A DNA stretch of 64,000 bases from Candidatus Omnitrophota bacterium (lineage in GTDB: Bacteria; Omnitrophota; Gorgyraeia; Duberdicusellales; 4484-171). How positions within the stretch are numbered: position 1 is the stretch's first letter; the number at the start of each line of letters is the position of its first letter. The stretch is taken from positions 102,241 through 166,240 of the forward strand of contig JBAWWL010000005.1 of the NCBI GenBank assembly GCA_037146775.1, written 5' to 3'. Both the position numbers and the translations under genes were made by a program. The notes beneath the pieces are model-generated. The model had not been told where the DNA came from, did not search any database, and worked only from the letters and a program-made list of their open reading frames with translations. Positions 1 to 64,000 of the stretch are shown here, piece after piece.

Positions 1-62
1 AATCATCACTGAAATCATTCGCATAATCACTGCAATCAATTTTAATAGGAGGGTAATATAAA

Positions 63-716
63 ATGGATCATAACCAAAAAATTGAAGAAGCGTTAAATAT
101 TATTTGGGAGGAAAGAGAAAAGAAAGTTTACGATAGGAGCGCAATAATAAAAAGATTTTTGGAATCAATCAATGAAGATATTTCTCAGGATTTACTTAGT
201 GAAGGTTTTGTCTTGATAGAGAAAGATATTATAAAATTTAGCGCTAACGGCGAATCTAAAGCCAGAGATATTATCAGACGAGAGCGGCTTGCCGAGAGGC
301 TTCTTATGGATGTTCTTGAGTTGGGAAGGAAGGAAGTCGATTCTTCAGCATGCGCTTTTGAACATATATTATCAAAAGAAGTTGAGCAAAGTATATGTAC
401 GCTTTTAGGCCATCCCAAAGAGTGTCCGCACGGCCTTGCTATTCCTATCGGCGATTGCTGTGAAAAAGCAAAAGGTTTGCTTGAAAGTATTGTGATACCT
501 CTGCCAAAACTTAAACCAGGACAGGCGGGAAAAATCGTTTATGTTTTGACGCGCGATCACCCTCAACTCCATAAGCTGATGTCTTTCGGTATTGTTCCCG
601 GGGCAAGGGTGGTATTGCATCAGCTATCACCTTCGGTAATCATCCAAGTTGAAGAAACCCAGGTAGCCTTAGAAGAGGCCATCGCTAAAGAAATTTACGT
701 CAAAAGAATTAATTAG
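63..716 (+). CDS. DtxR/MntR-family metal-dependent transcriptional repressor with C-terminal FeoA/SH3-like domain
   Basis: N-terminal HTH. The segment 'RRERLAERLLMDVLEL...ACAFEHILSKEVEQ...GHPKECPHGLAIP' matches the DtxR metal-binding and dimerisation region. The C-terminal 'KLKPGQAGKIVYV...GIVPGARV' is FeoA-like. Confidence 0.75.
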   Translation: MDHNQKIEEALNIIWEEREKKVYDRSAIIKRFLESINEDISQDLLSEGFVLIEKDIIKFSANGESKARDIIRRERLAERLLMDVLELGRKEVDSSACAFEHILSKEVEQSICTLLGHPKECPHGLAIPIGDCCEKAKGLLESIVIPLPKLKPGQAGKIVYVLTRDHPQLHKLMSFGIVPGARVVLHQLSPSVIIQVEETQVALEEAIAKEIYVKRIN

Positions 717-755
717 CTAATGCATGTATTTTCGATTAAAAAATAGATGCTATTT

Positions 756-800
756 TTACTTGACATAGGGTAGGGGGGTATGGTATGCTATAAATGAAGG
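756..800 (+). promoter_or_regulatory. Putative promoter with G6-tract operator-like element upstream of the csoR-like gene
   Basis: TTGACA at 760-765 is followed by 'tagggtaGGGGGGtatggtatgctataaat'. The G-tract flanked by TA-rich arms resembles CsoR/RcnR type-1 operators, and an RBS 'aaggagg' follows. Confidence 0.3.
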
Positions 801-809
801 AGGAACAAT

Positions 810-1091
810 ATGGTAGACTACCCTAGTCACGACGAAAACTTAGTATCCTTAAGAAGGATTGAAGGCCAAGTACGCGGAATTCAAAAGATGATTCAAGAGC
901 GCAAGTATTGCGTTGATATCTTAAATCAGATCCGCTCGGCAATAATGGCTCTTGCTTCCGTAGAGGATAAAATACTGGAAAAGCATTTTCAAGCTTGCGT
1001 CGGTCAAGCCGTCCGCGGATCATCCAGCTCTGAACGTACAAGAAAACTTGAAGAGATATTGAAGCTTCTTAAGCAATTTAGAAAATTGTAA
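810..1091 (+). CDS. CsoR/RcnR/FrmR-family metal-sensing transcriptional repressor
   Basis: 93 aa. 'LVSLRRIEGQVRGIQKMIQERKYCVDILNQIRSAIMAL' is the typical DUF156 helix bundle, with conserved Cys and His positions. Confidence 0.8.
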   Translation: MVDYPSHDENLVSLRRIEGQVRGIQKMIQERKYCVDILNQIRSAIMALASVEDKILEKHFQACVGQAVRGSSSSERTRKLEEILKLLKQFRKL

Positions 1092-1101
1092 GAGGTTTAT
1101 T

Positions 1102-2118
1102 ATGCTACGAAAAGTTCTGATTGCTCAAGCATTGGCGGTGCTATTTACTTTAAACTTTGTTTTTGCTGCTTCTGAGGGTTTTTTTTATAAAGAAGCTAAT
1201 TTAATTGGCAGCTATTCTAGCCGCGATGGGTGGGCGGATAAAAATGGGACAATGATGAACAGTTCTGTGGGTTTTGAGCTCTATCGTAAGTTTTCCGGTG
1301 ATTACGGAGATTTCCTTACCCTTGACCTTCAGATGCGCGCCTCTTACGACAGTAAAAAGAATTCAAGTCAAGCTTGGGGCTTGGAGATTCATAATGCATG
1401 GCTAGAGTATAAACTTTCCCAATATGCAAAGATAAGGGCCGGACATTTTGATCCTTCGTTTGGCCTTGAGCCGATGTTAGATACGCATAGTACCTTGCTT
1501 CAGACTTTGGCTGAGCAAGATATCGGTTTTAACAAAGATTGGGGAACTCAGGTGCGCGGGTCGTTTCCCGCGTTTGACTATGAGGCTAGCCTGCAACTCG
1601 GTTCAGGAATGAGCATGCGCAGGCGGGATGACAGCTATCTTGCGACATTAAGAATAGGCTCGCCGCAAGGTAAGAACCTGCAGGGAGGAATTTCTGTTTT
1701 GTCCGGTATGGTTTTAGAGAGCGAAGGCATGCGCACTTTTCCTAAAAATAAACTATTGTCTGTTGATGCGATGAATAAAAAAAGAATCGGTATCGACGGC
1801 CAGTATCTTTATGGCCCGTTTCTTTTTAAAGGAGAATTTGCTTACGGCGAGAACGATAAAAATGATGTGTTAGGGTATCTTACAGAAATAGATTATACTT
1901 TTCCTTCGCATCAGAATTTAGAGCTCGAGTTGCAGTATAAAACTTGGATCAATGATATTCATGAAGCCAGTCGCGATAACCCGACAATTACGCTGGGAAC
2001 AACTTACAAATTAAACCAAACTGTAACCTTACGCGCAGCATTCTTGCATAATTTCGGCATGGAGGATTTAAAGCCCGAAGATCGCTTTGTGGTGCAATTT
2101 TATTTCTTTGGAGGTTGA
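1102..2118 (+). CDS. Secreted protein, possibly an outer-membrane beta-barrel porin
   Basis: Signal peptide 'MLRKVLIAQALAVLFTLNFVFAAS'. Alternating amphipathic segments and an aromatic-rich C-terminus '...FVVQFYFFGG'. No specific family was recognised. Confidence 0.4.
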   Translation: MLRKVLIAQALAVLFTLNFVFAASEGFFYKEANLIGSYSSRDGWADKNGTMMNSSVGFELYRKFSGDYGDFLTLDLQMRASYDSKKNSSQAWGLEIHNAWLEYKLSQYAKIRAGHFDPSFGLEPMLDTHSTLLQTLAEQDIGFNKDWGTQVRGSFPAFDYEASLQLGSGMSMRRRDDSYLATLRIGSPQGKNLQGGISVLSGMVLESEGMRTFPKNKLLSVDAMNKKRIGIDGQYLYGPFLFKGEFAYGENDKNDVLGYLTEIDYTFPSHQNLELELQYKTWINDIHEASRDNPTITLGTTYKLNQTVTLRAAFLHNFGMEDLKPEDRFVVQFYFFGG

Positions 2119-2119
2119 T

Positions 2120-2710
2120 ATGAAAAATATTTTTAAGATTTTATTGGTTTTTGTTGCTCTAATTTTCTTTGCCCAAGCTGCTTACGCTGCGGTAGGCTGT
2201 AGCCTCAATGACCCGGATCGGGATGTAAAAAGGATATACCCTGAATCGACCGGCTACAAAACTACTTTTATTACTATTAAGGAAAAAGGCGGAGAGGTTT
2301 TAAAGAAAAAAATAGAGGATAAGTTTCAAGATAGCTTTGAGCCGGTCTATGAAAGCATTGATGTCCCTTACTCTTTTTATACCGTGCTTAAAGGAAAAGA
2401 GGCTATCGGCTATATCCACGGAGTAAACCAAAAAGGTAAATATGGAGGTATGCAAATTATCATCGCCACCGATCTTACGGGTAAGATAATAGATTTTTAC
2501 TATCAGAAGATGTCTTCTCCTGAGGCCGGAAAGTTTATGGATCTTAAATTTACCTCTCAATTTAAAGGGTTGGCTCTCGACGATTTCTTAAAAGGCAATC
2601 TCCCCATAAACGATCCTAGCGTAAATAGCCCCGAAGATTTTAAGGCTACCTTGCGCGGCCTTAAGAAAAATATAATTTTATTGGATATGTTGTTGCTTTC
2701 TAAACAATAG
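2120..2710 (+). CDS. Secreted FMN-binding domain protein
   Basis: Signal peptide, then 'KGKYGGMQIIIATDLTGKIIDFYYQKMSSPEAG', which resembles the FMN_bind domain (RnfG/NqrC-like) core. The start was chosen at the ATG after RBS 'ggagg' rather than the upstream in-frame overlap. Confidence 0.55.
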   Translation: MKNIFKILLVFVALIFFAQAAYAAVGCSLNDPDRDVKRIYPESTGYKTTFITIKEKGGEVLKKKIEDKFQDSFEPVYESIDVPYSFYTVLKGKEAIGYIHGVNQKGKYGGMQIIIATDLTGKIIDFYYQKMSSPEAGKFMDLKFTSQFKGLALDDFLKGNLPINDPSVNSPEDFKATLRGLKKNIILLDMLLLSKQ

Positions 2711-2719
2711 GAGGTTTTA

Positions 2720-3094
2720 ATGAAAAAAACTATATTCATTCTCGTATTAGTTTCGGTATTTTCGTTATTGTTTGTTCTCTCCGGCTGCGGGCCAAATCCG
2801 GGGATTTATGGAAAACCTTTAACCGAAACCAAGGCTACAGCCATCGCAAGCGTTCTTAAGGCACCGGATAAATTTATCGGCCACGTCATCCGGCTTGAAG
2901 GAAAAATTATTCAGGAATGTCCTGCCGGAGGATGGTTTATGCTTAAAGATGATACGGGGGTGATATTCGTAGACCTGCACCCTTCCGAAATCGCTATCCC
3001 ACAGGCAGTCAATCACCGCGTGGCCGTGCAGGGTAAGGTTAAAAATGATTCCAGTCAAGTTTTTGTGATTGGAGAAGGAGTTGAATTAAAATGA
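2720..3094 (+). CDS. Lipoprotein of unknown function
   Basis: Lipobox 'LLFVLSGCG'. 124 aa with RBS 'aggagg' upstream. It is co-oriented and tightly linked with the following ABC genes. Confidence 0.5.
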   Translation: MKKTIFILVLVSVFSLLFVLSGCGPNPGIYGKPLTETKATAIASVLKAPDKFIGHVIRLEGKIIQECPAGGWFMLKDDTGVIFVDLHPSEIAIPQAVNHRVAVQGKVKNDSSQVFVIGEGVELK

Positions 3095-4278
3095 AAACCA
3101 TTTCTATCGCTTATAAGAATTTAAAGCGTAAAAAAATCCGTACCGTGCTGACAATAGGGGCGGTGGCAGTAGCGGTTGCGGTACTGGTGAGCCTTTTTGG
3201 CTTTGACGCGGGCTATCAGCAAGGATTGAGCAATGATATCGATAAGCTTGGCTATCATCTTTTAGTTACGGCAAAAGGTTGTCCTTATGAGGCGGCAACG
3301 CTAATGCTTTCCGGTGGAGGGGGCTTGCGTTACATGGAAGATGCTGTTTACAATCGTATCGCAAAAGACCCGCGTGTCGATAAAATTATGCCAGAACTGG
3401 TCTCCAGTGTTTACAATCAGGAGGGTGGACCAGATAAGCGCGGTACATTCGCTCTCTACATGGGCATAGAAAAATCCTATCTTGATTTAAAACCCTGGGC
3501 GAAGTTTAAATCCGGCGGATGGTTTTCTTCCCTAGATGCCGACGAGGTGATTATAGGCTACGAAGCGGCGGAATTAGAACAGCGCTTAGTGGGGGATCAG
3601 ATTTTTGTTCCTAAGATCAACAAAGTTCTTACCGTTAAAGGAATTTTTGAGCGTACCGGCACACAAGATGACGGTATGATTTTTATTCCGCTGGCCACCG
3701 CTCAGCGTATATTTAATCTTCCGGGAAAACTTACCGGCATCGGCATAAAACTTAAAGATATTCAACAGATAAACGAATTCGAGGAGTCGCTTTATAACGA
3801 GCCGGGCATCCAGGTGGTGAGTCTTGCCCAGGTGCGGGGAACAATTCTTAATCTTGTGGCTTCGGCGCGAGCAATGGCTAATTCCGTTGCTCTTATCGCT
3901 ATTTTTATTGCGGTTCTCGGCGTGACCAACACCATTCTTATGTCTGTGTTTGAGCGTACGCGCGAAATAGGAGTAATGAAGGCATTGGGTGCTTCCGCCG
4001 CGGATATTTTCAAAATAATTTGGACCGAGACTACGCTTATTTGCGTGTTCGGCGGATTGTTCGGTGTGACGCTTGCCTCCCTAGGGACCTCGATCGTAGA
4101 AAAAATTATTCGTCACACCCTGCCTTATGCGCCTTCGGGAAAGCTTGTTTTGATCAAGCCGGAATTTATGTTGATTGCGTTTCTGGCTACGGTAGTAATG
4201 GGTTTGCTGTCCGGTATTTATCCGGCGTTACGCGCATCTAAAATGAGGCCGGTAGAAGCAATTCGGTCGGGAGAATAA
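3091..4278 (+). CDS. ABC transporter permease, FtsX/MacB-LolCE family
   Basis: N-terminal TM helix, a large periplasmic domain and a C-terminal FtsX-like 3-TM bundle ('ILMSVFERTREIGVMKALGAS'). Confidence 0.8.
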   Translation: MKTISIAYKNLKRKKIRTVLTIGAVAVAVAVLVSLFGFDAGYQQGLSNDIDKLGYHLLVTAKGCPYEAATLMLSGGGGLRYMEDAVYNRIAKDPRVDKIMPELVSSVYNQEGGPDKRGTFALYMGIEKSYLDLKPWAKFKSGGWFSSLDADEVIIGYEAAELEQRLVGDQIFVPKINKVLTVKGIFERTGTQDDGMIFIPLATAQRIFNLPGKLTGIGIKLKDIQQINEFEESLYNEPGIQVVSLAQVRGTILNLVASARAMANSVALIAIFIAVLGVTNTILMSVFERTREIGVMKALGASAADIFKIIWTETTLICVFGGLFGVTLASLGTSIVEKIIRHTLPYAPSGKLVLIKPEFMLIAFLATVVMGLLSGIYPALRASKMRPVEAIRSGE

Positions 4279-4280
4279 CC

Positions 4281-4976
4281 ATGAAAGATCATGTGATTCA
4301 CGCTGAAAAATTAACTAAAGTTTATAAACTTTTAGCCGAAGAAATTTATGCGGTCCGCGATATTAATCTTGATATTGAATCCGGTGACTTTATCGCCATT
4401 ATGGGGCCATCGGGTTCAGGAAAGACCACCCTTCTTGATAGCCTGGGTTGTTTGAGCGCGATTACAAGCGGTAAATTAAATATTCTCGGCAAAGACGTCT
4501 CACACGCAAAAGAAAAAACCCTTGTGTTGATGCGGCGAAAATTCCTAGGTTTTGTTTTTCAGGATTTTTTGCTCATTCCCACGCTTACCGCGCTTGAAAA
4601 TGTGCAGTTACCTTTATTTTTTGCGCGCGCGCAGCAACGGAGCTCACGAGCGATTGAACTCTTAGAAAGAGTCGGGCTTGGAAAGCGCATTAATCATTTG
4701 CCTAAAGAGATGTCCGGAGGCGAGAAGCAAAGAGTAGCTATCGCCAGAGCATTAGTAACCGGGCCTAAAATACTTTTTGCTGACGAGCCAACAGGGAATT
4801 TAGATACAAAAAGCGGTGAACAGATATTTCAGATTCTAAAAGATTTAAATAAAAGCGATGGTTTAACCGTAATTTTGACCACGCACAATAATAAACTCGG
4901 CGCGCTCGCTAGCCGGATTATTTATCTTAAAGATGGTTGCATAGTTCCCAAGGAAGAATCAAGCTTAAATGTTTGA
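4281..4976 (+). CDS. ABC transporter ATP-binding protein (MacB/LolD-like)
   Basis: Walker A 'GPSGSGKTTLL', signature 'LSGGEKQRVAIARAL', Walker B 'ILFADEPTGNLD'. Confidence 0.9.
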   Translation: MKDHVIHAEKLTKVYKLLAEEIYAVRDINLDIESGDFIAIMGPSGSGKTTLLDSLGCLSAITSGKLNILGKDVSHAKEKTLVLMRRKFLGFVFQDFLLIPTLTALENVQLPLFFARAQQRSSRAIELLERVGLGKRINHLPKEMSGGEKQRVAIARALVTGPKILFADEPTGNLDTKSGEQIFQILKDLNKSDGLTVILTTHNNKLGALASRIIYLKDGCIVPKEESSLNV

Positions 4977-5073
4977 ATTTTCCTTCTTGCTGATAGCCTA
5001 GTGTAGCGTTATATTGGTAGATGGCGATCTTTGTATTTTGATATTTAAATTATCTATTAAAGGAGGAAAAATG

Positions 5074-5481
5074 TTTAAAAGGATGTTAGCGTTTTTAATT
5101 GTAGGAACATTTAGCTTAATATTGAGTAGGGTATCTTTTGCTCAAGGTTGCGGTCTGCATGGTAGAGATCAGCAAATAGCACAAGCAGAGCATAATAGTC
5201 ATACCTATGCAGAGGCAGAAACGGCTGCTCAGGCTGTCTCAAAGGAAGTTGTTAATGTAGGCAACAAAATCTGCCCGGTTTTAGGAGAAAAAGTTGGCGA
5301 GAACGGCATGGAGCCGGCAACCTATGAATATGAAGGAAAAATTTACAATTTTTGTTGTACTGCTTGCATAGATGAATTTAAAAAAGACCCTGCGAAATAT
5401 ATAAAAAAAATAGAAGAAGAGAAAAAAGGGCTAGAAATAAAAATGCAGCCCGAGAGTCAACAAGGCCATAGAGCGTTATAA
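5074..5481 (+). CDS. Secreted YHS/TRASH-domain (metal-binding) protein
   Basis: Signal peptide 'MFKRMLAFLIVGTFSLILSRVSFA'. The C-terminal 'CPVLGEKV...YEYEGKIYNFCCTACIDEFKKDPAKY' is a YHS-like motif. The start was chosen at the ATG behind 'aaaggagg'. Confidence 0.55.
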   Translation, partial: FKRMLAFLIVGTFSLILSRVSFAQGCGLHGRDQQIAQAEHNSHTYAEAETAAQAVSKEVVNVGNKICPVLGEKVGENGMEPATYEYEGKIYNFCCTACIDEFKKDPAKYIKKIEEEKKGLEIKMQPESQQGHRAL

Positions 5482-5579
5482 AATCAATTTACCCCTCAAT
5501 TTTCACAAGATATCGAGAATTACTTTTTTAAAGATGATAGTGGGGTCGGAAGATCGTTCCCGTGCTATAAAACCTAAAT

Positions 5580-5606
5580 CCCACCCCGGGGGTGGGCTTT
5601 GGTTTT
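5580..5606 (+). terminator. Rho-independent terminator-like hairpin
   Basis: 'cccaccccgggggtggg' GC stem followed by 'ctttggtttt'. Confidence 0.4.
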
Positions 5607-5637
5607 AATTAAGGATAAGTTTTGGGGTTAGAATAAG

Positions 5638-6156
5638 TTGGATATTAAAATTATTCGCAGCCGCAGGAGATTACGCACGGTGAGTGCGCGTATGGTTAAC
5701 GATTGCTTAATAGTAAGCGCGCCGCTAGCGCTTTCCCAAGTACACTTAGAGAAAATTGTTTCCGGTTTTAGATTAAAGTTTGAAAAGAAGAAGCTGAAAG
5801 AAGAATTAGATAGAAATCAACCGCTTTCTGAAATTGCTGCGTGCCTTAATGAGAAATATTTTGGCAATCAACTAAAGATCAACTCCGTAGAGTATGTTAC
5901 CAGCCAGAACAGTAAATACGGCTGTTGTAATCATCGTACCGGCCATATCTGCATATCACACAAGGTAGGCTTAATGCCAAAATGGGTCAGGGATTATGTT
6001 TTGATTCATGAAATGGCGCATTTAATAGAGCCAAATCACAGTAAGTCGTTCTGGGATATTGTTTCCCGCTATAAGCTTGCTGAGCGTGCCCGCGGCTATC
6101 TTATGGCAGCTGGGCTGGATATCGGTCAAGGAGAGGAATTTGGCCCGCAGGAATAA
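5638..6156 (+). CDS. YgjP-like M48/DUF45 metal-dependent hydrolase
   Basis: 'HEMAHLIEPNHSKSFWDIV' matches the HExxH...NHSxxFW signature of the YgjP/SprT-like family. It has a TTG start. Confidence 0.65.
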   Translation: MDIKIIRSRRRLRTVSARMVNDCLIVSAPLALSQVHLEKIVSGFRLKFEKKKLKEELDRNQPLSEIAACLNEKYFGNQLKINSVEYVTSQNSKYGCCNHRTGHICISHKVGLMPKWVRDYVLIHEMAHLIEPNHSKSFWDIVSRYKLAERARGYLMAAGLDIGQGEEFGPQE

Positions 6157-6334
6157 TTTCTGGGACGTGATACTTAACCAACGATTCGCATAAAAATAAG
6201 TTGACACTAATACGTTCCGTGATTAAATAGCTTTACCGAAAAAAGGCAGTTGCTAATCAAAAAGTTTCATAACTGCCGAGACTATATTCTGTTATGCGTA
6301 AGTTCTAGCTTTGCATTTGGTGTAGAGCATTTTT

Positions 6335-6432
6335 TCGGTATACCCCGCCAAGAATCTTAAATTTCTTACGAAATTTAAGAGGCGGTCCTTCGGGCAAAAA
6401 ATGCACGCGTTTTCGCGCAGGCATTTTTTAGG
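6335..6432. other. Small structured stem-loop element (family A/B/C, copy A)
   Basis: Outer stem ccccgcc/ggcgg, an inner hairpin 'aaatttcttacgaaattt', a 'ccttcggg' hairpin, then a stem 'aaaaaatgc...gcatttttt'. It has the same architecture as the 61990-62130 copy. Confidence 0.3.
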
Positions 6433-6444
6433 TTAGAACTAAAA

Positions 6445-6592
6445 AATGGGGAGGTCGTAAAACGGCCTGAGAGTTCCCGTGACGACGGGATTACCCTTTG
6501 AACCTGTTCGCCTTTGTTTTAGCAAGTGGCGAAATCTCGACAAATTACAATTTGTCGGAATCTGGATAATACCAGCGTAGGAAATGGGCTCG
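6445..6592 (+). ncRNA. TPP (thiamine pyrophosphate) riboswitch aptamer
   Basis: 'ggggaggtcg...cCUGAGAgttcccgtgacgacgggattACCCTTTGAACCTG...ATCTGGATAATACCAGCGTAGGAA' contains the conserved THI-box segments, with two inserted hairpins in the P3 region. It lies upstream of thi4-thiM-thiE. Confidence 0.8.
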
Positions 6593-6597
6593 AATTT

Positions 6598-6632
6598 TAG
6601 ACCCTTATGTCGCTGGCATAAGGGTTTTTTAA
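6598..6632 (+). terminator. Riboswitch expression-platform terminator
   Basis: 'gacccttatgtcgctggcataagggtttttt' is a stem plus U-run immediately 3' of the aptamer. Confidence 0.7.
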
Positions 6633-6689
6633 TGAACACATCATTTTTCTAAGCGTGTAGCGTACAGGGAAAATGATGTGTCCAAGAAG

Positions 6690-6790
6690 TACATCCCGGC
6701 TCGCCTGTATACGGGGTAAATTTTCTTCGTAAATTTACCTCCGAGCTCGTCGGGATCAACTCGCGCTATCATTTTTTGGCTTGGGTACAC
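6690..6790. other. Structured stem-loop element (family A/B/C, copy C) in the thi4 leader
   Basis: 'ggtaaattttcttcgtaaatttacc' hairpin (similar to copy A 'aaatttcttacgaaattt'), then 'cgctatcattttttgg...ccaaaaaatgatgcg'. Confidence 0.25.
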
Positions 6791-6825
6791 ACCAAAAAAT
6801 GATGCGCTCATTGAGGAGGTTATCG

Positions 6826-7599
6826 ATGCAATTGGACGAGATTAAAATTTCTAAAGCTATCATTGAATCGTTTAGTAAAAAATTGACAGAGGCATTGGAT
6901 GTTGATGTGGCAATTGTCGGAGCAGGCCCGGCTGGAATGGTTTGCGGTTATTATCTGGCTCGAGCCGCAAAAAAAGTAGTGCTTTTCGAGAGAAAACTTT
7001 CAGTCGGCGGAGGAATGTGGGGTGGTGGTATTATGTTTAATGAAATTGTGGTGCAGGATAAGGCTAAAAGAATTTTAGATGAATTTGGCATTAAAACCAG
7101 GCGTTATGAAAAAGGTTATTATTTGGCAGATTCTATTGAGTCAGTTTCAGTTATTTGTTCCAAGGCAGTGCAAGCGGGACTAAAGATTTTTAACCTGATG
7201 AGCGTTGAAGATGTAATGGTGCGTAGTAAAAAAGTAACCGGGTTAGTACTAAACTGGACAGCAGTTGAAATGGCTAATTTACATGTTGATCCGATTACAA
7301 TGCGGGCTAAATTTACAGTGGACGCTACCGGTCATCCCGCGGAAGTAGCCCGTATAATCGAGAAAAAATCCGGTATCAGGCTGAAAACAAAGACCGGTAA
7401 AACCTTAGGCGAAAAATCTATGTGGGCAGAGGTCGGCGAGGATACTATTGTAAAGAATTCAAAAGAAGTTTGTTCTGGTTTGTATGCTTGCGGAATGTGC
7501 GCAAATGCGGTATTTGGCGGGCCGCGCATGGGGCCGGTATTTGGGGGGATGCTATTGGCAGGAGAAAAAGTTGCCAAAGATTTAATTAAAAAGCTTTAA
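6826..7599 (+). CDS. thi4: Thiazole synthase, Thi4 family
   Basis: '[16 protein letters not shown]...[18 protein letters not shown]...' is a FAD/NAD-binding GxGxxG fold with Thi4-type sequence throughout. RBS 'gaggagg' precedes this ATG. The longer ORF-track start at 6781 lacks an RBS. Confidence 0.85.
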
Positions 7600-7623
7600 G
7601 CCGCAATAACTTTATTCTCCTTC

Positions 7624-7790
7624 GCCGGATGAAGGCGAGAATGCATTAATGTATTCGGCTTCGGAGAAATGAACTAGATATCCTCCAGAGTTCGCAAAAT
7701 ACGAACTCTGGAGAGATTTCTCCGTAACCATAAGACTGATGGAGAACCCCGCGCTGGCAAGCTGTGGAGAGTAATAAGGTGCTTCATTGT
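7624..7790 (+). ncRNA. Conserved structured intergenic element (copy 1 of 2), candidate cis-regulatory RNA
   Basis: 'GCCGGATGAAGG...AATGTATTCGGCTTCGGAG...CTCCGTAAcCATaAGAtTGATGGAGAAcCCC...TAAtAAGGTGcTTCATTG' is shared with the 20569-20703 copy. An extra perfect hairpin is inserted inside the GGAG/CTCC stem in this copy. Confidence 0.4.
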
Positions 7791-7866
7791 TCTATCTGGT
7801 ATTTAAAGCAACTGGATTATGTTAGGGGTGGGTGTATAATAACAGTCGAGTATAGGAGAAAAGATT

Positions 7867-8670
7867 ATGGAAAAAATAAGCATTGATGCTTATAGCTTGC
7901 TAGAAAGAGTAAGAGCGCAGAAACCAATAGTGCACCATCTTACTAACTGGGTTACTATTTATGATTGCGCCAATATTGTTAAGGTGCTGGGCGGGTCTCC
8001 GGTTATGGCACATGCCAAAGAAGAAGTTGCTGAAATGGCGTCTTTAGCTAGCGCGCTGGTTTTAAATATCGGCACACTCACCGTTGAATTAGTTGAGGCG
8101 ATGAAAATTGCTGCTTCTAGCGCCAAAAATAAAGGCATTCCTATTATACTAGATGTTTGTGGCGCCGGAGCTACAACCTTACGTGATAAGAAAAGCTTTG
8201 AATTACTTGAGAATACGCATATTGATATCATCAAGGGTAACGTTTCCGAAATTGCCAGAATTGCCGGAGAAAACGTTGTCACAAAAGGGGTAGATGCCGT
8301 TTCAGTTAATCATGATATGCGCTTTATCGCTGAGCGTTTAGCCCGAGAGCGTAAATGCACAGTAGTGGTTACCGGCAAAGAAGACATAATCAGCGACACG
8401 AAAACTACTTACTGCGTTGCCAACGGCGACCCGATAATGGCGTATGTAGTAGGAACGGGTTGTATGGCCGCCTCGGTTATCGCTACCTTTGCCGCCATCG
8501 AAAAAAATTTTGTATACGCTTCAACTGCGGGCCTTGTTTGTTTTGAAATCGCCGCAGAATTAGCCGCTAAGCAATCACCCGGCCCCGGTTCTTTTAAAGA
8601 ACAGTTATTTGACTACCTTTTTCGTTTAGATAAAAAAACTATCGACGAACGGCAGAAGGTAACAGCATGA
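7867..8670 (+). CDS. thiM: Hydroxyethylthiazole kinase
   Basis: 'IVHHLTNWVTIYDCANIVKVLGGSPVMAHA...DVCGAGAT...VVGTGCM' shows ThiM family hallmarks. Confidence 0.9.
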   Translation: MEKISIDAYSLLERVRAQKPIVHHLTNWVTIYDCANIVKVLGGSPVMAHAKEEVAEMASLASALVLNIGTLTVELVEAMKIAASSAKNKGIPIILDVCGAGATTLRDKKSFELLENTHIDIIKGNVSEIARIAGENVVTKGVDAVSVNHDMRFIAERLARERKCTVVVTGKEDIISDTKTTYCVANGDPIMAYVVGTGCMAASVIATFAAIEKNFVYASTAGLVCFEIAAELAAKQSPGPGSFKEQLFDYLFRLDKKTIDERQKVTA

Positions 8671-9278
8671 AAGGCTATTATTTTATTACCGACGCTATTT
8701 TAAGTAGAGCCGGTAACTTTAGTGATGTCAGGAATGCCTTGCGTGCCGGGGTTAGGGTTGTACAGTATAGGAACAAGTGTGGCTCTACCAAAGCAATGCA
8801 TGAGGAGGCGTTAAGTTTGCGCGCACTCTGCAAAGACATACTTTTTATTATCAACGACAGAATTGATATAGCTCTAAGCGTTGGCGCTGACGGAGTGCAT
8901 TTAGGCCAGGAAGACTTGCCATACGCAAGTGCTAGAAAACTTTTGGGAAAAAAGAAAATTATCGGTATGACCGTGCACAGTGTGGCAGAGGCTAAAAGGG
9001 CACAAAGTTTAGGTGCAGACTATATCGGGGTTTCGCCGATTTTTACTACTCAGACAAAAAATGACGCTGGCAAAGCCTTAGGGGTTACGATTATAGAAAA
9101 AATTAAAAAAGAAGTACAGCTGCCGTTAGTCGCTGTAGGTGGTATAGATTTAATTAATGCCGCTTTTGTAATTACCGCCGGAGCGGATAGCCTATGTGCG
9201 ATATCCGCGGTCATACGTAAAGCTAACGTAAAGAACGAGATAGAAAAGTTTCAGCGACTATTTAAAAATAGCCGTTAA
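8667..9278 (+). CDS. thiE: Thiamine-phosphate synthase
   Basis: 'YFITD...VQYRNK...IIND...GVHLGQEDL...IGVSPIFTTQTK...AVGGI' TMP-TPase motifs. Start overlaps the thiM stop (ATGA). Confidence 0.9.
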   Translation: MKGYYFITDAILSRAGNFSDVRNALRAGVRVVQYRNKCGSTKAMHEEALSLRALCKDILFIINDRIDIALSVGADGVHLGQEDLPYASARKLLGKKKIIGMTVHSVAEAKRAQSLGADYIGVSPIFTTQTKNDAGKALGVTIIEKIKKEVQLPLVAVGGIDLINAAFVITAGADSLCAISAVIRKANVKNEIEKFQRLFKNSR

Positions 9279-10150
9279 TATGTTTTTTGAGCAACGCAAG
9301 GCATCGAGCCATCGCAAGGAGCGGTGTTAAATTCTTGGAATCCTTCCCGGCAGCTTGAGAAATCAATTTTCTCTTTTTGAGCAGCTTCCTTTACTTCCCT
9401 GATTAATCGCTTCCGCATTTCTATCGGAAGATAAATATATCCGGATATTCTTTCGCCCTCTCGATAATATATTTTTTGCCAAAGATCTTTGTGTGCAGGA
9501 AATATTGTTACCATTCTTTTAAAATTATCGGGTTTTATTTTATATGTAGAAGTGATGATTTGTTTCACGCCTCTCATTTTTAATTCTCGGACCATTTTTT
9601 TTATCTCGCCGGTATTGAGCGGATAAATTAAAGGGTCAAAGCGGCAGGCGACGAAGGTAATGTGAGAAAGTAGCTCAATCGCCTTTAGTTTTTCTTCTAT
9701 TTGCGGTACAAAAGGTTCCAACTTATTTGCAAGTTTCTGGTTAAGCGTGGTAATCGTAAAGCTAACCACAATGTTTTTGTAATCTTTAAATATATCCATG
9801 TCTCTGGTAATTAAAGATGATTTAGTAACTAGCTGTACTTGCGCGGGAACATTTCTTACTGTTTTTATGAGTTCTCTGGTAAGTTTTAGTTTTTTTTCCA
9901 ACGGTTGATAGGGGTCGGAGGAATTAGCGATAGTCAGGATGGCATTTGCGGGTAATTTTTTTATTTCCTTTCTTAGCTGTACTAAAAAATTCTTTTTCGG
10001 CCTGGGTGAAAAAAAATTGATTATATAGGAAGATGCATAGCAATAGCGGCAACCATGTCCGCAGCCCACATATGCCGACACGCTGTATTTTTGAGGGCAA
10101 GTACATAGTTTTGCTTTCCAGGGGTCAAAAGGCGTAATAGCAGCCATCAA
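9275..10150 (-). CDS. Radical SAM protein, SplB-like (DNA photolyase COG1533-type) family
   Basis: CxxxCxxC motif 'CGHGCRYC' near the N-terminus. Overall length and architecture fit SplB-like radical SAM enzymes. Confidence 0.65.
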   Translation of the reverse strand: MMAAITPFDPWKAKLCTCPQKYSVSAYVGCGHGCRYCYASSYIINFFSPRPKKNFLVQLRKEIKKLPANAILTIANSSDPYQPLEKKLKLTRELIKTVRNVPAQVQLVTKSSLITRDMDIFKDYKNIVVSFTITTLNQKLANKLEPFVPQIEEKLKAIELLSHITFVACRFDPLIYPLNTGEIKKMVRELKMRGVKQIITSTYKIKPDNFKRMVTIFPAHKDLWQKIYYREGERISGYIYLPIEMRKRLIREVKEAAQKEKIDFSSCREGFQEFNTAPCDGSMPCVAQKTY

Positions 10151-10191
10151 CGTTATATTTTAGAAAAGAAGTCTTATAAGTCAAATCATTT

Positions 10192-10240
10192 AATCGCTCC
10201 GCAGAGATTTCCGGGCTTTTGGGATGAATGCGGAGCGATT
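10192..10240. promoter_or_regulatory. 12-bp perfect inverted repeat in divergent intergenic region
   Basis: 'aatcgctccgca'-N25-'tgcggagcgatt' lies between the radical SAM gene (-) and the tpx-fusion gene (+). Confidence 0.35.
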
Positions 10241-10424
10241 ATCCCGCGAGGTCGGAGAAGCTTATTGTTTAAAGCCACTCATTCGTTTTTCGGAGGAAAA
10301 TTATTATCGTTGCAAAAACGTATAGAAATATTACAATATAGACGCAAAAGCCGGCGGTATATATGTAGTATTTTTTCTGTAAATCATCTTGCTGCGGATG
10401 GTTTCAGATAATAAGGAATATGCA

Positions 10425-11276
10425 ATGGATCGAATTGTTACTTTTCAAGGCAATCCTTTAACTTTGGTGGGTAGAGTTTTGCGGCTCAACGCCCCTGCGC
10501 CTCAGTTTAAAACAGTTTCTACATCTTTAAAAGAGGTGAATCTTTCCGACTTTCAGGGGAAAACAAAAGTTATTACCTCTTTTCCTTCCGCGGATACTCC
10601 GGTTTGCGACTTGCAACTAAAAGAATTTAATAAAAGAGCGGTTTCATTATCTGGCGATATAGTTATTCTGGGTATTAGCAAAGATTTACCTTTTGCCCAA
10701 AAGCGGTTCTGCGAACTCAATAACATCAAAAATGTAACTACGCTTTCCGACTATAAATATTCCTCCTTCGGCTTAAATTACGGTTTACTCATTAAAGAAT
10801 TAAATCTTTTAGCCAGGGCGGTATTAGTCGTGGATAAAAATGATATATTAAGGTATATGCGCATAGTGGATGAAATAACGCAGCCGCCCAACTATGACGA
10901 TGTTTTAAAGAATCTTGAAATTGTATTGCATAATTCGGTTATCCCTCCAAAAGAGCAATTGCCCGGTCATTGCAAGCCCTGCGAGGCCGGCACCCCTGCT
11001 TTATCTAAAGAAAGAATAGAGAAGCTTCTTGTCGAACACCACGGTTGGCAATTGGTAGAAGATAGAAAATTAGTCAAAGAATTCCAGCATAAAGATTTCG
11101 CCGAAGCAAAATATTTTCTTGATATAGTCGCGCTTATCGCCGAAGAACAGGGCCATCATCCTATGATGACTATAATGTATACTAAGGTAAAAATTACGCT
11201 TACTACGCACGCATCAGGAGGGTTGACCGAAAACGATTTTATAATGGCAAAAATCATCGACGAAGTAAGGGGGTAA
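10425..11276 (+). CDS. tpx: Fusion protein: thiol peroxidase (Tpx, atypical 2-Cys peroxiredoxin) + pterin-4a-carbinolamine dehydratase (PCD/DCoH)
   Basis: The N-terminal approximately 165 aa aligns to Tpx ('VTFQGNPLTL...SFPSADTPVCDLQ...LPFAQKRFC...ARAVLVVDKND'). The C-terminal approximately 100 aa is PCD-like ('EHHGWQLVEDRKLVKEFQHKDFAEAKYFLDIVALIAEEQGHHPMMTIMYTKVKITLTTH'). RBS precedes the ATG at 10425. Confidence 0.8.
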   Translation: MDRIVTFQGNPLTLVGRVLRLNAPAPQFKTVSTSLKEVNLSDFQGKTKVITSFPSADTPVCDLQLKEFNKRAVSLSGDIVILGISKDLPFAQKRFCELNNIKNVTTLSDYKYSSFGLNYGLLIKELNLLARAVLVVDKNDILRYMRIVDEITQPPNYDDVLKNLEIVLHNSVIPPKEQLPGHCKPCEAGTPALSKERIEKLLVEHHGWQLVEDRKLVKEFQHKDFAEAKYFLDIVALIAEEQGHHPMMTIMYTKVKITLTTHASGGLTENDFIMAKIIDEVRG

Positions 11277-11277
11277 T

Positions 11278-11787
11278 ATGAGAGTTGCGGTCCTCGTGGA
11301 AGATAGCTATCAGGTTTTGGAGGTATGGTATCCGTATCTGCGTTTACGGGAAGAGACCGTTGAGACCGTATTTGTCGGAACCGGAAAAAAACATTACAAA
11401 AGTAAGGAAGGATACCCCCTGGAAGAAGAAATTTGCATTAAAGAGATAAAGGTGAGCGATTTTGACGGGGTGATCGTTCCGGGCGGTTATGCTCCGGATA
11501 TTTTACGCCGGCATAAAGAAGTAAATGATTTTGTGCGGGAGATGTTTAAGAAGAATAAATTGATAGCCGCAATCTGTCATGGCGGATGGGTGTTGATTTC
11601 TGCCGGAATATTGCAAGGTAAAAAAGTAACCTGTTTTGATGCGATTAAGGATGATATGATGAACGCCGGAGCAAAATACCGGGATGAAGAAGTGGTGACC
11701 GACGGCAATGTCATTACTTCGCGTAATCCCTATGATTTGCCCGCGTTCTGTACCCAGATAATTAAGTTTCTGGAAAAAAATAAATAG
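11278..11787 (+). CDS. DJ-1/PfpI family protein (class I glutamine amidotransferase-like)
   Basis: 'DGVIVPGGYAPD...AAICHGGWVLISAGIL' carries the nucleophile-elbow Cys motif of the PfpI/DJ-1 family. Confidence 0.85.
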   Translation: MRVAVLVEDSYQVLEVWYPYLRLREETVETVFVGTGKKHYKSKEGYPLEEEICIKEIKVSDFDGVIVPGGYAPDILRRHKEVNDFVREMFKKNKLIAAICHGGWVLISAGILQGKKVTCFDAIKDDMMNAGAKYRDEEVVTDGNVITSRNPYDLPAFCTQIIKFLEKNK

Positions 11788-11796
11788 ACAAATACT

Positions 11797-12027
11797 ATGG
11801 CTACGCTCTACCGCACGATTATATATTCAGGGATAATTGCTTTTATCCTTTTGTCCGCAAATATTATTTTCGGCATCATGGGACTCAACTTTATTATTCA
11901 TAAATGGTTAGGGATTTTTACTTTTATTTTTGCCTTCATACATGTGGGGCTTATTGTGTATAAAAATCTGCTCGTGCAACATAAGCGAAAGGTAACTACT
12001 CGCGCTACAAAAGGAGGAGTATTATGA
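11797..12027 (+). CDS. Small hydrophobic membrane protein (hypothetical)
   Basis: 76 aa with two predicted TM helices. Stop/start overlap with the next gene (ATGA). Confidence 0.35.
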   Translation: MATLYRTIIYSGIIAFILLSANIIFGIMGLNFIIHKWLGIFTFIFAFIHVGLIVYKNLLVQHKRKVTTRATKGGVL

Positions 12028-12356
12028 AATTTTTTATATTGTTTACGAGCTTTTTGTTGTGTGCAGCTGCGGTTTATGCACATCCGCCTAGCAGCGTAAA
12101 TATTTCCCGTAAAGGCACCACCATCGAAGTTGTAGTAACCCATACGGTTTCCAATCCATCACAACACTATATTAAGCTTATCGAAGTATTTCTAAACGGC
12201 AAAATGATTATTGAGCAGCATTTTTGTCTGCAAACTGCAAATAGCCAGCAGGCCGTGTATAACATTCCTGAGTTGAAAAACGGTGATACAGTGGAAGTCG
12301 AGGCTGATTGTAACCAGTTTGGAGAACTAAAACAGAAAATTATTATTAAAGAATAA
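12024..12356 (+). CDS. Signal-peptide superoxide reductase-like (desulfoferrodoxin Fe-binding domain-like) protein
   Basis: After the signal peptide, 'AHPPSSV...VVVTHTVSNPSQHYIKLIEVFL...ADCNQFGELKQ' parallels the 1Fe-SOR segments 'KHVPVIE...HPNTTEHHIRYIELYF...CNIHGLWEN'. Rubredoxin is encoded immediately downstream. Confidence 0.5.
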   Translation: MKFFILFTSFLLCAAAVYAHPPSSVNISRKGTTIEVVVTHTVSNPSQHYIKLIEVFLNGKMIIEQHFCLQTANSQQAVYNIPELKNGDTVEVEADCNQFGELKQKIIIKE

Positions 12357-12449
12357 CATCGCCACAATTTTTACCTGTCGCGCGAAATTATGATGCAGTC
12401 TTTTCTTTAGGAGAAGAGGTATTTGAAGCTGCTTGGCAAGGAGGTACAT

Positions 12450-12611
12450 ATGAAAAAATACAGATGTATTGTATGTGGTTATGTGTATGATCCAGAATTG
12501 GGAGATCCGGATGGCGGCATAGAACCGGGGATAGCCTTTGAAAAACTGCCTGATTCCTGGTTGTGTCCTGTGTGCGGCGCGGATAAAACACAGTTCGAAG
12601 CTGTACAGTGA
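12450..12611 (+). CDS. rd: Rubredoxin
   Basis: '[44 protein letters not shown]' is the classic double CxxCG rubredoxin. RBS 'aaggagg' precedes the ATG at 12450. Confidence 0.9.
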
Positions 12612-12733
12612 AATTAGGGAGGTGCGATATGGGCACAAAAGGTATTGAACCAGTCGGTGTAGATTTGAGAAAATTAATTACTTTGCTCAATAAAGCGTAC
12701 TCGGACGAACGGCTTGCGCATTAAAATCGCCAT

Positions 12734-13906
12734 ATGATGATAAAAAAAGACATTTACTGGACGGGTTACATTGACTGGGCTTTAAGAAATTTCCACGGTT
12801 ATTCAACGCCCTCGGGCTCTACTTATAACGCCTATCTTCTTCTCGATGAAAAACCCACGCTGATAGATACGGTGAAGCGCTATGGTTATGAGGAAATGTT
12901 ATATAATATCCGAGAAGTAATCGACCCCTCTAAAATACGCTATATTATTTCTAACCATACCGAAATGGATCATTCGGGCTCAATTGGCAAAATGCTTGAG
13001 CATTGTCCCGGTGCTGAAGTGGTGTGCTCGGCCAAGGGAGAGGAGGGTTTAAAAAAACATTTTGGGTCGGATTGGAAATTCAAAGTGGTTACTACCGGCG
13101 ACAGTATATCTATCGGTAAACGTACGCTTAAATTTTTCCCCGTACCCATGGTGCACTGGCCGGATTCCATGGTTACCTATTGTCCCCAAGAAAAGATATT
13201 ATTTTCTAATGATGCATTCGGACAACACCATGCCAGCTCAGAGCGTTTCGCCGATGAGGTTGGTATCGAAACTGTCTGCAAAGAAGCAGAGAAATATTAT
13301 GCCAATATTGTGTTACCATATGGAAGCCAGGTCGTAAAAGCGTTAGAGGCGCTTCAGTCTTTACCTATCGAAACGATCTGTCCTTCGCACGGTCTCGTCT
13401 GGCGCAGGGCGGAAGATATTAAGCGTATCATTGCACTTTATACGCAGTGGGCGCAATATCAGTCCGAGCCGCGCGTCGCTATTGTCTATGATACTATGTG
13501 GCATTCGAGCGAAAAAATGGCTTTGCGCTTATGCCAGTTACTCGAAAAAGACGGCCTTGCGGTAAAATTAATGAGTTTACAAGCCGTGCATATTTCGGAT
13601 GCGATGACCGAAGTGATGCGTTCCAGGGTAATTTGTATCGGTAGCGCAATCTTAAACAATAAAATACTCCCCAGCATGGGAGCGTTCCTTACGTATATGA
13701 AAGGATTAAAGCCAAAAAACCGTTCCGGTTTTACTTTTGGTTCGTACGGTTGGTCGCAAATCGGTTTCAAAGAACTGGAGGATGCGTTGCATGAGTCCGG
13801 GATAACGAAGTTATGTGACAGTGTCTATAGTAACTGGGTGCCTGACGAGGGAGAACTTAAACGGCTGGAAGAGGTAGTGATAAAAATAAAACAGGCAATA
13901 CTTTAA
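12734..13906 (+). CDS. fprA: Flavodiiron protein (FprA / rubredoxin:oxygen oxidoreductase-like)
   Basis: N-terminal metallo-beta-lactamase-like diiron domain ('HTEMDHSG...') followed by a C-terminal flavodoxin-like domain ('RVAIVYDTMWHSSEKMA'). Confidence 0.9.
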   Translation: MMIKKDIYWTGYIDWALRNFHGYSTPSGSTYNAYLLLDEKPTLIDTVKRYGYEEMLYNIREVIDPSKIRYIISNHTEMDHSGSIGKMLEHCPGAEVVCSAKGEEGLKKHFGSDWKFKVVTTGDSISIGKRTLKFFPVPMVHWPDSMVTYCPQEKILFSNDAFGQHHASSERFADEVGIETVCKEAEKYYANIVLPYGSQVVKALEALQSLPIETICPSHGLVWRRAEDIKRIIALYTQWAQYQSEPRVAIVYDTMWHSSEKMALRLCQLLEKDGLAVKLMSLQAVHISDAMTEVMRSRVICIGSAILNNKILPSMGAFLTYMKGLKPKNRSGFTFGSYGWSQIGFKELEDALHESGITKLCDSVYSNWVPDEGELKRLEEVVIKIKQAIL

Positions 13907-13919
13907 AAAGGAGTGAACT

Positions 13920-14402
13920 ATGACAAATGTGTTTAGCCCGCAAGAAATATTACGGATAGCGATTAAAGTCGAAGAAAACGGCAAGCAGCTTTATGAAATG
14001 TTGGCCAAGAATGCGAAAGAGAAAAAAATAAAAGATATATGGAACTATTTGGCGACGCAGGAAGGGCTGCATAAGAAAACTTTTGAAGAAATGCTGGAAA
14101 AAGCAGGGGATTATGTCGTCTATGAATATAGCCCGGGCGAATACGACGCGTATCTCAAAGCTATTTCTGCGCAATATGTTTTTGCTCCGGAACACATCGC
14201 AAAGAAAATTTACGATGGATTTGCGTCGGACATAGATGCGCTTGACTTTGGTATTTCCATCGAAAAGGATTCGATCCTTATCTACTCGGCGTTACGAAAG
14301 TATATAAAAGCGGATAAGCAATCCGCGATAGACAAGGTTCTTTTCGAAGAAAAAGACCATTTGGTGAAGCTTATTTTACTCAAAGATTCGTTAAAGAAGT
14401 GA
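13920..14402 (+). CDS. Ferritin-like/rubrerythrin-like diiron domain protein (no rubredoxin domain)
   Basis: Two E...ExxH half-sites ('EENGKQLYEML...ATQEGLHKKTFEEML' and 'EKDSILIYSALRKY...EEKDHLV'). Confidence 0.6.
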   Translation: MTNVFSPQEILRIAIKVEENGKQLYEMLAKNAKEKKIKDIWNYLATQEGLHKKTFEEMLEKAGDYVVYEYSPGEYDAYLKAISAQYVFAPEHIAKKIYDGFASDIDALDFGISIEKDSILIYSALRKYIKADKQSAIDKVLFEEKDHLVKLILLKDSLKK

Positions 14403-14409
14403 GGTTGTA

Positions 14410-14640
14410 ATGGAAATAAAAATTTATACCACGGCTACATGCCCTTATTGCCGCATGGCAAAACAGTACATCTCTTCTCAGGGGTTTTTTTATCAGGAAA
14501 TTGATGTGTCGAGTAACCAGGCTGCTTCGGAGGAGATGGTGAAGCTTTCCGGTCAAATGGGCGTTCCTACCATTTTCATTAATGGCCAGGTAGTAGTCGG
14601 CTTTGATAAAAACCGTATTGATTCTTTGTTGGGATCGTAA
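14410..14640 (+). CDS. Glutaredoxin-like protein (NrdH/Grx family)
   Basis: 'IYTTATCPYCRMAKQY...GVPTIFINGQVVVGFD' shows the thioredoxin-fold CPYC active site. Confidence 0.75.
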   Translation: MEIKIYTTATCPYCRMAKQYISSQGFFYQEIDVSSNQAASEEMVKLSGQMGVPTIFINGQVVVGFDKNRIDSLLGS

Positions 14641-14679
14641 TTGAAACTTCTAACCCGCGTTGTATAATTTAATAAACCA

Positions 14680-14898
14680 ATGCCCCTTTATGCATACTAC
14701 TGCAAGAAATGTTCCGAAAAGTTTGATCTGCTTTTGGGCATGAGCCAGGAGAAAACAGAATTGAAATGCCCGGCTTGTAAAAGCAAAAAGATAGAAAAAG
14801 TATTCGCTCCGTTTCGGGTAGGCGGCTCAAGCAGCGAAAAGAATTCTTCCTCGAAGTGTGGTTCCTGTTCCGGAGGGTCCTGTTCAGGCTGCCACTAA
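14680..14898 (+). CDS. FmdB-family zinc-ribbon protein
   Basis: 'YAYYCKKCSEKFD...LKCPACKS...' has two CxxC pairs, with a Ser/Gly/Cys-rich tail. Confidence 0.7.
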   Translation: MPLYAYYCKKCSEKFDLLLGMSQEKTELKCPACKSKKIEKVFAPFRVGGSSSEKNSSSKCGSCSGGSCSGCH

Positions 14899-14934
14899 AT
14901 TAGGCTAAAGACCACAAAGGAAAATAATATTAAT

Positions 14935-15030
14935 ATACTAAACCCTACCCCAAAAATCCTAAACTCTAAACAAACTCAAAACCAAAATTATCCAAACTCG
15001 AACCATTAGAGTTCAGTGTTTTTAGTGTCG
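14935..15030. repeat. Heptamer-built palindromic repeat family, copy I (partial)
   Basis: 'cctaaactctaaacaaactcaaaaccaaaa...gagttcagtgtttttagtg' shares CTAAAC/TTTAG motifs with the copies at 23640 and 57428. Confidence 0.4.
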
Positions 15031-15035
15031 AGATT

Positions 15036-15947
15036 ATGAAAACATACGACTTAATAATTCTTGGTGCCGGCCCGGCTGGCATAACTGCTGCAGTCTATGC
15101 AGCCAGAAAAAAACTCGATTTTTTAGTTATTACCCAAGACGTCGGTGGACAAACCGTTTGGAGCGGTGATATAGAAAATTATACCGGTTATCAATTCATC
15201 AGCGGCCCGGATCTTGCTTTAAAATTTCAAGAACACATGAATGCTTTTTCCATGTCGGTACATATGCCGGAAGAAGTTCAGTATCTCGCGAAAGCCGGCC
15301 GATTAGTAGAGGTGCGGACCGATAAAGGAAGCTATCTTTCTAAGGCGGCAATTATTGCGACCGGAAAACATCCACGTTCTCTCAGTGTTCCCGGAGAAAA
15401 AGAATTTAGAAATCGCGGCGTGACGTATTGCGCTACCTGTGACGGCCCTTTGTTCAAAGACAAAACCGTAGCCGTGGTTGGAGGAGGCAACTCCGCACTT
15501 GATGCGGCGCTGCAGATGATAAAGATCTCGCCAAAAGTTCATGTCATTAATACCGCTGCCCGTCTGACTGCGGACCCTGTTATGACAGAGAAGCTGCAAA
15601 GGGCAACGAATGCCGAAATATGGAATAATGCCAAAGTAACAAAGATCAGCGGTGATACCTTCGTAGGGAGTTGTGAAGTAGAAAAAGATGGTGTATCATT
15701 TTCTCTGGCGGTGTCGGGGATTTTGATAGAAATTGGCTTAATTCCTAATTCTGATTTTACTAAGGCAGTGAAACGCAACGATGTGGGGGAAATTATTGTC
15801 GATAACCATAATAGCACCGACATCGAAGGTATTTTTTCCGCGGGAGACGTAACAGACGTTTTTGAGAAACAAATTATCGTTGCCTGTGGTGAAGGCGCAA
15901 AAGCCTGCCTTGCGGCATTTCATTATCTATCAACTCATGATTTTTAA
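15036..15947 (+). CDS. trxB: Thioredoxin-disulfide reductase-like flavoprotein
   Basis: 'DLIILGAGPAGITAA' FAD-binding motif, redox-active 'CATCDG', and a second GGGNSA NAD(P)-binding motif. Confidence 0.8.
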   Translation: MKTYDLIILGAGPAGITAAVYAARKKLDFLVITQDVGGQTVWSGDIENYTGYQFISGPDLALKFQEHMNAFSMSVHMPEEVQYLAKAGRLVEVRTDKGSYLSKAAIIATGKHPRSLSVPGEKEFRNRGVTYCATCDGPLFKDKTVAVVGGGNSALDAALQMIKISPKVHVINTAARLTADPVMTEKLQRATNAEIWNNAKVTKISGDTFVGSCEVEKDGVSFSLAVSGILIEIGLIPNSDFTKAVKRNDVGEIIVDNHNSTDIEGIFSAGDVTDVFEKQIIVACGEGAKACLAAFHYLSTHDF

Positions 15948-15985
15948 ATGTTTCTTGCTTCCAAGTATCGAGAGGATTTTTTAAC

Positions 15986-16465
15986 ATGATCATATTATCT
16001 CCTACGCTAATTAATTTTTTCGAAAAACAAACATTCGTAATTGTTTCTACTATTGATAGTTCAGGGAGCATTAATTGTGCGGCAAAAGGAATTGTTATGG
16101 CCCAGAAGCAAGGCAAGATCTACCTGATAGACCTTTACAAAACGAACACCTTTCACAATTTACAGGAAAATCACACCATTAGCGTTACTGCCGTAGATGA
16201 ACATCTGTTTATGGGGTACACATTAAAGGGCCGGGCACGTATGGTGGCACGTGATAAAATAGGCGCACCGCTGATAAAAAAATGGGAAGCAAGAGTTGTC
16301 CATCGCATTTCCAAGCGGCTCATTAAAAACGTCAAAGATAATAGAGATTCTCGGCACCATCCTGAAGTAAAGTTTCCTTATCCTCAGTATCTTATTGAAA
16401 TGTCAGTTGAAGAGGTGGTAGATTTGACACCCGCCCACCTTAAACAAGATTTTTCTCGTTCATGA
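15986..16465 (+). CDS. Pyridoxamine 5'-phosphate oxidase-like FMN-binding split-barrel protein
   Basis: 159 aa. The 'FVIVSTIDSSGSINCAAKG...' N-terminal pattern is typical of PNPOx-like general stress proteins. Weak call. Confidence 0.45.
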   Translation: MIILSPTLINFFEKQTFVIVSTIDSSGSINCAAKGIVMAQKQGKIYLIDLYKTNTFHNLQENHTISVTAVDEHLFMGYTLKGRARMVARDKIGAPLIKKWEARVVHRISKRLIKNVKDNRDSRHHPEVKFPYPQYLIEMSVEEVVDLTPAHLKQDFSRS

Positions 16466-16544
16466 AATTTCTATAACTTTCGGTAATTTTTTTAAATTTC
16501 TTCTTGATTTTTGTTCGAATACATTATATTTTATAGAGGTAATC

Positions 16545-18314
16545 ATGATGACGCCAATAGAAAAATGGGTAGAAGAAGTTGCCGGATTGACTGAACCAAA
16601 AGAAATTTACTGGTGCGACGGTTCGGAAAAGGAAGCGCAACGTCTTATTGAAAAAGGGATACGAGAAGAACGTATCAACGGTAAGCCTGTATTCCATGAG
16701 TTGAACCAAAAAAGCTGGCCGAACGCATACCTGCATCGCAGCCACCCCAATGATGTCGCACGTACGGAAAATTTGACTTTTGTCTGCCATCCAGATAAAG
16801 AAACCAATGGTCCGAATAATAATTGGATGGCGCCCCAGGACGCTAAACAAAGACTTACGCAATTGACCAAAGGGTGCATGAGGGGAAGAACTATGTATGT
16901 GCTTCCTTTTGTGATGGGACATCCGGACTCGCCAATTGCTAAATTTTGCGTACAGGTAACCGACAATTCATATGTTGCAATCAACATGCGGATCATGACG
17001 CGCATGGGTAAGGATGTCCTGGATCGGATCGGTAACAGCGATAATTTTATTAAAGGGTTACATTCCGTAGGAGATCTTGATCCTGAACGCCGCCTGATCG
17101 TACATTTTCCCGAGGAACGCTTAGTTTGGAGTGTCGGTTCAGGCTACGGCGGTAACGCGCTATTGGGTAAAAAATGCATATCATTGCGCCTTGCTTCCTG
17201 GATTGGATATCAGGAAGGTTGGCTTGCCGAACACATGATTGTTGTCGGCGTCGAAGACCCTCAAGGAAATATTGATTATTTAGTTGCGGCATTACCGAGT
17301 GCCTGCGGCAAAACAAATTTAGCCATGTTACGTTCGGCGCTGCCCGGCTATAAAATATGGACTCTCGGAGACGATATCGCCTGGCTACGTATTGGCGAAG
17401 ACGGCCGGTTGTGGGCCACAAATCCTGAGATGGGATTTTTCGGCGTTGCTCCGGGCACCTCTTTAAAGACTAACCCGTTAATGATTGAAACATTAAAGCA
17501 AGGCACATTTTATCCTACGCTTTTTACGAATACTGCTTTGGATATCGACACCAATGAGCCGTGGTGGGAAGATTTGAGTGCACAGCCGCAGCATATGCTG
17601 GATTGGCAAGGAAATACATTTTTGCCGCAGTCAGGCGCAAAGGCCGCACATGCGAATTCGCGCTTTACCGTATCTACGCTGCAATGCCCGACCCTGTCGA
17701 AAGAATTTAATAATCCAAAGGGTGTGCCGATTTCCGGAATTATCTTAGGTGGCAGGCGCTCTGGCCTTATCCCGCTGGTGTATGAGAGTTTTGATTGGCA
17801 GCATGGGGTATTTTCTGGAGCAATGATGGGCTCTGAAACTACTGCTGCGGCGCAGCATGCGGTAGGAGTTTTACGCCGCGACCCCATGGCCATGCTTCCT
17901 TTTTGTGGTTATAATATGGGGACTTACTTTGGTCACTGGCTCGCTATCGGTAAGAAGCTGAAACATCCGCCCAAAATATTTTTTGTTAACTGGTTCAGAA
18001 AAGATGACAACGGCCGATTTCTTTGGCCCGGTTTTGGAGAAAATATCAGAGTGCTTCAGTGGATAATCGCTCGTACGAAGAATAAAGCCCAGGCAAAGGA
18101 AACGCATATAGGGCTTGTTCCCGATATGGGAAGTTTTGATCTTTCCTCGCTCTCTATTCCCAAAGCACATATAGAAAAGCTCTTTTCGATTGATGAGAAA
18201 AAGTGGGATGCCGAATTAAAAGAGGCTGAAGAGTTTTTCAAGAAATTTGGTACATGTATACCCGAAGCTTTGCACCAGGAATTTGATATTTTGGAAAAAA
18301 AGTTAAAAACGTAA
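16545..18314 (+). CDS. pckG: Phosphoenolpyruvate carboxykinase (GTP)
   Basis: 589 aa with a family-typical N-terminus ('YWCDGSEKEAQRL', 'HPNDVARTE'), the PEPCK-specific loop 'LPSACGKTNLAML', and a C-terminal nucleotide-binding region. Confidence 0.9.
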   Translation: MMTPIEKWVEEVAGLTEPKEIYWCDGSEKEAQRLIEKGIREERINGKPVFHELNQKSWPNAYLHRSHPNDVARTENLTFVCHPDKETNGPNNNWMAPQDAKQRLTQLTKGCMRGRTMYVLPFVMGHPDSPIAKFCVQVTDNSYVAINMRIMTRMGKDVLDRIGNSDNFIKGLHSVGDLDPERRLIVHFPEERLVWSVGSGYGGNALLGKKCISLRLASWIGYQEGWLAEHMIVVGVEDPQGNIDYLVAALPSACGKTNLAMLRSALPGYKIWTLGDDIAWLRIGEDGRLWATNPEMGFFGVAPGTSLKTNPLMIETLKQGTFYPTLFTNTALDIDTNEPWWEDLSAQPQHMLDWQGNTFLPQSGAKAAHANSRFTVSTLQCPTLSKEFNNPKGVPISGIILGGRRSGLIPLVYESFDWQHGVFSGAMMGSETTAAAQHAVGVLRRDPMAMLPFCGYNMGTYFGHWLAIGKKLKHPPKIFFVNWFRKDDNGRFLWPGFGENIRVLQWIIARTKNKAQAKETHIGLVPDMGSFDLSSLSIPKAHIEKLFSIDEKKWDAELKEAEEFFKKFGTCIPEALHQEFDILEKKLKT

Positions 18315-18315
18315 C

Positions 18316-19203
18316 ATGAGTCAGATCATTCTTTCCACACAATTTTCCGACCTTAAATTATTTCGCCGCGGCAAAGTTCGTGACGTGTATGAAGCAGAGG
18401 ACAGCCTCCTTATTGTCTCTACCGACCGTATTTCCGCTTTTGACGTGGTGCTTCCTAATGGAATTCCCGAAAAAGGAAAAGTGTTGAATCAACTTTCGCT
18501 TTTCTGGTTCTATTTCACTCAAGGGATCATTCCCAACCATGTTATTACTTCAGATGTCAGCCAATATCCGGCTTCGCTTCAAAAGTATGCAGATGCATTA
18601 GACGGCCGCTCGATGCTGGTGAAAAAAACCAAACCGATCGCGTTTGAGTGTGTAGTTCGAGGGTATTTGGCAGGTTCAGCGTATAAGGAATATCAGGAAA
18701 AAGGAAGCGTGTGCGGCATGCAGTTACCTTCGGGTTTACGAGATGGAGATAAACTTCCTCAAACCATGTTTACGCCGGCAACAAAAGAAGAGCACGGCCA
18801 CGACATCAATGTTGATGAGGCATTTATGGAAAAAAAACTTGGTGTGGAATTGAGTCGCACCGTGAGGGAGGCAAGTATCCGTATCTATGAAAAAGCAGCA
18901 GCCTATGCTCTTAAGAGAGGTATTATTATTGCTGATACTAAGTTTGAATTCGGCTCTGACAAGAACCAAATTATCTTAATCGATGAAGTATTGACGCCTG
19001 ATTCTTCCCGTTTCTGGCCGAAAGAAACGTATCAGCCTGGCCGTTCCCAGGCCAGTTACGATAAGCAGTTTGTCCGCGATTATCTGGAAAGTATAAGTTG
19101 GGATAAAAATCCTCCTGCACCAACTCTGCCCGAAGAAGTTGTCATAAAAACCGCAGACAAGTATAAAGAAGCTTTACGGTCTTTGGCTGATATCAGTCTG
19201 TAA
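18316..19203 (+). CDS. purC: Phosphoribosylaminoimidazole-succinocarboxamide synthase (SAICAR synthetase), long form
   Basis: 'FRRGKVRDVYEAEDSLLIVSTDRISAFDVVLPNGIPEKGKVLNQLS' is a canonical SAICAR synthetase N-terminus. Confidence 0.9.
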   Translation: MSQIILSTQFSDLKLFRRGKVRDVYEAEDSLLIVSTDRISAFDVVLPNGIPEKGKVLNQLSLFWFYFTQGIIPNHVITSDVSQYPASLQKYADALDGRSMLVKKTKPIAFECVVRGYLAGSAYKEYQEKGSVCGMQLPSGLRDGDKLPQTMFTPATKEEHGHDINVDEAFMEKKLGVELSRTVREASIRIYEKAAAYALKRGIIIADTKFEFGSDKNQIILIDEVLTPDSSRFWPKETYQPGRSQASYDKQFVRDYLESISWDKNPPAPTLPEEVVIKTADKYKEALRSLADISL

Positions 19204-19213
19204 ACAATTTGTT

Positions 19214-20521
19214 ATGCATTCCAAACAGGGCGAACAGTTTAGTCGTGTAGCCGGTAATCTTTCCGGCATGAAGTTCATTTTTCGTTCTCTACGCTACAGG
19301 AACTTCCGCCTTTTTTTTGCCGGCCAACTTGTCTCTCTGATCGGTACGTGGATGCAGACAATTGCGATGAGCTGGTTTGTGTATCAGTTTACCAACTCTA
19401 CGCTTACCCTGGGTATTGTGGCCTTTTGTAGCCAGATACCTTCATTTTTTATTGCCCCCTTCGCCGGCGTTTTTATCGATAGGCTGAATAAACATAAAAT
19501 TCTTGTTATTACCCAGACGCTTTCCATGCTGCAGGCTTTTGCTTTGGCTTTTCTTGTTATCAGCAAGATCTACCTTGTGTGGCCGATCATAGTGTTGAGT
19601 TTATTTCTCGGATTCGTTAACGCCTTTGACATTCCCGGCCGGCAAGCGTTTATCGTCGAAATGGTTGGGAAAAAAGAAGATTTGGGTAATGCCATTGCGC
19701 TCAATTCGCTTATGTTCAATATCGCGCGTTTGCTAGGGCCGTCGATAGCGGGAATTTTGATTACCGTTGTCGGAGAGGGAACATGTTTCCTTATTAACGG
19801 TGTAAGTTTTCTTGCGGTTATCGCCGCGCTTTTAGCGATGAAGAATCTGCATCATAAACGCGAGATAAAACGATCGCATGTATTGGAAGATTTAAAAGAA
19901 GGCTTTCGTTACGCATTTCGTACCTTGCCTATCAGGTTTATCTTGATGCTTCTGGGTATGATCAGCCTGGTGGGAATGTCTTACGCGATTTTAATGCCTG
20001 TCTTCGCAAGGCATATATTAGGCGGAGGCCCGCAAACATTTGGATTTTTGATGGCCTCTATCGGAATAGGCGCTTGCGCCGGGACCGTATATCTTGCTTC
20101 GCGCAAAAATATTGCCGGATTTATAAAAATTATTGCTTACGCCACAGGTATTTTTGGATTGGGGCTGGTATTATTTTCTTTGTCGCGTACGTTGTGGCTG
20201 TCTCTGTTGATTTTATTCGTTACGGGGTTTGCAATGATGGTGCAAATGGCTTCATGTAATACCATTCTGCAGACCATAGTGGAAGACGACAAGCGCGGAA
20301 GAGTAATGAGTTTTTATACCATGTCTTTTATGGGTATGGCTCCTTTCGGCAGCCTTATCGCCGGGATTATGGCCACACATATAGGCGCACCCTTGACCGT
20401 AACTTGTGGCGGATTGGCTTGTTTTGTCGGCGCGCTTATTTTTGCTAAAAGTATCCCCTTATTTAAAAAGCACATTCATTCTCTTTATAAGAAAACAGGT
20501 ATTTTTTCACCCGTAGCATAA
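19214..20521 (+). CDS. MFS transporter (EntS-like family)
   Basis: 12-TM pattern. The N-terminal 'FRSLRYRNFRLFFAGQLVSLIGTWMQ' is typical of the enterobactin-exporter-like MFS subfamily. Confidence 0.75.
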   Translation: MHSKQGEQFSRVAGNLSGMKFIFRSLRYRNFRLFFAGQLVSLIGTWMQTIAMSWFVYQFTNSTLTLGIVAFCSQIPSFFIAPFAGVFIDRLNKHKILVITQTLSMLQAFALAFLVISKIYLVWPIIVLSLFLGFVNAFDIPGRQAFIVEMVGKKEDLGNAIALNSLMFNIARLLGPSIAGILITVVGEGTCFLINGVSFLAVIAALLAMKNLHHKREIKRSHVLEDLKEGFRYAFRTLPIRFILMLLGMISLVGMSYAILMPVFARHILGGGPQTFGFLMASIGIGACAGTVYLASRKNIAGFIKIIAYATGIFGLGLVLFSLSRTLWLSLLILFVTGFAMMVQMASCNTILQTIVEDDKRGRVMSFYTMSFMGMAPFGSLIAGIMATHIGAPLTVTCGGLACFVGALIFAKSIPLFKKHIHSLYKKTGIFSPVA

Positions 20522-20568
20522 ACCCGGCTTTTTGAGTTAACGGCCGCAAAGTACTGTTATTCTTGTTT

Positions 20569-20703
20569 GCCGGATGAAGGTGAAAAAGTATCAATGTATT
20601 CGGCTTCGGAGGAATTTCTCCGTAATCATTAGATTGATGGAGAATCCCTCCCATGATCTGCCGGAGGCAGCGCGGGCGGTAAAATAAGGTGTTTCATTTG
20701 CGG
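20569..20703 (+). ncRNA. Conserved structured intergenic element (copy 2 of 2)
   Basis: Alignable to 7624-7790. It shares the 5' 'GCCGGATGAAGG', the GGAG/CTCC hairpin, 'GATGGAGAA.CCC' and the 3' 'TAAAATAAGGTG.TTCATT' that pairs with the 5' end. It lies about 46 nt upstream of the ZIP transporter gene. Confidence 0.4.
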
Positions 20704-20748
20704 CAAAGCGAAATTAAGATATAATAAGCCTGTTAGGGGATTATTCAT

Positions 20749-21498
20749 ATGATGGTTTGGATATATAGTTTGGTAAGCGTTACGATAGTTAGTTTTATAT
20801 CATTGATTGGAGTTTTTACTCTTTCGCTGCGCCGCGAAAAACTAGATAAAATATTACTTCTTTTGGTAAGTTTTTCCGTTGGTGGGTTATTCGGCGACGC
20901 TTTTATACATCTTCTTCCGGAAACATTTGAAAAAATTGGAGCAAAGCTGGTTGCCTCATCTCTTATTATTTTCGGTATTTTGATTTTTTTTGTATTAGAA
21001 AAAATTGTCCGCTGGCGACATTGTCATACGCCAACGTCCGGCGAACACTTGCATCCGGTAGTCACTTTAAATTTAATCGGTGACGGCGTGCACAACTTAA
21101 TCGATGGCATGATCATCGGTGCTAGTTTTTCAATAAGCATTTCTATCGGGATAGCCACCACATTAGCGGTTATTTTACATGAAATACCTCAGGAAATAGG
21201 CGACTTCGGCGTATTAGTACACGGAGGACTCTCGATCAAAAAAGCGCTTTTTTTTAATTTTATTTCCGCGCTCACCTCGATTGTTGGCGCGGTTATATCG
21301 CTTACGATAGGCTCGTACGTCAAAGGATATACCGTGGCATTGCTTCCGGTAGCTGCCGGTGGTTTTTTGTATATTGCCGGTTCAGACCTTATCCCGGAAC
21401 TGCACGGTTGTGATACCAAGATATCTACTTCCCTTTGGCAATTTCTTTTTATCATTCTCGGTATTTCGACCATGGCTTTACTTACTCTGCTGGGTTAA
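20749..21498 (+). CDS. zupT: ZIP-family divalent metal transporter (ZupT-like)
   Basis: 'GDAFIHLLPE' and 'HNLIDGMIIGASF...HEIPQEIGDFGVL' are ZIP signature helices. Confidence 0.8.
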   Translation: MMVWIYSLVSVTIVSFISLIGVFTLSLRREKLDKILLLLVSFSVGGLFGDAFIHLLPETFEKIGAKLVASSLIIFGILIFFVLEKIVRWRHCHTPTSGEHLHPVVTLNLIGDGVHNLIDGMIIGASFSISISIGIATTLAVILHEIPQEIGDFGVLVHGGLSIKKALFFNFISALTSIVGAVISLTIGSYVKGYTVALLPVAAGGFLYIAGSDLIPELHGCDTKISTSLWQFLFIILGISTMALLTLLG

Positions 21499-21504
21499 CC
21501 GCAC

Positions 21505-22665
21505 ATGAATATTTCTAAACCATCCGCTTTAAAATTTATCATTCTTTTGGGTGTGGTCAGCCTTTTTTCCGATGTCACTTACCAGGGAATGCGCAGTATC
21601 TCCGGGCCGTATTTTGCTATTCTTGGGGCAAGTGCGGCGGCAGTGGGGATAGTCTCCGGTTTCGGCGAACTTATCGGCTATGCCCTGCGTTTAGTTTCCG
21701 GATATATCAGCGACAAAACCAAAAAATATTGGACCATAACTTTTATCGGTTATGCCATTAATCTTTTGGCCGTACCGCTTTTGGCGCTGGCTCATCGCTG
21801 GGAAATTGCTGCCATGCTTATTATTATGGAGCGAACAGGTAAAGCCATACGGGCACCCGCTCGTGACGCAATAATTTCGCATGCCGCAAAACAAGTCGGC
21901 CAAGGCTGGGGTTTCGGCCTGCATAAAGCCATGGATCAGGTTGGCGCACTTTCGGGCCCCTTGATTGTCGCGGCAGTACTTTATGCAAAAGGCGGTTACC
22001 GGGCAGGGTTCTTAACTTTAGCTATTCCGGCATTTTTAGCTTTGGCGGTACTGCTTGTGGCGCGTTTCATATATCCTGAGCCGCGCGACTTTGATCCGGT
22101 CAATATTAAGATAGAAAAAAAAGGTTTGCCAAAAATTTTTTGGATATATCTTGCGGGTACGGCCTGTATTGCGGCGGGCTACGCGGATTTTCCTCTGATC
22201 GCTTATCACTTCAAAAAGACGGCTATAGTGAGCGATAACTGGATTCCTGTTTTTTATTCCGTAGCCATGGCAGCCGGCGCTCTGGCCGCGCTTATTTTCG
22301 GACGCCTTTTTGATAAATTAGGCATAGTAGTGCTTGTTTTGGTCGTTGTTCTTTCTGTATTTTTTGCTCCGCTGGTGTTTTTCGGTGGTTTTAACTTAGC
22401 GCTTTTGGGTATGGTATTCTGGGGTATTGGTATGGCCGCACAAGAATCTATTATGCGCGCGGCCGTAGCAGGCATGGTTTCCCCGGGTAAACGCGGTTCT
22501 GCTTACGGGATATTTAATACCGGCTACGGCATATTCTGGTTTTTAGGCAGCGCGTTAATAGGAATTTTATACGACCATTCAATCCTTTCTCTGGTTATAT
22601 TTTCCGTAGTTATGCAGCTGGTTTCTGTTCCGATTATATTGTTGGCATATAAAAAATCAGAATAA
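21505..22665 (+). CDS. MFS transporter
   Basis: 386 aa with about 12 predicted TM segments and a 2x6 TM repeat organisation. Confidence 0.7.
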   Translation: MNISKPSALKFIILLGVVSLFSDVTYQGMRSISGPYFAILGASAAAVGIVSGFGELIGYALRLVSGYISDKTKKYWTITFIGYAINLLAVPLLALAHRWEIAAMLIIMERTGKAIRAPARDAIISHAAKQVGQGWGFGLHKAMDQVGALSGPLIVAAVLYAKGGYRAGFLTLAIPAFLALAVLLVARFIYPEPRDFDPVNIKIEKKGLPKIFWIYLAGTACIAAGYADFPLIAYHFKKTAIVSDNWIPVFYSVAMAAGALAALIFGRLFDKLGIVVLVLVVVLSVFFAPLVFFGGFNLALLGMVFWGIGMAAQESIMRAAVAGMVSPGKRGSAYGIFNTGYGIFWFLGSALIGILYDHSILSLVIFSVVMQLVSVPIILLAYKKSE

Positions 22666-22832
22666 TTTGCTTCAGAATTAACCGAAAAAAATACCAATAC
22701 ATTTTTTGGGTTAAAATCATAGAAATGGATTGACAATTAATAAATACATAGTATCTTATGAAAGATAATGTTAAAATATTATTTAATCCAAATGTATTTT
22801 TCCGTTTTTAACCAGCGCAGCAGGTAAGAAAA

Positions 22833-23621
22833 ATGAAGATAATTGTGTGCATAAAACAGGTTCCTGATACAACCGAGGTCAAGATAAACCCCGAAACCAA
22901 TACCCTCATCAGAGAAGGGGTGTCTTCTATCATTAATCCCTTTGATATGTATGCTATTGAAGAGGCGGTACGCTTAAAAGAGAAGTTTGCGGCGGAAACG
23001 ACAGTTATTACTATGGGCCCACCCCAGGCTGAAAGCGCTTTGCGTGAAGCTTTGGCTATGGGTATTGACCAGGCAATTTTACTTTCCGACCGCGCCTTTG
23101 CCGGTTCGGATACCTGGGCCACCAGCTTGGTTTTAGCGAAAGCAATAGAAAAGATAGGAAATTTTGATTTGGTAATTTGCGGGAAACAGGCTTCAGATGG
23201 TGATACCGCCCAGGTAGGCCCGGGAATAGCCACTCACATTAATCTTCCCCAGGCAACATACGTGCGTAAAATAGAAAATGTTGACATAGAGCATAAGACT
23301 ATCCGTCTAGAGAGGCTTCTGGAAGATGGCTATGAAATTTTAGAGGTAGTCATGCCGGCGTTATTGACGGTAGTAAAAGAGATAAATGAGCCGCGGTTAC
23401 CATCGCTTCGCGGTAAGATGCGTGCACGCAGCCAAGCTATTGCTACCTGGACGCATAAAGATTTAGGTTTGAGCGAAGAAAAGTTGGGGCTAAAAGGTTC
23501 CCCCACGCAGGTGGTAAAGATATTTACCCCTCCGCCCAGAGAAAAAGGAATGATTCTGGAGGGAGAGCCGGAAGTCGTAGTGGGTAAATTATTAGAAGAA
23601 TTAAAAAAACACCTTATTTAG
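22833..23621 (+). CDS. etfB: Electron transfer flavoprotein beta subunit
   Basis: 'MKIIVCIKQVPDTTEVKINPETNTLIREGVSSIINPFDMYAIEEAVRLKEK' is a highly typical EtfB N-terminus. Confidence 0.9.
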   Translation: MKIIVCIKQVPDTTEVKINPETNTLIREGVSSIINPFDMYAIEEAVRLKEKFAAETTVITMGPPQAESALREALAMGIDQAILLSDRAFAGSDTWATSLVLAKAIEKIGNFDLVICGKQASDGDTAQVGPGIATHINLPQATYVRKIENVDIEHKTIRLERLLEDGYEILEVVMPALLTVVKEINEPRLPSLRGKMRARSQAIATWTHKDLGLSEEKLGLKGSPTQVVKIFTPPPREKGMILEGEPEVVVGKLLEELKKHLI

Positions 23622-23639
23622 TATGTTTATAAATCCGAA

Positions 23640-23762
23640 ACACGAAATCCTAAACACTAAACAAATCAAAAATTCAAAATCCAAAACCAAAAAAGTTTTA
23701 AGTTTGTGATTTCAAGTTTTGTATTTATTTAGGATTTAGAGTTTAGTGTTTAGAGTTTGAGC
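23640..23762. repeat. Heptamer-built palindromic repeat family, copy II
   Basis: Left arm 'aaatcctaaacactaaacaaatcaaaa...' and right arm '...atttaggatttagagtttagtgtttagagtttgag' form an imperfect long inverted repeat. It ends 5 nt before the etfA start. Confidence 0.45.
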
Positions 23763-23766
23763 AAAT

Positions 23767-24966
23767 ATGAGTGACGCAATAAAAATAATAGTTGATAAGT
23801 GCGTGGGCTGCGGTTTGTGTCTAAAGGTTTGCCCTTTTTCTGCTATCACATTGGCCCACAAAAAAGCGGTTATTGATGTAGCAAAATGCAATTTGTGCGG
23901 TGCCTGCAAAGATTCATGTAAATTCTCCGCGATCACCATCTTTAAGCCACAGATCGTAAAAGCCGATTTTTCTTCCTATAAAGATGTCTGGGTATTCGTC
24001 GAGCGGGAACGGGACAAAATCGCCGGCGTATCGTTTGAGTTGCTCGGTAAGGCGCGCGAGCTCGCAAAGGATTTACACTGCAAGGTTGTGGCAGTTTTGT
24101 TGGGCAAGAATGTTAAAGAAAAAGCTCAGATGCTTATACAGAAAGGTGCGGATAAGGTAATTGTGGTAGAGCGTAACGAGCTGGATAATTTCATTTCCGA
24201 AAATTACGCCGGTGTCATTAGCCATCTCGTTGGAAAATATAAACCGGAAATATTTTTGGCCGGAGCGACTACCTGTGGCCGTTCTCTGGTTTCTCGTATC
24301 GCAGTAACTATCTATGCCGGGCTTACTGCCGATTGTACGGGTTTGGATATTGATAAGGAAAAAAGATTGCTTATTCAGACTCGCCCGGCGTTCGGCGGAA
24401 ACATTATGGCTCAAATTATTACTCCCAATCACCGGCCGCAGATGGCAACGGTGCGCCATAAGGTAATGAAAGAAGCTGAAGCCGATACTAAGCGGAAGGG
24501 CGAAGTGATAGAAGAAGTGGTGGATGGCGCAGTCATTAATGCGCGGGTTACGTTCATCGATTTTATTCAGGAAGAAACCGGAAAAGTAAACTTGGCTGAT
24601 GCCGATATTATTGTTTCGGGCGGCAGAGGCTTGGCTGACGCAAAAAATTTCCCCATACTTCAGGAATTAGCGCAAACTCTCGGTGCTGCCGTGGGCGCTT
24701 CGCGTTCGGCTGTGGACAGCGGTTGGATCAACTATTCTCATCAGGTGGGACAAACCGGCAGAACAGTCGCACCAAAAATATATATTGCGTGCGGTATATC
24801 GGGGCAAATCCAACATTTAGTGGGTATGCAGTCGTCAAAAATCATTATAGCTATCAACAAAGATCCCGACGCACCTATTTTTAAAGTAGCGAATTACGGG
24901 ATTGTGGGGGACTTGTTTAAGGTTATCCCGCTGTTAACAAAAAGTCTGAAAGCAGTAAGGAAATAG
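23767..24966 (+). CDS. etfA: Electron transfer flavoprotein alpha subunit with N-terminal 2x[4Fe-4S] ferredoxin domain
   Basis: The N-terminus carries 'CVGCGLCLKVCP' and 'CNLCGACKDSCK' ferredoxin motifs. The remainder is EtfA/FixB-like, with a C-terminal FAD-binding 'SGQIQHLVGM'. Confidence 0.9.
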   Translation: MSDAIKIIVDKCVGCGLCLKVCPFSAITLAHKKAVIDVAKCNLCGACKDSCKFSAITIFKPQIVKADFSSYKDVWVFVERERDKIAGVSFELLGKARELAKDLHCKVVAVLLGKNVKEKAQMLIQKGADKVIVVERNELDNFISENYAGVISHLVGKYKPEIFLAGATTCGRSLVSRIAVTIYAGLTADCTGLDIDKEKRLLIQTRPAFGGNIMAQIITPNHRPQMATVRHKVMKEAEADTKRKGEVIEEVVDGAVINARVTFIDFIQEETGKVNLADADIIVSGGRGLADAKNFPILQELAQTLGAAVGASRSAVDSGWINYSHQVGQTGRTVAPKIYIACGISGQIQHLVGMQSSKIIIAINKDPDAPIFKVANYGIVGDLFKVIPLLTKSLKAVRK

Positions 24967-25000
24967 CACACCAGTAACATTCAAGGCATACGGTATACCC

Positions 25001-28000
25001 ATGTTTTTAAGAGAATTAGAAATTTTCGGTTTCAAATCCTTCCCAGAGAAAACCACCCTCAAATTCGAAGCCGGCATTACGGTTATCGTCGGTCCTAACG
25101 GCTGCGGCAAATCAAACGTGTTAGATGCTTTAAAATGGTCGCTGGGCGAGCAAAGCGCTAAGTCGCTTCGCGGCACAAAAATGGAAGATATTATTTTTAA
25201 CGGCACGGAAAACCACCCTCCCTTAAGTTACGCCGAGGTGACCCTGTCTTTTGATAACCAGGATAATTATCTCCCGATAGAATACAAAGAAGTTGCAGTA
25301 ACGCGCAGGCTCTATCGTTCGGGCGAAAGCGAATACCTGATCAATAAAAATCCCGTACGACTCAAAGACGTCGAGGGCTTATTTATGGGGACCGGCCTCG
25401 GTGAAAGTACCTACTCGTTTATCGAACAGGGTAAAATCGAAGTATTTTTGAGCTATAAGCCGGAAGACAAACGCCTTATATTTGACGAAGCCAGCGGTAT
25501 CGTGAAATATAAAGAAAGCCGCAGGGAAACGCTCAAGAAACTGGAAGAAACTGATGAGAACCTGCTTCGTCTGGAAGATATAATTTCGGAAGTGAAGCGC
25601 CAAATACGCTATCTGGAAAGGCAGGTGGAAAAGACGCGCAAATTTAAAGAATGCCAGGAAAGGCTGATTGAAGTAGAAAAGCAACTGGCGGCTCTTAAGT
25701 TCTCCGATTTGGAAAAAAAGATAAATGTGATCCTGGAAGAGCTCAATACGTTAAAAACCAGGGAGGTTGACAAGGAAAAGAATCTGAAAGAGTATAAAGA
25801 GAAATGGGATGAATTAAATACCGCCCTGAATCAATTGCGTAAGCAGTTACAGGAAGTAAGCTCGCAGGTTTTTTCGCTTAACGCCCAGATAGAAACTTCT
25901 CTTGGCTATATTAAAGTTAGTCAGCAGAGGATACAGGAATTGAATGAGCGCAATCAAACGATAGAACAGAATAAACAAGCGTATGGCCAGCGGCTCATCC
26001 TGCAGGACAAGCGGCTTGAGGAAGAACGAACAAAACTTGCCTCTATTGCAACCGAATTGACTGCGCTTGTTGCTCATATCGAAGTATTGCGGCAGGAGAA
26101 TGTTCTTATAGAGAAAGATACGTCCGAGGTGCATAAGAAAATCGGCACAGAAAAGATGCGTCTTCTGGAGCTGGAAGAGCGCGGGGTGCAGCTGCGCAAC
26201 AGCTTGGTGGAAATACAAACAAACACGTCTTCGTTCACTAATCGGAAAAAGCGGCTGCTTTTGGATAAAGCAAAGATAGAGGGATTTTCTGCCGAAAAAA
26301 AAGAGATTTTAGGCCGCCTGCAAAAAAACCTCAGCGAATTTACTGTGCAGCTCGCGGCGCTCAAAGATAAGAGAAACGTATTACTTTCGAAAGAGCAGGA
26401 ACTTATTGCCTTACGCGAACAGTTACAGCAGGAATTAATTAAGAAAGAAAAGGAGCAGGTTGAGCTGAACTCGTATTACGAATTCTTGCGCGATTTACGT
26501 ACCAAGTATGATACGTTTTCCGCTAAGAGGACCGTGACGGTCGTCTTCAACGAAGAACCAAAAAACATCAATAAGCTGATTGTTTCCTTGAAGGGTGTAA
26601 CATTCGAGCAGGAAAGCGGCACGTTCAAGGCGGTCATAGAAGCAAAAGTGATATCGTTTGAAGAAGAACAGTTGCAAGAAAAGCTGAATATTATCCAGAG
26701 GGATATAGAAGATATAAAACGCCGCTTGGTCGAGGTTGAGCAGCAGAAAAAGCAAGTAAGCGAAGAGACGTCTGCCGGAAGCACACAGCTCGAGGAACAG
26801 GAACGGTTGTGGCAGAGAACTTCTCAGGAAAAAGAAAACATAGAACGAGAATGCCTGCGTTTTAGCGAAGAATTTGAGTTGGTGGAGAAGGAACTCACCG
26901 CTAACCGTCAGGATCTAGAAAATTATGAAAGGAAACAGAAAGATTTAGAAGGCGAAATAGCGGGCTCGGAAGAACAGTTGCAGAGTGCAAAGTCTAATGT
27001 CGATGGTTTGCAGGAACAAATGAGCAAAAACACTGCCAGGACTAACGAGCTTGACGTAGAAATTGCCAAAAGCGAAACACATAAACAGTCTCTCTATCGA
27101 GAGAAAGAGAGCTTAGATTCAAAAATTTTACTGCTTGCCGAGGAAAAAGGTAATATTGAGAAAGCCCTTAAAGATATCGCAACAGAGAAAGAAGGGAATC
27201 TCACCCGCGTGCGTACGCTTGAGGAAGAAGCTCGTAGCCTAGAGAACTCCATCGCCCAAGATAAAGAACGTATCCAACAACATCTTGGGCAGAAGGAGTC
27301 GTGCGAAAGAGAAGAGGCCGCGTTCATCCAGCGCATCGAAGAAGACAGGAAGGGGCTTGAGGCGATAGAAAAAGAATTAGAAGAAGTGAAGTCTTCAGTT
27401 TATAACAAGAAACTTGAGATCCAGGGGCTTGATTACGAGAAAGAGAAAATTAAGGACTATCTTATGCAGGTCTATCATATTACGTTTGATGCGGCGGCTG
27501 TGCAGCCAACCCCGGATTCTCAGGCACAGTCGCTTGAACAGTTAGCACAAGACAAAGAAAGCCTAAAGAAAAAAATAGACACACTTGGGGAAGTCAATCT
27601 TGTTGCTATTGAAGAGTTTGATGAGCTGAAAAAGCGGGAAGAATTTTTGGAAAAACAAAAAAATGATCTTGTTACCTCAAAAGAAGATCTCAAAAAAGCG
27701 ATTCAAAAGATCAATAAAATTTCGCGCGAGCTTTTTTTGGAGACTTTTGCGAAAGTGGAAGAAGAGTTCAAAAAGAATTTCCGGTTTCTTTTTAACGGCG
27801 GCCGAGCGCAGTTGATGTTGATTGATCAGGAAAACGTCTTGGAATCGGGCGTTGAAATCGAAGTGCAGCCGCCGGGTAAAAAACTGCAAAATGTCACTCT
27901 TCTTTCCGGAGGAGAAAAGGCCCTCACCACCATTGCCCTGATTTTTGCGATTTTTAGAGTGCGCCCTTCGCCTATTTGCGTACTTGACGAAATCGATGCT

Positions 28001-28231
28001 CCGCTGGATGAAGCCAACGTCGATAGGTTTAATCATATCCTGAAAGAATTTTCCGCACACTCCCAATTTATCGTTATTACCCACAACAAGAAAACCATGA
28101 GCAGGGCCGATGTGCTCTATGGCGTGACGATGCAAGAGAAGGGCGTATCAAAGCTGGTCTCCGTTAAATTTGGCGAAAACGAAAAAAAACCTCTGCCCGC
28201 ACAAACCGAACCGACGCCAACCAACCAATAG
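25001..28231 (+). CDS. smc: Chromosome segregation protein SMC
   Basis: N-terminal Walker A 'GPNGCGKSNVLDAL', long coiled coils, a C-terminal signature 'LSGGEKALTTIALIFAIF' and Walker B 'VLDEIDAPLD'. Confidence 0.85.
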   Translation: MFLRELEIFGFKSFPEKTTLKFEAGITVIVGPNGCGKSNVLDALKWSLGEQSAKSLRGTKMEDIIFNGTENHPPLSYAEVTLSFDNQDNYLPIEYKEVAVTRRLYRSGESEYLINKNPVRLKDVEGLFMGTGLGESTYSFIEQGKIEVFLSYKPEDKRLIFDEASGIVKYKESRRETLKKLEETDENLLRLEDIISEVKRQIRYLERQVEKTRKFKECQERLIEVEKQLAALKFSDLEKKINVILEELNTLKTREVDKEKNLKEYKEKWDELNTALNQLRKQLQEVSSQVFSLNAQIETSLGYIKVSQQRIQELNERNQTIEQNKQAYGQRLILQDKRLEEERTKLASIATELTALVAHIEVLRQENVLIEKDTSEVHKKIGTEKMRLLELEERGVQLRNSLVEIQTNTSSFTNRKKRLLLDKAKIEGFSAEKKEILGRLQKNLSEFTVQLAALKDKRNVLLSKEQELIALREQLQQELIKKEKEQVELNSYYEFLRDLRTKYDTFSAKRTVTVVFNEEPKNINKLIVSLKGVTFEQESGTFKAVIEAKVISFEEEQLQEKLNIIQRDIEDIKRRLVEVEQQKKQVSEETSAGSTQLEEQERLWQRTSQEKENIERECLRFSEEFELVEKELTANRQDLENYERKQKDLEGEIAGSEEQLQSAKSNVDGLQEQMSKNTARTNELDVEIAKSETHKQSLYREKESLDSKILLLAEEKGNIEKALKDIATEKEGNLTRVRTLEEEARSLENSIAQDKERIQQHLGQKESCEREEAAFIQRIEEDRKGLEAIEKELEEVKSSVYNKKLEIQGLDYEKEKIKDYLMQVYHITFDAAAVQPTPDSQAQSLEQLAQDKESLKKKIDTLGEVNLVAIEEFDELKKREEFLEKQKNDLVTSKEDLKKAIQKINKISRELFLETFAKVEEEFKKNFRFLFNGGRAQLMLIDQENVLESGVEIEVQPPGKKLQNVTLLSGGEKALTTIALIFAIFRVRPSPICVLDEIDAPLDEANVDRFNHILKEFSAHSQFIVITHNKKTMSRADVLYGVTMQEKGVSKLVSVKFGENEKKPLPAQTEPTPTNQ

Positions 28232-28287
28232 TTGTGGTGATACAGCGTATTTTTCCGCACAGAGAATATTTCTTAATTCCCTAAAAT

Positions 28288-29451
28288 TTAAGCAGGAATG
28301 ATTTTATTTTTGCCTTCGCGTTTGGCTTGATAGAGGGCGGCATCGGCTTTTTGGGCAAGCGTGTATTTGTCTGTGCCGTCTTGCGGGTAATTGGAGAGGC
28401 CGATACTGACGGTAAGCCGTGTACTTAAAATTATTTTTTCTGCTAAAGCTTTTCTAATCCGTTCTCCGGTTTGCAGCGCTTCTTCTTTGCTTGTCATCGG
28501 CAGGATAATAGAGAATTCTTCTCCTCCGTAGCGGCAGAGAATGTCTGCTTGGCGGCTATTTTCTCTTAAGACTTCGCTTACTTTTTTGAGCGCTTCATCA
28601 CCCTGGATATGTCCATGAGTATCGTTGAAGTGTTTAAAATCATCGAGGTCAATCATGATGAGCGAAAGCGGGTAATTTTTTAATTTTGCCTTTGTCAGCT
28701 CTTCGTCAAATTTATACTGAAAGTAGCCATGATTCCAGAGTGAAGTGAGCGTATCGGTGTGTACTTTGATGAGCGTATCTTCGAAGGCCCGGGAATTCTC
28801 CAGCGCCCCGGTCGCCTGTTCTACAAACATATTGAAAATACGCATGTCTGATTCCACGATCGTTTTTTTAGTCACGTAGTTGTCGACAATAATGACCCCT
28901 TGAGGTTTATCTTTGAGCCAGAGCGACGCAATCAGAAATTCCTTCAGCTGCAGTTGCTTAATAAGCGGGTCATTGCACAGCTCGAGAGTTTTCTCTTCTT
29001 TAATGTGGAGCGTGCCTTTTTCCCACAAGGTGTTAAAAATAAAACCACTTTCCGAGTTGAGCGGGAAAGAAAGTGATCGTATAAACTCTAGAAATTTCAG
29101 TTTGATTTTTCCTTCTTTAATGCAATGGTACGTTTTGATAAGGTCGTAGAGGTCCATCTTTTGTTGTTCGATACTGCGCCAGATTGTATTCGCCTCTTGC
29201 ATATCTACCGGGCCGATTCCCATAAAGCCGTCTATGGTTTTATCTCTTTCGTCGATCAAAAAGAGGCTGGCGCGGTTAAATGAAAGGCCTTCGTGGGCGG
29301 TGAGTCCGGTGAGAATGATATATGCTATTTCTTCCAACCGCAGCGTCGTTCTCATCGCCTTATTCAGTTCGTAGAAAATATAAAGCTGAGAACGGGTCTT
29401 TTCCAGCTCTTCCTGCAGTTTCTTTATCTGCTCTTCTAGTTGATATTCCAT
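28288..29451 (-). CDS. GAF-domain diguanylate cyclase (GGDEF)
   Basis: C-terminal 'RYGGEEFSIILP' GGDEF active-site motif, an upstream GAF-like domain and an N-terminal coiled coil. The start was chosen at the ATG at 29451 to avoid overlap with divergent queA. The ORF track extends to 29586. Confidence 0.75.
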   Translation of the reverse strand: MEYQLEEQIKKLQEELEKTRSQLYIFYELNKAMRTTLRLEEIAYIILTGLTAHEGLSFNRASLFLIDERDKTIDGFMGIGPVDMQEANTIWRSIEQQKMDLYDLIKTYHCIKEGKIKLKFLEFIRSLSFPLNSESGFIFNTLWEKGTLHIKEEKTLELCNDPLIKQLQLKEFLIASLWLKDKPQGVIIVDNYVTKKTIVESDMRIFNMFVEQATGALENSRAFEDTLIKVHTDTLTSLWNHGYFQYKFDEELTKAKLKNYPLSLIMIDLDDFKHFNDTHGHIQGDEALKKVSEVLRENSRQADILCRYGGEEFSIILPMTSKEEALQTGERIRKALAEKIILSTRLTVSIGLSNYPQDGTDKYTLAQKADAALYQAKREGKNKIIPA

Positions 29452-29558
29452 ATAAAATAGTAAATAACATAATTCCGGGTAAAAGTCAACTTTTCTCGCA
29501 ATCGTGAGAGTTTTATTGCTGCTTTTCTTTTCCTTACTATCTGATACAATAACCTCCC

Positions 29559-30605
29559 ATGGATGACCGTGCATTTCATATATCAAATTTTGAGTACGCC
29601 TTACCTTCCTGTTTGATCGCTCAGGAACCGGCTATGCCTCGTGATAGCTCTCGCCTTTTGATCGTTAATAGAAAAGAGCATACGATAGAAGAGGGGAGCT
29701 TTGGGGATATTGTTGCTTTTTTACACAAGGGCGACGTTTTAGTTTTGAATGATACCAGAGTGATGCGCGCAAAGCTCTTGGGTAAAAAGAAAAGCGGTGC
29801 GGTGATAGATGTTCTCCTTTTAAAAGAAAAAGATAAGAACACCTGGGAGGCGCTGGTAAAGCCAGGCAAGCGTGCCCGGATTGGAGAAACAATTCTTTTT
29901 GAGGATAACGGCCTTGCCGCTTCCGTGGTCGATACCACACCTCAGGGCGGCCGGCTTTTGCGATTTTCCTCAAGTGATGTGCCCGCGCATCTAGAGCGTT
30001 TGGGCAAGGCGCCATTACCGCCCTATATCAAAAAGGATATTGATGACGCCGATAAGTATCAAACTGTCTATGCGCGTAAACAAGGTGCGGTGGCTGCCCC
30101 GACCGCAGGCCTGCATTTTACTCCCGGCCTATTGGACGAAATTGAGAAAAAAGGCATACTTACAGTACGCATTACGCTTCATTGCGGTTTAGCTACGTTT
30201 CGGCCGGTTAAAACCGACGATATACGCAAGCACATAATAGAGCCTGAGTGGATAGAAGTTTCTTCCGAAACCGCAAAAATAGTTAATCAAGCAAAACGCG
30301 CAGGTTCGCGGATCGTTGTCGTAGGCACAACTTCCATAAGAACGTTGGAGAGTTTATCTTGTGTCGATGAACACGGGGTGGCTCTCCTTAGCCCTTTTTC
30401 GGGGGAAACTCGTCTTTATATTGTTCCCGGCTATAGTTTTAAGATGGTAGACTCGGTTATCACCAATTTTCATACTCCCCGCTCGACCAACCTTATCTTG
30501 ATTGCTTCTTTTTGCGGTCAGGATCTGTTAAAAAAAGTTTATCAGTACGCTATCAAACAAAACTTCCGTTTTTTCAGCTTTGGCGATGCCATGCTGATCG
30601 TCTAA
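29559..30605 (+). CDS. queA: S-adenosylmethionine:tRNA ribosyltransferase-isomerase
   Basis: 'FEYALPSCLIAQEPAMPRDSSRLLIV...VLVLNDTRV...' is full-length QueA-like. Confidence 0.9.
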   Translation: MDDRAFHISNFEYALPSCLIAQEPAMPRDSSRLLIVNRKEHTIEEGSFGDIVAFLHKGDVLVLNDTRVMRAKLLGKKKSGAVIDVLLLKEKDKNTWEALVKPGKRARIGETILFEDNGLAASVVDTTPQGGRLLRFSSSDVPAHLERLGKAPLPPYIKKDIDDADKYQTVYARKQGAVAAPTAGLHFTPGLLDEIEKKGILTVRITLHCGLATFRPVKTDDIRKHIIEPEWIEVSSETAKIVNQAKRAGSRIVVVGTTSIRTLESLSCVDEHGVALLSPFSGETRLYIVPGYSFKMVDSVITNFHTPRSTNLILIASFCGQDLLKKVYQYAIKQNFRFFSFGDAMLIV

Positions 30606-30737
30606 TCCTTTCGTTCAAGCCAGATTTTCAAGCAAACAGGGAGATTTTAGGCGTATCGGTAAGTTACCCGCAAGGAGCATTAAGTCATAAGTCACTCATG
30701 GTGAGCGGGTTAAAGATTAAAAAAAAGACAGTTATTG

Positions 30738-30775
30738 CATTGACGAACCGTTTTATTTCTAATATAATAAACATT
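30738..30775 (+). promoter_or_regulatory. Sigma70-like promoter upstream of the EF-G paralog
   Basis: TTGACG-N17-TATAAT ('ttgacgaaccgttttatttctaatataat'), about 100 nt upstream of the start codon. Confidence 0.45.
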
Positions 30776-30874
30776 CTACGAACAACATAACGCACCAGCC
30801 TTTTGAGGCACGCTTTTTGGGGTGAGTTGCGGCGGTGAAGGCTGTGGTGGATTTACCTACAAGGGAGGAGTGCT

Positions 30875-32884
30875 ATGCGAGAGGACCTAAATAAAAAAAA
30901 GGTTTTTCTTTTGTGTGGGCATGCTCAGTCGGGTAAGACTTCAATCTGTGAAACACTTCTTTTTAAATGTGGTGCCACCAGCCGGCTCGGTAAGATCGAC
31001 GAGGGTACCACTGTCAGTGATTACGAAGAAGACGAAAAAGAGCGCAAGAGCTCAATCAATATGTCGGTGCTTTATGCGGAATATAAAGATAATTTCTTGC
31101 AGTTTATCGATGTGCCGGGGTATCTTGATTTTATCGGTGAATTAAATTGCGCTGCCAGAGCCGTTGACTTTGCCGCCTTGGTTGTCGATGCTTCCGGCGG
31201 AGTTGAGGTGGGAACGGAAAAGGCATGGGAAATTATCAGGAAAGAAAATTTACCGTGTTTTTTTATCGTCAATAAAATCGACAAGGAAAATACCAGTTAC
31301 GAAAAAACCGTGGAAGACATTCGTAACGGTCTTACCAAAAAAGCCATACCGTTCGCTACGCCGGATAAAGGAAAGATTATCAGCGTCCTTAAAGATAAAA
31401 GTAATCCGTATTACGGACAAATTGTCGAGGCTGTTGCGGAAACCGACGATGCGCTTTTGACGAAGTATTTAGAGAAGGGTACGTTGGAGGAGCAAGAATT
31501 AATAGCAGCCCTGAAAAAGGCTGTTCTCGGTGCGCAGATTTTTCCGGTAATTCCTTTTACGGCTCTCCAGGCACAGGGTATAGATACGCTTTTAGAAACA
31601 CTTTTAGAAGATATGCCCTCGGTTGCTCAAGGCCGGCCGCGGCAGGCAAAGAATACCAAGACAAATGAGATGGTAACCATCGAACCAAAAACCAACGCCC
31701 CATTAGCCATGCAAATTTTTAAAACAGTAATTGATCCGTTTGTCGGCCAGCTGAATATTTTCAGGGTTTTTGCAGGCAAGATCGCGTCAGGCTCTGAAGT
31801 TATGAATTCTAGCAAGAAAGAAAAAGAAAAAATCAGTCAGTTGTATCTTATGCAGGGAAAACAACAAGTTCCCCAGGAAGCACTCTGCAGCGGAGATATA
31901 GGAGCGTTGGCAAAACTGAGGGTCACTACTACGCAGGATACATTCTGTGAAGTTAACAATCCGCTTGAGTTTTCGTTAATAGAATTTCCTCTTCCTTCTT
32001 TTTCTGCTTCGGTGAAGCCAAAAACGCGCCAGGATGAAGATAAAATTTCCAGCGTGCTTTCTCGTCTTACCAGCGAAGATCAAACGTTTAAGGTATCGAG
32101 AGACTCACAGACTAAAGAGCTGATTATTTCTGGTATGGGAGAACTGCACCTGCACGTTATTATTGAACGAATGAAAAGAAGATATCAGGCAAATGTTGAG
32201 CTGGGAACGCCGAAAGTCGCATACCTGGAAACAGTCACCCGTTCGATTAAAGTGCAGGGCAAACATAAGAAACAATCCGGCGGCCGCGGCCAATACGGTG
32301 ATTGCTGGATAGAAGTTGAACCTAGAGAGCGCGGTAAAGGCTTTGAGTTTGTAGATAAAATATTTGGTGGCGCTATTCCGCGTAACTTTATTCCTTCTGT
32401 TGAGAAAGGGATAGTAAAAGCGCTCGACGAAGGAATACTTGCGGGTTATCCCGTCACTGATTTGAGAGTTATCCTCGTCGACGGTTCATATCACGACGTA
32501 GACTCTTCCGATATTGCTTTTCAGATAGCCGGTTCAATGGCATTTAAGAAAGCGCTTGAGCAAGCCGGCAGCGTGCTTCTTGAGCCGATTATGAACGTTG
32601 AGATCGTTGCTCCGGAAGAATTTATGGGCCAGATTACCGGTGATATTAATGCTCGCCGCGGAAGAGTAATGGGGATGGAAGTAAAAGGCAGAAATCAAGT
32701 AGTGAAAGCCCAAGTACCCCAGGTGGAAATGTTTAAGTATGCCTCCGATCTGCGTTCGTTTACCGGCGGACGGGGGAGTTATTCGATGCATTTCTCTCAT
32801 TACGAGATTGTTCCCGGCCGCCTATCTCAGGCAATTGTTGAGGGCGCAAAGAGAGAAACCGAAAAGGTTGCGAAGGTAGAATGA
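30875..32884 (+). CDS. Divergent EF-G family translational GTPase (EF-G paralog)
   Basis: G1 'GHAQSGKTS', G3 'DVPGYLDF', G4 'NKID'. Domains II-V are EF-G-like ('...ISGMGELHLHVIIERMKRRY...'). Confidence 0.8.
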   Translation: MREDLNKKKVFLLCGHAQSGKTSICETLLFKCGATSRLGKIDEGTTVSDYEEDEKERKSSINMSVLYAEYKDNFLQFIDVPGYLDFIGELNCAARAVDFAALVVDASGGVEVGTEKAWEIIRKENLPCFFIVNKIDKENTSYEKTVEDIRNGLTKKAIPFATPDKGKIISVLKDKSNPYYGQIVEAVAETDDALLTKYLEKGTLEEQELIAALKKAVLGAQIFPVIPFTALQAQGIDTLLETLLEDMPSVAQGRPRQAKNTKTNEMVTIEPKTNAPLAMQIFKTVIDPFVGQLNIFRVFAGKIASGSEVMNSSKKEKEKISQLYLMQGKQQVPQEALCSGDIGALAKLRVTTTQDTFCEVNNPLEFSLIEFPLPSFSASVKPKTRQDEDKISSVLSRLTSEDQTFKVSRDSQTKELIISGMGELHLHVIIERMKRRYQANVELGTPKVAYLETVTRSIKVQGKHKKQSGGRGQYGDCWIEVEPRERGKGFEFVDKIFGGAIPRNFIPSVEKGIVKALDEGILAGYPVTDLRVILVDGSYHDVDSSDIAFQIAGSMAFKKALEQAGSVLLEPIMNVEIVAPEEFMGQITGDINARRGRVMGMEVKGRNQVVKAQVPQVEMFKYASDLRSFTGGRGSYSMHFSHYEIVPGRLSQAIVEGAKRETEKVAKVE

Positions 32885-33570
32885 AGATAGCTACATTCGG
32901 TCTTGAGATACAACCTGGCAAATACAAATATACCTGCGAGTGTTTCGAAAAACTAGTTAAAAAGTTTTCACCGAAGAAAGAAACGCCCTATACGGTTGAA
33001 TGTGTTGGTGACGATTATGTCAAAGCCGATGCTATTGTGTTTGACAGCAATAAAAAATTGGATTTTATTTTTATCGATTTAGAAAAAATAGAAAACCGTG
33101 CCATGAGAACCGGTGAAGAGCAGGAGAAATTATTTCTTAAAAAATGCCAGGATCTGCTTGAGAAAGAGGAGCTTCTTTGCGAGCAGCAGTTTAGCGCTTC
33201 GGAGCAATCTTTTCTGAAAAATATTTCACCAGTAACATACAAGCCTTGTCTTGGGGTTCCGGCAGTCGAACATATAAATAAGCTTATCGAAGAGCTCATG
33301 CGTAAAGCCGGCGTCATACTTTTTTTTACTGCCGGAGAAAAGGAAGTCCATGCATGGGAAGTGGCGCGTGGCTCTACGATTGTTGAGGCCGCCGGTAAAA
33401 TTCATACCGACCTGGCCAGGGGTTTTATTAAGGGAGAAGTCACGCAATGCAAAGACTTGGATAAATTTTTTAATATGGCAGAGGCACGGGCTAAAGGATT
33501 CGTGAAAGTCGTTGATAAAAACTATATTATGGAAGAAGGCAATATCATTGAAATAAAATTCAGCGTCTAA
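32881..33570 (+). CDS. YchF/Ola1-like protein with degenerate G-domain and intact C-terminal TGS-like (YchF_C) domain
   Basis: The C-terminus 'FFTAGEKEVHAWEVARGSTIVEAAGKIHTDLARGFIKGEV...GNIIEIKFSV' closely parallels the YchF C-terminus. The N-terminal 'GLEIQPGKYKYT' stands in place of the P-loop 'GLPNVGKST'. It is translationally coupled (ATGA) to the EF-G paralog. Confidence 0.6.
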   Translation: MKIATFGLEIQPGKYKYTCECFEKLVKKFSPKKETPYTVECVGDDYVKADAIVFDSNKKLDFIFIDLEKIENRAMRTGEEQEKLFLKKCQDLLEKEELLCEQQFSASEQSFLKNISPVTYKPCLGVPAVEHINKLIEELMRKAGVILFFTAGEKEVHAWEVARGSTIVEAAGKIHTDLARGFIKGEVTQCKDLDKFFNMAEARAKGFVKVVDKNYIMEEGNIIEIKFSV

Positions 33571-33573
33571 CGG

Positions 33574-33600
33574 CACAGATTACAAAATCTGTGTAATCAG
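33574..33600. promoter_or_regulatory. Palindromic ACAGATT/AATCTGTGTAATC motif immediately upstream of purH
   Basis: 'cacagattacaaaatctgtgtaatcag' contains the exact 13-mer 'aatctgtgtaatc' (33586-33598) also found upstream of folE. Confidence 0.4.
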
Positions 33601-33609
33601 TGGTTTATT

Positions 33610-35124
33610 ATGTTAAAAATAAGAAGAGCTTTGATCAGTGTGTGGGAAAAAAAGGGTTTGGTTGAGTTCGCGCGAAAATTAGCCGAATGGAAGGTTGAGA
33701 TAATTTCTACCGGTAAAACCGCAACCATGCTGCGCTCCAGCGGCATCCCCGTTAAGGACGTATCCGCCGTTACTTCGTTTCCCGAAATTCTTTCCGGAAG
33801 AGTTAAAACTCTGCATCCAAAAATATTTGGCGGTATATTGGCGAACAAAAAACACCCTTTACACATGGAGGAGATAAAAAACCTGAGTATCCAGCCGATC
33901 GATATGACGGTAGTTAACCTGTATCCATTTATGCAAAAAATTGGTTCAAAATTGAACTTTGACGAAATGATGGAATATGTCGACATCGGCGGCTGTGCGT
34001 TGCTTCGGGCTTCGGCAAAGAATTTCAAAAATGTCGCCTGTCTCAGTTCCCCAGCGCATTATAAACTCGTACTTGAGGAGATGGAAAAAAATAAGGGCGA
34101 TATTAGCGAGGAGACACTTAAGTTTCTCGCACAAGAGGCTTTTTATGTAACCAAAGAATACGATTCCTGTATCTACAATTATTTTTCCGGCAGGGAAGTA
34201 TTGAATTGGGATTTGGAAAAGATAAATTCGCTGCGTTACGGAGAGAATCCCCATCAGACAGGAGCTCTTTATAAAACGGCCAAGGCCCAGGAATTAAAGT
34301 ATACACAGCTTCAGGGTAAAGAATTATCCTTCAATAATCTTCTTGATTTGGATACCGCCTTTATTATTGTGAGGGATTTTGTCGAGCCGGCAGTGGCTAT
34401 CGTCAAGCACGCTTCTATCTGCGGCGTGGGTGTTGACAGGCGCTTGCCGCACGCCTACAAAAAAGCCTATGTAGCCGATCCTATCTCCAGCTTCGGCGGT
34501 ATTGTCGGCATTAACAGGAAAGTTGACAAAGATACCGCCCAGCAATTTATAAAAAGCGATTTTAAGGAATGCGTGATTGCTCCTTCTTATTCTAAAGAGG
34601 CACTTAAGATTTTTTCTTCCAAGAAAAACCTGAGAGTACTCGAGGCAGATTTTCATCAGAAATTGAGTTATCAAGATATTAGGGCGACCGTTTTTGGCTA
34701 TCTCGTCCAGGACAGAGACGCTTTGCTTTTAGAAAAGGCAAGCATGAAGGTGGTTACGAAAAGAAAACCGACACAACAAGAACTTAAAGATATGTTTTTT
34801 GCCTGGAAGATTGCTAAATACGTAAAATCAAATGCTATTGTGATCGCTAAAAATGTTACTGTGTTAGGTATTGGAGGGGGGCAGCCGTCGCGAGTGGGCG
34901 CGGCGAAAATTGCTCTAGATCGTGCAGGAAAATCCTGCCGTGGGGCAGTGATTGCTTCCGATGGCTTTTTCCCAAAAGAAGATTCATTAAAAGTTGCGTA
35001 TAAAAAAGGGATCAGAGCCGTAATACAGCCAGGCGGCTCGATCAAAGACAATGACCTTATTGCGCTTTGTAATAAACTCAAAATAAGCATGGTATTTACG
35101 GGTATACGCCACTTCCGCCACTAA
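33610..35124 (+). CDS. purH: Bifunctional AICAR transformylase / IMP cyclohydrolase
   Basis: The MGS-like N-terminus 'RALISVWEKKGLVEFARKLAEWKVEIISTGKTA' followed by the AICARFT domain. Confidence 0.9.
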   Translation: MLKIRRALISVWEKKGLVEFARKLAEWKVEIISTGKTATMLRSSGIPVKDVSAVTSFPEILSGRVKTLHPKIFGGILANKKHPLHMEEIKNLSIQPIDMTVVNLYPFMQKIGSKLNFDEMMEYVDIGGCALLRASAKNFKNVACLSSPAHYKLVLEEMEKNKGDISEETLKFLAQEAFYVTKEYDSCIYNYFSGREVLNWDLEKINSLRYGENPHQTGALYKTAKAQELKYTQLQGKELSFNNLLDLDTAFIIVRDFVEPAVAIVKHASICGVGVDRRLPHAYKKAYVADPISSFGGIVGINRKVDKDTAQQFIKSDFKECVIAPSYSKEALKIFSSKKNLRVLEADFHQKLSYQDIRATVFGYLVQDRDALLLEKASMKVVTKRKPTQQELKDMFFAWKIAKYVKSNAIVIAKNVTVLGIGGGQPSRVGAAKIALDRAGKSCRGAVIASDGFFPKEDSLKVAYKKGIRAVIQPGGSIKDNDLIALCNKLKISMVFTGIRHFRH

Positions 35125-35240
35125 CCCAAAAAATGCATGCTTCGCAGGCATTTTTTGGGTTAATCTTTCTTTTTAAAAATATCACTCTGCTATTCGGAAT
35201 AAAAAACTATCGAAACAGATTTTAAAAAGTTCCACCGTCT

Positions 35241-36593
35241 ATGAAGCCGACAAAGATACATAGTTTTTCCGACGCCCAAGCCTATCTAAACAGCTTTGTT
35301 AACTATGAGCGTAACGTTAAATTTCCTTATGCGAAAACATTAAAATTAGACCGCGTCGAAACTCTTCTCGAGCGCCTGCGTATTTCTTATCAGTCCTTGA
35401 GAGTGATCCATATTGCCGGGACAAAAGGTAAGGGCTCAACCGCGTATTTCTGTGCGCACGTATTAGCCGCTTCCGGCTTTCGTGTGGGTTTGTATACCTC
35501 GCCGCATTTTTTTAATTTTAGGGAACGGATTGTGATCAAGAAGCCTGTGTGTAGCGGCCAGAGAACGGTGGTAAAAGATACTTGTATCGCAGAAAAGGAT
35601 GTGGTGGAGATAGTGCGTGGTATGCAACCAGAGCTGGAACGCTTACGTTATAAAAAAACGTTAGGGATGTTGAGCTTCTTTGAGGTATATACCGCTATAG
35701 CCTTTACATATTTTCTTAAAAACCATCTCGACTTTGTTGTCTTAGAAACCGGCCTCGGCGGCCGCCTCGACGCCACCAATGTCGTAACGCCTTTGTGTTC
35801 CGTTATCACTCATATCGGCTATGATCATATTGATACGCTTGGCACTTCTCTGGCCAGTATCGCGCGGGAAAAAGCCGGCATTATCAAACATGCGGTCCCG
35901 GTGATTGTCGCTTCACAGAGGGTATCCGTTTATCGTCAGATTCGTAAACGCGCTCTAAAGCAAAGGACTCCGGCATTTTTTTTCGGCCGCGAGATAAAGG
36001 CAACAGAGATCCGGCTTGGGAAAAACAGCACCACTTTTAATTTTCATTATAACGGTATTGCTTTGAAAAACATAAAAATATGTCTTCGCGGAAAATATCA
36101 AATCGAGAACGCCTCTTTAGCCATAGCGTCAATTATGGTATTGCAGCAACAGGGATATGTGAGAGGTTCCGTACTTTTTCGGCAAGGGCTTCGTGATGCA
36201 TTTGTGGCGGGGAGGTTCGAGACGGTTAAAAGAAACCCTCTGATCGTTGTCGATGTCGCGCACAATCCTTCTGCGTTTACCGCTTTGGCAGAAAATCTGA
36301 AATTATATTTTCCCGCAAAAAAAATAATTCTTATTTTTGCCGCCTCCCGCGATAAAGATGTCCGGCACATGCTCGATAAAATAAAATACACACAGCTTAT
36401 CCTTACCCGTTTTTCTAACCCCAGGTCATTTACGCCGGACGAGATAAGGTCGCGATGCCGTATAAAAAATACCTTGATAGCCAGTGACGTTAAGGAGGCC
36501 TTGGGTATGGCGAGACAGTTCTGTACCCGCGAACACGCGATCGTGATTAGCGGCTCGTTGTTTTTGGTAAGTGAGGCAAAAAGAATAGTGTAG
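35241..36593 (+). CDS. folC: Folylpolyglutamate synthase / dihydrofolate synthase
   Basis: Mur ligase fold with P-loop 'HIAGTKGKGST' and 'VLETGLGGRLDATNV'. Confidence 0.85.
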   Translation: MKPTKIHSFSDAQAYLNSFVNYERNVKFPYAKTLKLDRVETLLERLRISYQSLRVIHIAGTKGKGSTAYFCAHVLAASGFRVGLYTSPHFFNFRERIVIKKPVCSGQRTVVKDTCIAEKDVVEIVRGMQPELERLRYKKTLGMLSFFEVYTAIAFTYFLKNHLDFVVLETGLGGRLDATNVVTPLCSVITHIGYDHIDTLGTSLASIAREKAGIIKHAVPVIVASQRVSVYRQIRKRALKQRTPAFFFGREIKATEIRLGKNSTTFNFHYNGIALKNIKICLRGKYQIENASLAIASIMVLQQQGYVRGSVLFRQGLRDAFVAGRFETVKRNPLIVVDVAHNPSAFTALAENLKLYFPAKKIILIFAASRDKDVRHMLDKIKYTQLILTRFSNPRSFTPDEIRSRCRIKNTLIASDVKEALGMARQFCTREHAIVISGSLFLVSEAKRIV

Positions 36594-36704
36594 CCCATAA
36601 GGCGTTCAGTCAACGATCGGTGCGCCACCAGCTTCCCATAATCCGTTTACTGTGCCGACTTTATCGATAGACTTTCTGGAGACTTTGCACTACAATACAT
36701 AGCT

Positions 36705-38147
36705 ATGTATTATGGCCAATTGAAAAATTATAATTGTAAAGACACTATTGCTGCGATTGCGACATTTCCTGCCCAGTCAGCCATAGGTATCATTAAGATT
36801 TCCGGCAAACGTGCGATCTCTATTGTGTCAGGGGTTTTTCTATCCCGGAAAAAGAAGGATCTCAAAAAAGTAAAAACATATACATTGCATTACGGCTGGA
36901 TCGTAGAGAAATTAAAAGTAAAAAATCAAAAATCAAAAAAGAACGTAATGGTCGACGAAGTTTTGGTAAGCGTAATGAAAGGGCCTCGTTCATATACCAA
37001 AGAAGATGTTGTCGAGATATCCTGTCATGGCGGGCCGGCGGTATTACAGAAAATTTTAGAAATTATAATCCAACAAGGAGCGCGGCCGGCCTCGCCGGGG
37101 GAATTTACCTACCGAGCTTTTGTAAACGGCAGAATTGACCTCTTACAGGCGGAGGCGATAGCCAGTATCGTAGAAGCAAAAACTTCACATTCGCTTGAGC
37201 CGGCGATGCAGCAGCTAAGAGGCGAGGCTTCCGTCCGTTTGCAGGAGATAAAAGAAACGATAAAAGAACTTTTTAGCCACACTCAAGCACTGCTTGATTT
37301 TCCCGAAGATAATATCACGCTGAGCGTTTCTGCTGTTACCAAGAGGCTTGTCGTGGTCAAGAAAAAGCTGGATGCCATGCTCCAGGGCGGCACACGGGCC
37401 AGGATACTTAAGGAGGGTTTACGTTGTGTTATCTGCGGTAAAACTAACGTAGGCAAGTCGACTCTTTTTAATCGCCTCTTGAACCAGGAACGCGTTATTG
37501 TCAGCCGATTACCCGGTACTACCCGGGATGTTGTCGAAGAAACTATTTCCATAAGGGGCGTTCCTTTGCGTATATATGATACTGCGGGGATCCTTGAGCC
37601 GAAAGATTTGGTTGAAAAAAAAGCTGTTGAAAAATCATCACACGCTTTCCAGGAAGCGGATATGGTGCTTTTGATGCTTGATGGTTCGCGCAAACTGCAA
37701 AAAGCCGATAGATTTCTTTTAGAAAAGATTACGCAGGCGGTAAAAGCAGATACGGGCAAAAAAGTCATCGTTATTATTAATAAAACCGATTTGCGGCAGA
37801 AATTGGTGTGTGAGAATTTAACGGGAGCTTGTGTCCGTCTGGTGCGGGTGAGTGCCTTGAGGGATAAAGGAATTAAGAGTTTAGAGAAGGCAATAGTTGA
37901 CCTTGTCTATAAAGAGGGATTAAAGAGGGACGATATTATTTTTTTAAATCAGCTGCAGCGCAGAACCCTGGAAGAAGCAAATCTCAGCATAGCCGAAGCC
38001 CTTGAATATCTACGAAAAAGTTATACGATAGATTTTGTGCAGGCATCGTTGCAACAAGCCATTGATGCCATAGGCAGGATTAGCGGCGCGATACCCAACG
38101 AGGAAATTCTCAAAGAAATATTCAGTAGATTCTGTATCGGCAAATGA
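36705..38147 (+). CDS. mnmE: tRNA modification GTPase MnmE (TrmE)
   Basis: G-domain 'ICGKTNVGKSTLFN...DTAG', N-terminal THF-binding domain, and the C-terminal 'CIGK' motif. Confidence 0.9.
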   Translation: MYYGQLKNYNCKDTIAAIATFPAQSAIGIIKISGKRAISIVSGVFLSRKKKDLKKVKTYTLHYGWIVEKLKVKNQKSKKNVMVDEVLVSVMKGPRSYTKEDVVEISCHGGPAVLQKILEIIIQQGARPASPGEFTYRAFVNGRIDLLQAEAIASIVEAKTSHSLEPAMQQLRGEASVRLQEIKETIKELFSHTQALLDFPEDNITLSVSAVTKRLVVVKKKLDAMLQGGTRARILKEGLRCVICGKTNVGKSTLFNRLLNQERVIVSRLPGTTRDVVEETISIRGVPLRIYDTAGILEPKDLVEKKAVEKSSHAFQEADMVLLMLDGSRKLQKADRFLLEKITQAVKADTGKKVIVIINKTDLRQKLVCENLTGACVRLVRVSALRDKGIKSLEKAIVDLVYKEGLKRDDIIFLNQLQRRTLEEANLSIAEALEYLRKSYTIDFVQASLQQAIDAIGRISGAIPNEEILKEIFSRFCIGK

Positions 38148-38204
38148 GCACACAATAGACATCCCGCAAAGATCAGGATGTCTTGATTAAGAAGATTAGG
38201 GCAA

Positions 38205-38316
38205 GATTACACAGATTGTTTTAGAGAGAATCCCGCACATTTTGTTTAGAAACTCTTAATCTGTGTAATCGATTTTAAATCAGTGTAATCAGGTATAATC
38301 TTAATAAATTATACCT
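38205..38316. promoter_or_regulatory. folE leader: 13-bp perfect inverted repeat of the AATCTGTGTAATC motif plus -10-like palindrome
   Basis: 'gattacacagatt' (38205-38217) and 'aatctgtgtaatc' (38258-38270) are exact reverse complements. 'gtgtaatcag' occurs again at 38284-38293. 'ggTATAATcttaataaattatacc' holds a TATAAT inside an 8-bp inverted repeat. Confidence 0.4.
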
Positions 38317-38339
38317 AAAGATTATACCAGGAGGCAAAA

Positions 38340-38897
38340 ATGGATAAGAAGAAAATTCAAAAGGGTGTAACGTTAATATTGGAAGCGGTCGGCGCGGATT
38401 TGGGAAAAAAAGATATTGGGACCACTCCGCAGCGTGTCGCTGAAATGTACGAAGAAATACTGGCCGGGCAATTTAGCAGCGCGGAAGATGAGTTGGAAGT
38501 AGTGTTGGAACAGAAGCATGACGAAATAATCCTGCTTAAAGATATACCGCTTTATTCGCTGTGTGAGCACCATCTTCTCCCTTTTATGGGTAAAGCGCAT
38601 GTTGCTTATATTCCTGATGAGCGTATAACCGGTTTAAGTAAAATTGCCAGGGTAGTGGACGTGCTTTCCAAGCGTTTACAGGTTCAGGAGCGGCTTACCA
38701 CCGAAATTGCCGACGTGATCATGAAAAAACTTAAGCCCAAAGGGGTTATGGTAGTTATAGAAGCGGAACATTTGTGTATGTCTATGCGGGGAGTGAAAAA
38801 ACCAGGAACGCTGACTACTACTTCTGTGGTCAGGGGGGTATTTCGAACCAATCAAAAAACTCGCCAGGAAACTTTAAGTTTAATCAGCACGCGCTGA
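38340..38897 (+). CDS. folE: GTP cyclohydrolase I
   Basis: '[11 protein letters not shown]...[19 protein letters not shown]...' shows the FolE catalytic motifs. Confidence 0.9.
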
Positions 38898-38910
38898 TAC
38901 GAGTATCGCT

Positions 38911-40863
38911 TTAGCCGTTTTCTTCAACAAACATTTCTTCGTATACTTCCGGAGGCAGTTCGTGAAAAAACATTGATGGCCGGGAGATAACCAGTCCATT
39001 TTTGAAGGTATATTTTGTTTCCGGATAGGTAATGTAGAGAAACGTTTTTGCCCTCGTCGTTGCGACATAGAAGAGCCGGCGTTCTTCTTCCAGGGCGCTT
39101 GCAGACGCAAGTGCTTTTGGGTGCGGGAACTCATAATCGTTAAAACCGATAATAAAAACTCCCGTCCATTCTAAACCCTTCGCTTGGTGAATAGTAGAGA
39201 GCGTTACGTAGTCATTATTTCCTGGTGCGGAAACCATGGTTTCTCCCTTGAAATTTTCAAACGAACCGAATTCAGCAAGGAACCGCTTGACTGTAGGATA
39301 ATCGGAAGCCATTTTGGCTAACTCTTCCAGGTCAAGAATTCTGTCGTCCGCGTTATCAAAGGTAAGATAGCAGTAATCTTTGTAGAAGGTAAGCACCTTA
39401 CTGATTGTGTCTAGGGGTGAGGAGATTGCTTTTAATTTTTCCATCAGGGAGAAAAATTCACGGCATCCCTGGCGTTGTTTCTGCGGCAAATTCTTTTCGA
39501 GTTGTACGATTCCCAGCCCTTCTTCGGTCAGGCCCTTCCATATTTTATTCGCGTAGCTTCGGCCGATTCCTTTATAGAGCGAGATTGCGCGCTTAAAAGA
39601 GAGTTCATCGCGGGGATTGCTGATAAGTTTAAGATAAGACAAGACATCTTTAATGTGGGCCTGTTCAAAAAAGCGTACGCCTCCGCGCACGATATAGGCG
39701 ATATCTCTTTTTAACAATTCGATTTCTATCTCCAGCACCTGAAAATGAGAGCGGAACAACACCGCGATCTCTTTTAAGGGTATCCCCAGCTCGGATAACT
39801 CCATTATCCGTTGCGCCACAAATTTTGCCTGTAAATATACATCTTTTGTTTTTATGACCAGAGGAATATCGGCAGGCTCTTTAATGGCCTTGAGCGTTTT
39901 AGGAAACTGTTTTGTGTTGTGGGTAATAATTTTGTTAGCTAGCGCAAGTATTTCCGGTGATGAGCGGTAGTTGGTTTCCAGCTTAAAAATTTTTGCTCCC
40001 TCAAAAACCTTCGGAAAGTCTAAAAGATTATTGATTTCTGCTCCCCGAAAAGAATAGATTGATTGCGCGTCATCTCCGACCGCAAGAATATTCTTATGTA
40101 CGAACGAGAGTTTTTTGAGAATCTCAAACTGAATGCGGTTAGTGTCTTGATATTCGTCGACCAGGATGTAGTGGAATCCTTCAGCATATTTCTTGCATAG
40201 TTCTTCATTCTTGAGAACCTTAAGCCAGTTGCTCAAGAGGTCGTTAAAGTCCATAGTGTTTGTTTCTTTCTTCTTGCGCTCAAAATAATGTAGCACTCGT
40301 TTGATCTGAAAAAGATGTTCTTCGATGTGGGGATAGAATTTCAACACAACCTCTTCGATTTCTTTTTGTGAATTTACTGCTAAATCCCATACACTCGAAA
40401 TAACATCTTTTTTCGGAAACAAAGCCTGTTTTCCCGCCAGCCCCAGCTCCTCAAGGCAATCTTCGATAAGATCCTTGGTATCTTCCTTATCAATGATAGT
40501 AAAGTTGGGGGCGTAGCCGAGCGCCTCGGATTCTTTACGTAGAATCATATTACCTACATGATGAAATGTTCCGGCCCATATTCCCTTGAGGGTTGATTGC
40601 AAAAGGTTTTCTGCGCGTTGCATCATTTCTTTGGCTGCTTTATTTGTAAAGGTGACGAGCAGTATCTGTTCCGGCCGCACCCCCCTTTCGAGAAGATACG
40701 CCAACCGGTAAATTAATACCCGCGTTTTCCCGCTGCCTGCCCCGGCTAATACCAGCGAAGGCCCATCGGTTTCCTGTACCGCTTGCAGCTGTTGCGGGTT
40801 GAGGCTTTCGGTGTAATTAATACTTGTAGGCAGAGCAAAATGGTTTAATTTATAGCTTTTCAT
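38911..40863 (-). CDS. pcrA: ATP-dependent DNA helicase PcrA/UvrD family
   Basis: Motif I 'LAGAGSGKTRVL', motif II 'ILVDEYQDTN', and the remaining SF1 motifs through the 650 aa length. Confidence 0.9.
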   Translation of the reverse strand: MKSYKLNHFALPTSINYTESLNPQQLQAVQETDGPSLVLAGAGSGKTRVLIYRLAYLLERGVRPEQILLVTFTNKAAKEMMQRAENLLQSTLKGIWAGTFHHVGNMILRKESEALGYAPNFTIIDKEDTKDLIEDCLEELGLAGKQALFPKKDVISSVWDLAVNSQKEIEEVVLKFYPHIEEHLFQIKRVLHYFERKKKETNTMDFNDLLSNWLKVLKNEELCKKYAEGFHYILVDEYQDTNRIQFEILKKLSFVHKNILAVGDDAQSIYSFRGAEINNLLDFPKVFEGAKIFKLETNYRSSPEILALANKIITHNTKQFPKTLKAIKEPADIPLVIKTKDVYLQAKFVAQRIMELSELGIPLKEIAVLFRSHFQVLEIEIELLKRDIAYIVRGGVRFFEQAHIKDVLSYLKLISNPRDELSFKRAISLYKGIGRSYANKIWKGLTEEGLGIVQLEKNLPQKQRQGCREFFSLMEKLKAISSPLDTISKVLTFYKDYCYLTFDNADDRILDLEELAKMASDYPTVKRFLAEFGSFENFKGETMVSAPGNNDYVTLSTIHQAKGLEWTGVFIIGFNDYEFPHPKALASASALEEERRLFYVATTRAKTFLYITYPETKYTFKNGLVISRPSMFFHELPPEVYEEMFVEENG

Positions 40864-40998
40864 ACCGATTTATCTTATCAGAGATTTTCAAAAAATCCAG
40901 AAACCTTTGTCATTAAGTGGATAAAAAATTTGTTTTAAGATTTCCTCAATGATATAATAAACAACTAATGAAAAACCTCAAACTTATTCAGGAAACTC

Positions 40999-42213
40999 AT
41001 GGTATTTAATATTATTCTTTTCGTCATTCTTATTTCGCTTTCTGCTTTCTTTTCGCTTTCGGAAACGGCAATTTTTTCTTTAAGTAACCTTAAACTGCAC
41101 CGTCTGCAAGAACATTATATGCAGGGAAAAATGGTCAGGCGTCTCCTGCAAAGGCCGACCCGCATGCTTTCTACCATTAACTTCGGCAATATGTTGGTCA
41201 ATATCGGCGTTTCATCGCTTTTTACTACCTTTTTTGTATCGCTCATCGGCGATGAGGGGTTGATTGTGGCAATTTTTGTCAGCGGCATATGCATTCTTTT
41301 TTTAGGGGAAGTATTTCCCAAAACATTTGCGATCTACATGGCCGAACCGCTGTCTCTTGCGTGCGCACCTTTATTGAGTTTCTTTTCGAAACTTTTTTTA
41401 CCGTTCGTGTACCTTATCGAAAAGATAGTTGCTCTCATATCTTCAATGCTTATCCGCCAGCCAAAAAAAGTTTCGTTTACCTTTGAAGAGCTTAAAACCG
41501 CCTTTCTTTTGAGCAGGCATGACGGTCAGATCAGCGCCGGAGAAGAAAAACTTGGCATGAGTGTTTTGGAATTCAAGGATACCTGGGTGAGCCAAATTCT
41601 GAACCCGCGTATCGATATCTATGGTGTTGATTCAAAACTGTCGCAGGAAGAAGTCTTACGGATCTTACGTGAAAAAAAACACTCAAAATTTCCTATATAC
41701 GAAGGTTCCCTGGATAATATTACCGGCATACTCTATGCGAAGGACATATTCGTCAACCCGCATACTGATTATCATACGCTTTTGCATGTGCCTTTATTTA
41801 TACCGGAAAGCAAAAAAATAGACGAGGCATTGAAGCTTTTTCTGGAGAAGAACGAACGTATCGCTATTGTGGTAGACGAATACGGCGGTACACAAGGGCT
41901 TGTCACTTTTGAGGATATTGTGGAAGAGATATTCGGCGAGATCTACGATGAGTTTGAAACGCCCCGTGAAGCCATAGAAAAGATCGATGAGGTTACCTAT
42001 CGATTCGGAGGCCGCGTGCCGGTAAAAAAAATTAATTTAGATTTACGCCTCCAGTTGCCCGAAGAGCAAGATACGGTCGCCGGATTTTTACTGTCGCGCA
42101 TGGATAAGATTCCGCATCCCCAGGATATATTTTATTTTAATAATTTGGAGTTTCTGATTGAGCGTTCGTCGGCAAAACGGATTATCAGCGTTATTTTAAA
42201 AATAAAACGATGA
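40999..42213 (+). CDS. CNNM/HlyC-CorC family transporter (DUF21 + CBS pair + CorC_HlyC)
   Basis: N-terminal DUF21 TM domain 'FSLSETAIFSLS', a CBS pair and a C-terminal transporter-associated domain. Confidence 0.8.
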   Translation: MVFNIILFVILISLSAFFSLSETAIFSLSNLKLHRLQEHYMQGKMVRRLLQRPTRMLSTINFGNMLVNIGVSSLFTTFFVSLIGDEGLIVAIFVSGICILFLGEVFPKTFAIYMAEPLSLACAPLLSFFSKLFLPFVYLIEKIVALISSMLIRQPKKVSFTFEELKTAFLLSRHDGQISAGEEKLGMSVLEFKDTWVSQILNPRIDIYGVDSKLSQEEVLRILREKKHSKFPIYEGSLDNITGILYAKDIFVNPHTDYHTLLHVPLFIPESKKIDEALKLFLEKNERIAIVVDEYGGTQGLVTFEDIVEEIFGEIYDEFETPREAIEKIDEVTYRFGGRVPVKKINLDLRLQLPEEQDTVAGFLLSRMDKIPHPQDIFYFNNLEFLIERSSAKRIISVILKIKR

Positions 42214-43169
42214 CGTATCTTTATCTTTTCGGATGTGTGGCGTTTATGGTGTTGCAGGGTTTTTTTGCCGCCATAGAAATCAGCGTGATATCTTCAAGTA
42301 TGTTGAAATTACGCCATCGCCAGGGCAAAGGCGATGCCCGCGCCACGAAAATATACCGGTTGTTAGAAGAGCCAGAAAGATTCCTGGCTACCATCTTGGT
42401 GGGCATTAATTTATCGCTCGTACTAAGTTCTTGCTTTCTTACGTTTGCCCTGATTCATGCGGGGCTGCACAAAAGTAACTTTTGGGCTACGGCTTTTTTT
42501 ACTCCGCTGGTCGTGATATTCAGCGAACTTATTCCGAAAAATATCGGCCGTCATTTCAAAGAAGAGTTTTGTTACATGACAATAGGAATGTTTAGCTTCT
42601 TTGAGGCGCTGCTTTCGCCGGTCGTCAGCAGCATCGAGAAGATGAGTAAATTTTTGATGCGTATATTCATCGGCAACGTGCGCAAGCGTTCTTTGTTTGT
42701 GACGAAAGAAGAGCTTAAGCATTTGTTGAAAGAGATAGAAGAAACCGGTGGCATCGATAAAGGGGAGAAAGCGGCGATAGAAGAATTATTTGCCTGGGAA
42801 AGTAAAAAGATAAAAGCCGCCGCCGTTTCTTTGGAAAAAGTAGTGACTGTTGACTACGCCGATTCGCCGCAGCGTGTTACCGAGGTTATTCAAAAATACA
42901 ATTTTACCCGCTACCCGGTTTTCAAGCAGAAAGAGATTATCGGCTACCTGAATGCATTCGACCTCTTCTATAATCCCGACAAAAACTGGCAGGCGTTTAT
43001 ACGGCCGCTCACGATTGTGGGAGCGAACCAGAAGCTTTACGAAGTTTTTACTACCCTCAAGGCAAAAAAAGAAAATATTGCGCTGGTACTTGAGGGAACC
43101 ACGGTCTATGGAATGGTGACGCTGCAGGATGTGGGTAGAGAAATTATCGCTTCGCTTATAAAAATTTAA
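42210..43169 (+). CDS. DUF21-CBS domain membrane protein (CNNM-like, lacks CorC C-domain)
   Basis: DUF21-like N-terminus 'FAAIEISVISSS' plus a CBS pair. Start overlaps the upstream stop (ATGA). Confidence 0.7.
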   Translation: MTYLYLFGCVAFMVLQGFFAAIEISVISSSMLKLRHRQGKGDARATKIYRLLEEPERFLATILVGINLSLVLSSCFLTFALIHAGLHKSNFWATAFFTPLVVIFSELIPKNIGRHFKEEFCYMTIGMFSFFEALLSPVVSSIEKMSKFLMRIFIGNVRKRSLFVTKEELKHLLKEIEETGGIDKGEKAAIEELFAWESKKIKAAAVSLEKVVTVDYADSPQRVTEVIQKYNFTRYPVFKQKEIIGYLNAFDLFYNPDKNWQAFIRPLTIVGANQKLYEVFTTLKAKKENIALVLEGTTVYGMVTLQDVGREIIASLIKI

Positions 43170-43263
43170 TTTCTTCGCAGAAACCACCGGACCTTGGAAT
43201 CCGGGAATGTGCACGGGACATTATCTGTTTCGGGCAGAGACAACAGAAAAGAAACCCCAAGCT

Positions 43264-43869
43264 TTACTTTTGCAGCAGTTTTTTTAACTCTTCCGCTCCG
43301 ATACAGTGGATACCTAATTTGTGTGCCCAAGAGACGAGGCCGTTATCCGAGGTGGCCAAGAGCGCGTCTAATTCTTTGGCAAGTAGCAGTAAATCAAAAT
43401 CTTCCTTGCTGTCGACGATGCCCTCGCGCAATGCGGTACGGTATTCTTCCCGCAAACGCTTGATGATTTCTTCATCTTCCCTTATCTTGTCACCGGACGG
43501 TTTCGCTTGGCCGAGGCTTTCTTTTAGTTCTCTACGGGCATATTTTTCGGCGATTCGCAAGCCCTTGTTGACCCGTAAGCGAAATTCTTCGATAAATTCA
43601 TAAAGAAAGATAGAAGGGATTTGCGTTTGATATGAAGCTGGAGGTTTTTTATTGATGAAAATAGTTTCTTCCAGCGAAGGCTTTGTGTCGATAAATTTAA
43701 GCATTTCCTCGTAGACAGAAGGAGGCATGTAGCAGAGAACATTTTGTTTCTCTTTTAACTGAGCAAGTATTGTGCGCAGCGCGCTTTCGGGAGCATCTCC
43801 AAAAAAAACACGCGAATCGGGATTTACCACCATACTTGTGTCAATAACCACGCGTATTTCTTTTTCCAT
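43264..43869 (-). CDS. PIN-domain-like putative nuclease
   Basis: N-terminal 'RVVIDTSMVV' (beta1-Asp) and a C-terminal 'LLATSDNGL' (T-x-D) arrangement, as in PIN domains. About 200 aa. Confidence 0.45.
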   Translation of the reverse strand: MEKEIRVVIDTSMVVNPDSRVFFGDAPESALRTILAQLKEKQNVLCYMPPSVYEEMLKFIDTKPSLEETIFINKKPPASYQTQIPSIFLYEFIEEFRLRVNKGLRIAEKYARRELKESLGQAKPSGDKIREDEEIIKRLREEYRTALREGIVDSKEDFDLLLLAKELDALLATSDNGLVSWAHKLGIHCIGAEELKKLLQK

Positions 43870-44021
43870 AATTTATATTGTAACGTAAAATACGCCAGAG
43901 CGGAAGGAAAAGTTTTCAGTGCGCGTAAATATGCGCGGCAAACGGGAATATTTTTAAAAAAAATCTTGATTTAGTCGGTATATGTTGTTAAACTTATTAT
44001 TGTAAAGAAGGAGGTAACATA

Positions 44022-44918
44022 ATGAAGAATATACTAAAGGGTTTTTTGGTCATTATTTTTGTTTTTGGGCTAGCCGCATGCGATAAGATTTTCCCTCCCA
44101 AAGATACCGGAAGCGCAGAAAAGGAAACATTAAAGATAAAGGGGCCGCTTCTGGCGCGAGTCAATGAGTGGGTGATTGGTGTCGACGATTTTAAGAATTA
44201 CTTAAACAGTCTTGAACCGTTGGCCAAAAAGACCGGGCTGGACATAAACAGTTCGGAATTTAAAACCAGATTTTTAAGTGATTTGATCAAGGCGCAAATA
44301 CTTGCGCAGATTGCGGTAGATCGCGGCCTTGACAAAGATCCGGATGTTCTCAGGGCTTTACGTGATACCCGCGATACACTTTTAGCCGCGAAAGTAAGGG
44401 ATGATTTGGAGAAGAGGACAGGCGTTTCCTATGCGCAGATACAGGCATTTTACGAGAAGAACAAGAAACTAATCACTAAACCACAGGAAATAAAAATAAG
44501 AGAGATTGCGGTAAACAGCGAAAGTCAGGGGAAAGAGATAAATATCAGAATTTTGCAGGGAGAAAGTTTTGATACGCTCGCCAGGCAATACTCAATTTTA
44601 CCTTCAAAAGATAATGGCGGCGATCGAGGTTGGGTAAGTCCTACGCCAAAGGATATTGAGAACAGCAGAAAATATTGGACCGCCTTGGCGACGCTTGATA
44701 AAGGCAACGTTTCTAATGTGTTCAAGGCAGATGACGGCAATTATTATATTGTTAAGGTGGAAGATGTGCGCGGCGGGCAGGAAGTTCCTCTCGCGGATAT
44801 CGAGAAAGATTTAGAAAAAGCTTTAAAAGCCGAACAGATAGAAACAGAGGAAAACAAGCTTATCGAGAAATTCAAAGGAAAAAACAGAATAGAGAAGAAC
44901 GAAGACTTGATAAGATAG
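44022..44918 (+). CDS. Lipoprotein peptidyl-prolyl isomerase, parvulin (PpiC/PrsA/SurA-like)
   Basis: Lipobox 'VFGLAAC'. A SurA-like N-terminal chaperone region, then a parvulin domain 'SILPSKDNGGDRGWVSP'. Confidence 0.7.
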   Translation: MKNILKGFLVIIFVFGLAACDKIFPPKDTGSAEKETLKIKGPLLARVNEWVIGVDDFKNYLNSLEPLAKKTGLDINSSEFKTRFLSDLIKAQILAQIAVDRGLDKDPDVLRALRDTRDTLLAAKVRDDLEKRTGVSYAQIQAFYEKNKKLITKPQEIKIREIAVNSESQGKEINIRILQGESFDTLARQYSILPSKDNGGDRGWVSPTPKDIENSRKYWTALATLDKGNVSNVFKADDGNYYIVKVEDVRGGQEVPLADIEKDLEKALKAEQIETEENKLIEKFKGKNRIEKNEDLIR

Positions 44919-45010
44919 TTTCTTTACGTCTTGAGTTGACCTGTGGTCCGAGTTCGCTTACGTTTGCGCCAATGAGTATCTTCCCGATGGATCGATAAAA
45001 AAGGAGAAAC

Positions 45011-45814
45011 ATGGATAAGCGAATGATAAATTTGATTATCGGCGTGTGTTTTGCGCTTATCGCGATATTTTTAATTCATCGGCAGATGATGCAGAATGAG
45101 GCGCGCATCCAAGAGCTTATTCGCCAGGGTCAAATCGTTGAAGTGGTGATAGCTAAGGATGATATTGCCAAAGAGACGACTATCACCGCCGACATGGTTA
45201 AACTTGAAAGAGTTGCTTCTAAGTCGTTGCAGCCCGGAGATCTTACTTCCCTGGATTCGGTTATAGGAAAGTTTGCGGTCGTAGATATTCTTAAGGGCCA
45301 GCACATTAATAGTGATATGGTAAAACCGCTGTTAAGCGTGCGTTTCCTTTCCGAACGAATCCCTCCCGGTATGCGCGCTATCACTATCACTGTTGATAAG
45401 CTTTCTGCTATCGAAGGCCTGATAAAACCGGAAGACAAGGTCGATATTATAGGGACATTTACGTTCCCTGGCGGCGGTTCGCCCGTCATTATCACGCTTT
45501 TGCAGGGAGTAAAAGTACTTGCCACCAATAAAAATATTTCTCCGTATCGCGCTGAAGGTAAAGCGGATACCATTACTTTGGCGTTAAAGCCGGATGATAT
45601 CAAGATGCTTGCTTATTCCATTGAGATCGGTAAAGTTAGAATGGTATTACGTACGCCGCTTGATACATCCGAGGAGTATGAATATTCTGCGCTTACCTTT
45701 GAAGGGCTTTTGAATAAAATAGGCATGATGCAGAAACCAGTACAGCAGTCTAAGCCACCGACGATAGAAGTGTATAAAGGTTCAAAACAGGAAGAAGTCC
45801 CGGTTATTAAATAA
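45011..45814 (+). CDS. cpaB: Flp pilus assembly protein CpaB/RcpC
   Basis: N-terminal TM helix, a SAF domain ('IVEVVIAKDDIAKETTITADMVKLERV'), then a beta-rich C-domain. Confidence 0.8.
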   Translation: MDKRMINLIIGVCFALIAIFLIHRQMMQNEARIQELIRQGQIVEVVIAKDDIAKETTITADMVKLERVASKSLQPGDLTSLDSVIGKFAVVDILKGQHINSDMVKPLLSVRFLSERIPPGMRAITITVDKLSAIEGLIKPEDKVDIIGTFTFPGGGSPVIITLLQGVKVLATNKNISPYRAEGKADTITLALKPDDIKMLAYSIEIGKVRMVLRTPLDTSEEYEYSALTFEGLLNKIGMMQKPVQQSKPPTIEVYKGSKQEEVPVIK

Positions 45815-45826
45815 CGAGGGAGGAAA

Positions 45827-47431
45827 TTGATGGTTAAACGGCTCGTTGCGGCAATGGGTGTTTGTTTCCTCTGTTTTAGCTGCGCCACTATTTTTTCGCA
45901 AAATATTTTGGATAAATATGACGAAGAGGTTACACTTATCGTCGGCGAAGCCTACGTTATTCCCGTTGCATCCCCTCAGCGTGTCTCTATGCGCAATCCT
46001 GACGTTTCTGATATCGGCAAAGTGAGCGATACGGAAATAGTAATAGTGGCGAAACAGGCCGGAGATACCGCCCTGACGGTATGGGATAAGGAAGGCGAAA
46101 AAGTATTTTATATTACGGTATATGCGCACGATGTAGACCGGATATTCAAGCGCCTGGAAAAACTTATCCGTAAAGATCTGAAAATACCCAATGTGGTGCT
46201 GAAAAAGAATCAAGCGAGCGGTACGGTTATTATAACCGGCGATGTTACCTCCCTCGACAAAGAGCAGATAGATAAAATATTGGAGCCGTTTAAGGAGAAG
46301 GTGGAAAATATTCTCACCGTCAAGAAAGAAACCAAGATGGTTGAGATAGAAGCGCGTATTTTAGAAATAAATAAAACCGAGCTCGATAAATTAGGTGTGC
46401 AATGGATGGAATATATTCAAATACGGCAAGAGCCTTACAAGGCTCCCTCGGCAGATCAAGGCGTTACCACAACGCTAGATCGGCGTAGTGCCTCGGCTAA
46501 TGGGTTTTGGGGTTTTGGAAAATTTTCAAAAGATGCAATCACCGCAAAAATTAATTTACTCATTACCTCGGGGAAAGGAAAAGAATTATCGCGGCCGAAA
46601 CTTTTGTGTTTAAGCGGCGAGGAGGCTAAACTTACCGTTGGCGGCGAGGTACCTTATTTAAGCAGCTCCACCGCTTCTGCGGTAGGTACCACAATCAGTA
46701 TCGCTTACAAAGAATACGGTGTGATTTTAAAAATGCGGCCGATAGTTTCTCTTGATAGCAAAAAAATATTCGCTTCTTTAAGGGCAGAAGTAAGCGCGCT
46801 TGACTGGGAAAACGGCGTAGTGGTTTCCGGCATAAAAATTCCGGCATTCGCTACCCGCGTTGCGGAAACCGTTGTAAATTTACAGTCAGGAGATACTGTT
46901 TTTATCGCAGGCCTTATTAAGAGCAAAGATTCCGAAGGCCTTCAGAAATTTCCTGCATTAGGTAACTTACCTGTTATAGGCAACCTTTTTAGATCAAAAG
47001 AATTTCAGAATAACCAGACGGAACTGGTGATTTCTCTCACGCCCAAGGTCGTGCAGCCGGACGAGAAAGAGGACCTTATGGAAACGACGGAAATTGCCGA
47101 CAAGAAAATTATGGATGTTTACAGCGGTATTATTCCCTCGCAGTTACAGGGTTATATCGTAGAGATTGAAAAAATGATTTCCGGCAACCTTTCTTACCCG
47201 GCATCGCTGATGAATACCGGTTGGGAAGGAATGGTGGTATTGCAGTTGGACATTTTTCATACCGGAGACATAAAGAATGTTAAGGTGTCCAAAACATCCG
47301 GGCACCGTATTTTTGATTCGGACGCAATAAAATTGGTAAAGAGCCTGTCTTTTCCTCCTTTCCCTCCAGATGTCGGCGTTGAGGAATTGAATATAGAAAT
47401 TCCTATAGTGTATCGAGAGAGAAATAAATAG
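45827..47431 (+). CDS. cpaC: Tad secretin CpaC/RcpA with C-terminal TonB-like (TonB_C) domain
   Basis: Secretin core '...GGEVPYLSS...PALGNLPVIGNLFRSKEFQNNQTELVISLTPKVV'. An extra C-terminal approximately 100 aa, 'YPASLMNTGWEGMVVLQLDIFHTGDIKNVKVSKTSGHRIFDSDAIKLVKSLSFPPFP', resembles TonB_C. Confidence 0.8.
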   Translation: MMVKRLVAAMGVCFLCFSCATIFSQNILDKYDEEVTLIVGEAYVIPVASPQRVSMRNPDVSDIGKVSDTEIVIVAKQAGDTALTVWDKEGEKVFYITVYAHDVDRIFKRLEKLIRKDLKIPNVVLKKNQASGTVIITGDVTSLDKEQIDKILEPFKEKVENILTVKKETKMVEIEARILEINKTELDKLGVQWMEYIQIRQEPYKAPSADQGVTTTLDRRSASANGFWGFGKFSKDAITAKINLLITSGKGKELSRPKLLCLSGEEAKLTVGGEVPYLSSSTASAVGTTISIAYKEYGVILKMRPIVSLDSKKIFASLRAEVSALDWENGVVVSGIKIPAFATRVAETVVNLQSGDTVFIAGLIKSKDSEGLQKFPALGNLPVIGNLFRSKEFQNNQTELVISLTPKVVQPDEKEDLMETTEIADKKIMDVYSGIIPSQLQGYIVEIEKMISGNLSYPASLMNTGWEGMVVLQLDIFHTGDIKNVKVSKTSGHRIFDSDAIKLVKSLSFPPFPPDVGVEELNIEIPIVYRERNK

Positions 47432-47486
47432 TAGAACAACATTCTTTTTGTTCGGCCGCTATACTTGAAAAAATAATACTGATCAC

Positions 47487-49652
47487 ATGGAAGCGAAAGT
47501 AATATCTTTTTTTAGTACCAAGGGAGGCGTCGGTAAAACACTTGTTTCGTTAAACGTTGCCGTTCAGCTTGCCATACAGAACAAGCGTGTTTTCCTTTTG
47601 GACCTTGATTTGGGCGCACCTCAGGCCACATCGAAATTGATCGGTGTTGACAGCAAATACTGCCTTTTTAACCTCATCGACTATCTCAAAGAATTCAAAG
47701 AGAAAAAAAGAAAAGTAGATAATTATGCGGTAACGTATCAGAATATAATGTTTTTGCCTTCCATTTTTAAAATGTCTCAAAGAACAGCTTTTACTCCCCA
47801 GGTAGTAAAAGATTTTATCTCGGTTATCTGGGACGATTTCGATTACATCATCATCGATGCGGGCAGTAATCTTACCGATAACCTTATCGCGGCACTGGAA
47901 TGCTCAAACCTTATCAGCTTGATTCTTACCCCGGATATTCTGGCGGTATATCAGACACAGTGGCTTATGGACACGTTACAGAGCTTAGGGTTTCCGCTCA
48001 CCATGATTAAGGTGGTGCTGAACCGTGCCGAAAGCAAAGGCTCTATTACCTGGCAGGAGGTAAAGGCATTGCTCCCGGCTGAGACTATAGCTCTCATCCC
48101 TTCGGAAGGCAGGGCTGCCGGCCTTGCCGTTAACCGCGGAGTGCCGCTGGTACTTGATAGCCCGCAGTGCCGGTTTACTCTCGCTATTCAAAAGCTATCC
48201 AAGGATATTGTCGAACGAAAAGACATGTATATCAGCCACAAAAGCCTTTCCGACGTGCGTCTGGCCAAAGAAAAATTTGAGGGAGGAGAAGAGGCTTTCT
48301 GGCAGCGCGTAGGAGTTATAGAACGCGAAGAGAAAGTGGCGTTGATTGAGGAAGAGGATGAAATTATCCGCTTCAAGAAACAAGTCCACGAAAGGCTTAT
48401 CGAAGAGCTTGATTTGAAACGTCTTCATATTGAAACGTACGCCACGAGTCCTCAGAAAATGAATGAGCTAAGAGCCAAAGCGGAAAAGGTGATTTCTAAT
48501 GTTATCAGCAAGGAAGCGGGTGGTTTTATTTCTGCCACCGAGGTACGCAGGCAAATTACCAAGGATATTCTGGAAGAAGCTCTTGGTTTGGGCCCACTCG
48601 AGGACCTTTTGCGTGATCCTACGATAACCGAAGTAATGGTAAACAATAAAGACCAGATCTACATTGAACGCTTTGGTAAGTTAGAGGTAACCAGCAAAAA
48701 ATTTACCACCAACGAACAAGTGAGGATTGTTGTTGAGCGTATCTTGGCGCCGCTGGGCAGACGTATTGACGAGTCGGTTCCTTACGTGGATGCCCGTCTT
48801 CCCGACGGCTCCCGTGTAAACGCAATTATTCCGCCCCTTTCTCTTACTGGCCCCACTCTGACCATAAGAAAATTTGCCAAACAGCGCTGGGGTATGGAGG
48901 ATTTGATAAACCGTTTCGGAAGCCTTACCCATGATATGGCGCTTTTTCTTGAAGCTGCGGTAAGGTCGCGTAAAAATTCGCTTGTTTCCGGAGGCACCGG
49001 TTCGGGGAAAACTACGTTTTTGAATATCTTGTCTGCCTATATTCCCGACAGTGAACGTATTATTTCTATAGAAGATGCGGCTGAATTGAAATTGCGCCAG
49101 GCTCACTGGATTCGTTTGGAATCCCGTCCGCCCAACATCGAGGGCAGAGGCGAAATTACTATCAGAGATTTATTCAGGAATACGTTGCGTATGAGACCGG
49201 ACAGGATCATCGTCGGTGAAGTGCGAGGCAGGGAAGTGTTGGACATGCTTCAGGCAATGAACACCGGCCATGACGGCAGTATGTCTACTATTCACGCCAA
49301 TTCCACACATGACGTTTTAATCAGGCTTGATAGTATGATTTTGATGAGCGGCGTAGAGTTACCGCTGCGTGCTATTAGAGAACAGGTTTCTTCGGCGATT
49401 AACTTAGTGGTTCATACCGCCCGTCTTTCCGATGGTTCGCGTAAAGTAATAGCTATCACTGAAATCATTGGCATGCTTGATGAGACGCATATTAATATGC
49501 AGGACATATTTGTGTATCGCCAGACCGGTGTAGATAAAGATGGCAATGTTCAGGGGTATTACACACCGCTTGGTTATATTCCCACTTTTTACGATGAAAT
49601 CAGGGCCAGAGGTATTGATTTATCCAGGGAAATATTCGTTCCTAAGGATTAA
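47487..49652 (+). CDS. Fusion of TadZ/CpaE-like ParA/MinD ATPase domain and TadA/CpaF secretion ATPase
   Basis: The N-terminal '[22 protein letters not shown]' is a deviant Walker A within a MinD-like domain (approximately 260 aa). The C-terminal approximately 400 aa is CpaF-like ('[13 protein letters not shown]', '[12 protein letters not shown]', His box '[12 protein letters not shown]'). Confidence 0.8.
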
Positions 49653-49670
49653 CTTGTTGTTTGTCTTATT

Positions 49671-50744
49671 ATGGCACACGGTATAGAAAAGATCCAAAAA
49701 CTGCTGCAAGACCCGAAGATTACCGAAATAATGATTAACGGGTCGCGGGATACCTTCATTGAAATGGGAGGGTTAAAGAATCGCCTCCCAGATTGTATTT
49801 TCACCGAGGAAGACATCAAAGAGATAATTGACGAGTATTTTAATAAAGTAGGTAAACCCGTCAACTACTACAATCCTTTCGGCGACGTATGCATCGAAGA
49901 TGGTTCGCGTTTTAATATTATTACCTACCCGCTTGCCCGCTGCGGCACCTCATTAACTGTTAGAAAATTTAACCGTGAGCTCCACAGCCTGGATGATTTG
50001 ATAAAAGAAGGGACTCTCACCCGCAGGATGGCCGATTTTTTAATCGCTTGCATCCATGGCAGAATCAATGTTTTATTTTCCGGCGCTACCGGAAGCGGTA
50101 AAACCACGACCATGGAAATGCTTTCTTACCATATTCCCGAACAGGAACGTATTGTTACCATTGAAGACACCGCGGAACTTCAGCTGCATCATCCCAATTT
50201 AGTACCCATGGAAACACGTTCTCCCGACCAGGATGGAAAAGGAGAAGTGACTTTGCGCGATCTGATACGTAACGCTTTACGTATGAGGCCGGACAGGATT
50301 ATCGTCGGTGAGGTGCGAGGTCCTGAGGCGTTGGATATGATTCAGGCAATGTCTACGGGCCATCGCGGAACGCTTGGAGTCATTCACGGTAACTCTCCGC
50401 AAGAAATAACCAGCCGTCTTGAAACGCTCATTCTTTCTTCCGGTATACGCTTGCCGCAGGAAGAGATACGCAGGATGATCGGTAACACCCTTAATGTGAT
50501 TATTCAGCAGGAGCGGTTTCCTGACGGAGTAAGGCGTATTACTCATATTTCAGAGGCGCGTGGGGTTGAACGCGGAGAAGTAGCGTTGCAGGATTTATTT
50601 ATCTTTCGCCGTGAAGGTAAAACCCCTGACGGTAAAATCAAAGGTAAATTTAAGACCGTCATGAGAATGTATCCCCGCTTTTTTGCCGATTTCCAAAGGT
50701 TAAAACTGATGGATGAAACGATATTCGGCGAAGATTCTAATTAA
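49671..50744 (+). CDS. Second TadA/CpaF-type secretion ATPase (short form)
   Basis: '[14 protein letters not shown]', '[12 protein letters not shown]', '[12 protein letters not shown]'. It lacks the long N-terminal extension. Confidence 0.85.
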
Positions 50745-50821
50745 ACCCCGTCTTTCTGCGCATTCTCCTTAACCATTTCTAATATTGTGAGTTTAAGTTA
50801 TAATAAGGCTGGTAGCTTTAC

Positions 50822-52273
50822 GTGACGGCTGCAAAGTGCGGGTTAGAAAAAAATATGCGCGCAAAAATCGACGCTCGTTTAAAAAATCTAGTAGTACGTC
50901 TGGCAAAAAGCAATAAAGGTTTGGGGGTGCGTTTATTGGCCAAACTTATCAAAGAGAAACACGGGATTGCTCTTTCTAAAAGCGCCGTACAGAATATTTT
51001 TAAGCAAGGGCATATAAAGCAATCAAGGGGGAGGAAAACTTATCTTTCGCGCTATCAACGCAAAGATATTGTTCCCTGCGGATTTTTGCTGCTTAAAGCC
51101 ATAGATTCTCAAGTCGGGCTCTTTGATTTACTTACGGACCAACTACGAATGTATTTTGCGCGCATGCAGCCGGCATTATTGAAAAAAATCATTATGCTGG
51201 TTACTTTTTCTTCCTATCAAGGCCTCACCACCAAAGTGTCCGCACGGGAACCCGGTTTCTTACGTATCACAGATCTACGCTCTTACCCTGCCAGAAAAGT
51301 TAAGTTTTTTCTCTCGCGCATCGCCGACTACAAGCCCTTAGTGACTGTTGAAAAAATAAAGCCTCTGCTTGAGCCTGTTTCGACAGTAAAATTCTACTTT
51401 GGTAATAACACCGTAGGTTATACCGACGCTAATTTTTCTACTATTTGGGACAGCCCTTGCCGTATTAGCCATTTTTTTCAACCCTATTATTATGTGCTTT
51501 CGAGGCTTTCGGCTATGCTTCGAGACCAGACACTCATTCTTTATTATACGCAAAGTTTTAATTATCTTTCGCCTTTAGTGGTAAGTTTTATCGATGGTTT
51601 AGCTACGGGCATTACCAAGGTAGAATTGCTTGGCCCCAGTGGTGCAGTTATACACCAAGAAAACCATGCTATCCCTAAGCTTTCTTTCTTGATCGGCTAT
51701 TATCCCAAGATAATCGCAAAAGGAATGACCTTTTTAGAGAAAGAGCAGCATTTTAAAAAAGTGGAGGGCTTTTGGCAAGATTTGTCTTACGCGTATATTC
51801 TTACCCGATTTTCGCAGCCCAAAGGGAACAAAGGAATCATCACAAACAGTATTCTGGTAAAAACCATAAAGAAATCTCTTCCTTCCTGGGCTGTGCTTAC
51901 CGATAAAAGGACTAATATCGCCGCACTACTGAAACGTTATTTGTTACTCTGGCCGTATCGGGAAAAGACGTTTCTTGAAGATATGAAAATTATCGAGCGC
52001 TCTTACGTTTTTGAGGAAAGTAAGAAAGATACTCAGTTGCCTGCCCTCACAAGCCTCACCCTAGAGAAAGAATCGGATTTTCTCCATATTGCCGAACTAT
52101 TAGCCGCTCTTTTTAGCGCGCGTGTAGCCCAAGCAAAGTTTAAAGAATTGTCGGGCGAATATGTAACAGGTAAGGAATCCTGCCGGTTGGTTATCACCAG
52201 CCCCCCGGCGTTTAAGGAAAAATTTAACATGAATTGTTTCTTTCTTGGTGGTAAACGCGTTATTTTGCTCTAA
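50822..52273 (+). CDS. Hypothetical soluble protein embedded in the Tad locus (N-terminal HTH-like segment)
   Basis: 483 aa with no TM helices and no recognised domain. The N-terminal 'LGVRLLAKLIKEKHGIALSKSAVQNIF' looks HTH-like. A start at ATG 50855 is also possible. Confidence 0.4.
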   Translation: MTAAKCGLEKNMRAKIDARLKNLVVRLAKSNKGLGVRLLAKLIKEKHGIALSKSAVQNIFKQGHIKQSRGRKTYLSRYQRKDIVPCGFLLLKAIDSQVGLFDLLTDQLRMYFARMQPALLKKIIMLVTFSSYQGLTTKVSAREPGFLRITDLRSYPARKVKFFLSRIADYKPLVTVEKIKPLLEPVSTVKFYFGNNTVGYTDANFSTIWDSPCRISHFFQPYYYVLSRLSAMLRDQTLILYYTQSFNYLSPLVVSFIDGLATGITKVELLGPSGAVIHQENHAIPKLSFLIGYYPKIIAKGMTFLEKEQHFKKVEGFWQDLSYAYILTRFSQPKGNKGIITNSILVKTIKKSLPSWAVLTDKRTNIAALLKRYLLLWPYREKTFLEDMKIIERSYVFEESKKDTQLPALTSLTLEKESDFLHIAELLAALFSARVAQAKFKELSGEYVTGKESCRLVITSPPAFKEKFNMNCFFLGGKRVILL

Positions 52274-52606
52274 GTCTGCCTTGTCCTCTCCAGGGGTACT
52301 GCCTCTTGGAAGTATTTTTCACTGCTTTCCGCGCAGCAATTATTTTAGATTTTACCAGAAATACCGTAAAATTTACCCAAAAAAGAGTATCCATTCCGTA
52401 TTCCAAAAACCCCCACGATTTCCCGATCTTACGAGAGATTAATTTTTTGATAGAAGAATAGACGATTATATTCACTATAAACGATTTCAAAAATATCCTT
52501 TCTCATTCTTAGACTATCTTTCTGCGTATTGGGAAAATAGCCAAATTCGGCAATACCAGATTGAATTTTTTAAAAAGTAAACGCTTCCAAAAATTGCTTA
52601 TCCTAC

Positions 52607-52643
52607 CTTGATTTACGCGTAAAAAATATGGTATACTTAGTTG
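52607..52643 (+). promoter_or_regulatory. Putative sigma70 promoter for the pilin array
   Basis: 'cTTGATTtacgcgtaaaaaatatggTATACTtag' is a -35-like element, an approximately 18-nt spacer and a -10 TATACT. Confidence 0.4.
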
Positions 52644-52788
52644 TGAATTAGGAGGCGACGAAAAGGCAATTCCCGGTGTAAGCCGGGATGCGCAAAGCCA
52701 CGGGTCCCGAACGTTTGCAGGTTGTAGGTAATAAGTATTAATTTAAGTGTCTATACTTATCACCTACATATTAATGAAGGAAAGGGAT

Positions 52789-52840
52789 AGCCGAGCTGCC
52801 GAACGTCTCGAAAGAGCGGCAGTTCGGCTATTTTTATTTT
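52789..52840 (+). promoter_or_regulatory. Strong hairpin + U-run in the pilin leader (attenuator/terminator-like), directly before the first pilin RBS
   Basis: 'agccgagctgccgaacgtctcgaaagagcggcagttcggct' is a 13-bp stem, followed by 'atttttatttt' and then 'aggagg'. Confidence 0.4.
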
Positions 52841-52854
52841 AGGAGGCCAAAAAG

Positions 52855-53160
52855 ATGAAAACAAAAAAGATATCGGCGCAGTCAGTCATTGAATATATTT
52901 GCGTAACCATGGTGTTTGCTGCCGTGGGTATAGGAACTTTTGTTGCGGCAAACCATGCGGCAGTAGCGAATCTGCGCGGTCATGGCACCAACTATCAGTC
53001 TCAGACTAACCTTATGGGTCAAACCACCTATGCCGGTATCGACAAAGAACAATACAACTGGCCTTCTACTTGGGATCAGGCATATCCGGGAACAAGCAGC
53101 AAGCAGGTTCGCCAATTTGTGGATAATCCGGAACAAACTTCAGGACAAGGAGGAGAGTAA
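52855..53160 (+). CDS. Flp/Fap-family type IVb prepilin-like protein 1
   Basis: 'MKTKKISA|QSVIEYICVTMVFAAVGIG' has a class III signal-peptide motif (A|QSxxEY) plus a hydrophobic helix. Confidence 0.7.
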   Translation: MKTKKISAQSVIEYICVTMVFAAVGIGTFVAANHAAVANLRGHGTNYQSQTNLMGQTTYAGIDKEQYNWPSTWDQAYPGTSSKQVRQFVDNPEQTSGQGGE

Positions 53161-53339
53161 TGTTAGCCCATATCAGAAAATCAAAGGCGCAGAGTATTCT
53201 TGAATACGTGTCGTTAACGCTTATTGTATGGGGAGCGTTGTCGGCAATGACATTTTATATTCAGCGGGCGATGGAAGTAAGGACCCGGCATCTTAACCAG
53301 GAATTAAACGAGAATGCCAGAGGAAATGGGATGATTTAA
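53160..53339 (+). CDS. Flp-like prepilin 2 (59 aa, below ORF-track cutoff)
   Basis: ATG overlaps the previous stop (taATG). 'MLAHIRKSKA|QSILEYVSLTLIVWGAL'. Confidence 0.6.
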   Translation: MLAHIRKSKAQSILEYVSLTLIVWGALSAMTFYIQRAMEVRTRHLNQELNENARGNGMI

Positions 53340-53353
53340 AAGGAGCGAGAAAC

Positions 53354-53800
53354 ATGAAGCAACATAACCATAAAATCATGGCTCGAGGGCAAAGCATAAC
53401 AGAGTATTTGATCGTGTTAGCAGCTATTATCGGCGCTATTGTGGCCAGCACTATCGGCATACGTTATGGGGTAAACAGAGGTATGAAGACCGTTAATGAA
53501 AAATTTGAAAAAGGCATTGCTACCAGCAGCGTTCCGGGAAAGCAAAAGGCATATTTACAAACGGAAGAGTCTTACGATGATTCAAGACAGCATAAAACTG
53601 ACCCGGCATGGGAAAACACCGATCAGCCAGGAGGCCCTCAGTATACTGGTGGCTATGAATATGAGGAGTGGGTGCGTAATAATCCCGACAGCGCTTACAA
53701 TGCGCCGGAAGATGGGAAAACATTATATGATACCGGCGTTAAACCGTATCCGGCAAAAAATTATTGGGTAGGCAATGTCAGGGGGCAGAAAGGTAAGTAG
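53354..53800 (+). CDS. Flp-like prepilin 3 with extended C-terminal domain
   Basis: 'MARG|QSITEYLIVLAAIIGAIVA'. 148 aa. Confidence 0.7.
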   Translation: MKQHNHKIMARGQSITEYLIVLAAIIGAIVASTIGIRYGVNRGMKTVNEKFEKGIATSSVPGKQKAYLQTEESYDDSRQHKTDPAWENTDQPGGPQYTGGYEYEEWVRNNPDSAYNAPEDGKTLYDTGVKPYPAKNYWVGNVRGQKGK

Positions 53801-53808
53801 GCGTTTTT

Positions 53809-53973
53809 ATGTATAGAAAAACAAAAGCACAGAGTTTTATCGATTATGCAGCGTTAATTGCGATTATTGTGGTATCGCTGCTAGCCATGTCCGGCTATGT
53901 TATGCGGTCAATTAACGCGAGGGTTGCCCACATGTGGGCGGATTTATATCATCCACAAAACGGAGTAAGGTAG
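53809..53973 (+). CDS. Flp-like prepilin 4 (54 aa, below ORF-track cutoff)
   Basis: 'MYRKTKA|QSFIDYAALIAIIVVSLLAM', identified by manual translation. Confidence 0.6.
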   Translation: MYRKTKAQSFIDYAALIAIIVVSLLAMSGYVMRSINARVAHMWADLYHPQNGVR

Positions 53974-53989
53974 GAGGAGGTGAGTTGTA

Positions 53990-54172
53990 ATGGTTAAGAA
54001 GGCGCAGAGTATTCTCGAGTACGTCATCGTTCTTTCAGCTATCGTAGCAGCAGTTATCGCAATGGCAAGAGGTCCGGTAACGCAGGCGGTAAACAAAATG
54101 TTTACTGATTCATCTAACGTGATCCAGGAGAAGTCGGGCATTTTTTATCAGCAGTCAGCCGGTGGTAAGTAA
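53990..54172 (+). CDS. Flp-like prepilin 5
   Basis: 'MVKKA|QSILEYVIVLSAIVAAVIA'. Confidence 0.7.
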   Translation: MVKKAQSILEYVIVLSAIVAAVIAMARGPVTQAVNKMFTDSSNVIQEKSGIFYQQSAGGK

Positions 54173-54201
54173 GGGGTATTATTCTTGAAGGAGGTGTGAA
54201 A

Positions 54202-54516
54202 ATGTTAACCAGACGTAAAAAGGGACAATCAGTAGCGGAATACGCGATCTTAATTTCTCTTTGCGTTGCCGCATTTATGGGGATACAGAACGAAGTACGC
54301 AGAGCTATTCAGGCTCGCGTTCACGACGCGGCAGTAGAACTAACGCAAGGCGGCACATGGCAATATGAGCCTTCTGCAGGCGTTAAGACGACCACGAACC
54401 AGAAGTCAGAGCGTATTAAAGATGAAAACTGGATTGATAAGGGTGACGTGGATTCAGTGTATCAGAAAGTTGCAGATACCAACAGCGCTGATTACAAATC
54501 CGACGAAACGAAATAA
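54202..54516 (+). CDS. Flp-like prepilin 6
   Basis: 'MLTRRKKG|QSVAEYAILISLCVAAF'. RBS 'gaaggagg' is 7 nt upstream of ATG 54202. Confidence 0.7.
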   Translation: MLTRRKKGQSVAEYAILISLCVAAFMGIQNEVRRAIQARVHDAAVELTQGGTWQYEPSAGVKTTTNQKSERIKDENWIDKGDVDSVYQKVADTNSADYKSDETK

Positions 54517-54567
54517 GGACGCTTATTATTTTATTTTATTACGCACATAACTTAAGGAGGTGCGAAC

Positions 54568-54921
54568 GTGTTAACCAGATGTAGAAAAGCACAAAGTACT
54601 CTTGAATATGCCCTTCTCATCGGAGTGGTGGTAGGAGTGCTGTTGACCATGCAGAACTACTTAAAAAGAAGTATGCAGGGTAAATTACAGGCTACCGCTG
54701 ATGAAATGGGCGAACACTATTCTCCTGGCGATACGAAACGTCACGAACGTCTCTATTCGTCAATCGACAGCGTGACTGAAACGTCGATTTATGGAAAAGC
54801 ATCCGATACTTCCGGTGAAGTCGGAAGAACCCGCACCGTTATTAAGGGCGGAAAACAAGAGCAGGCGGCCACCAGAGAAAACCGCGGTCTTGACAGAGAA
54901 AGATGGGAGCACAAGAAATAA
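54568..54921 (+). CDS. Flp-like prepilin 7 (GTG start)
   Basis: 'MLTRCRKA|QSTLEYALLIGVVVGVLL'. RBS 'aaggagg' precedes it. Confidence 0.65.
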   Translation: MLTRCRKAQSTLEYALLIGVVVGVLLTMQNYLKRSMQGKLQATADEMGEHYSPGDTKRHERLYSSIDSVTETSIYGKASDTSGEVGRTRTVIKGGKQEQAATRENRGLDRERWEHKK

Positions 54922-55001
54922 ATTCCGCCGGGCTTACGCATCGTTGGTGTCAAGTATGGGCAGGGGTGTAAAGTAGTTGTAGTAAACTGAAAGGATGAAT
55001 A

Positions 55002-55328
55002 ATGTTAATGAAACGTAAAGCAGTGACTGTATTGCAGTACAGTTTCCTTATCGCAGTAACGGTGGGAGTATTGCTTACCATGCAAAATTACATAAAACGC
55101 AGTATGCAAGGGCAATTGCAGACTTATAGCGATTCCATGGGTGAGCAATACTCCCGGGGACTGACGAATATACACGACCATTATTCATCCACAGCGAAAA
55201 CCACAGAATGGAAGCTACCCACATTCAATATACGCGGTAATGGCGGCGACTGTACGCATACTCAGGGAACATATACGGCCACCTCGGAACGAGAGCTTTT
55301 ACCTCTTGATGCGGAGCGCTGGAATTAA
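55002..55328 (+). CDS. Flp-like prepilin 8 (variant motif)
   Basis: 'MLMKRKA|VTVLQYSFLIAVTVGVLL', with Q in place of the E+5 residue. Its paralogy to prepilin 7 is evident ('LTMQNYIKRSMQG'). Confidence 0.6.
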   Translation: MLMKRKAVTVLQYSFLIAVTVGVLLTMQNYIKRSMQGQLQTYSDSMGEQYSRGLTNIHDHYSSTAKTTEWKLPTFNIRGNGGDCTHTQGTYTATSERELLPLDAERWN

Positions 55329-55357
55329 CAAACCGTTTTAAGAGCAGCTATAAAAAC

Positions 55358-56035
55358 ATGAATGTAACCAATAAAAGAACAGATTGTTACCGATACGGTT
55401 ATAAAAAGGCACAGTCTTTTCTGATGTACGCCTGTTTAATTGGCATAGTTATCGGAGTACTGTTGACCATGCAGCGTTATATCGGCAGAAGCATGCAAGG
55501 GCTTCTGAAGCAGAATCTAGATAATATGGGCGGTGAAAAAGTGTCCGGTAAACAATATAGTCCTGGACGCTGGTTTGGTTCAAAGAGTTTAGTGCGGGTT
55601 AATACCAGTGGTTTTGACTACGAAGGCAGACATGGTTTTGGTGTGAATATTGCGAACAGCCAGCGTAGCGAATCCGTCCGTATCACCGATACAATTAACC
55701 CCGGAGACCTTCCCCCGGTAAATTTAGATACTAAAAGCGTGCTTGACGGAGAGGATAAGCGGTTGATCCAAGATACGTATGGTTCTGATTTTGATCCGGG
55801 TATAAATAAAGTGGAAAATAATGTGAATGGTGGCGTCCGTGACTGGGAGTATGTGTCGGAGAAAGCGCCGGATAGTGTTGGCGCCAATGCCGACGAGAAT
55901 TTCGATCAGAGAACAAAAAACACCTTTGGCGAACATATTCCTGAGTCCTCTACCGCGGGCGCGGTGGGCGAAAGCAAGGGGCCTAACTACGAAGGAGAAG
56001 CCGGAACCAATTTACCAGAAAATAAGGCACAATGA
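55358..56035 (+). CDS. Flp-like prepilin 9 with large C-terminal domain (225 aa)
   Basis: 'YKKA|QSFLMYACLIGIVIGVLLTMQRYIGRSMQG'. Confidence 0.6.
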   Translation: MNVTNKRTDCYRYGYKKAQSFLMYACLIGIVIGVLLTMQRYIGRSMQGLLKQNLDNMGGEKVSGKQYSPGRWFGSKSLVRVNTSGFDYEGRHGFGVNIANSQRSESVRITDTINPGDLPPVNLDTKSVLDGEDKRLIQDTYGSDFDPGINKVENNVNGGVRDWEYVSEKAPDSVGANADENFDQRTKNTFGEHIPESSTAGAVGESKGPNYEGEAGTNLPENKAQ

Positions 56036-56427
56036 GAAAAGCAAACGCTATTATTGAATATACATTTATTATTGCTATAGTAATTAGTGCTCTTGCGGGC
56101 ATGAATGCGTATTTAAAACGCGTAGTGCAGGCGCACATTAAAAGAGAAACCGATGAGCACTTATATATGCCTTCATCTTTCTTATGGCAAAGTTCAGTTA
56201 CTTTTCGCAGGCAAGAAACCGAGCATGACCGCCGTGAATATGCTCACGGCGATACAGTGGTCAATGTAACCAGTCGCAGTCCGTCGGTGAGTTTGCATGC
56301 GCCTTCTCCGCCCGGGGTTCCGGTGGCGGGTATACATGCGCAGGATGCAGCGTCAGCGCCTCCTGGCCAGAGTAACCCAAGTAATCCGACGAGCGATGAG
56401 CAAACCGAAGTGCCAGCGGCAGATTAA
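56032..56427 (+). CDS. Flp-like prepilin 10
   Basis: 'MRKA|NAIIEYTFIIAIVISALAG'. Start overlaps the previous stop (ATGA). Confidence 0.65.
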   Translation: MRKANAIIEYTFIIAIVISALAGMNAYLKRVVQAHIKRETDEHLYMPSSFLWQSSVTFRRQETEHDRREYAHGDTVVNVTSRSPSVSLHAPSPPGVPVAGIHAQDAASAPPGQSNPSNPTSDEQTEVPAAD

Positions 56428-57032
56428 TGTATTTTATGAAGACCATGAAAAAATTATTTAGCAAAAAAGCCCAGGCAATGGTAGAGTTGGCAATCCTGGG
56501 GCCCCTGCTTTTAATGGCGGTTGGCCTGGTGGTTACCTATGTAGCCAAGATGAATAATGACCAGTGGGTATTGATGGAGGCATTTCGCCGGGCACTCGCC
56601 CATTCTCATGACGAAAACAAAAATGTTGGCTACGGCACCTATGATGACCGCAGAATGGCTTCAGTGCAGGAGCCGATTCTCGGCCAAAAAACTCCTTCAA
56701 GCGGCTCTGCTTGTGTGGTGTGGTCAATTCCCTCGGTAGACGGAGATGGCCAGGACCCTCAAAGTACCACTATTGTAAAAGTAAACGGTGGCATCTGGGC
56801 GATTCCTGGTTATAATGAATATGATCTTGGGCCAGGCGCCGGCGGCGGCGTAGAACCCCTTTATTTAACTGCCAAAGGTTCGAATCTTACTGTTAAAACC
56901 GAAGACGGGGTGACTACCTCAACCCGTTCTGGCGGAGTGGGCGAGTTCATGTTATATAAAATCAATAAAAAGAATCATCCGCAGGGCCGTGGTAGCGGAG
57001 ATTCACGTACCTTTACCGGCCATGCTGACTAG
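56427..57032 (+). CDS. TadE-like pseudopilin
   Basis: 'KKAQAMVELAILGPLLLMAVGLVV' resembles the TadE N-terminal motif (G/A-x-VEFALV-P). Alternative starts at 56436 and 56445. Confidence 0.6.
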   Translation: MYFMKTMKKLFSKKAQAMVELAILGPLLLMAVGLVVTYVAKMNNDQWVLMEAFRRALAHSHDENKNVGYGTYDDRRMASVQEPILGQKTPSSGSACVVWSIPSVDGDGQDPQSTTIVKVNGGIWAIPGYNEYDLGPGAGGGVEPLYLTAKGSNLTVKTEDGVTTSTRSGGVGEFMLYKINKKNHPQGRGSGDSRTFTGHAD

Positions 57033-57081
57033 CGGGTAATATAAACTGTTGTTGTTTTATGGAGACTTAAGGAGGAGACGG

Positions 57082-57342
57082 ATGCGAACGAGAAAAGCCC
57101 AAAGCATATTAGAATCAGTGCTTGCCTATGTTGCCGGAACCGCGCTTTTAGGTGCGGCTATGGGTATTTTTGCCTGGGGCATAGCACATATTCCGATTAG
57201 ACAGGTTACTTATGAGGCAACGCGCATTATTGCCGGAACTCCGCGTTGTCGTATGGTGGATAAAGACGGCGCAAAAAAAACAGGTATCGGCAGTATGCCG
57301 GTTTGGCCGACTTATTTTGTCGGCGGCGGAGTTACGCCATAA
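57082..57342 (+). CDS. Flp-like prepilin 11 (variant)
   Basis: 'MRTRKA|QSILESVLAYVAGTALLGAAMGIFA'. RBS 'aaggagga' precedes ATG 57082. Confidence 0.55.
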   Translation: MRTRKAQSILESVLAYVAGTALLGAAMGIFAWGIAHIPIRQVTYEATRIIAGTPRCRMVDKDGAKKTGIGSMPVWPTYFVGGGVTP

Positions 57343-57427
57343 TAAGTGCTATGATAATGTTAAAAGTTTTATGAAAGACTATGGATAAAAGTATTGAATT
57401 TAAAGGGATATTGTCACCGGAGGAGGG

Positions 57428-57590
57428 AAACTCTAAATCCTAAACCCTAAATAAACTCAAAATGAGCCAAACCCAAAACCCACAACGAGATGAATTAAGA
57501 CAAAAGCCTTGTATTTTTTAATGTTTTGAGTTTGGGGTTTGATATTTTGGATTTGTTTAGAGTTTAGAGTTTCGGGTTTAGAGTTTAAAA
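57428..57590. repeat. Heptamer-built palindromic repeat family, copy III (longest)
   Basis: Left arm 'aaaCTCTAAATCCTAAACCCTAAAtaaactcaaaa...'. Right arm '...ttttgagtttggggtttgat...gTTTAGAGTTTAGAGTTTcgggTTTAGAGttt'. Arms of about 60 nt each around an approximately 35-nt loop. Confidence 0.5.
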
Positions 57591-57639
57591 AAACAGAAGA
57601 TAGTTTTGACAATACCGAAATTATAAAGAGGAGGCATTT

Positions 57640-59331
57640 ATGCTTACCTATATGAGAAAAAATATCAAAGCATGTACCAGCCATAACGGCCAGGTTGCGG
57701 TGTATTTTATCGGAGCTATGGCCACCTTAGTGGTAGTGGCTTTTATTATTATTAATATAGGTAAGACTGCCAAAGATAAAACTCATGCGGATAATGCCGC
57801 TGACGCAGCAGCCTTAGCCGGCTGCTCAGTCATGGCTACTTCCTTTAATTATTCTTCTCATGATAACAGTAATGAGCCTCGAGGCGTTGGCGTGCCCGGG
57901 CCAGCAGCAAGTACGGGTTCTCAGGTATCCCTTTCTAATTCCGGCTATAAAGCTGCCATAGGAGGCATGATGCACCGGCATTTCCAACAGGCGCGTAATG
58001 AGTATAAACGCAAAGCTACAGAAGCTAAACGTAAAGCCAGAAAAAATTCTATGGAACGCTCAAACGAGAACCAAACTTCTATGTATGACCCGAGCGCTTT
58101 TGCTGCAGAGAGCGCGGATTATCAAGCTTCCAAAGAAGGCGAAGCCAACCGTTTTAATATCGAACAACAACAGATAGCAGCTGAAGAGTGGAAAGCTTGG
58201 TCTGACCAGCAATATATGGCAAGGTCGTATACTGTTGATAAGCCTGGTTTTGGTTTTGCCGGGACCGGAGGCTCTGTCGGGTTAAGCGGCACTAGTAGGG
58301 TCGCATCTCTTAGTAACGTGCCTACCCCTCAGCCTAGCGATGGTGACGCGGGAGTCGGTGATCCTTATGGTGAAAATGCTGCTTCATCTGGAGAGGCAAA
58401 ATCTTCAGATTACCACAGCCAAGCTTTAGTAGTAGCCTATAAAGTTCTTTTTCAGAATGCGGGCATTCATCACCGTTTGGGCCGTTTAACCAGCAAGATG
58501 TATGAAAAGTTCTTAGAGGGTATTAGCGAGGGAACCGTGCAAAGCGGTATGCCGCTTACTTTCTGGTGGGTGGATGGTGCTGCGCGTTTTCACATGGTGA
58601 CTGGCGTGGTAGAAATCGAATCTGCCAACAAGCATCAAAAAAGAACTACTCCTGGTGGCGGCGCTGGCGCTGCTTCAGTAGCTGCCAGTTTATCTTCTGG
58701 TTGGAAAGGAAAATTTGCTATGACTGGCATTATGGGTTTGCGTATGTCTTCCATGCAATCAGCCACCGGCTATAGCACCCATACCGGACTCAATTCCACT
58801 GCTAAAGGTCATGATATTACCGCCCAGAACCCTTGTTTGTACCCGATCTTCCGGCCCTTAGGTATGGCTACTTCAGGTGCGGCTGAGGGAACTGCGCGTG
58901 GCCAGGGAGATACGCCCAGTGAAATGCATCAGGCTTTAAACGGCGGTGACGCTTTGCCTACTGCTGGTTTAGTCAGTGCTGGATCAAGTCCGATGGGAGC
59001 GGCTTCTATGAAGCTTGCGGTAGGGGGCGGCCCCACTAGCGGAGATCCTACGTATGCTGGTACCATGAGTGACGGAACTCCTAGCGACGATAATGCGGTG
59101 AGAGATGATGAGATTGTTAATTCCCGTATGGTTATGGCTTCCTGTTTTCAGTTTCATATGGGTAGCCCCATTAAAGGCATTGCTGCGGATATCGATGTAA
59201 TGACTTTTTATCCGCCGGTGGTAAGCATGGCAGTAGCCAGCTTTAACTATACTGGTATGGGCAACATTGCTCGTGCTAGTGGCGATGGTTCTGATGCGCG
59301 GCATGAATGCGGCTTGGTAGCAGCATTCTAA
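57640..59331 (+). CDS. TadG-like pilus-assembly protein (TadE/G-like N-terminus, large Gly/Ala/Ser-rich C-terminal region)
   Basis: N-terminal 'NGQVAVYFIGAMATLVVVAFIIINIGKTAKDKTHADNAADAAALAG' matches the TadG-like motif (...QxAADAAALAGA). Confidence 0.6.
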   Translation: MLTYMRKNIKACTSHNGQVAVYFIGAMATLVVVAFIIINIGKTAKDKTHADNAADAAALAGCSVMATSFNYSSHDNSNEPRGVGVPGPAASTGSQVSLSNSGYKAAIGGMMHRHFQQARNEYKRKATEAKRKARKNSMERSNENQTSMYDPSAFAAESADYQASKEGEANRFNIEQQQIAAEEWKAWSDQQYMARSYTVDKPGFGFAGTGGSVGLSGTSRVASLSNVPTPQPSDGDAGVGDPYGENAASSGEAKSSDYHSQALVVAYKVLFQNAGIHHRLGRLTSKMYEKFLEGISEGTVQSGMPLTFWWVDGAARFHMVTGVVEIESANKHQKRTTPGGGAGAASVAASLSSGWKGKFAMTGIMGLRMSSMQSATGYSTHTGLNSTAKGHDITAQNPCLYPIFRPLGMATSGAAEGTARGQGDTPSEMHQALNGGDALPTAGLVSAGSSPMGAASMKLAVGGGPTSGDPTYAGTMSDGTPSDDNAVRDDEIVNSRMVMASCFQFHMGSPIKGIAADIDVMTFYPPVVSMAVASFNYTGMGNIARASGDGSDARHECGLVAAF

Positions 59332-59346
59332 AGCAGGCAGCTGGCT

Positions 59347-60237
59347 ATGAAAAATTATAAATTTTTTATTTTTGGTTTCTTTCTTCTATTTTTCCTGCCT
59401 TTTTTAGCCGAAAGCCAAACAGCTCCCCCTGACACCCCGGCATTCCCCTTACCTATGCATACTGAAAAAATCGGAGAAAGAACCGAAGAGGTTGACGGAT
59501 TTGTTAATACTTTTTACCAATATTTTTCTCAGCTTTCTAGCCAAGAAATTATTGAATTTTACCGTAATGCATTAGTCGAGCAGGGCTTAGAGGAGGTAGA
59601 GGTCTCTCCAGGTCCGGCTTCCGTTGCAGTACATTTTGCTAAAGGTAAAAGCAGAATTGTTTTCGTAGTACTTTATATTTGGAATAAGCCGCTCGACCAG
59701 TGGGCCAAGGAAGATGAAGGAAAGACCGTATATTTTCTCAATGTTTTCGATAATCGCGATGTTTTACAGCTGGCTAACGCCGAATTTAAATATCCGGACA
59801 GGCTTAGCTTCGCTCCGGTGTATCCCCAAGCCAAGCAGTTTTGTTTACGCGATGAGCCTTCTAAATGGAAAGTTGCTGCTTACTTAAGCGACGGCGAGGT
59901 TGAAAAAATAGCTAACTTTTATATGAAAGAAATGCCGCAGTATAATTGGAAGTTTACCGGTACCAATAGTTATGAAAGCAACCAGAATATTGTCGACGCT
60001 CTCTTAAACGGCGACCCTAACCCGAAAAAACTTTCCGGAGAAGAAATGATGCCGGGAGTAACCGTAGACGTGAAAGGAGCCACTTTAACGTATGCACAAG
60101 GAGACGGTAAACGTTGTGCTATCAATATTATGCAGTTTCGTGATCCGCCGGACGTGCTCGCGCAGCACAGAATTAACCCGAGTGCTTTTAAAAAATACGG
60201 CAATATTTATATCAGTTTAGTGGTGTATGACCAGTGA
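59347..60237 (+). CDS. Secreted protein, paralog family member 1 (unknown function)
   Basis: Signal peptide 'MKNYKFFIFGFFLLFFLPFLAES'. Shares 'xxFYRNALVEQG...' and the C-terminal pattern with the 60453 and 61307 proteins. Confidence 0.55.
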   Translation: MKNYKFFIFGFFLLFFLPFLAESQTAPPDTPAFPLPMHTEKIGERTEEVDGFVNTFYQYFSQLSSQEIIEFYRNALVEQGLEEVEVSPGPASVAVHFAKGKSRIVFVVLYIWNKPLDQWAKEDEGKTVYFLNVFDNRDVLQLANAEFKYPDRLSFAPVYPQAKQFCLRDEPSKWKVAAYLSDGEVEKIANFYMKEMPQYNWKFTGTNSYESNQNIVDALLNGDPNPKKLSGEEMMPGVTVDVKGATLTYAQGDGKRCAINIMQFRDPPDVLAQHRINPSAFKKYGNIYISLVVYDQ

Positions 60238-60282
60238 AATTTTACTTGTGTATGGAATAGTTTACAATAAAATATAAATGGT

Positions 60283-60450
60283 AGTTATGAAAAATAAAAG
60301 ATCCAAATCTCAGGCAATACTCACCTACGCAGCGCTTATCGCTATCGTCATTACCGTGCTTATTATTATGTGGGGCTATATCCAGCGCCGAGTGCAGGGT
60401 GTGTACCAGGCAGCTGGCGATTCTATCGGCGAAGGCGAGCAGAAAGATTA
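60283..60450 (+). CDS. Flp-like prepilin 12 (55 aa, below ORF-track cutoff)
   Basis: Manual translation gives 'MVVMKNKRSKS|QAILTYAALIAIVITVLIIMWGYIQRRVQG...'. Confidence 0.5.
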
Positions 60451-60452
60451 AC

Positions 60453-61295
60453 GTGGCTTTTAAAAAATATATAACAAGCTTATTCTTCCTGATAACTTTT
60501 TTTCTGCAATGTTTTGTGTGTGCGGCTGACTTGCCTTGTCCCGCTTCAAGTGAATTAGTCCAACAATCACAACAGGATACCGCGAATATGAATAATACGA
60601 GCTATGAATACCGCTCCAAACTTTCTAAAGAAGAAATAACTTCCTTTTACCGTACCCTATTTCTTACACAAGGCATGAAAGAAAATCCTGCCACAAAAGA
60701 TACTCTGGTATTTGCAAAATTCCCCCAAAAAATAGTGACCATTACTTTTAGCTCGGATCCGGACGGCCAAGTACGTTTTATGTTTACGAAAAGCGAGTTT
60801 ACCAAGATGCAAATTGTGCCTACCCAGGATTTCAAAAGTCCGCAAACTCTCGATTTTATGCCTACCTATACCCAAAGCCAACAATTTGTCTATAACACTT
60901 TTTACTATCCGATGATCGGCATAGCGTATCTTTCGCGCAGCCAACCCGATGATGTGGCTGGTTTTTATACCAAAAGAATGTCTTCTTTTGGCTGGCAGCT
61001 GGCTTCCGATACACCGCAGCAGGGAACGTACGATCTTTTTGCCTGGATAAGGGTAATTGATCCCTTCACCAAGGCAATACCAATGCTTCAGGTTACCGGA
61101 TATCAGGAATTGGCTCCGCCGCTTAAGCTTCGCGGTAGAACGCTGACCTTTAAACAGGAGGGCAAAAGCTGCACTATTACCATTTATAAATTCGAAGATA
61201 TTATTGCTAAGGCTCAAGGTACTGCCTGGGATGCGAGTCCTTTTCAGCAATATGGCGATACGGTTATTGCGGTGTATTATTTTTCAAAAACATAA
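60453..61295 (+). CDS. Secreted protein, paralog family member 2
   Basis: A GTG start just after the prepilin-12 stop gives the signal peptide 'VAFKKYITSLFFLITFFLQCFVCAA'. 'SFYRTLFLTQGM' and the end '...VIAVYYFSK' parallel member 1. The longer ATG ORF (60399) overlaps the prepilin gene. Confidence 0.5.
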   Translation: MAFKKYITSLFFLITFFLQCFVCAADLPCPASSELVQQSQQDTANMNNTSYEYRSKLSKEEITSFYRTLFLTQGMKENPATKDTLVFAKFPQKIVTITFSSDPDGQVRFMFTKSEFTKMQIVPTQDFKSPQTLDFMPTYTQSQQFVYNTFYYPMIGIAYLSRSQPDDVAGFYTKRMSSFGWQLASDTPQQGTYDLFAWIRVIDPFTKAIPMLQVTGYQELAPPLKLRGRTLTFKQEGKSCTITIYKFEDIIAKAQGTAWDASPFQQYGDTVIAVYYFSKT

Positions 61296-61306
61296 AGAGG
61301 TGAACC

Positions 61307-61804
61307 ATGGACTATAAACGCGTTATTTTTTTATTCGCTTGGTTTTTTGTTTTTATTGCTGCCATGACTCAAACCGAAAAGCTTACAAAGCTTACCCCGC
61401 GTAATACCGAATTAATTGACCGCCGGCAGCAAAAACCAGAGCAGTATGTTACGGTAACAAACTATAAGTATGCTACCTTAGCTCGCCAAGACGAAGTAGT
61501 GCAATTTTATCGCAAAATGTTTACAAACGACGGCTTTTCTGAAGTACGTGGCTATTCGCCTGATGGCCAGTCTCAGGGGCCCATTCCACAGTCTCAGTCG
61601 TTCTTTTTCTTTACCAAGCCCAATACTATGGTTATGCTCAATTTGCTTCTACAGCAAGAGAGGGGCCGGCATATTTACTATGTTACCGTCAACGAACTTG
61701 ATTCCAAAGCCGCTAAAACTTTTGTTAATGAAATGAATCAAAATACGGGTGCCCAAGAAGGACCTCTTGAGTCTGAAGCAACCGAGGTAACTCCGCAAGA
61801 GTAA
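61307..61804 (+). CDS. Secreted protein, short paralog family member 3
   Basis: Signal peptide 'MDYKRVIFLFAWFFVFIAAMTQT'. 'VQFYRKMFTNDGFSE' shares the FYR motif with members 1 and 2. Confidence 0.5.
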   Translation: MDYKRVIFLFAWFFVFIAAMTQTEKLTKLTPRNTELIDRRQQKPEQYVTVTNYKYATLARQDEVVQFYRKMFTNDGFSEVRGYSPDGQSQGPIPQSQSFFFFTKPNTMVMLNLLLQQERGRHIYYVTVNELDSKAAKTFVNEMNQNTGAQEGPLESEATEVTPQE

Positions 61805-61989
61805 AAAAAGAAGAAACGAAGAGTATATTTTTGCCCGCTTTTTTGCCAGAGCGTTATGCGAGGCACTCCTCATTTCCTTTTTGATCCAAAAATTTGCATT
61901 AGAAAGTGATTGGCGTGTTTTACCCATTGAAAGGGTTGTGGTTGTGCAATAATTTTCTGCACTAAAGAAGTGCAGGCAAATCTTGGGAT

Positions 61990-62130
61990 TACCCCGCCGT
62001 TTTCCAAAATTTCCATAGCCCAGCAGGCTGCCCTACGGGCGCCTGTTGGTTAGAAATTTCGGCGGTGGCCCTTCGGACAGATTTTTCCTGCTCCCGAAGG
62101 GAGCGAAAAAAATCTGGGTTGATCTCTTTT
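61990..62130. other. Structured stem-loop element (family A/B/C, copy B)
   Basis: 'taccccgcc...aaatttc...gaaatttcggcggtggcccttcggac agatttttcctgctcccgaagggagcgaaaaaaatct' has the same stem order as copy A, with compensatory differences and an inserted hairpin. Confidence 0.3.
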
Positions 62131-62787
62131 TACACTATTGTCAGGCCCAAGCTTCCTGGTTAGCCGCCATCACAAGAATCACACTTCCTAAAATCAAGTA
62201 AAATCAAGGGTCAAACCTCAAAACTAAAAACTAGCTTTTTGACAGGGAAAAATGAACCTATTTTTATAAGGATAAAGTTGAGGGCGGGAGACAAGTTTCT
62301 CTCTATTTATCAAACAAGGCGCGTAGATAGTAAAAATTTTGGTGTAAAATTTTATTTCTTGGTAAACAACAAAAAGATCAGGTAATAAACAATAACCATA
62401 ACCAGAAAGGCTATTATATGGTTTTGATTGCCGTTGCACACTGAAGGTAAGATGAGATCAAGGCTTATGAGTTTAAAATAGTTTAAATGCCTGGCCGTGC
62501 CCTCGGTGATGGTGCGTCCAATCACGATACCAATGTGTACTGCTGCGGAAAGCAAAATTAATTTGAAAAAAGCATCTATAAACCGGTTTGCTGTTATTTT
62601 TGCCATTGATGTATAGACCTCCTTTTATGCTATTGTAGCACTTTTTGACCACGAAGCAATTTGCGATTGAAAAGTGCGGAAAAAAAACGTATAATAAATG
62701 TAATAATCATAGAGACTATAATAAGTATATACCCGTTCGTAAAAAAACTATAGTCCCGAAGCCGTAACGCTATACAAAGGAGAGAGC

Positions 62788-63633
62788 GTGTTATATTTTT
62801 CTTACATTCTGCTTACTGCCGCAATCGTTATATTTTCTTACTACGGCGTAACGATGGCATTAAAGCAGTGGGACCAAACCCAGAAGCGCCGCGCAGAAGA
62901 AGTTACCTCCCAGTTCGAGAACATGTTTATCTTCATTAACAAGAAGATGCTTCTTCTTCTCTTTCCTATTGTTGCGCTGGCTCTGGCAGCCCTGGGTTAT
63001 ATCTTTACGAAAAAATGGTGGATTGGCGCCGTTCTTTTAGCGGTCGGTTTTTTAGCCCCTTCCTGGGTCATGCATCAGCTTGACCAGCGCCGCCGGAAGA
63101 AATTTGTCCTGCAGCTGGTGGACGGCCTGATGATTATGAACAGCTGTTTAAAGGGAGGCCTTACCTTAACTCAATCGTTTGAGGTTTTAGCCGAGGAGAT
63201 GGCTCCGCCGCTAAGCCATGAGGCGGCGCTCTTAAACCGCGAGATTAAAGTCGGCGTCACACTCGAAGAGGCGCTTTTGCGTCTTGAGCGCAGGATGCCG
63301 TCGGAAGAAATGACCTTAGTTACTTCAGCGGTATTGGTGGCGAGAGAGACCGGAGGAGATCTTACAAAAGTATTTTCGCGATTAGTTGAAACCATCCGTG
63401 ATAGGATTAAACTTCGCGAGCTTGTTACCACACTCACCTTGCAGGCGCGCCTGCAATCCATTGTAATTTCACTCTTGGGCCCTGTATTTTTTATAACGGT
63501 GCGTAAAATACAACCTACGCATTTTGATATCATGATGCAGGATGATCTGGGGCGAATGCTTTTAGGTATTGCGCTTATTTTGCAGATACTAGGTATTGTG
63601 TTGATTGTTATCTTTGGAAAGATAGAAGTATGA
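62788..63633 (+). CDS. tadB: Tad pilus inner-membrane platform protein TadB (GspF-like domain)
   Basis: N-terminal TM, a cytoplasmic T2SSF-like helical domain ('...FEVLAEEMAPPLSHEAALLNREIKVGVTLEEALLRLERRMP...') and C-terminal TMs. Confidence 0.75.
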   Translation: MLYFSYILLTAAIVIFSYYGVTMALKQWDQTQKRRAEEVTSQFENMFIFINKKMLLLLFPIVALALAALGYIFTKKWWIGAVLLAVGFLAPSWVMHQLDQRRRKKFVLQLVDGLMIMNSCLKGGLTLTQSFEVLAEEMAPPLSHEAALLNREIKVGVTLEEALLRLERRMPSEEMTLVTSAVLVARETGGDLTKVFSRLVETIRDRIKLRELVTTLTLQARLQSIVISLLGPVFFITVRKIQPTHFDIMMQDDLGRMLLGIALILQILGIVLIVIFGKIEV

Positions 63634-64000
63634 TTTGGCTTGCTTCGTTATTATTGGTTGCTGGTTTTGTGATTTTTTTTATCGGTTTATATCCGCGGCC
63701 GTCAGAGACGATCTCTATTTTCGGCAAAAATATAAAAGAATCGGAATCCCTATTTTCTTTTTTCTTAAGCCCCTTTGCGCCTCTCAATGAAGGCCTTTTG
63801 AAAATTTTCCGAGTAGACAAAGCGCTTAAAGATAAATTATATTTGGCACGTTGGAGGACTACCGCGGCTGAATTTCTCGCCGCTAAGGAATTACTTGCAA
63901 TTTTTTTACCGCTCATTCTCTTCCTTTTCGGGGTCAATAATGTCTGGTTCTTGCTGGCTGCCGGCGCTTTCGGTTTCGTATTTCCTGAGTTACTCATCAA
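63630..64000 (+). CDS. tadC: Tad pilus platform protein TadC (partial, runs off window end)
   Basis: ATG overlaps the tadB stop (ATGA). 'MIWLASLLLVAGFVIFFIGLYPRP...LYLARWRTTAAEFLAAKELLAIFLPLILFLF' is a TM plus T2SSF-like helical domain. No stop before position 64000. The ORF track shows only the antisense frame. Confidence 0.6.
   Translation, partial: MIWLASLLLVAGFVIFFIGLYPRPSETISIFGKNIKESESLFSFFLSPFAPLNEGLLKIFRVDKALKDKLYLARWRTTAAEFLAAKELLAIFLPLILFLFGVNNVWFLLAAGAFGFVFPELLI

Follow-up and report, generated by a model that had tools for sequence, protein, structure and literature searches.

What do three related, apparently secreted proteins do in the middle of a pilus gene cluster? The question is raised by a stretch of 64,000 nucleotides from a Candidatus Omnitrophota bacterium (hereafter the window), in which the original prediction had placed three paralogous signal-peptide proteins, here named A, B and C, inside a Tad locus. 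The Omnitrophota are uncultivated and mostly ultra-small, and the case made from their genomes for a life attached to hosts or as predators rests mainly on their Tad pili (PMC10066038). Pfam and NCBIfam matches for RcpC, a secretin, a TadZ-TadA fusion, TadA, TadE-like and TadG-like proteins and TadB bore out this location: judged by these matches, the Tad locus is genuine and surrounds A, B and C (Table 1), with the TadB/TadC-type gene as the next conserved Tad gene after the trio. The prepilin gene described as interleaved with the trio is indeed Flp-like; it lies between A and B, and in its product a Thr replaces the Glu at pilin position +5. The gene junctions are tight (15 nt between the TadG-like gene and A, 1 nt between the Flp-like gene and B, 11 nt between B and C), which is consistent with a single operon, and a Shine-Dalgarno sequence, AGAGGTGA, was found upstream of C.

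Table 1 Features of the Tad locus in the window (positions in nt of the window)
Feature	Position	Strand	Size	Evidence or remark
RcpC/CpaB	45011-45814	+		Pfam/NCBIfam match
Secretin with C-terminal TonB_C domain	45827-47431	+		Pfam/NCBIfam match
TadZ-TadA fusion	47487-49652	+		Pfam/NCBIfam match
Second TadA-type ATPase	49671-50744	+		Pfam/NCBIfam match
~10 Flp-like pilin genes	52855-56427	+		Translations, motif K-[AG]-Q-S-x-x-E-Y; upstream part of the A/B/C operon
TadE-like pseudopilin	56427-57032	+	201 aa	PF07811 TadE, E 0.0045, under the curated cut-off
Small pseudopilin-like protein	57049-57342	+		Translation, KAQSILES; between TadE-like and TadG-like genes
TadG-like large minor pilin	57640-59331	+	563 aa	PF13400 Tad, E 4.3e-8; directly upstream of A
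Family protein A	59347-60237	+	296 aa	ORF list; 'A-like' orthologous group
Small Flp-like prepilin	60286-60451 (alternative ATG 60278)	+	54-57 aa	KS↓QAILTY
Family protein B	60453-61295	+	280 aa	From GTG 60453; 'B-like' orthologous group
Family protein C	61307-61804	+	165 aa	'C-like' orthologous group
TadB/TadC-type platform protein (T2SSF)	62788-63633	+		PF00482, E 2.1e-18; downstream of the trio

The three ORFs were recovered where they had been predicted. The mechanical ORF of B begins at GTG 60399; the start predicted earlier, GTG 60453, lies one base past the stop of the Flp-like gene and agrees with the called start of the JGI orthologue P0003 (76% identical, locus L001). The NCBI version (P0002) has 235 aa; it is truncated and lacks the signal peptide as well as the conserved LPxPxxxEL segment. 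BLASTP aligned A and B over their full length (2e-27, 25% identity), and A with C (2e-7) and B with C (7e-6) over the N-terminal ~130 aa; by these alignments the trio is homologous, with similarity well above chance. The FYR block expected in each protein was present (EFYRNALVEQG, SFYRTLFLTQGM and QFYRKMFTNDGF), and its Tyr is at least 90% conserved in a 54-member alignment of the family. Of the similar hydrophobic C-terminal end attributed to all three, only the part concerning A (YGNIYISLVVYDQ) and B (YGDTVIAVYYFSKT) stood: C ends in an acidic tail and has no second domain at all.

The N-termini resemble Sec signal peptides of the SPase I type, i.e., K/R and then an uncharged run, in agreement with the signal peptides proposed for the trio. 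The uncharged run (median 16 residues) was present within the first 45 residues of 138 of the 148 Met-starting members, with K/R ahead of it in 132 of these 138; no lipobox occurred in the 138 scored members, and AxA↓Q-type cleavage sites were called, by simple sequence rules, in 58 members. The short uncharged run and the frequent AxA↓Q sites argue for cleavage rather than a retained anchor, and A, B and C are probably exported and their signal peptides removed by an SPase I-type peptidase. Three readings were rejected. A pilin or pseudopilin was discarded, as A, B and C have n-h-c Sec signals and their N-termini do not contain the prepilin motif K-[AG]-Q-S-x-x-E-Y that is carried by ~13 pilin-like genes of the locus. 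A lipoprotein pilotin (TadD/CpaO or RcpB/CpaD) was dismissed given the missing lipobox and the absence of any consistent TPR in 54 members. A TcpF-like N-terminal docking signal was also discounted: the conserved N-terminal motif, LPxPxxTEL, starts the fold and recurs at every repeat of the Anaerolineae relatives (see below), so it is part of the fold and not a secretion segment.

A and B each arose by tandem duplication of a single alpha+beta module and comprise a signal peptide and two homologous modules; C has a signal peptide and one module. The module, of ~100-150 residues, consists of a beta-hairpin, a helix with FYRxxxxxxG[W/F] and then 3-4 antiparallel strands, and profile-profile comparison of the N- and C-modules gave 91% probability with E 1e-6. 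The AF2 models of A (pLDDT 89.3, pTM 0.81) and C (pLDDT 86.3) are confident, and the secondary-structure elements follow the same order in every module, including both modules of A; in C the module is followed by a C-terminal helix and the acidic tail, which is of low confidence. The internal duplication had not been part of the original prediction.

Only P157 and W201 are invariant in the 54-member alignment. Its near-invariant columns are hydrophobic, Gly or Pro (P, W, Y, F, L, M, G) plus one Cys, and none of D, E, H, K, R, S or T is conserved in it. An enzyme was rejected because conserved polar residues of the kind used in catalysis are absent, and A, B and C are probably non-enzymatic.

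No model in the local Pfam and NCBIfam libraries matched A, B or C, and no consistent match emerged when 54 members, single-module relatives and repeat relatives were scanned against Pfam. A PDB sequence search with two profiles and the Anaerolineae-type repeat protein P0099 returned no match below E 0.2, and Foldseek searches of the PDB with both AF2 models none at E<=1e-3. The trio did not fall into a known unrelated family in these searches; it represents an undescribed, uncharacterised protein family. Word-indexed searches with A, with the A/B/C alignment or with the 54-member alignment found only the proteins of the window itself, P0003 and P0049. The family was recovered only by a full HMMER scan of 1.84 billion proteins, in which the A/B/C profile matched 401 cluster representatives at E<=1e-3. 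All named members of the Tad-linked group are Candidatus Omnitrophota. The module is also found in multi-repeat Anaerolineae proteins outside any Tad context, which indicates that its fold is generic and not informative on pilins specifically.

Sequence and gene position together show A, B and C to be three anciently diverged orthologous groups, long kept side by side. The best matches of A were the first family gene in loci L006, L002 and L004; the second family gene of L002-L007 matched B at 40-46% identity; and C best matched the third family gene in L001, L005, L002, L006, L007, L003, L004 and L008. The 'A-like' group has the C-terminal end ...RINPxxFxKYGNIxI, and the 'B-like' group the signatures LDFMPxY, DPFTKAIP and CTITIYKFEDI. 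Synteny of the three groups is kept across MAGs of only 25-45% identity, and a recent tandem duplication is excluded because each paralogue has its own orthologues at syntenic positions. Lineages differ in copy number (one two-module gene, two single-module genes, B+C, or A+B+C), which does not strictly track the copy number of the TadG-like gene.

A search for the family in other Tad loci, as the original prediction had suggested, located it at a constant position in 15 distinct loci, in a scan that used an alignment of the B-like subset and is biased towards B-like genes; the contigs of P0149 and P0134 were too short for gene context. The order was TadE-like gene, small pseudopilin gene, TadG-like gene, family gene(s) interspersed with the small Flp gene, tadB and tadC. 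In each of the 11 loci with an upstream flank the first family gene came straight after the TadG-like gene, and tadB/tadC were downstream of the family genes in 15 of 15. The position also holds for distant members (E 1e-13 to 1e-23). The place of the TadE-like gene is conserved in all loci; phmmer found the small pseudopilin at the matching position in L002, L004, L005, L008, L009, L016 and L017, and the Flp array was present in the same loci and in L010. The syntenic small Flp has no Glu5 in 11 of 12 lineages, with T, V, S, A, Q or I at +5 in L001, L002, L004-L007, L010, L016, L017 and L020; Glu5 is retained in L013 only. In L016 there are two TadG-like genes; a family gene comes directly after each of them, and the small Flp gene lies between the pairs.

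A generic module that is present outside Tad loci might suggest that chance accounts for the similarity or for the association with Tad, A, B and C being ordinary periplasmic proteins of unrelated function. This is most improbable, and the synteny effectively refutes it: the position is constant in 15/15 loci, distant members included, the gene junctions are tight, and the 64-kb window holds three family matches in total, all at the A/B/C site. As the family is always at one position in the Omnitrophota Tad cluster, A, B and C are very likely accessory parts of the pilus machine.

The part that we tentatively assign to them, plausible if still short of probable, is to act in a tip or priming complex of the pilus, as soluble proteins that partner the TadG-like minor pilin and the Glu5-less Flp in the periplasm. 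Exported and freed of their signal peptides, A, B and C would be soluble periplasmic subunits. They would probably assemble into a hetero-complex able to bind both of these pilins, TadG-like and Flp; its task would be to help in building, stabilising or presenting the tip (priming) complex, the starting point for growth of the Flp filament. We infer this partnership from gene adjacency, which is no proof of interaction, namely from the pairing in L016 and from the neighbouring Flp without Glu5 in 11/12 lineages. In the T2SS, the Glu5-less GspK caps the pseudopilus tip, and other type IV systems also have non-pilin proteins encoded among minor-pilin genes, alike in logic and not in ancestry. 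Against a tip partnership stand the variable copy number of the family and the presence of the module outside Tad loci in Anaerolineae.

The conserved place beside tadB/tadC allows another view, which we consider rather unlikely: that A, B and C are periplasmic structural subunits, alignment or secretin-associated parts that connect RcpC and the secretin with the TadB/C platform, and that they functionally replace the CpaI adaptor, the CpaD/RcpB lipoprotein and TadD/CpaO, not seen in the locus. Canonical Tad machines require periplasmic adaptors such as these (Caulobacter cryo-ET preprint, 10.1101/2025.11.06.686991), and no TPR or lipoprotein accessory was present among the scanned locus genes; however, part of the genome was examined, and TadD/RcpB analogues may be encoded elsewhere. 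Three ancient non-redundant groups fixed at this site would fit stoichiometric machine parts, but the variable number of genes (1 to 3) and of modules would be unusual for ring subunits. rcpC and the secretin gene are 9 kb away from the A/B/C genes, which sit among pilin-type genes, and the L016 arrangement ties family genes to each of two TadG-like genes; moreover, no member has a lipobox, and Pfam scans found no similarity to T2SS-T3SS_pil_N, RcpC or TPR families. In T2SS operons GspL and GspM come after the minor pseudopilins, a parallel in favour of structural subunits. Like A/B/C, GspL/GspM and PilN/PilO are small, begin with a hydrophobic helix that leads into an alpha+beta domain in the periplasm (ferredoxin-like in the PilN/PilO/GspM type), and are encoded after minor (pseudo)pilin genes beside the platform gene. 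They are, however, bitopic membrane proteins whose anchors stay uncleaved, unlike the family with its short run and frequent AxA↓Q sites; no homology to A/B/C was detected, and PDB sequence searches matched the family to no solved structure.

Could A, B and C instead be what the pilus carries? As exported cargo, pilus-displayed adhesins or host-recognition factors borne at the surface on tip minor pilins, they would attach the nanobacterium to its host or prey in the manner of TcpF/CofJ (type IVb) or PilY1 (type IVa). PilY1 has a Sec signal peptide, is not a pilin and is encoded among minor-pilin genes, and the same logic applies to A/B/C; copy number varies by lineage, and the related module is found in long repeat arrays of secreted Anaerolineae proteins, typical of binding domains. 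Attachment or predation has also been proposed for Omnitrophota Tad systems (PMC10066038). We nevertheless regard this as unlikely: the rapid diversification of host recognition is not seen in these old syntenic groups, which at 25-45% identity keep conserved hydrophobic cores, a conserved flexible segment for secretion is missing from the N-terminus, and the mature proteins are small (about 110-260 residues), with no adhesin domain recognisable in Pfam scans. Three functions had been offered in the original prediction: a pilus-tip adhesin, a chaperone-like assembly factor and a secreted substrate. The constant position after the TadG-like gene, the three ancient groups, the lack of conserved polar residues and the Glu5-less Flp favour fixed, non-redundant accessory parts of the machine or tip over fast-evolving adhesins or cargo.

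A bolder and quite doubtful extension is that A/B/C, the TadG-like protein and the Glu5-less Flp make up a tip module, specific to the phylum, in a Tad apparatus that serves predation or parasitism, docking on host or prey. If so, a new class of non-pilin tip subunits would decide how ultra-small Omnitrophota cells dock, and the repeat arrays of the Anaerolineae relatives would be a sign that an undescribed extracellular binding domain is widespread. What is already defined is a conserved unannotated family that occupies one fixed place in each of the Omnitrophota Tad clusters examined, and the persistence of three old paralogues together suggests specific, testable parts added to the Omnitrophota Tad machine. 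The family profile, the confident structure models and the gene-order signature (TadG-like gene, family gene, Glu5-less Flp, TadB/C) are available for use; all three could improve locus annotation and guide interaction or cryo-ET studies in Velamenicoccus archaeovorus, the one available co-culture.

Among known non-pilin proteins of type IV systems, PilY1 (T4aP) and TcpF/CofJ (T4bP) share with A/B/C a Sec rather than a prepilin signal and genes located by minor-pilin genes; a proposed partnership with the largest minor pilin would be a further likeness. A/B/C are much smaller than PilY1, with no beta-propeller or vWA domain and no conserved flexible N-terminal docking peptide. PDB sequence and Foldseek searches gave no sequence or fold similarity, and the resemblance would be one of gene logic only.

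Precomputed Pfam matches to PF27226 ('AF_1845') are recorded for A, B and relatives; they are unmarked (E<=1e-5) for P0099 and the two-module protein P0134 and mostly flagged 'weak' or 'faint' for Tad-linked proteins. Both families have the module-start motif (hydrophobic-P-x-P...) and the helix (FY...GW). The relation would be at most superfamily-level, without functional information; no mention of AF_1845/PF27226 was found in the papers searched. The best Foldseek matches, all of them non-significant, were DcrB (6e8a, prob 0.87, TM 0.33-0.39), PsbP (4rth), LpqN (6e5d), MTC28 (4pws) and TplEi (5h7z). Such Mog1/PsbP/DcrB/LpqN-like proteins are exported alpha+beta sandwiches with a non-enzymatic binding role.

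The closest comparison is with the Tad/Flp (type IVc) loci themselves. Omnitrophota Tad clusters have been reported and tied to a host-dependent lifestyle in an analysis that tracked only TadB, TadC, RcpA, TadZ and Flp (Seymour et al. 2023, PMC10066038); the literature on Omnitrophota Tad does not mention the A/B/C genes, and none of the Caulobacter Tad components CpaA-M and O (10.1101/2025.11.06.686991) is matched by A, B or C. With the tad locus of A. actinomycetemcomitans and cpa of Caulobacter, the locus shares RcpC, secretin, TadZ, TadA, Flp-like pilins, TadE-like and TadG-like pseudopilins and TadB/C. It differs from canonical Tad in the TadZ-TadA fusion plus second ATPase, the ~10 Flp paralogues and the TonB_C domain on the secretin. 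The A/B/C genes are encoded among Tad machine, Flp and pseudopilin genes, as components of a type IVc cluster are, and the family is an extension of the known Tad system, not a new kind of system.

The gene cluster in the window is a genuine Tad cluster. The genes A, B and C, which the original prediction put inside the Tad locus, lie among those for RcpC, a secretin, TadZ/TadA, Flp, TadE-like, TadG-like and TadB proteins; past the TadG-like gene the order is A, Flp, B, C and TadB (see table). The predicted ORF positions of the three agreed with the ORF list, and the prepilin gene reported among them corresponded to a small Flp-like gene. The junctions were tight, with gaps of 15 nt (TadG-like/A), 1 nt (Flp/B) and 11 nt (B/C). 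The mechanical ORF of B started at GTG 60399 and ended at 61295. Both the family alignment and P0003, a JGI metagenome orthologue with 76% identity to B whose called start agrees, support as the true start GTG 60453, one base past the stop of the small Flp-like gene. The NCBI call for B (P0002, 235 aa, beginning MNNTSYEY) is probably too short, since the conserved LPxPxxxEL segment is missing from it, as is the signal peptide.

Several other genes in and around the cluster stood out. The Tad secretin is unusual in being fused at its C-terminus to a TonB_C domain (E 3e-14). The tandem ATPases (47487-50744) were both kept in loci L005, L008, L010 and L016, and the Flp-like array showed gene-for-gene conservation in other Omnitrophota loci. 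Between ATPases and pilin array, every locus had a protein of ~470-480 aa with no family match beyond a weak HTH/transposase-like signal, which makes it a further uncharacterised core component in loci of this kind. Directly upstream of rcpC was a gene for a PPIC-type peptidyl-prolyl isomerase, and a hydrophobic conserved protein of ~84 aa, with no match in Pfam, was encoded on the opposite strand between C and TadB.

Features of the window (W) and of other loci (L numbers) carrying family genes
Feature	Position	Details
PPIC-type isomerase	W 44022-44918	
RcpC	W 45011	first in listed gene order
Secretin	W 45827-47431	T2SS-T3SS_pil_N + Secretin + C-terminal TonB_C
TadZ-TadA fusion	W 47487	721 aa; ParA/TadZ-like + T2SSE (TadA) domains
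Second TadA-type ATPase	W 49671-50744	357 aa; separate gene, directly after fusion
~470-480-aa protein	W 50822-52273; L004 891-2312; L005 1552-2997; L008 2560-3984; L010 2560-3993; L016 2929-4350; L017 1779-3188; L020 568-2001	weak N-terminal HTH or transposase-like signal
Flp-like array	W 52855-56427	about ten tandem genes; 54-225 aa; K-[AG]-Q-S-x-x-E-Y motif
TadE-like	W 56427	
Small pseudopilin	W 57049	
TadG-like	W 57640	
A	W 59347-60237	296 aa; ORF list
Small Flp	W 60278/60286-60451; L002 9693-9851; L004 10797-10991; L005 10892-11059; L006 3437-3613; L010 10827-11198; L016 10905-11108; L017 11027-11293; L020 8479-8637	54-57 aa in W
B	W 60453-61295	280 aa from GTG 60453; ORF list + start of orthologue P0003
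C	W 61307-61804	165 aa; ORF list
~84-aa protein	W 62352-62606; L001 2207-2467; L005 19498-19752	minus strand in W
TadB	W 62788	
One two-module family gene	L009, L010, L013, L017	
B plus C	L005, L008	
A plus B plus C	W, L002, L004, L006	
A plus B plus C	L001, L003, L007	A-like gene cut by contig end
Two TadG-like genes	L016 8668-13365	family gene directly after each; small Flp between pairs
Two single-module genes	L020 8001-9045	on either side of small Flp; no two-module gene
Large proteins downstream of TadC	L008 19240-20877; L012 4080-4688; L013 3707-4624; L016 17756-20923; L017 15494-17326	

Paralogy of the three proteins, proposed from the sequence, held in BLASTP comparisons: A and B matched over their full length (2e-27, 25% identity), and the N-terminal ~130 residues gave matches of 2e-7 for A/C and 7e-6 for B/C. 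The predicted FYR blocks were found in all three, whereas the proposed common hydrophobic C-terminus applied to A and B, where it is a strand, and not to C, which ends after a single domain followed by an acidic tail. Weak matches linked the second half of B to C and to the first half of A, and a profile-profile comparison of N-terminal against C-terminal halves (54-member alignment) gave 91% probability (E 1e-6). The AlphaFold2 model of A from this alignment was confident (pLDDT 89.3, pTM 0.81) and showed two modules with identical element order, a beta-hairpin, then a single helix with the FYRxxxxxxG or FYxKxMPxxxW sequence, and 3 or 4 more strands, with additional short helices in the second module; that of C (pLDDT 86.3) consisted of one such module extended by a helix at the C-terminus, with a tail of low confidence. 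The half-against-half matches and predicted models thus indicate that A and B are two-module proteins arisen by internal tandem duplication and C a single-module form. A sequence search of solved structures found no relative of the family, and Foldseek returned nothing significant for the models of A (best, TplEi, 1.4e-3) or C (best, DcrB, 5.3e-2, TM 0.33-0.39). The invariant or nearly invariant alignment columns were P, W, Y, F, L, M, G and one Cys; none of them was acidic, basic, His or Ser, and with no catalytic-type polar residues conserved there was no sign of an enzyme.

The signal peptides of the original prediction were borne out, by sequence rules, as Sec-like N-termini: an uncharged run (median 16 residues) occurred within the first 45 residues in 138 of 148 Met-starting family members, preceded by K/R in 132 of the 138, and 58 members had an [AVSTGCIL]-x-[AGS]|Q site. 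No lipobox was found among the scored members, and the prepilin motif K-[AG]-Q-S-x-x-E-Y, which marks ~13 pilin-like genes of this locus, was absent from the family. Taken together, these features suggest SPase I substrates set free in the periplasm. Pilin identity was ruled out by the missing prepilin motif, and lipoprotein pilotin identity by the lack of both lipobox and TPR. A role as pilus-displayed or exported cargo or adhesins, after the manner of TcpF, CofJ or PilY1, seems improbable to us.

An HMMER scan with the A/B/C profile against 1.84 billion cluster representatives recovered 401 proteins at E<=1e-3, 170 at <=1e-10 and 50 at <=1e-30; word-indexed searches found only the proteins of the window's MAG (NCBI: Candidatus Omnitrophota bacterium, WCI77_05635), the near-identical P0003, and P0049. 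Most members were two-module proteins of 270-340 aa, many were single-module (130-150 aa) and a few were long repeat arrays. All named members of the Tad-linked group were Candidatus Omnitrophota, as were the MAGs of all eight loci in a genome scan, whose B-like peptide queries biased it towards such genes. Outside Tad loci, the Anaerolineae-type secreted proteins P0099 (L015 5312-6850), P0140 and P0141 carried 4-6 or more tandem copies of the module (DIPLMADA...SYxSxxSxxxVxxFYxxxMPxxGW), in these arrays a broad, undescribed extracytoplasmic domain. Precomputed matches to PF27226 ('AF_1845') were unmarked only for the repeat arrays (P0099 named) and P0134 (two-module, short contig), and weak or faint for the other Omnitrophota proteins examined. 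Apart from these flags no model in the local Pfam and NCBIfam copies, the former lacking PF27226, matched the family, so that neither scan tied it to a known unrelated family.

The original prediction had proposed searching other Tad loci. We mapped 14 loci beyond the window by HMM and phmmer and from the called genes of the encoding contigs, and the family occupied one fixed position in all 15. The first family gene directly followed the TadG-like gene wherever the upstream flank was available (11/11), and TadB/TadC lay downstream in 15/15, nearly adjacent in twelve and separated by one to three unrelated genes in L005, L008 and L009. This position was kept even for members found only at E 1e-13 to 1e-23 (P0062, P0072, P0066, P0104, P0112); the single-module genes of L020 scored 1e-36 and 6e-36. 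A coincidental Tad linkage is effectively excluded by this synteny. In all-against-all BLAST of locus proteins, the best matches of A, B and C each came from syntenic genes of other MAGs: A with the first family gene of L006, L002 and L004 (31-33% identity), B with the second of L002-L007 (40-46%) and C with the third of other loci (31-37%). The three thus represent ancient orthologous groups that have persisted next to one another, and this speaks for separate roles without redundancy. The Tad operon of Omnitrophota has an exported one- or two-module family at one fixed position, with three ancient paralogues here. In several loci, downstream of TadC and beyond the window end, large proteins (305 to >1000 aa) shared an N-terminal motif, ...PRFKPW.R..AF......QD, and are possible further conserved partners of the locus.

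Omnitrophota Tad clusters were already known and tied to a host-dependent or predatory lifestyle, in an analysis that followed only TadB, TadC, RcpA, TadZ and Flp (PMC10066038). With no mention of A/B/C-type genes or of PF27226 in the papers searched, this is a new, phylum-restricted accessory family: a real, coherent feature of a known kind of machine and no new type of system. Against the canonical Tad parts list (Caulobacter cryo-ET preprint, 10.1101/2025.11.06.686991), CpaI, CpaD and TadD were not seen among the locus genes scanned, which would fit A, B and C as periplasmic ring or alignment subunits in their place, a reading we regard as rather unlikely.

In the small Flp interleaved with the family genes, the sequence KS|QAILTY shows Thr in place of the Flp-pilin Glu at position +5 (Glu5). 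Its syntenic orthologues had T, V, S, A, Q or I, and Glu only in the L013 lineage. Glu5 was also missing from two more pilin-like genes of the window, 55002 (KAVTVLQY) and 55358 (KAQSFLMY). GspK, the pseudopilin at the very tip in type II secretion, likewise lacks Glu5; analogy with it makes the small Flp a candidate for a capping or initiating subunit. We tentatively propose, while holding it to be somewhat short of probable, that A, B and C are soluble proteins of the periplasm, partnering both the TadG-like minor pilin and the Flp without Glu5, and that they would assemble or stabilise a tip (priming) complex, possibly joined as a hetero-complex. The proposal draws on the TadG-like gene always adjoining the first family gene, on L016, with a family gene immediately behind each of its two TadG-like genes, and on the Glu5-less pilin embedded among family genes; it also draws on analogy in gene placement with pilY1, which is likewise located among minor-pilin genes.
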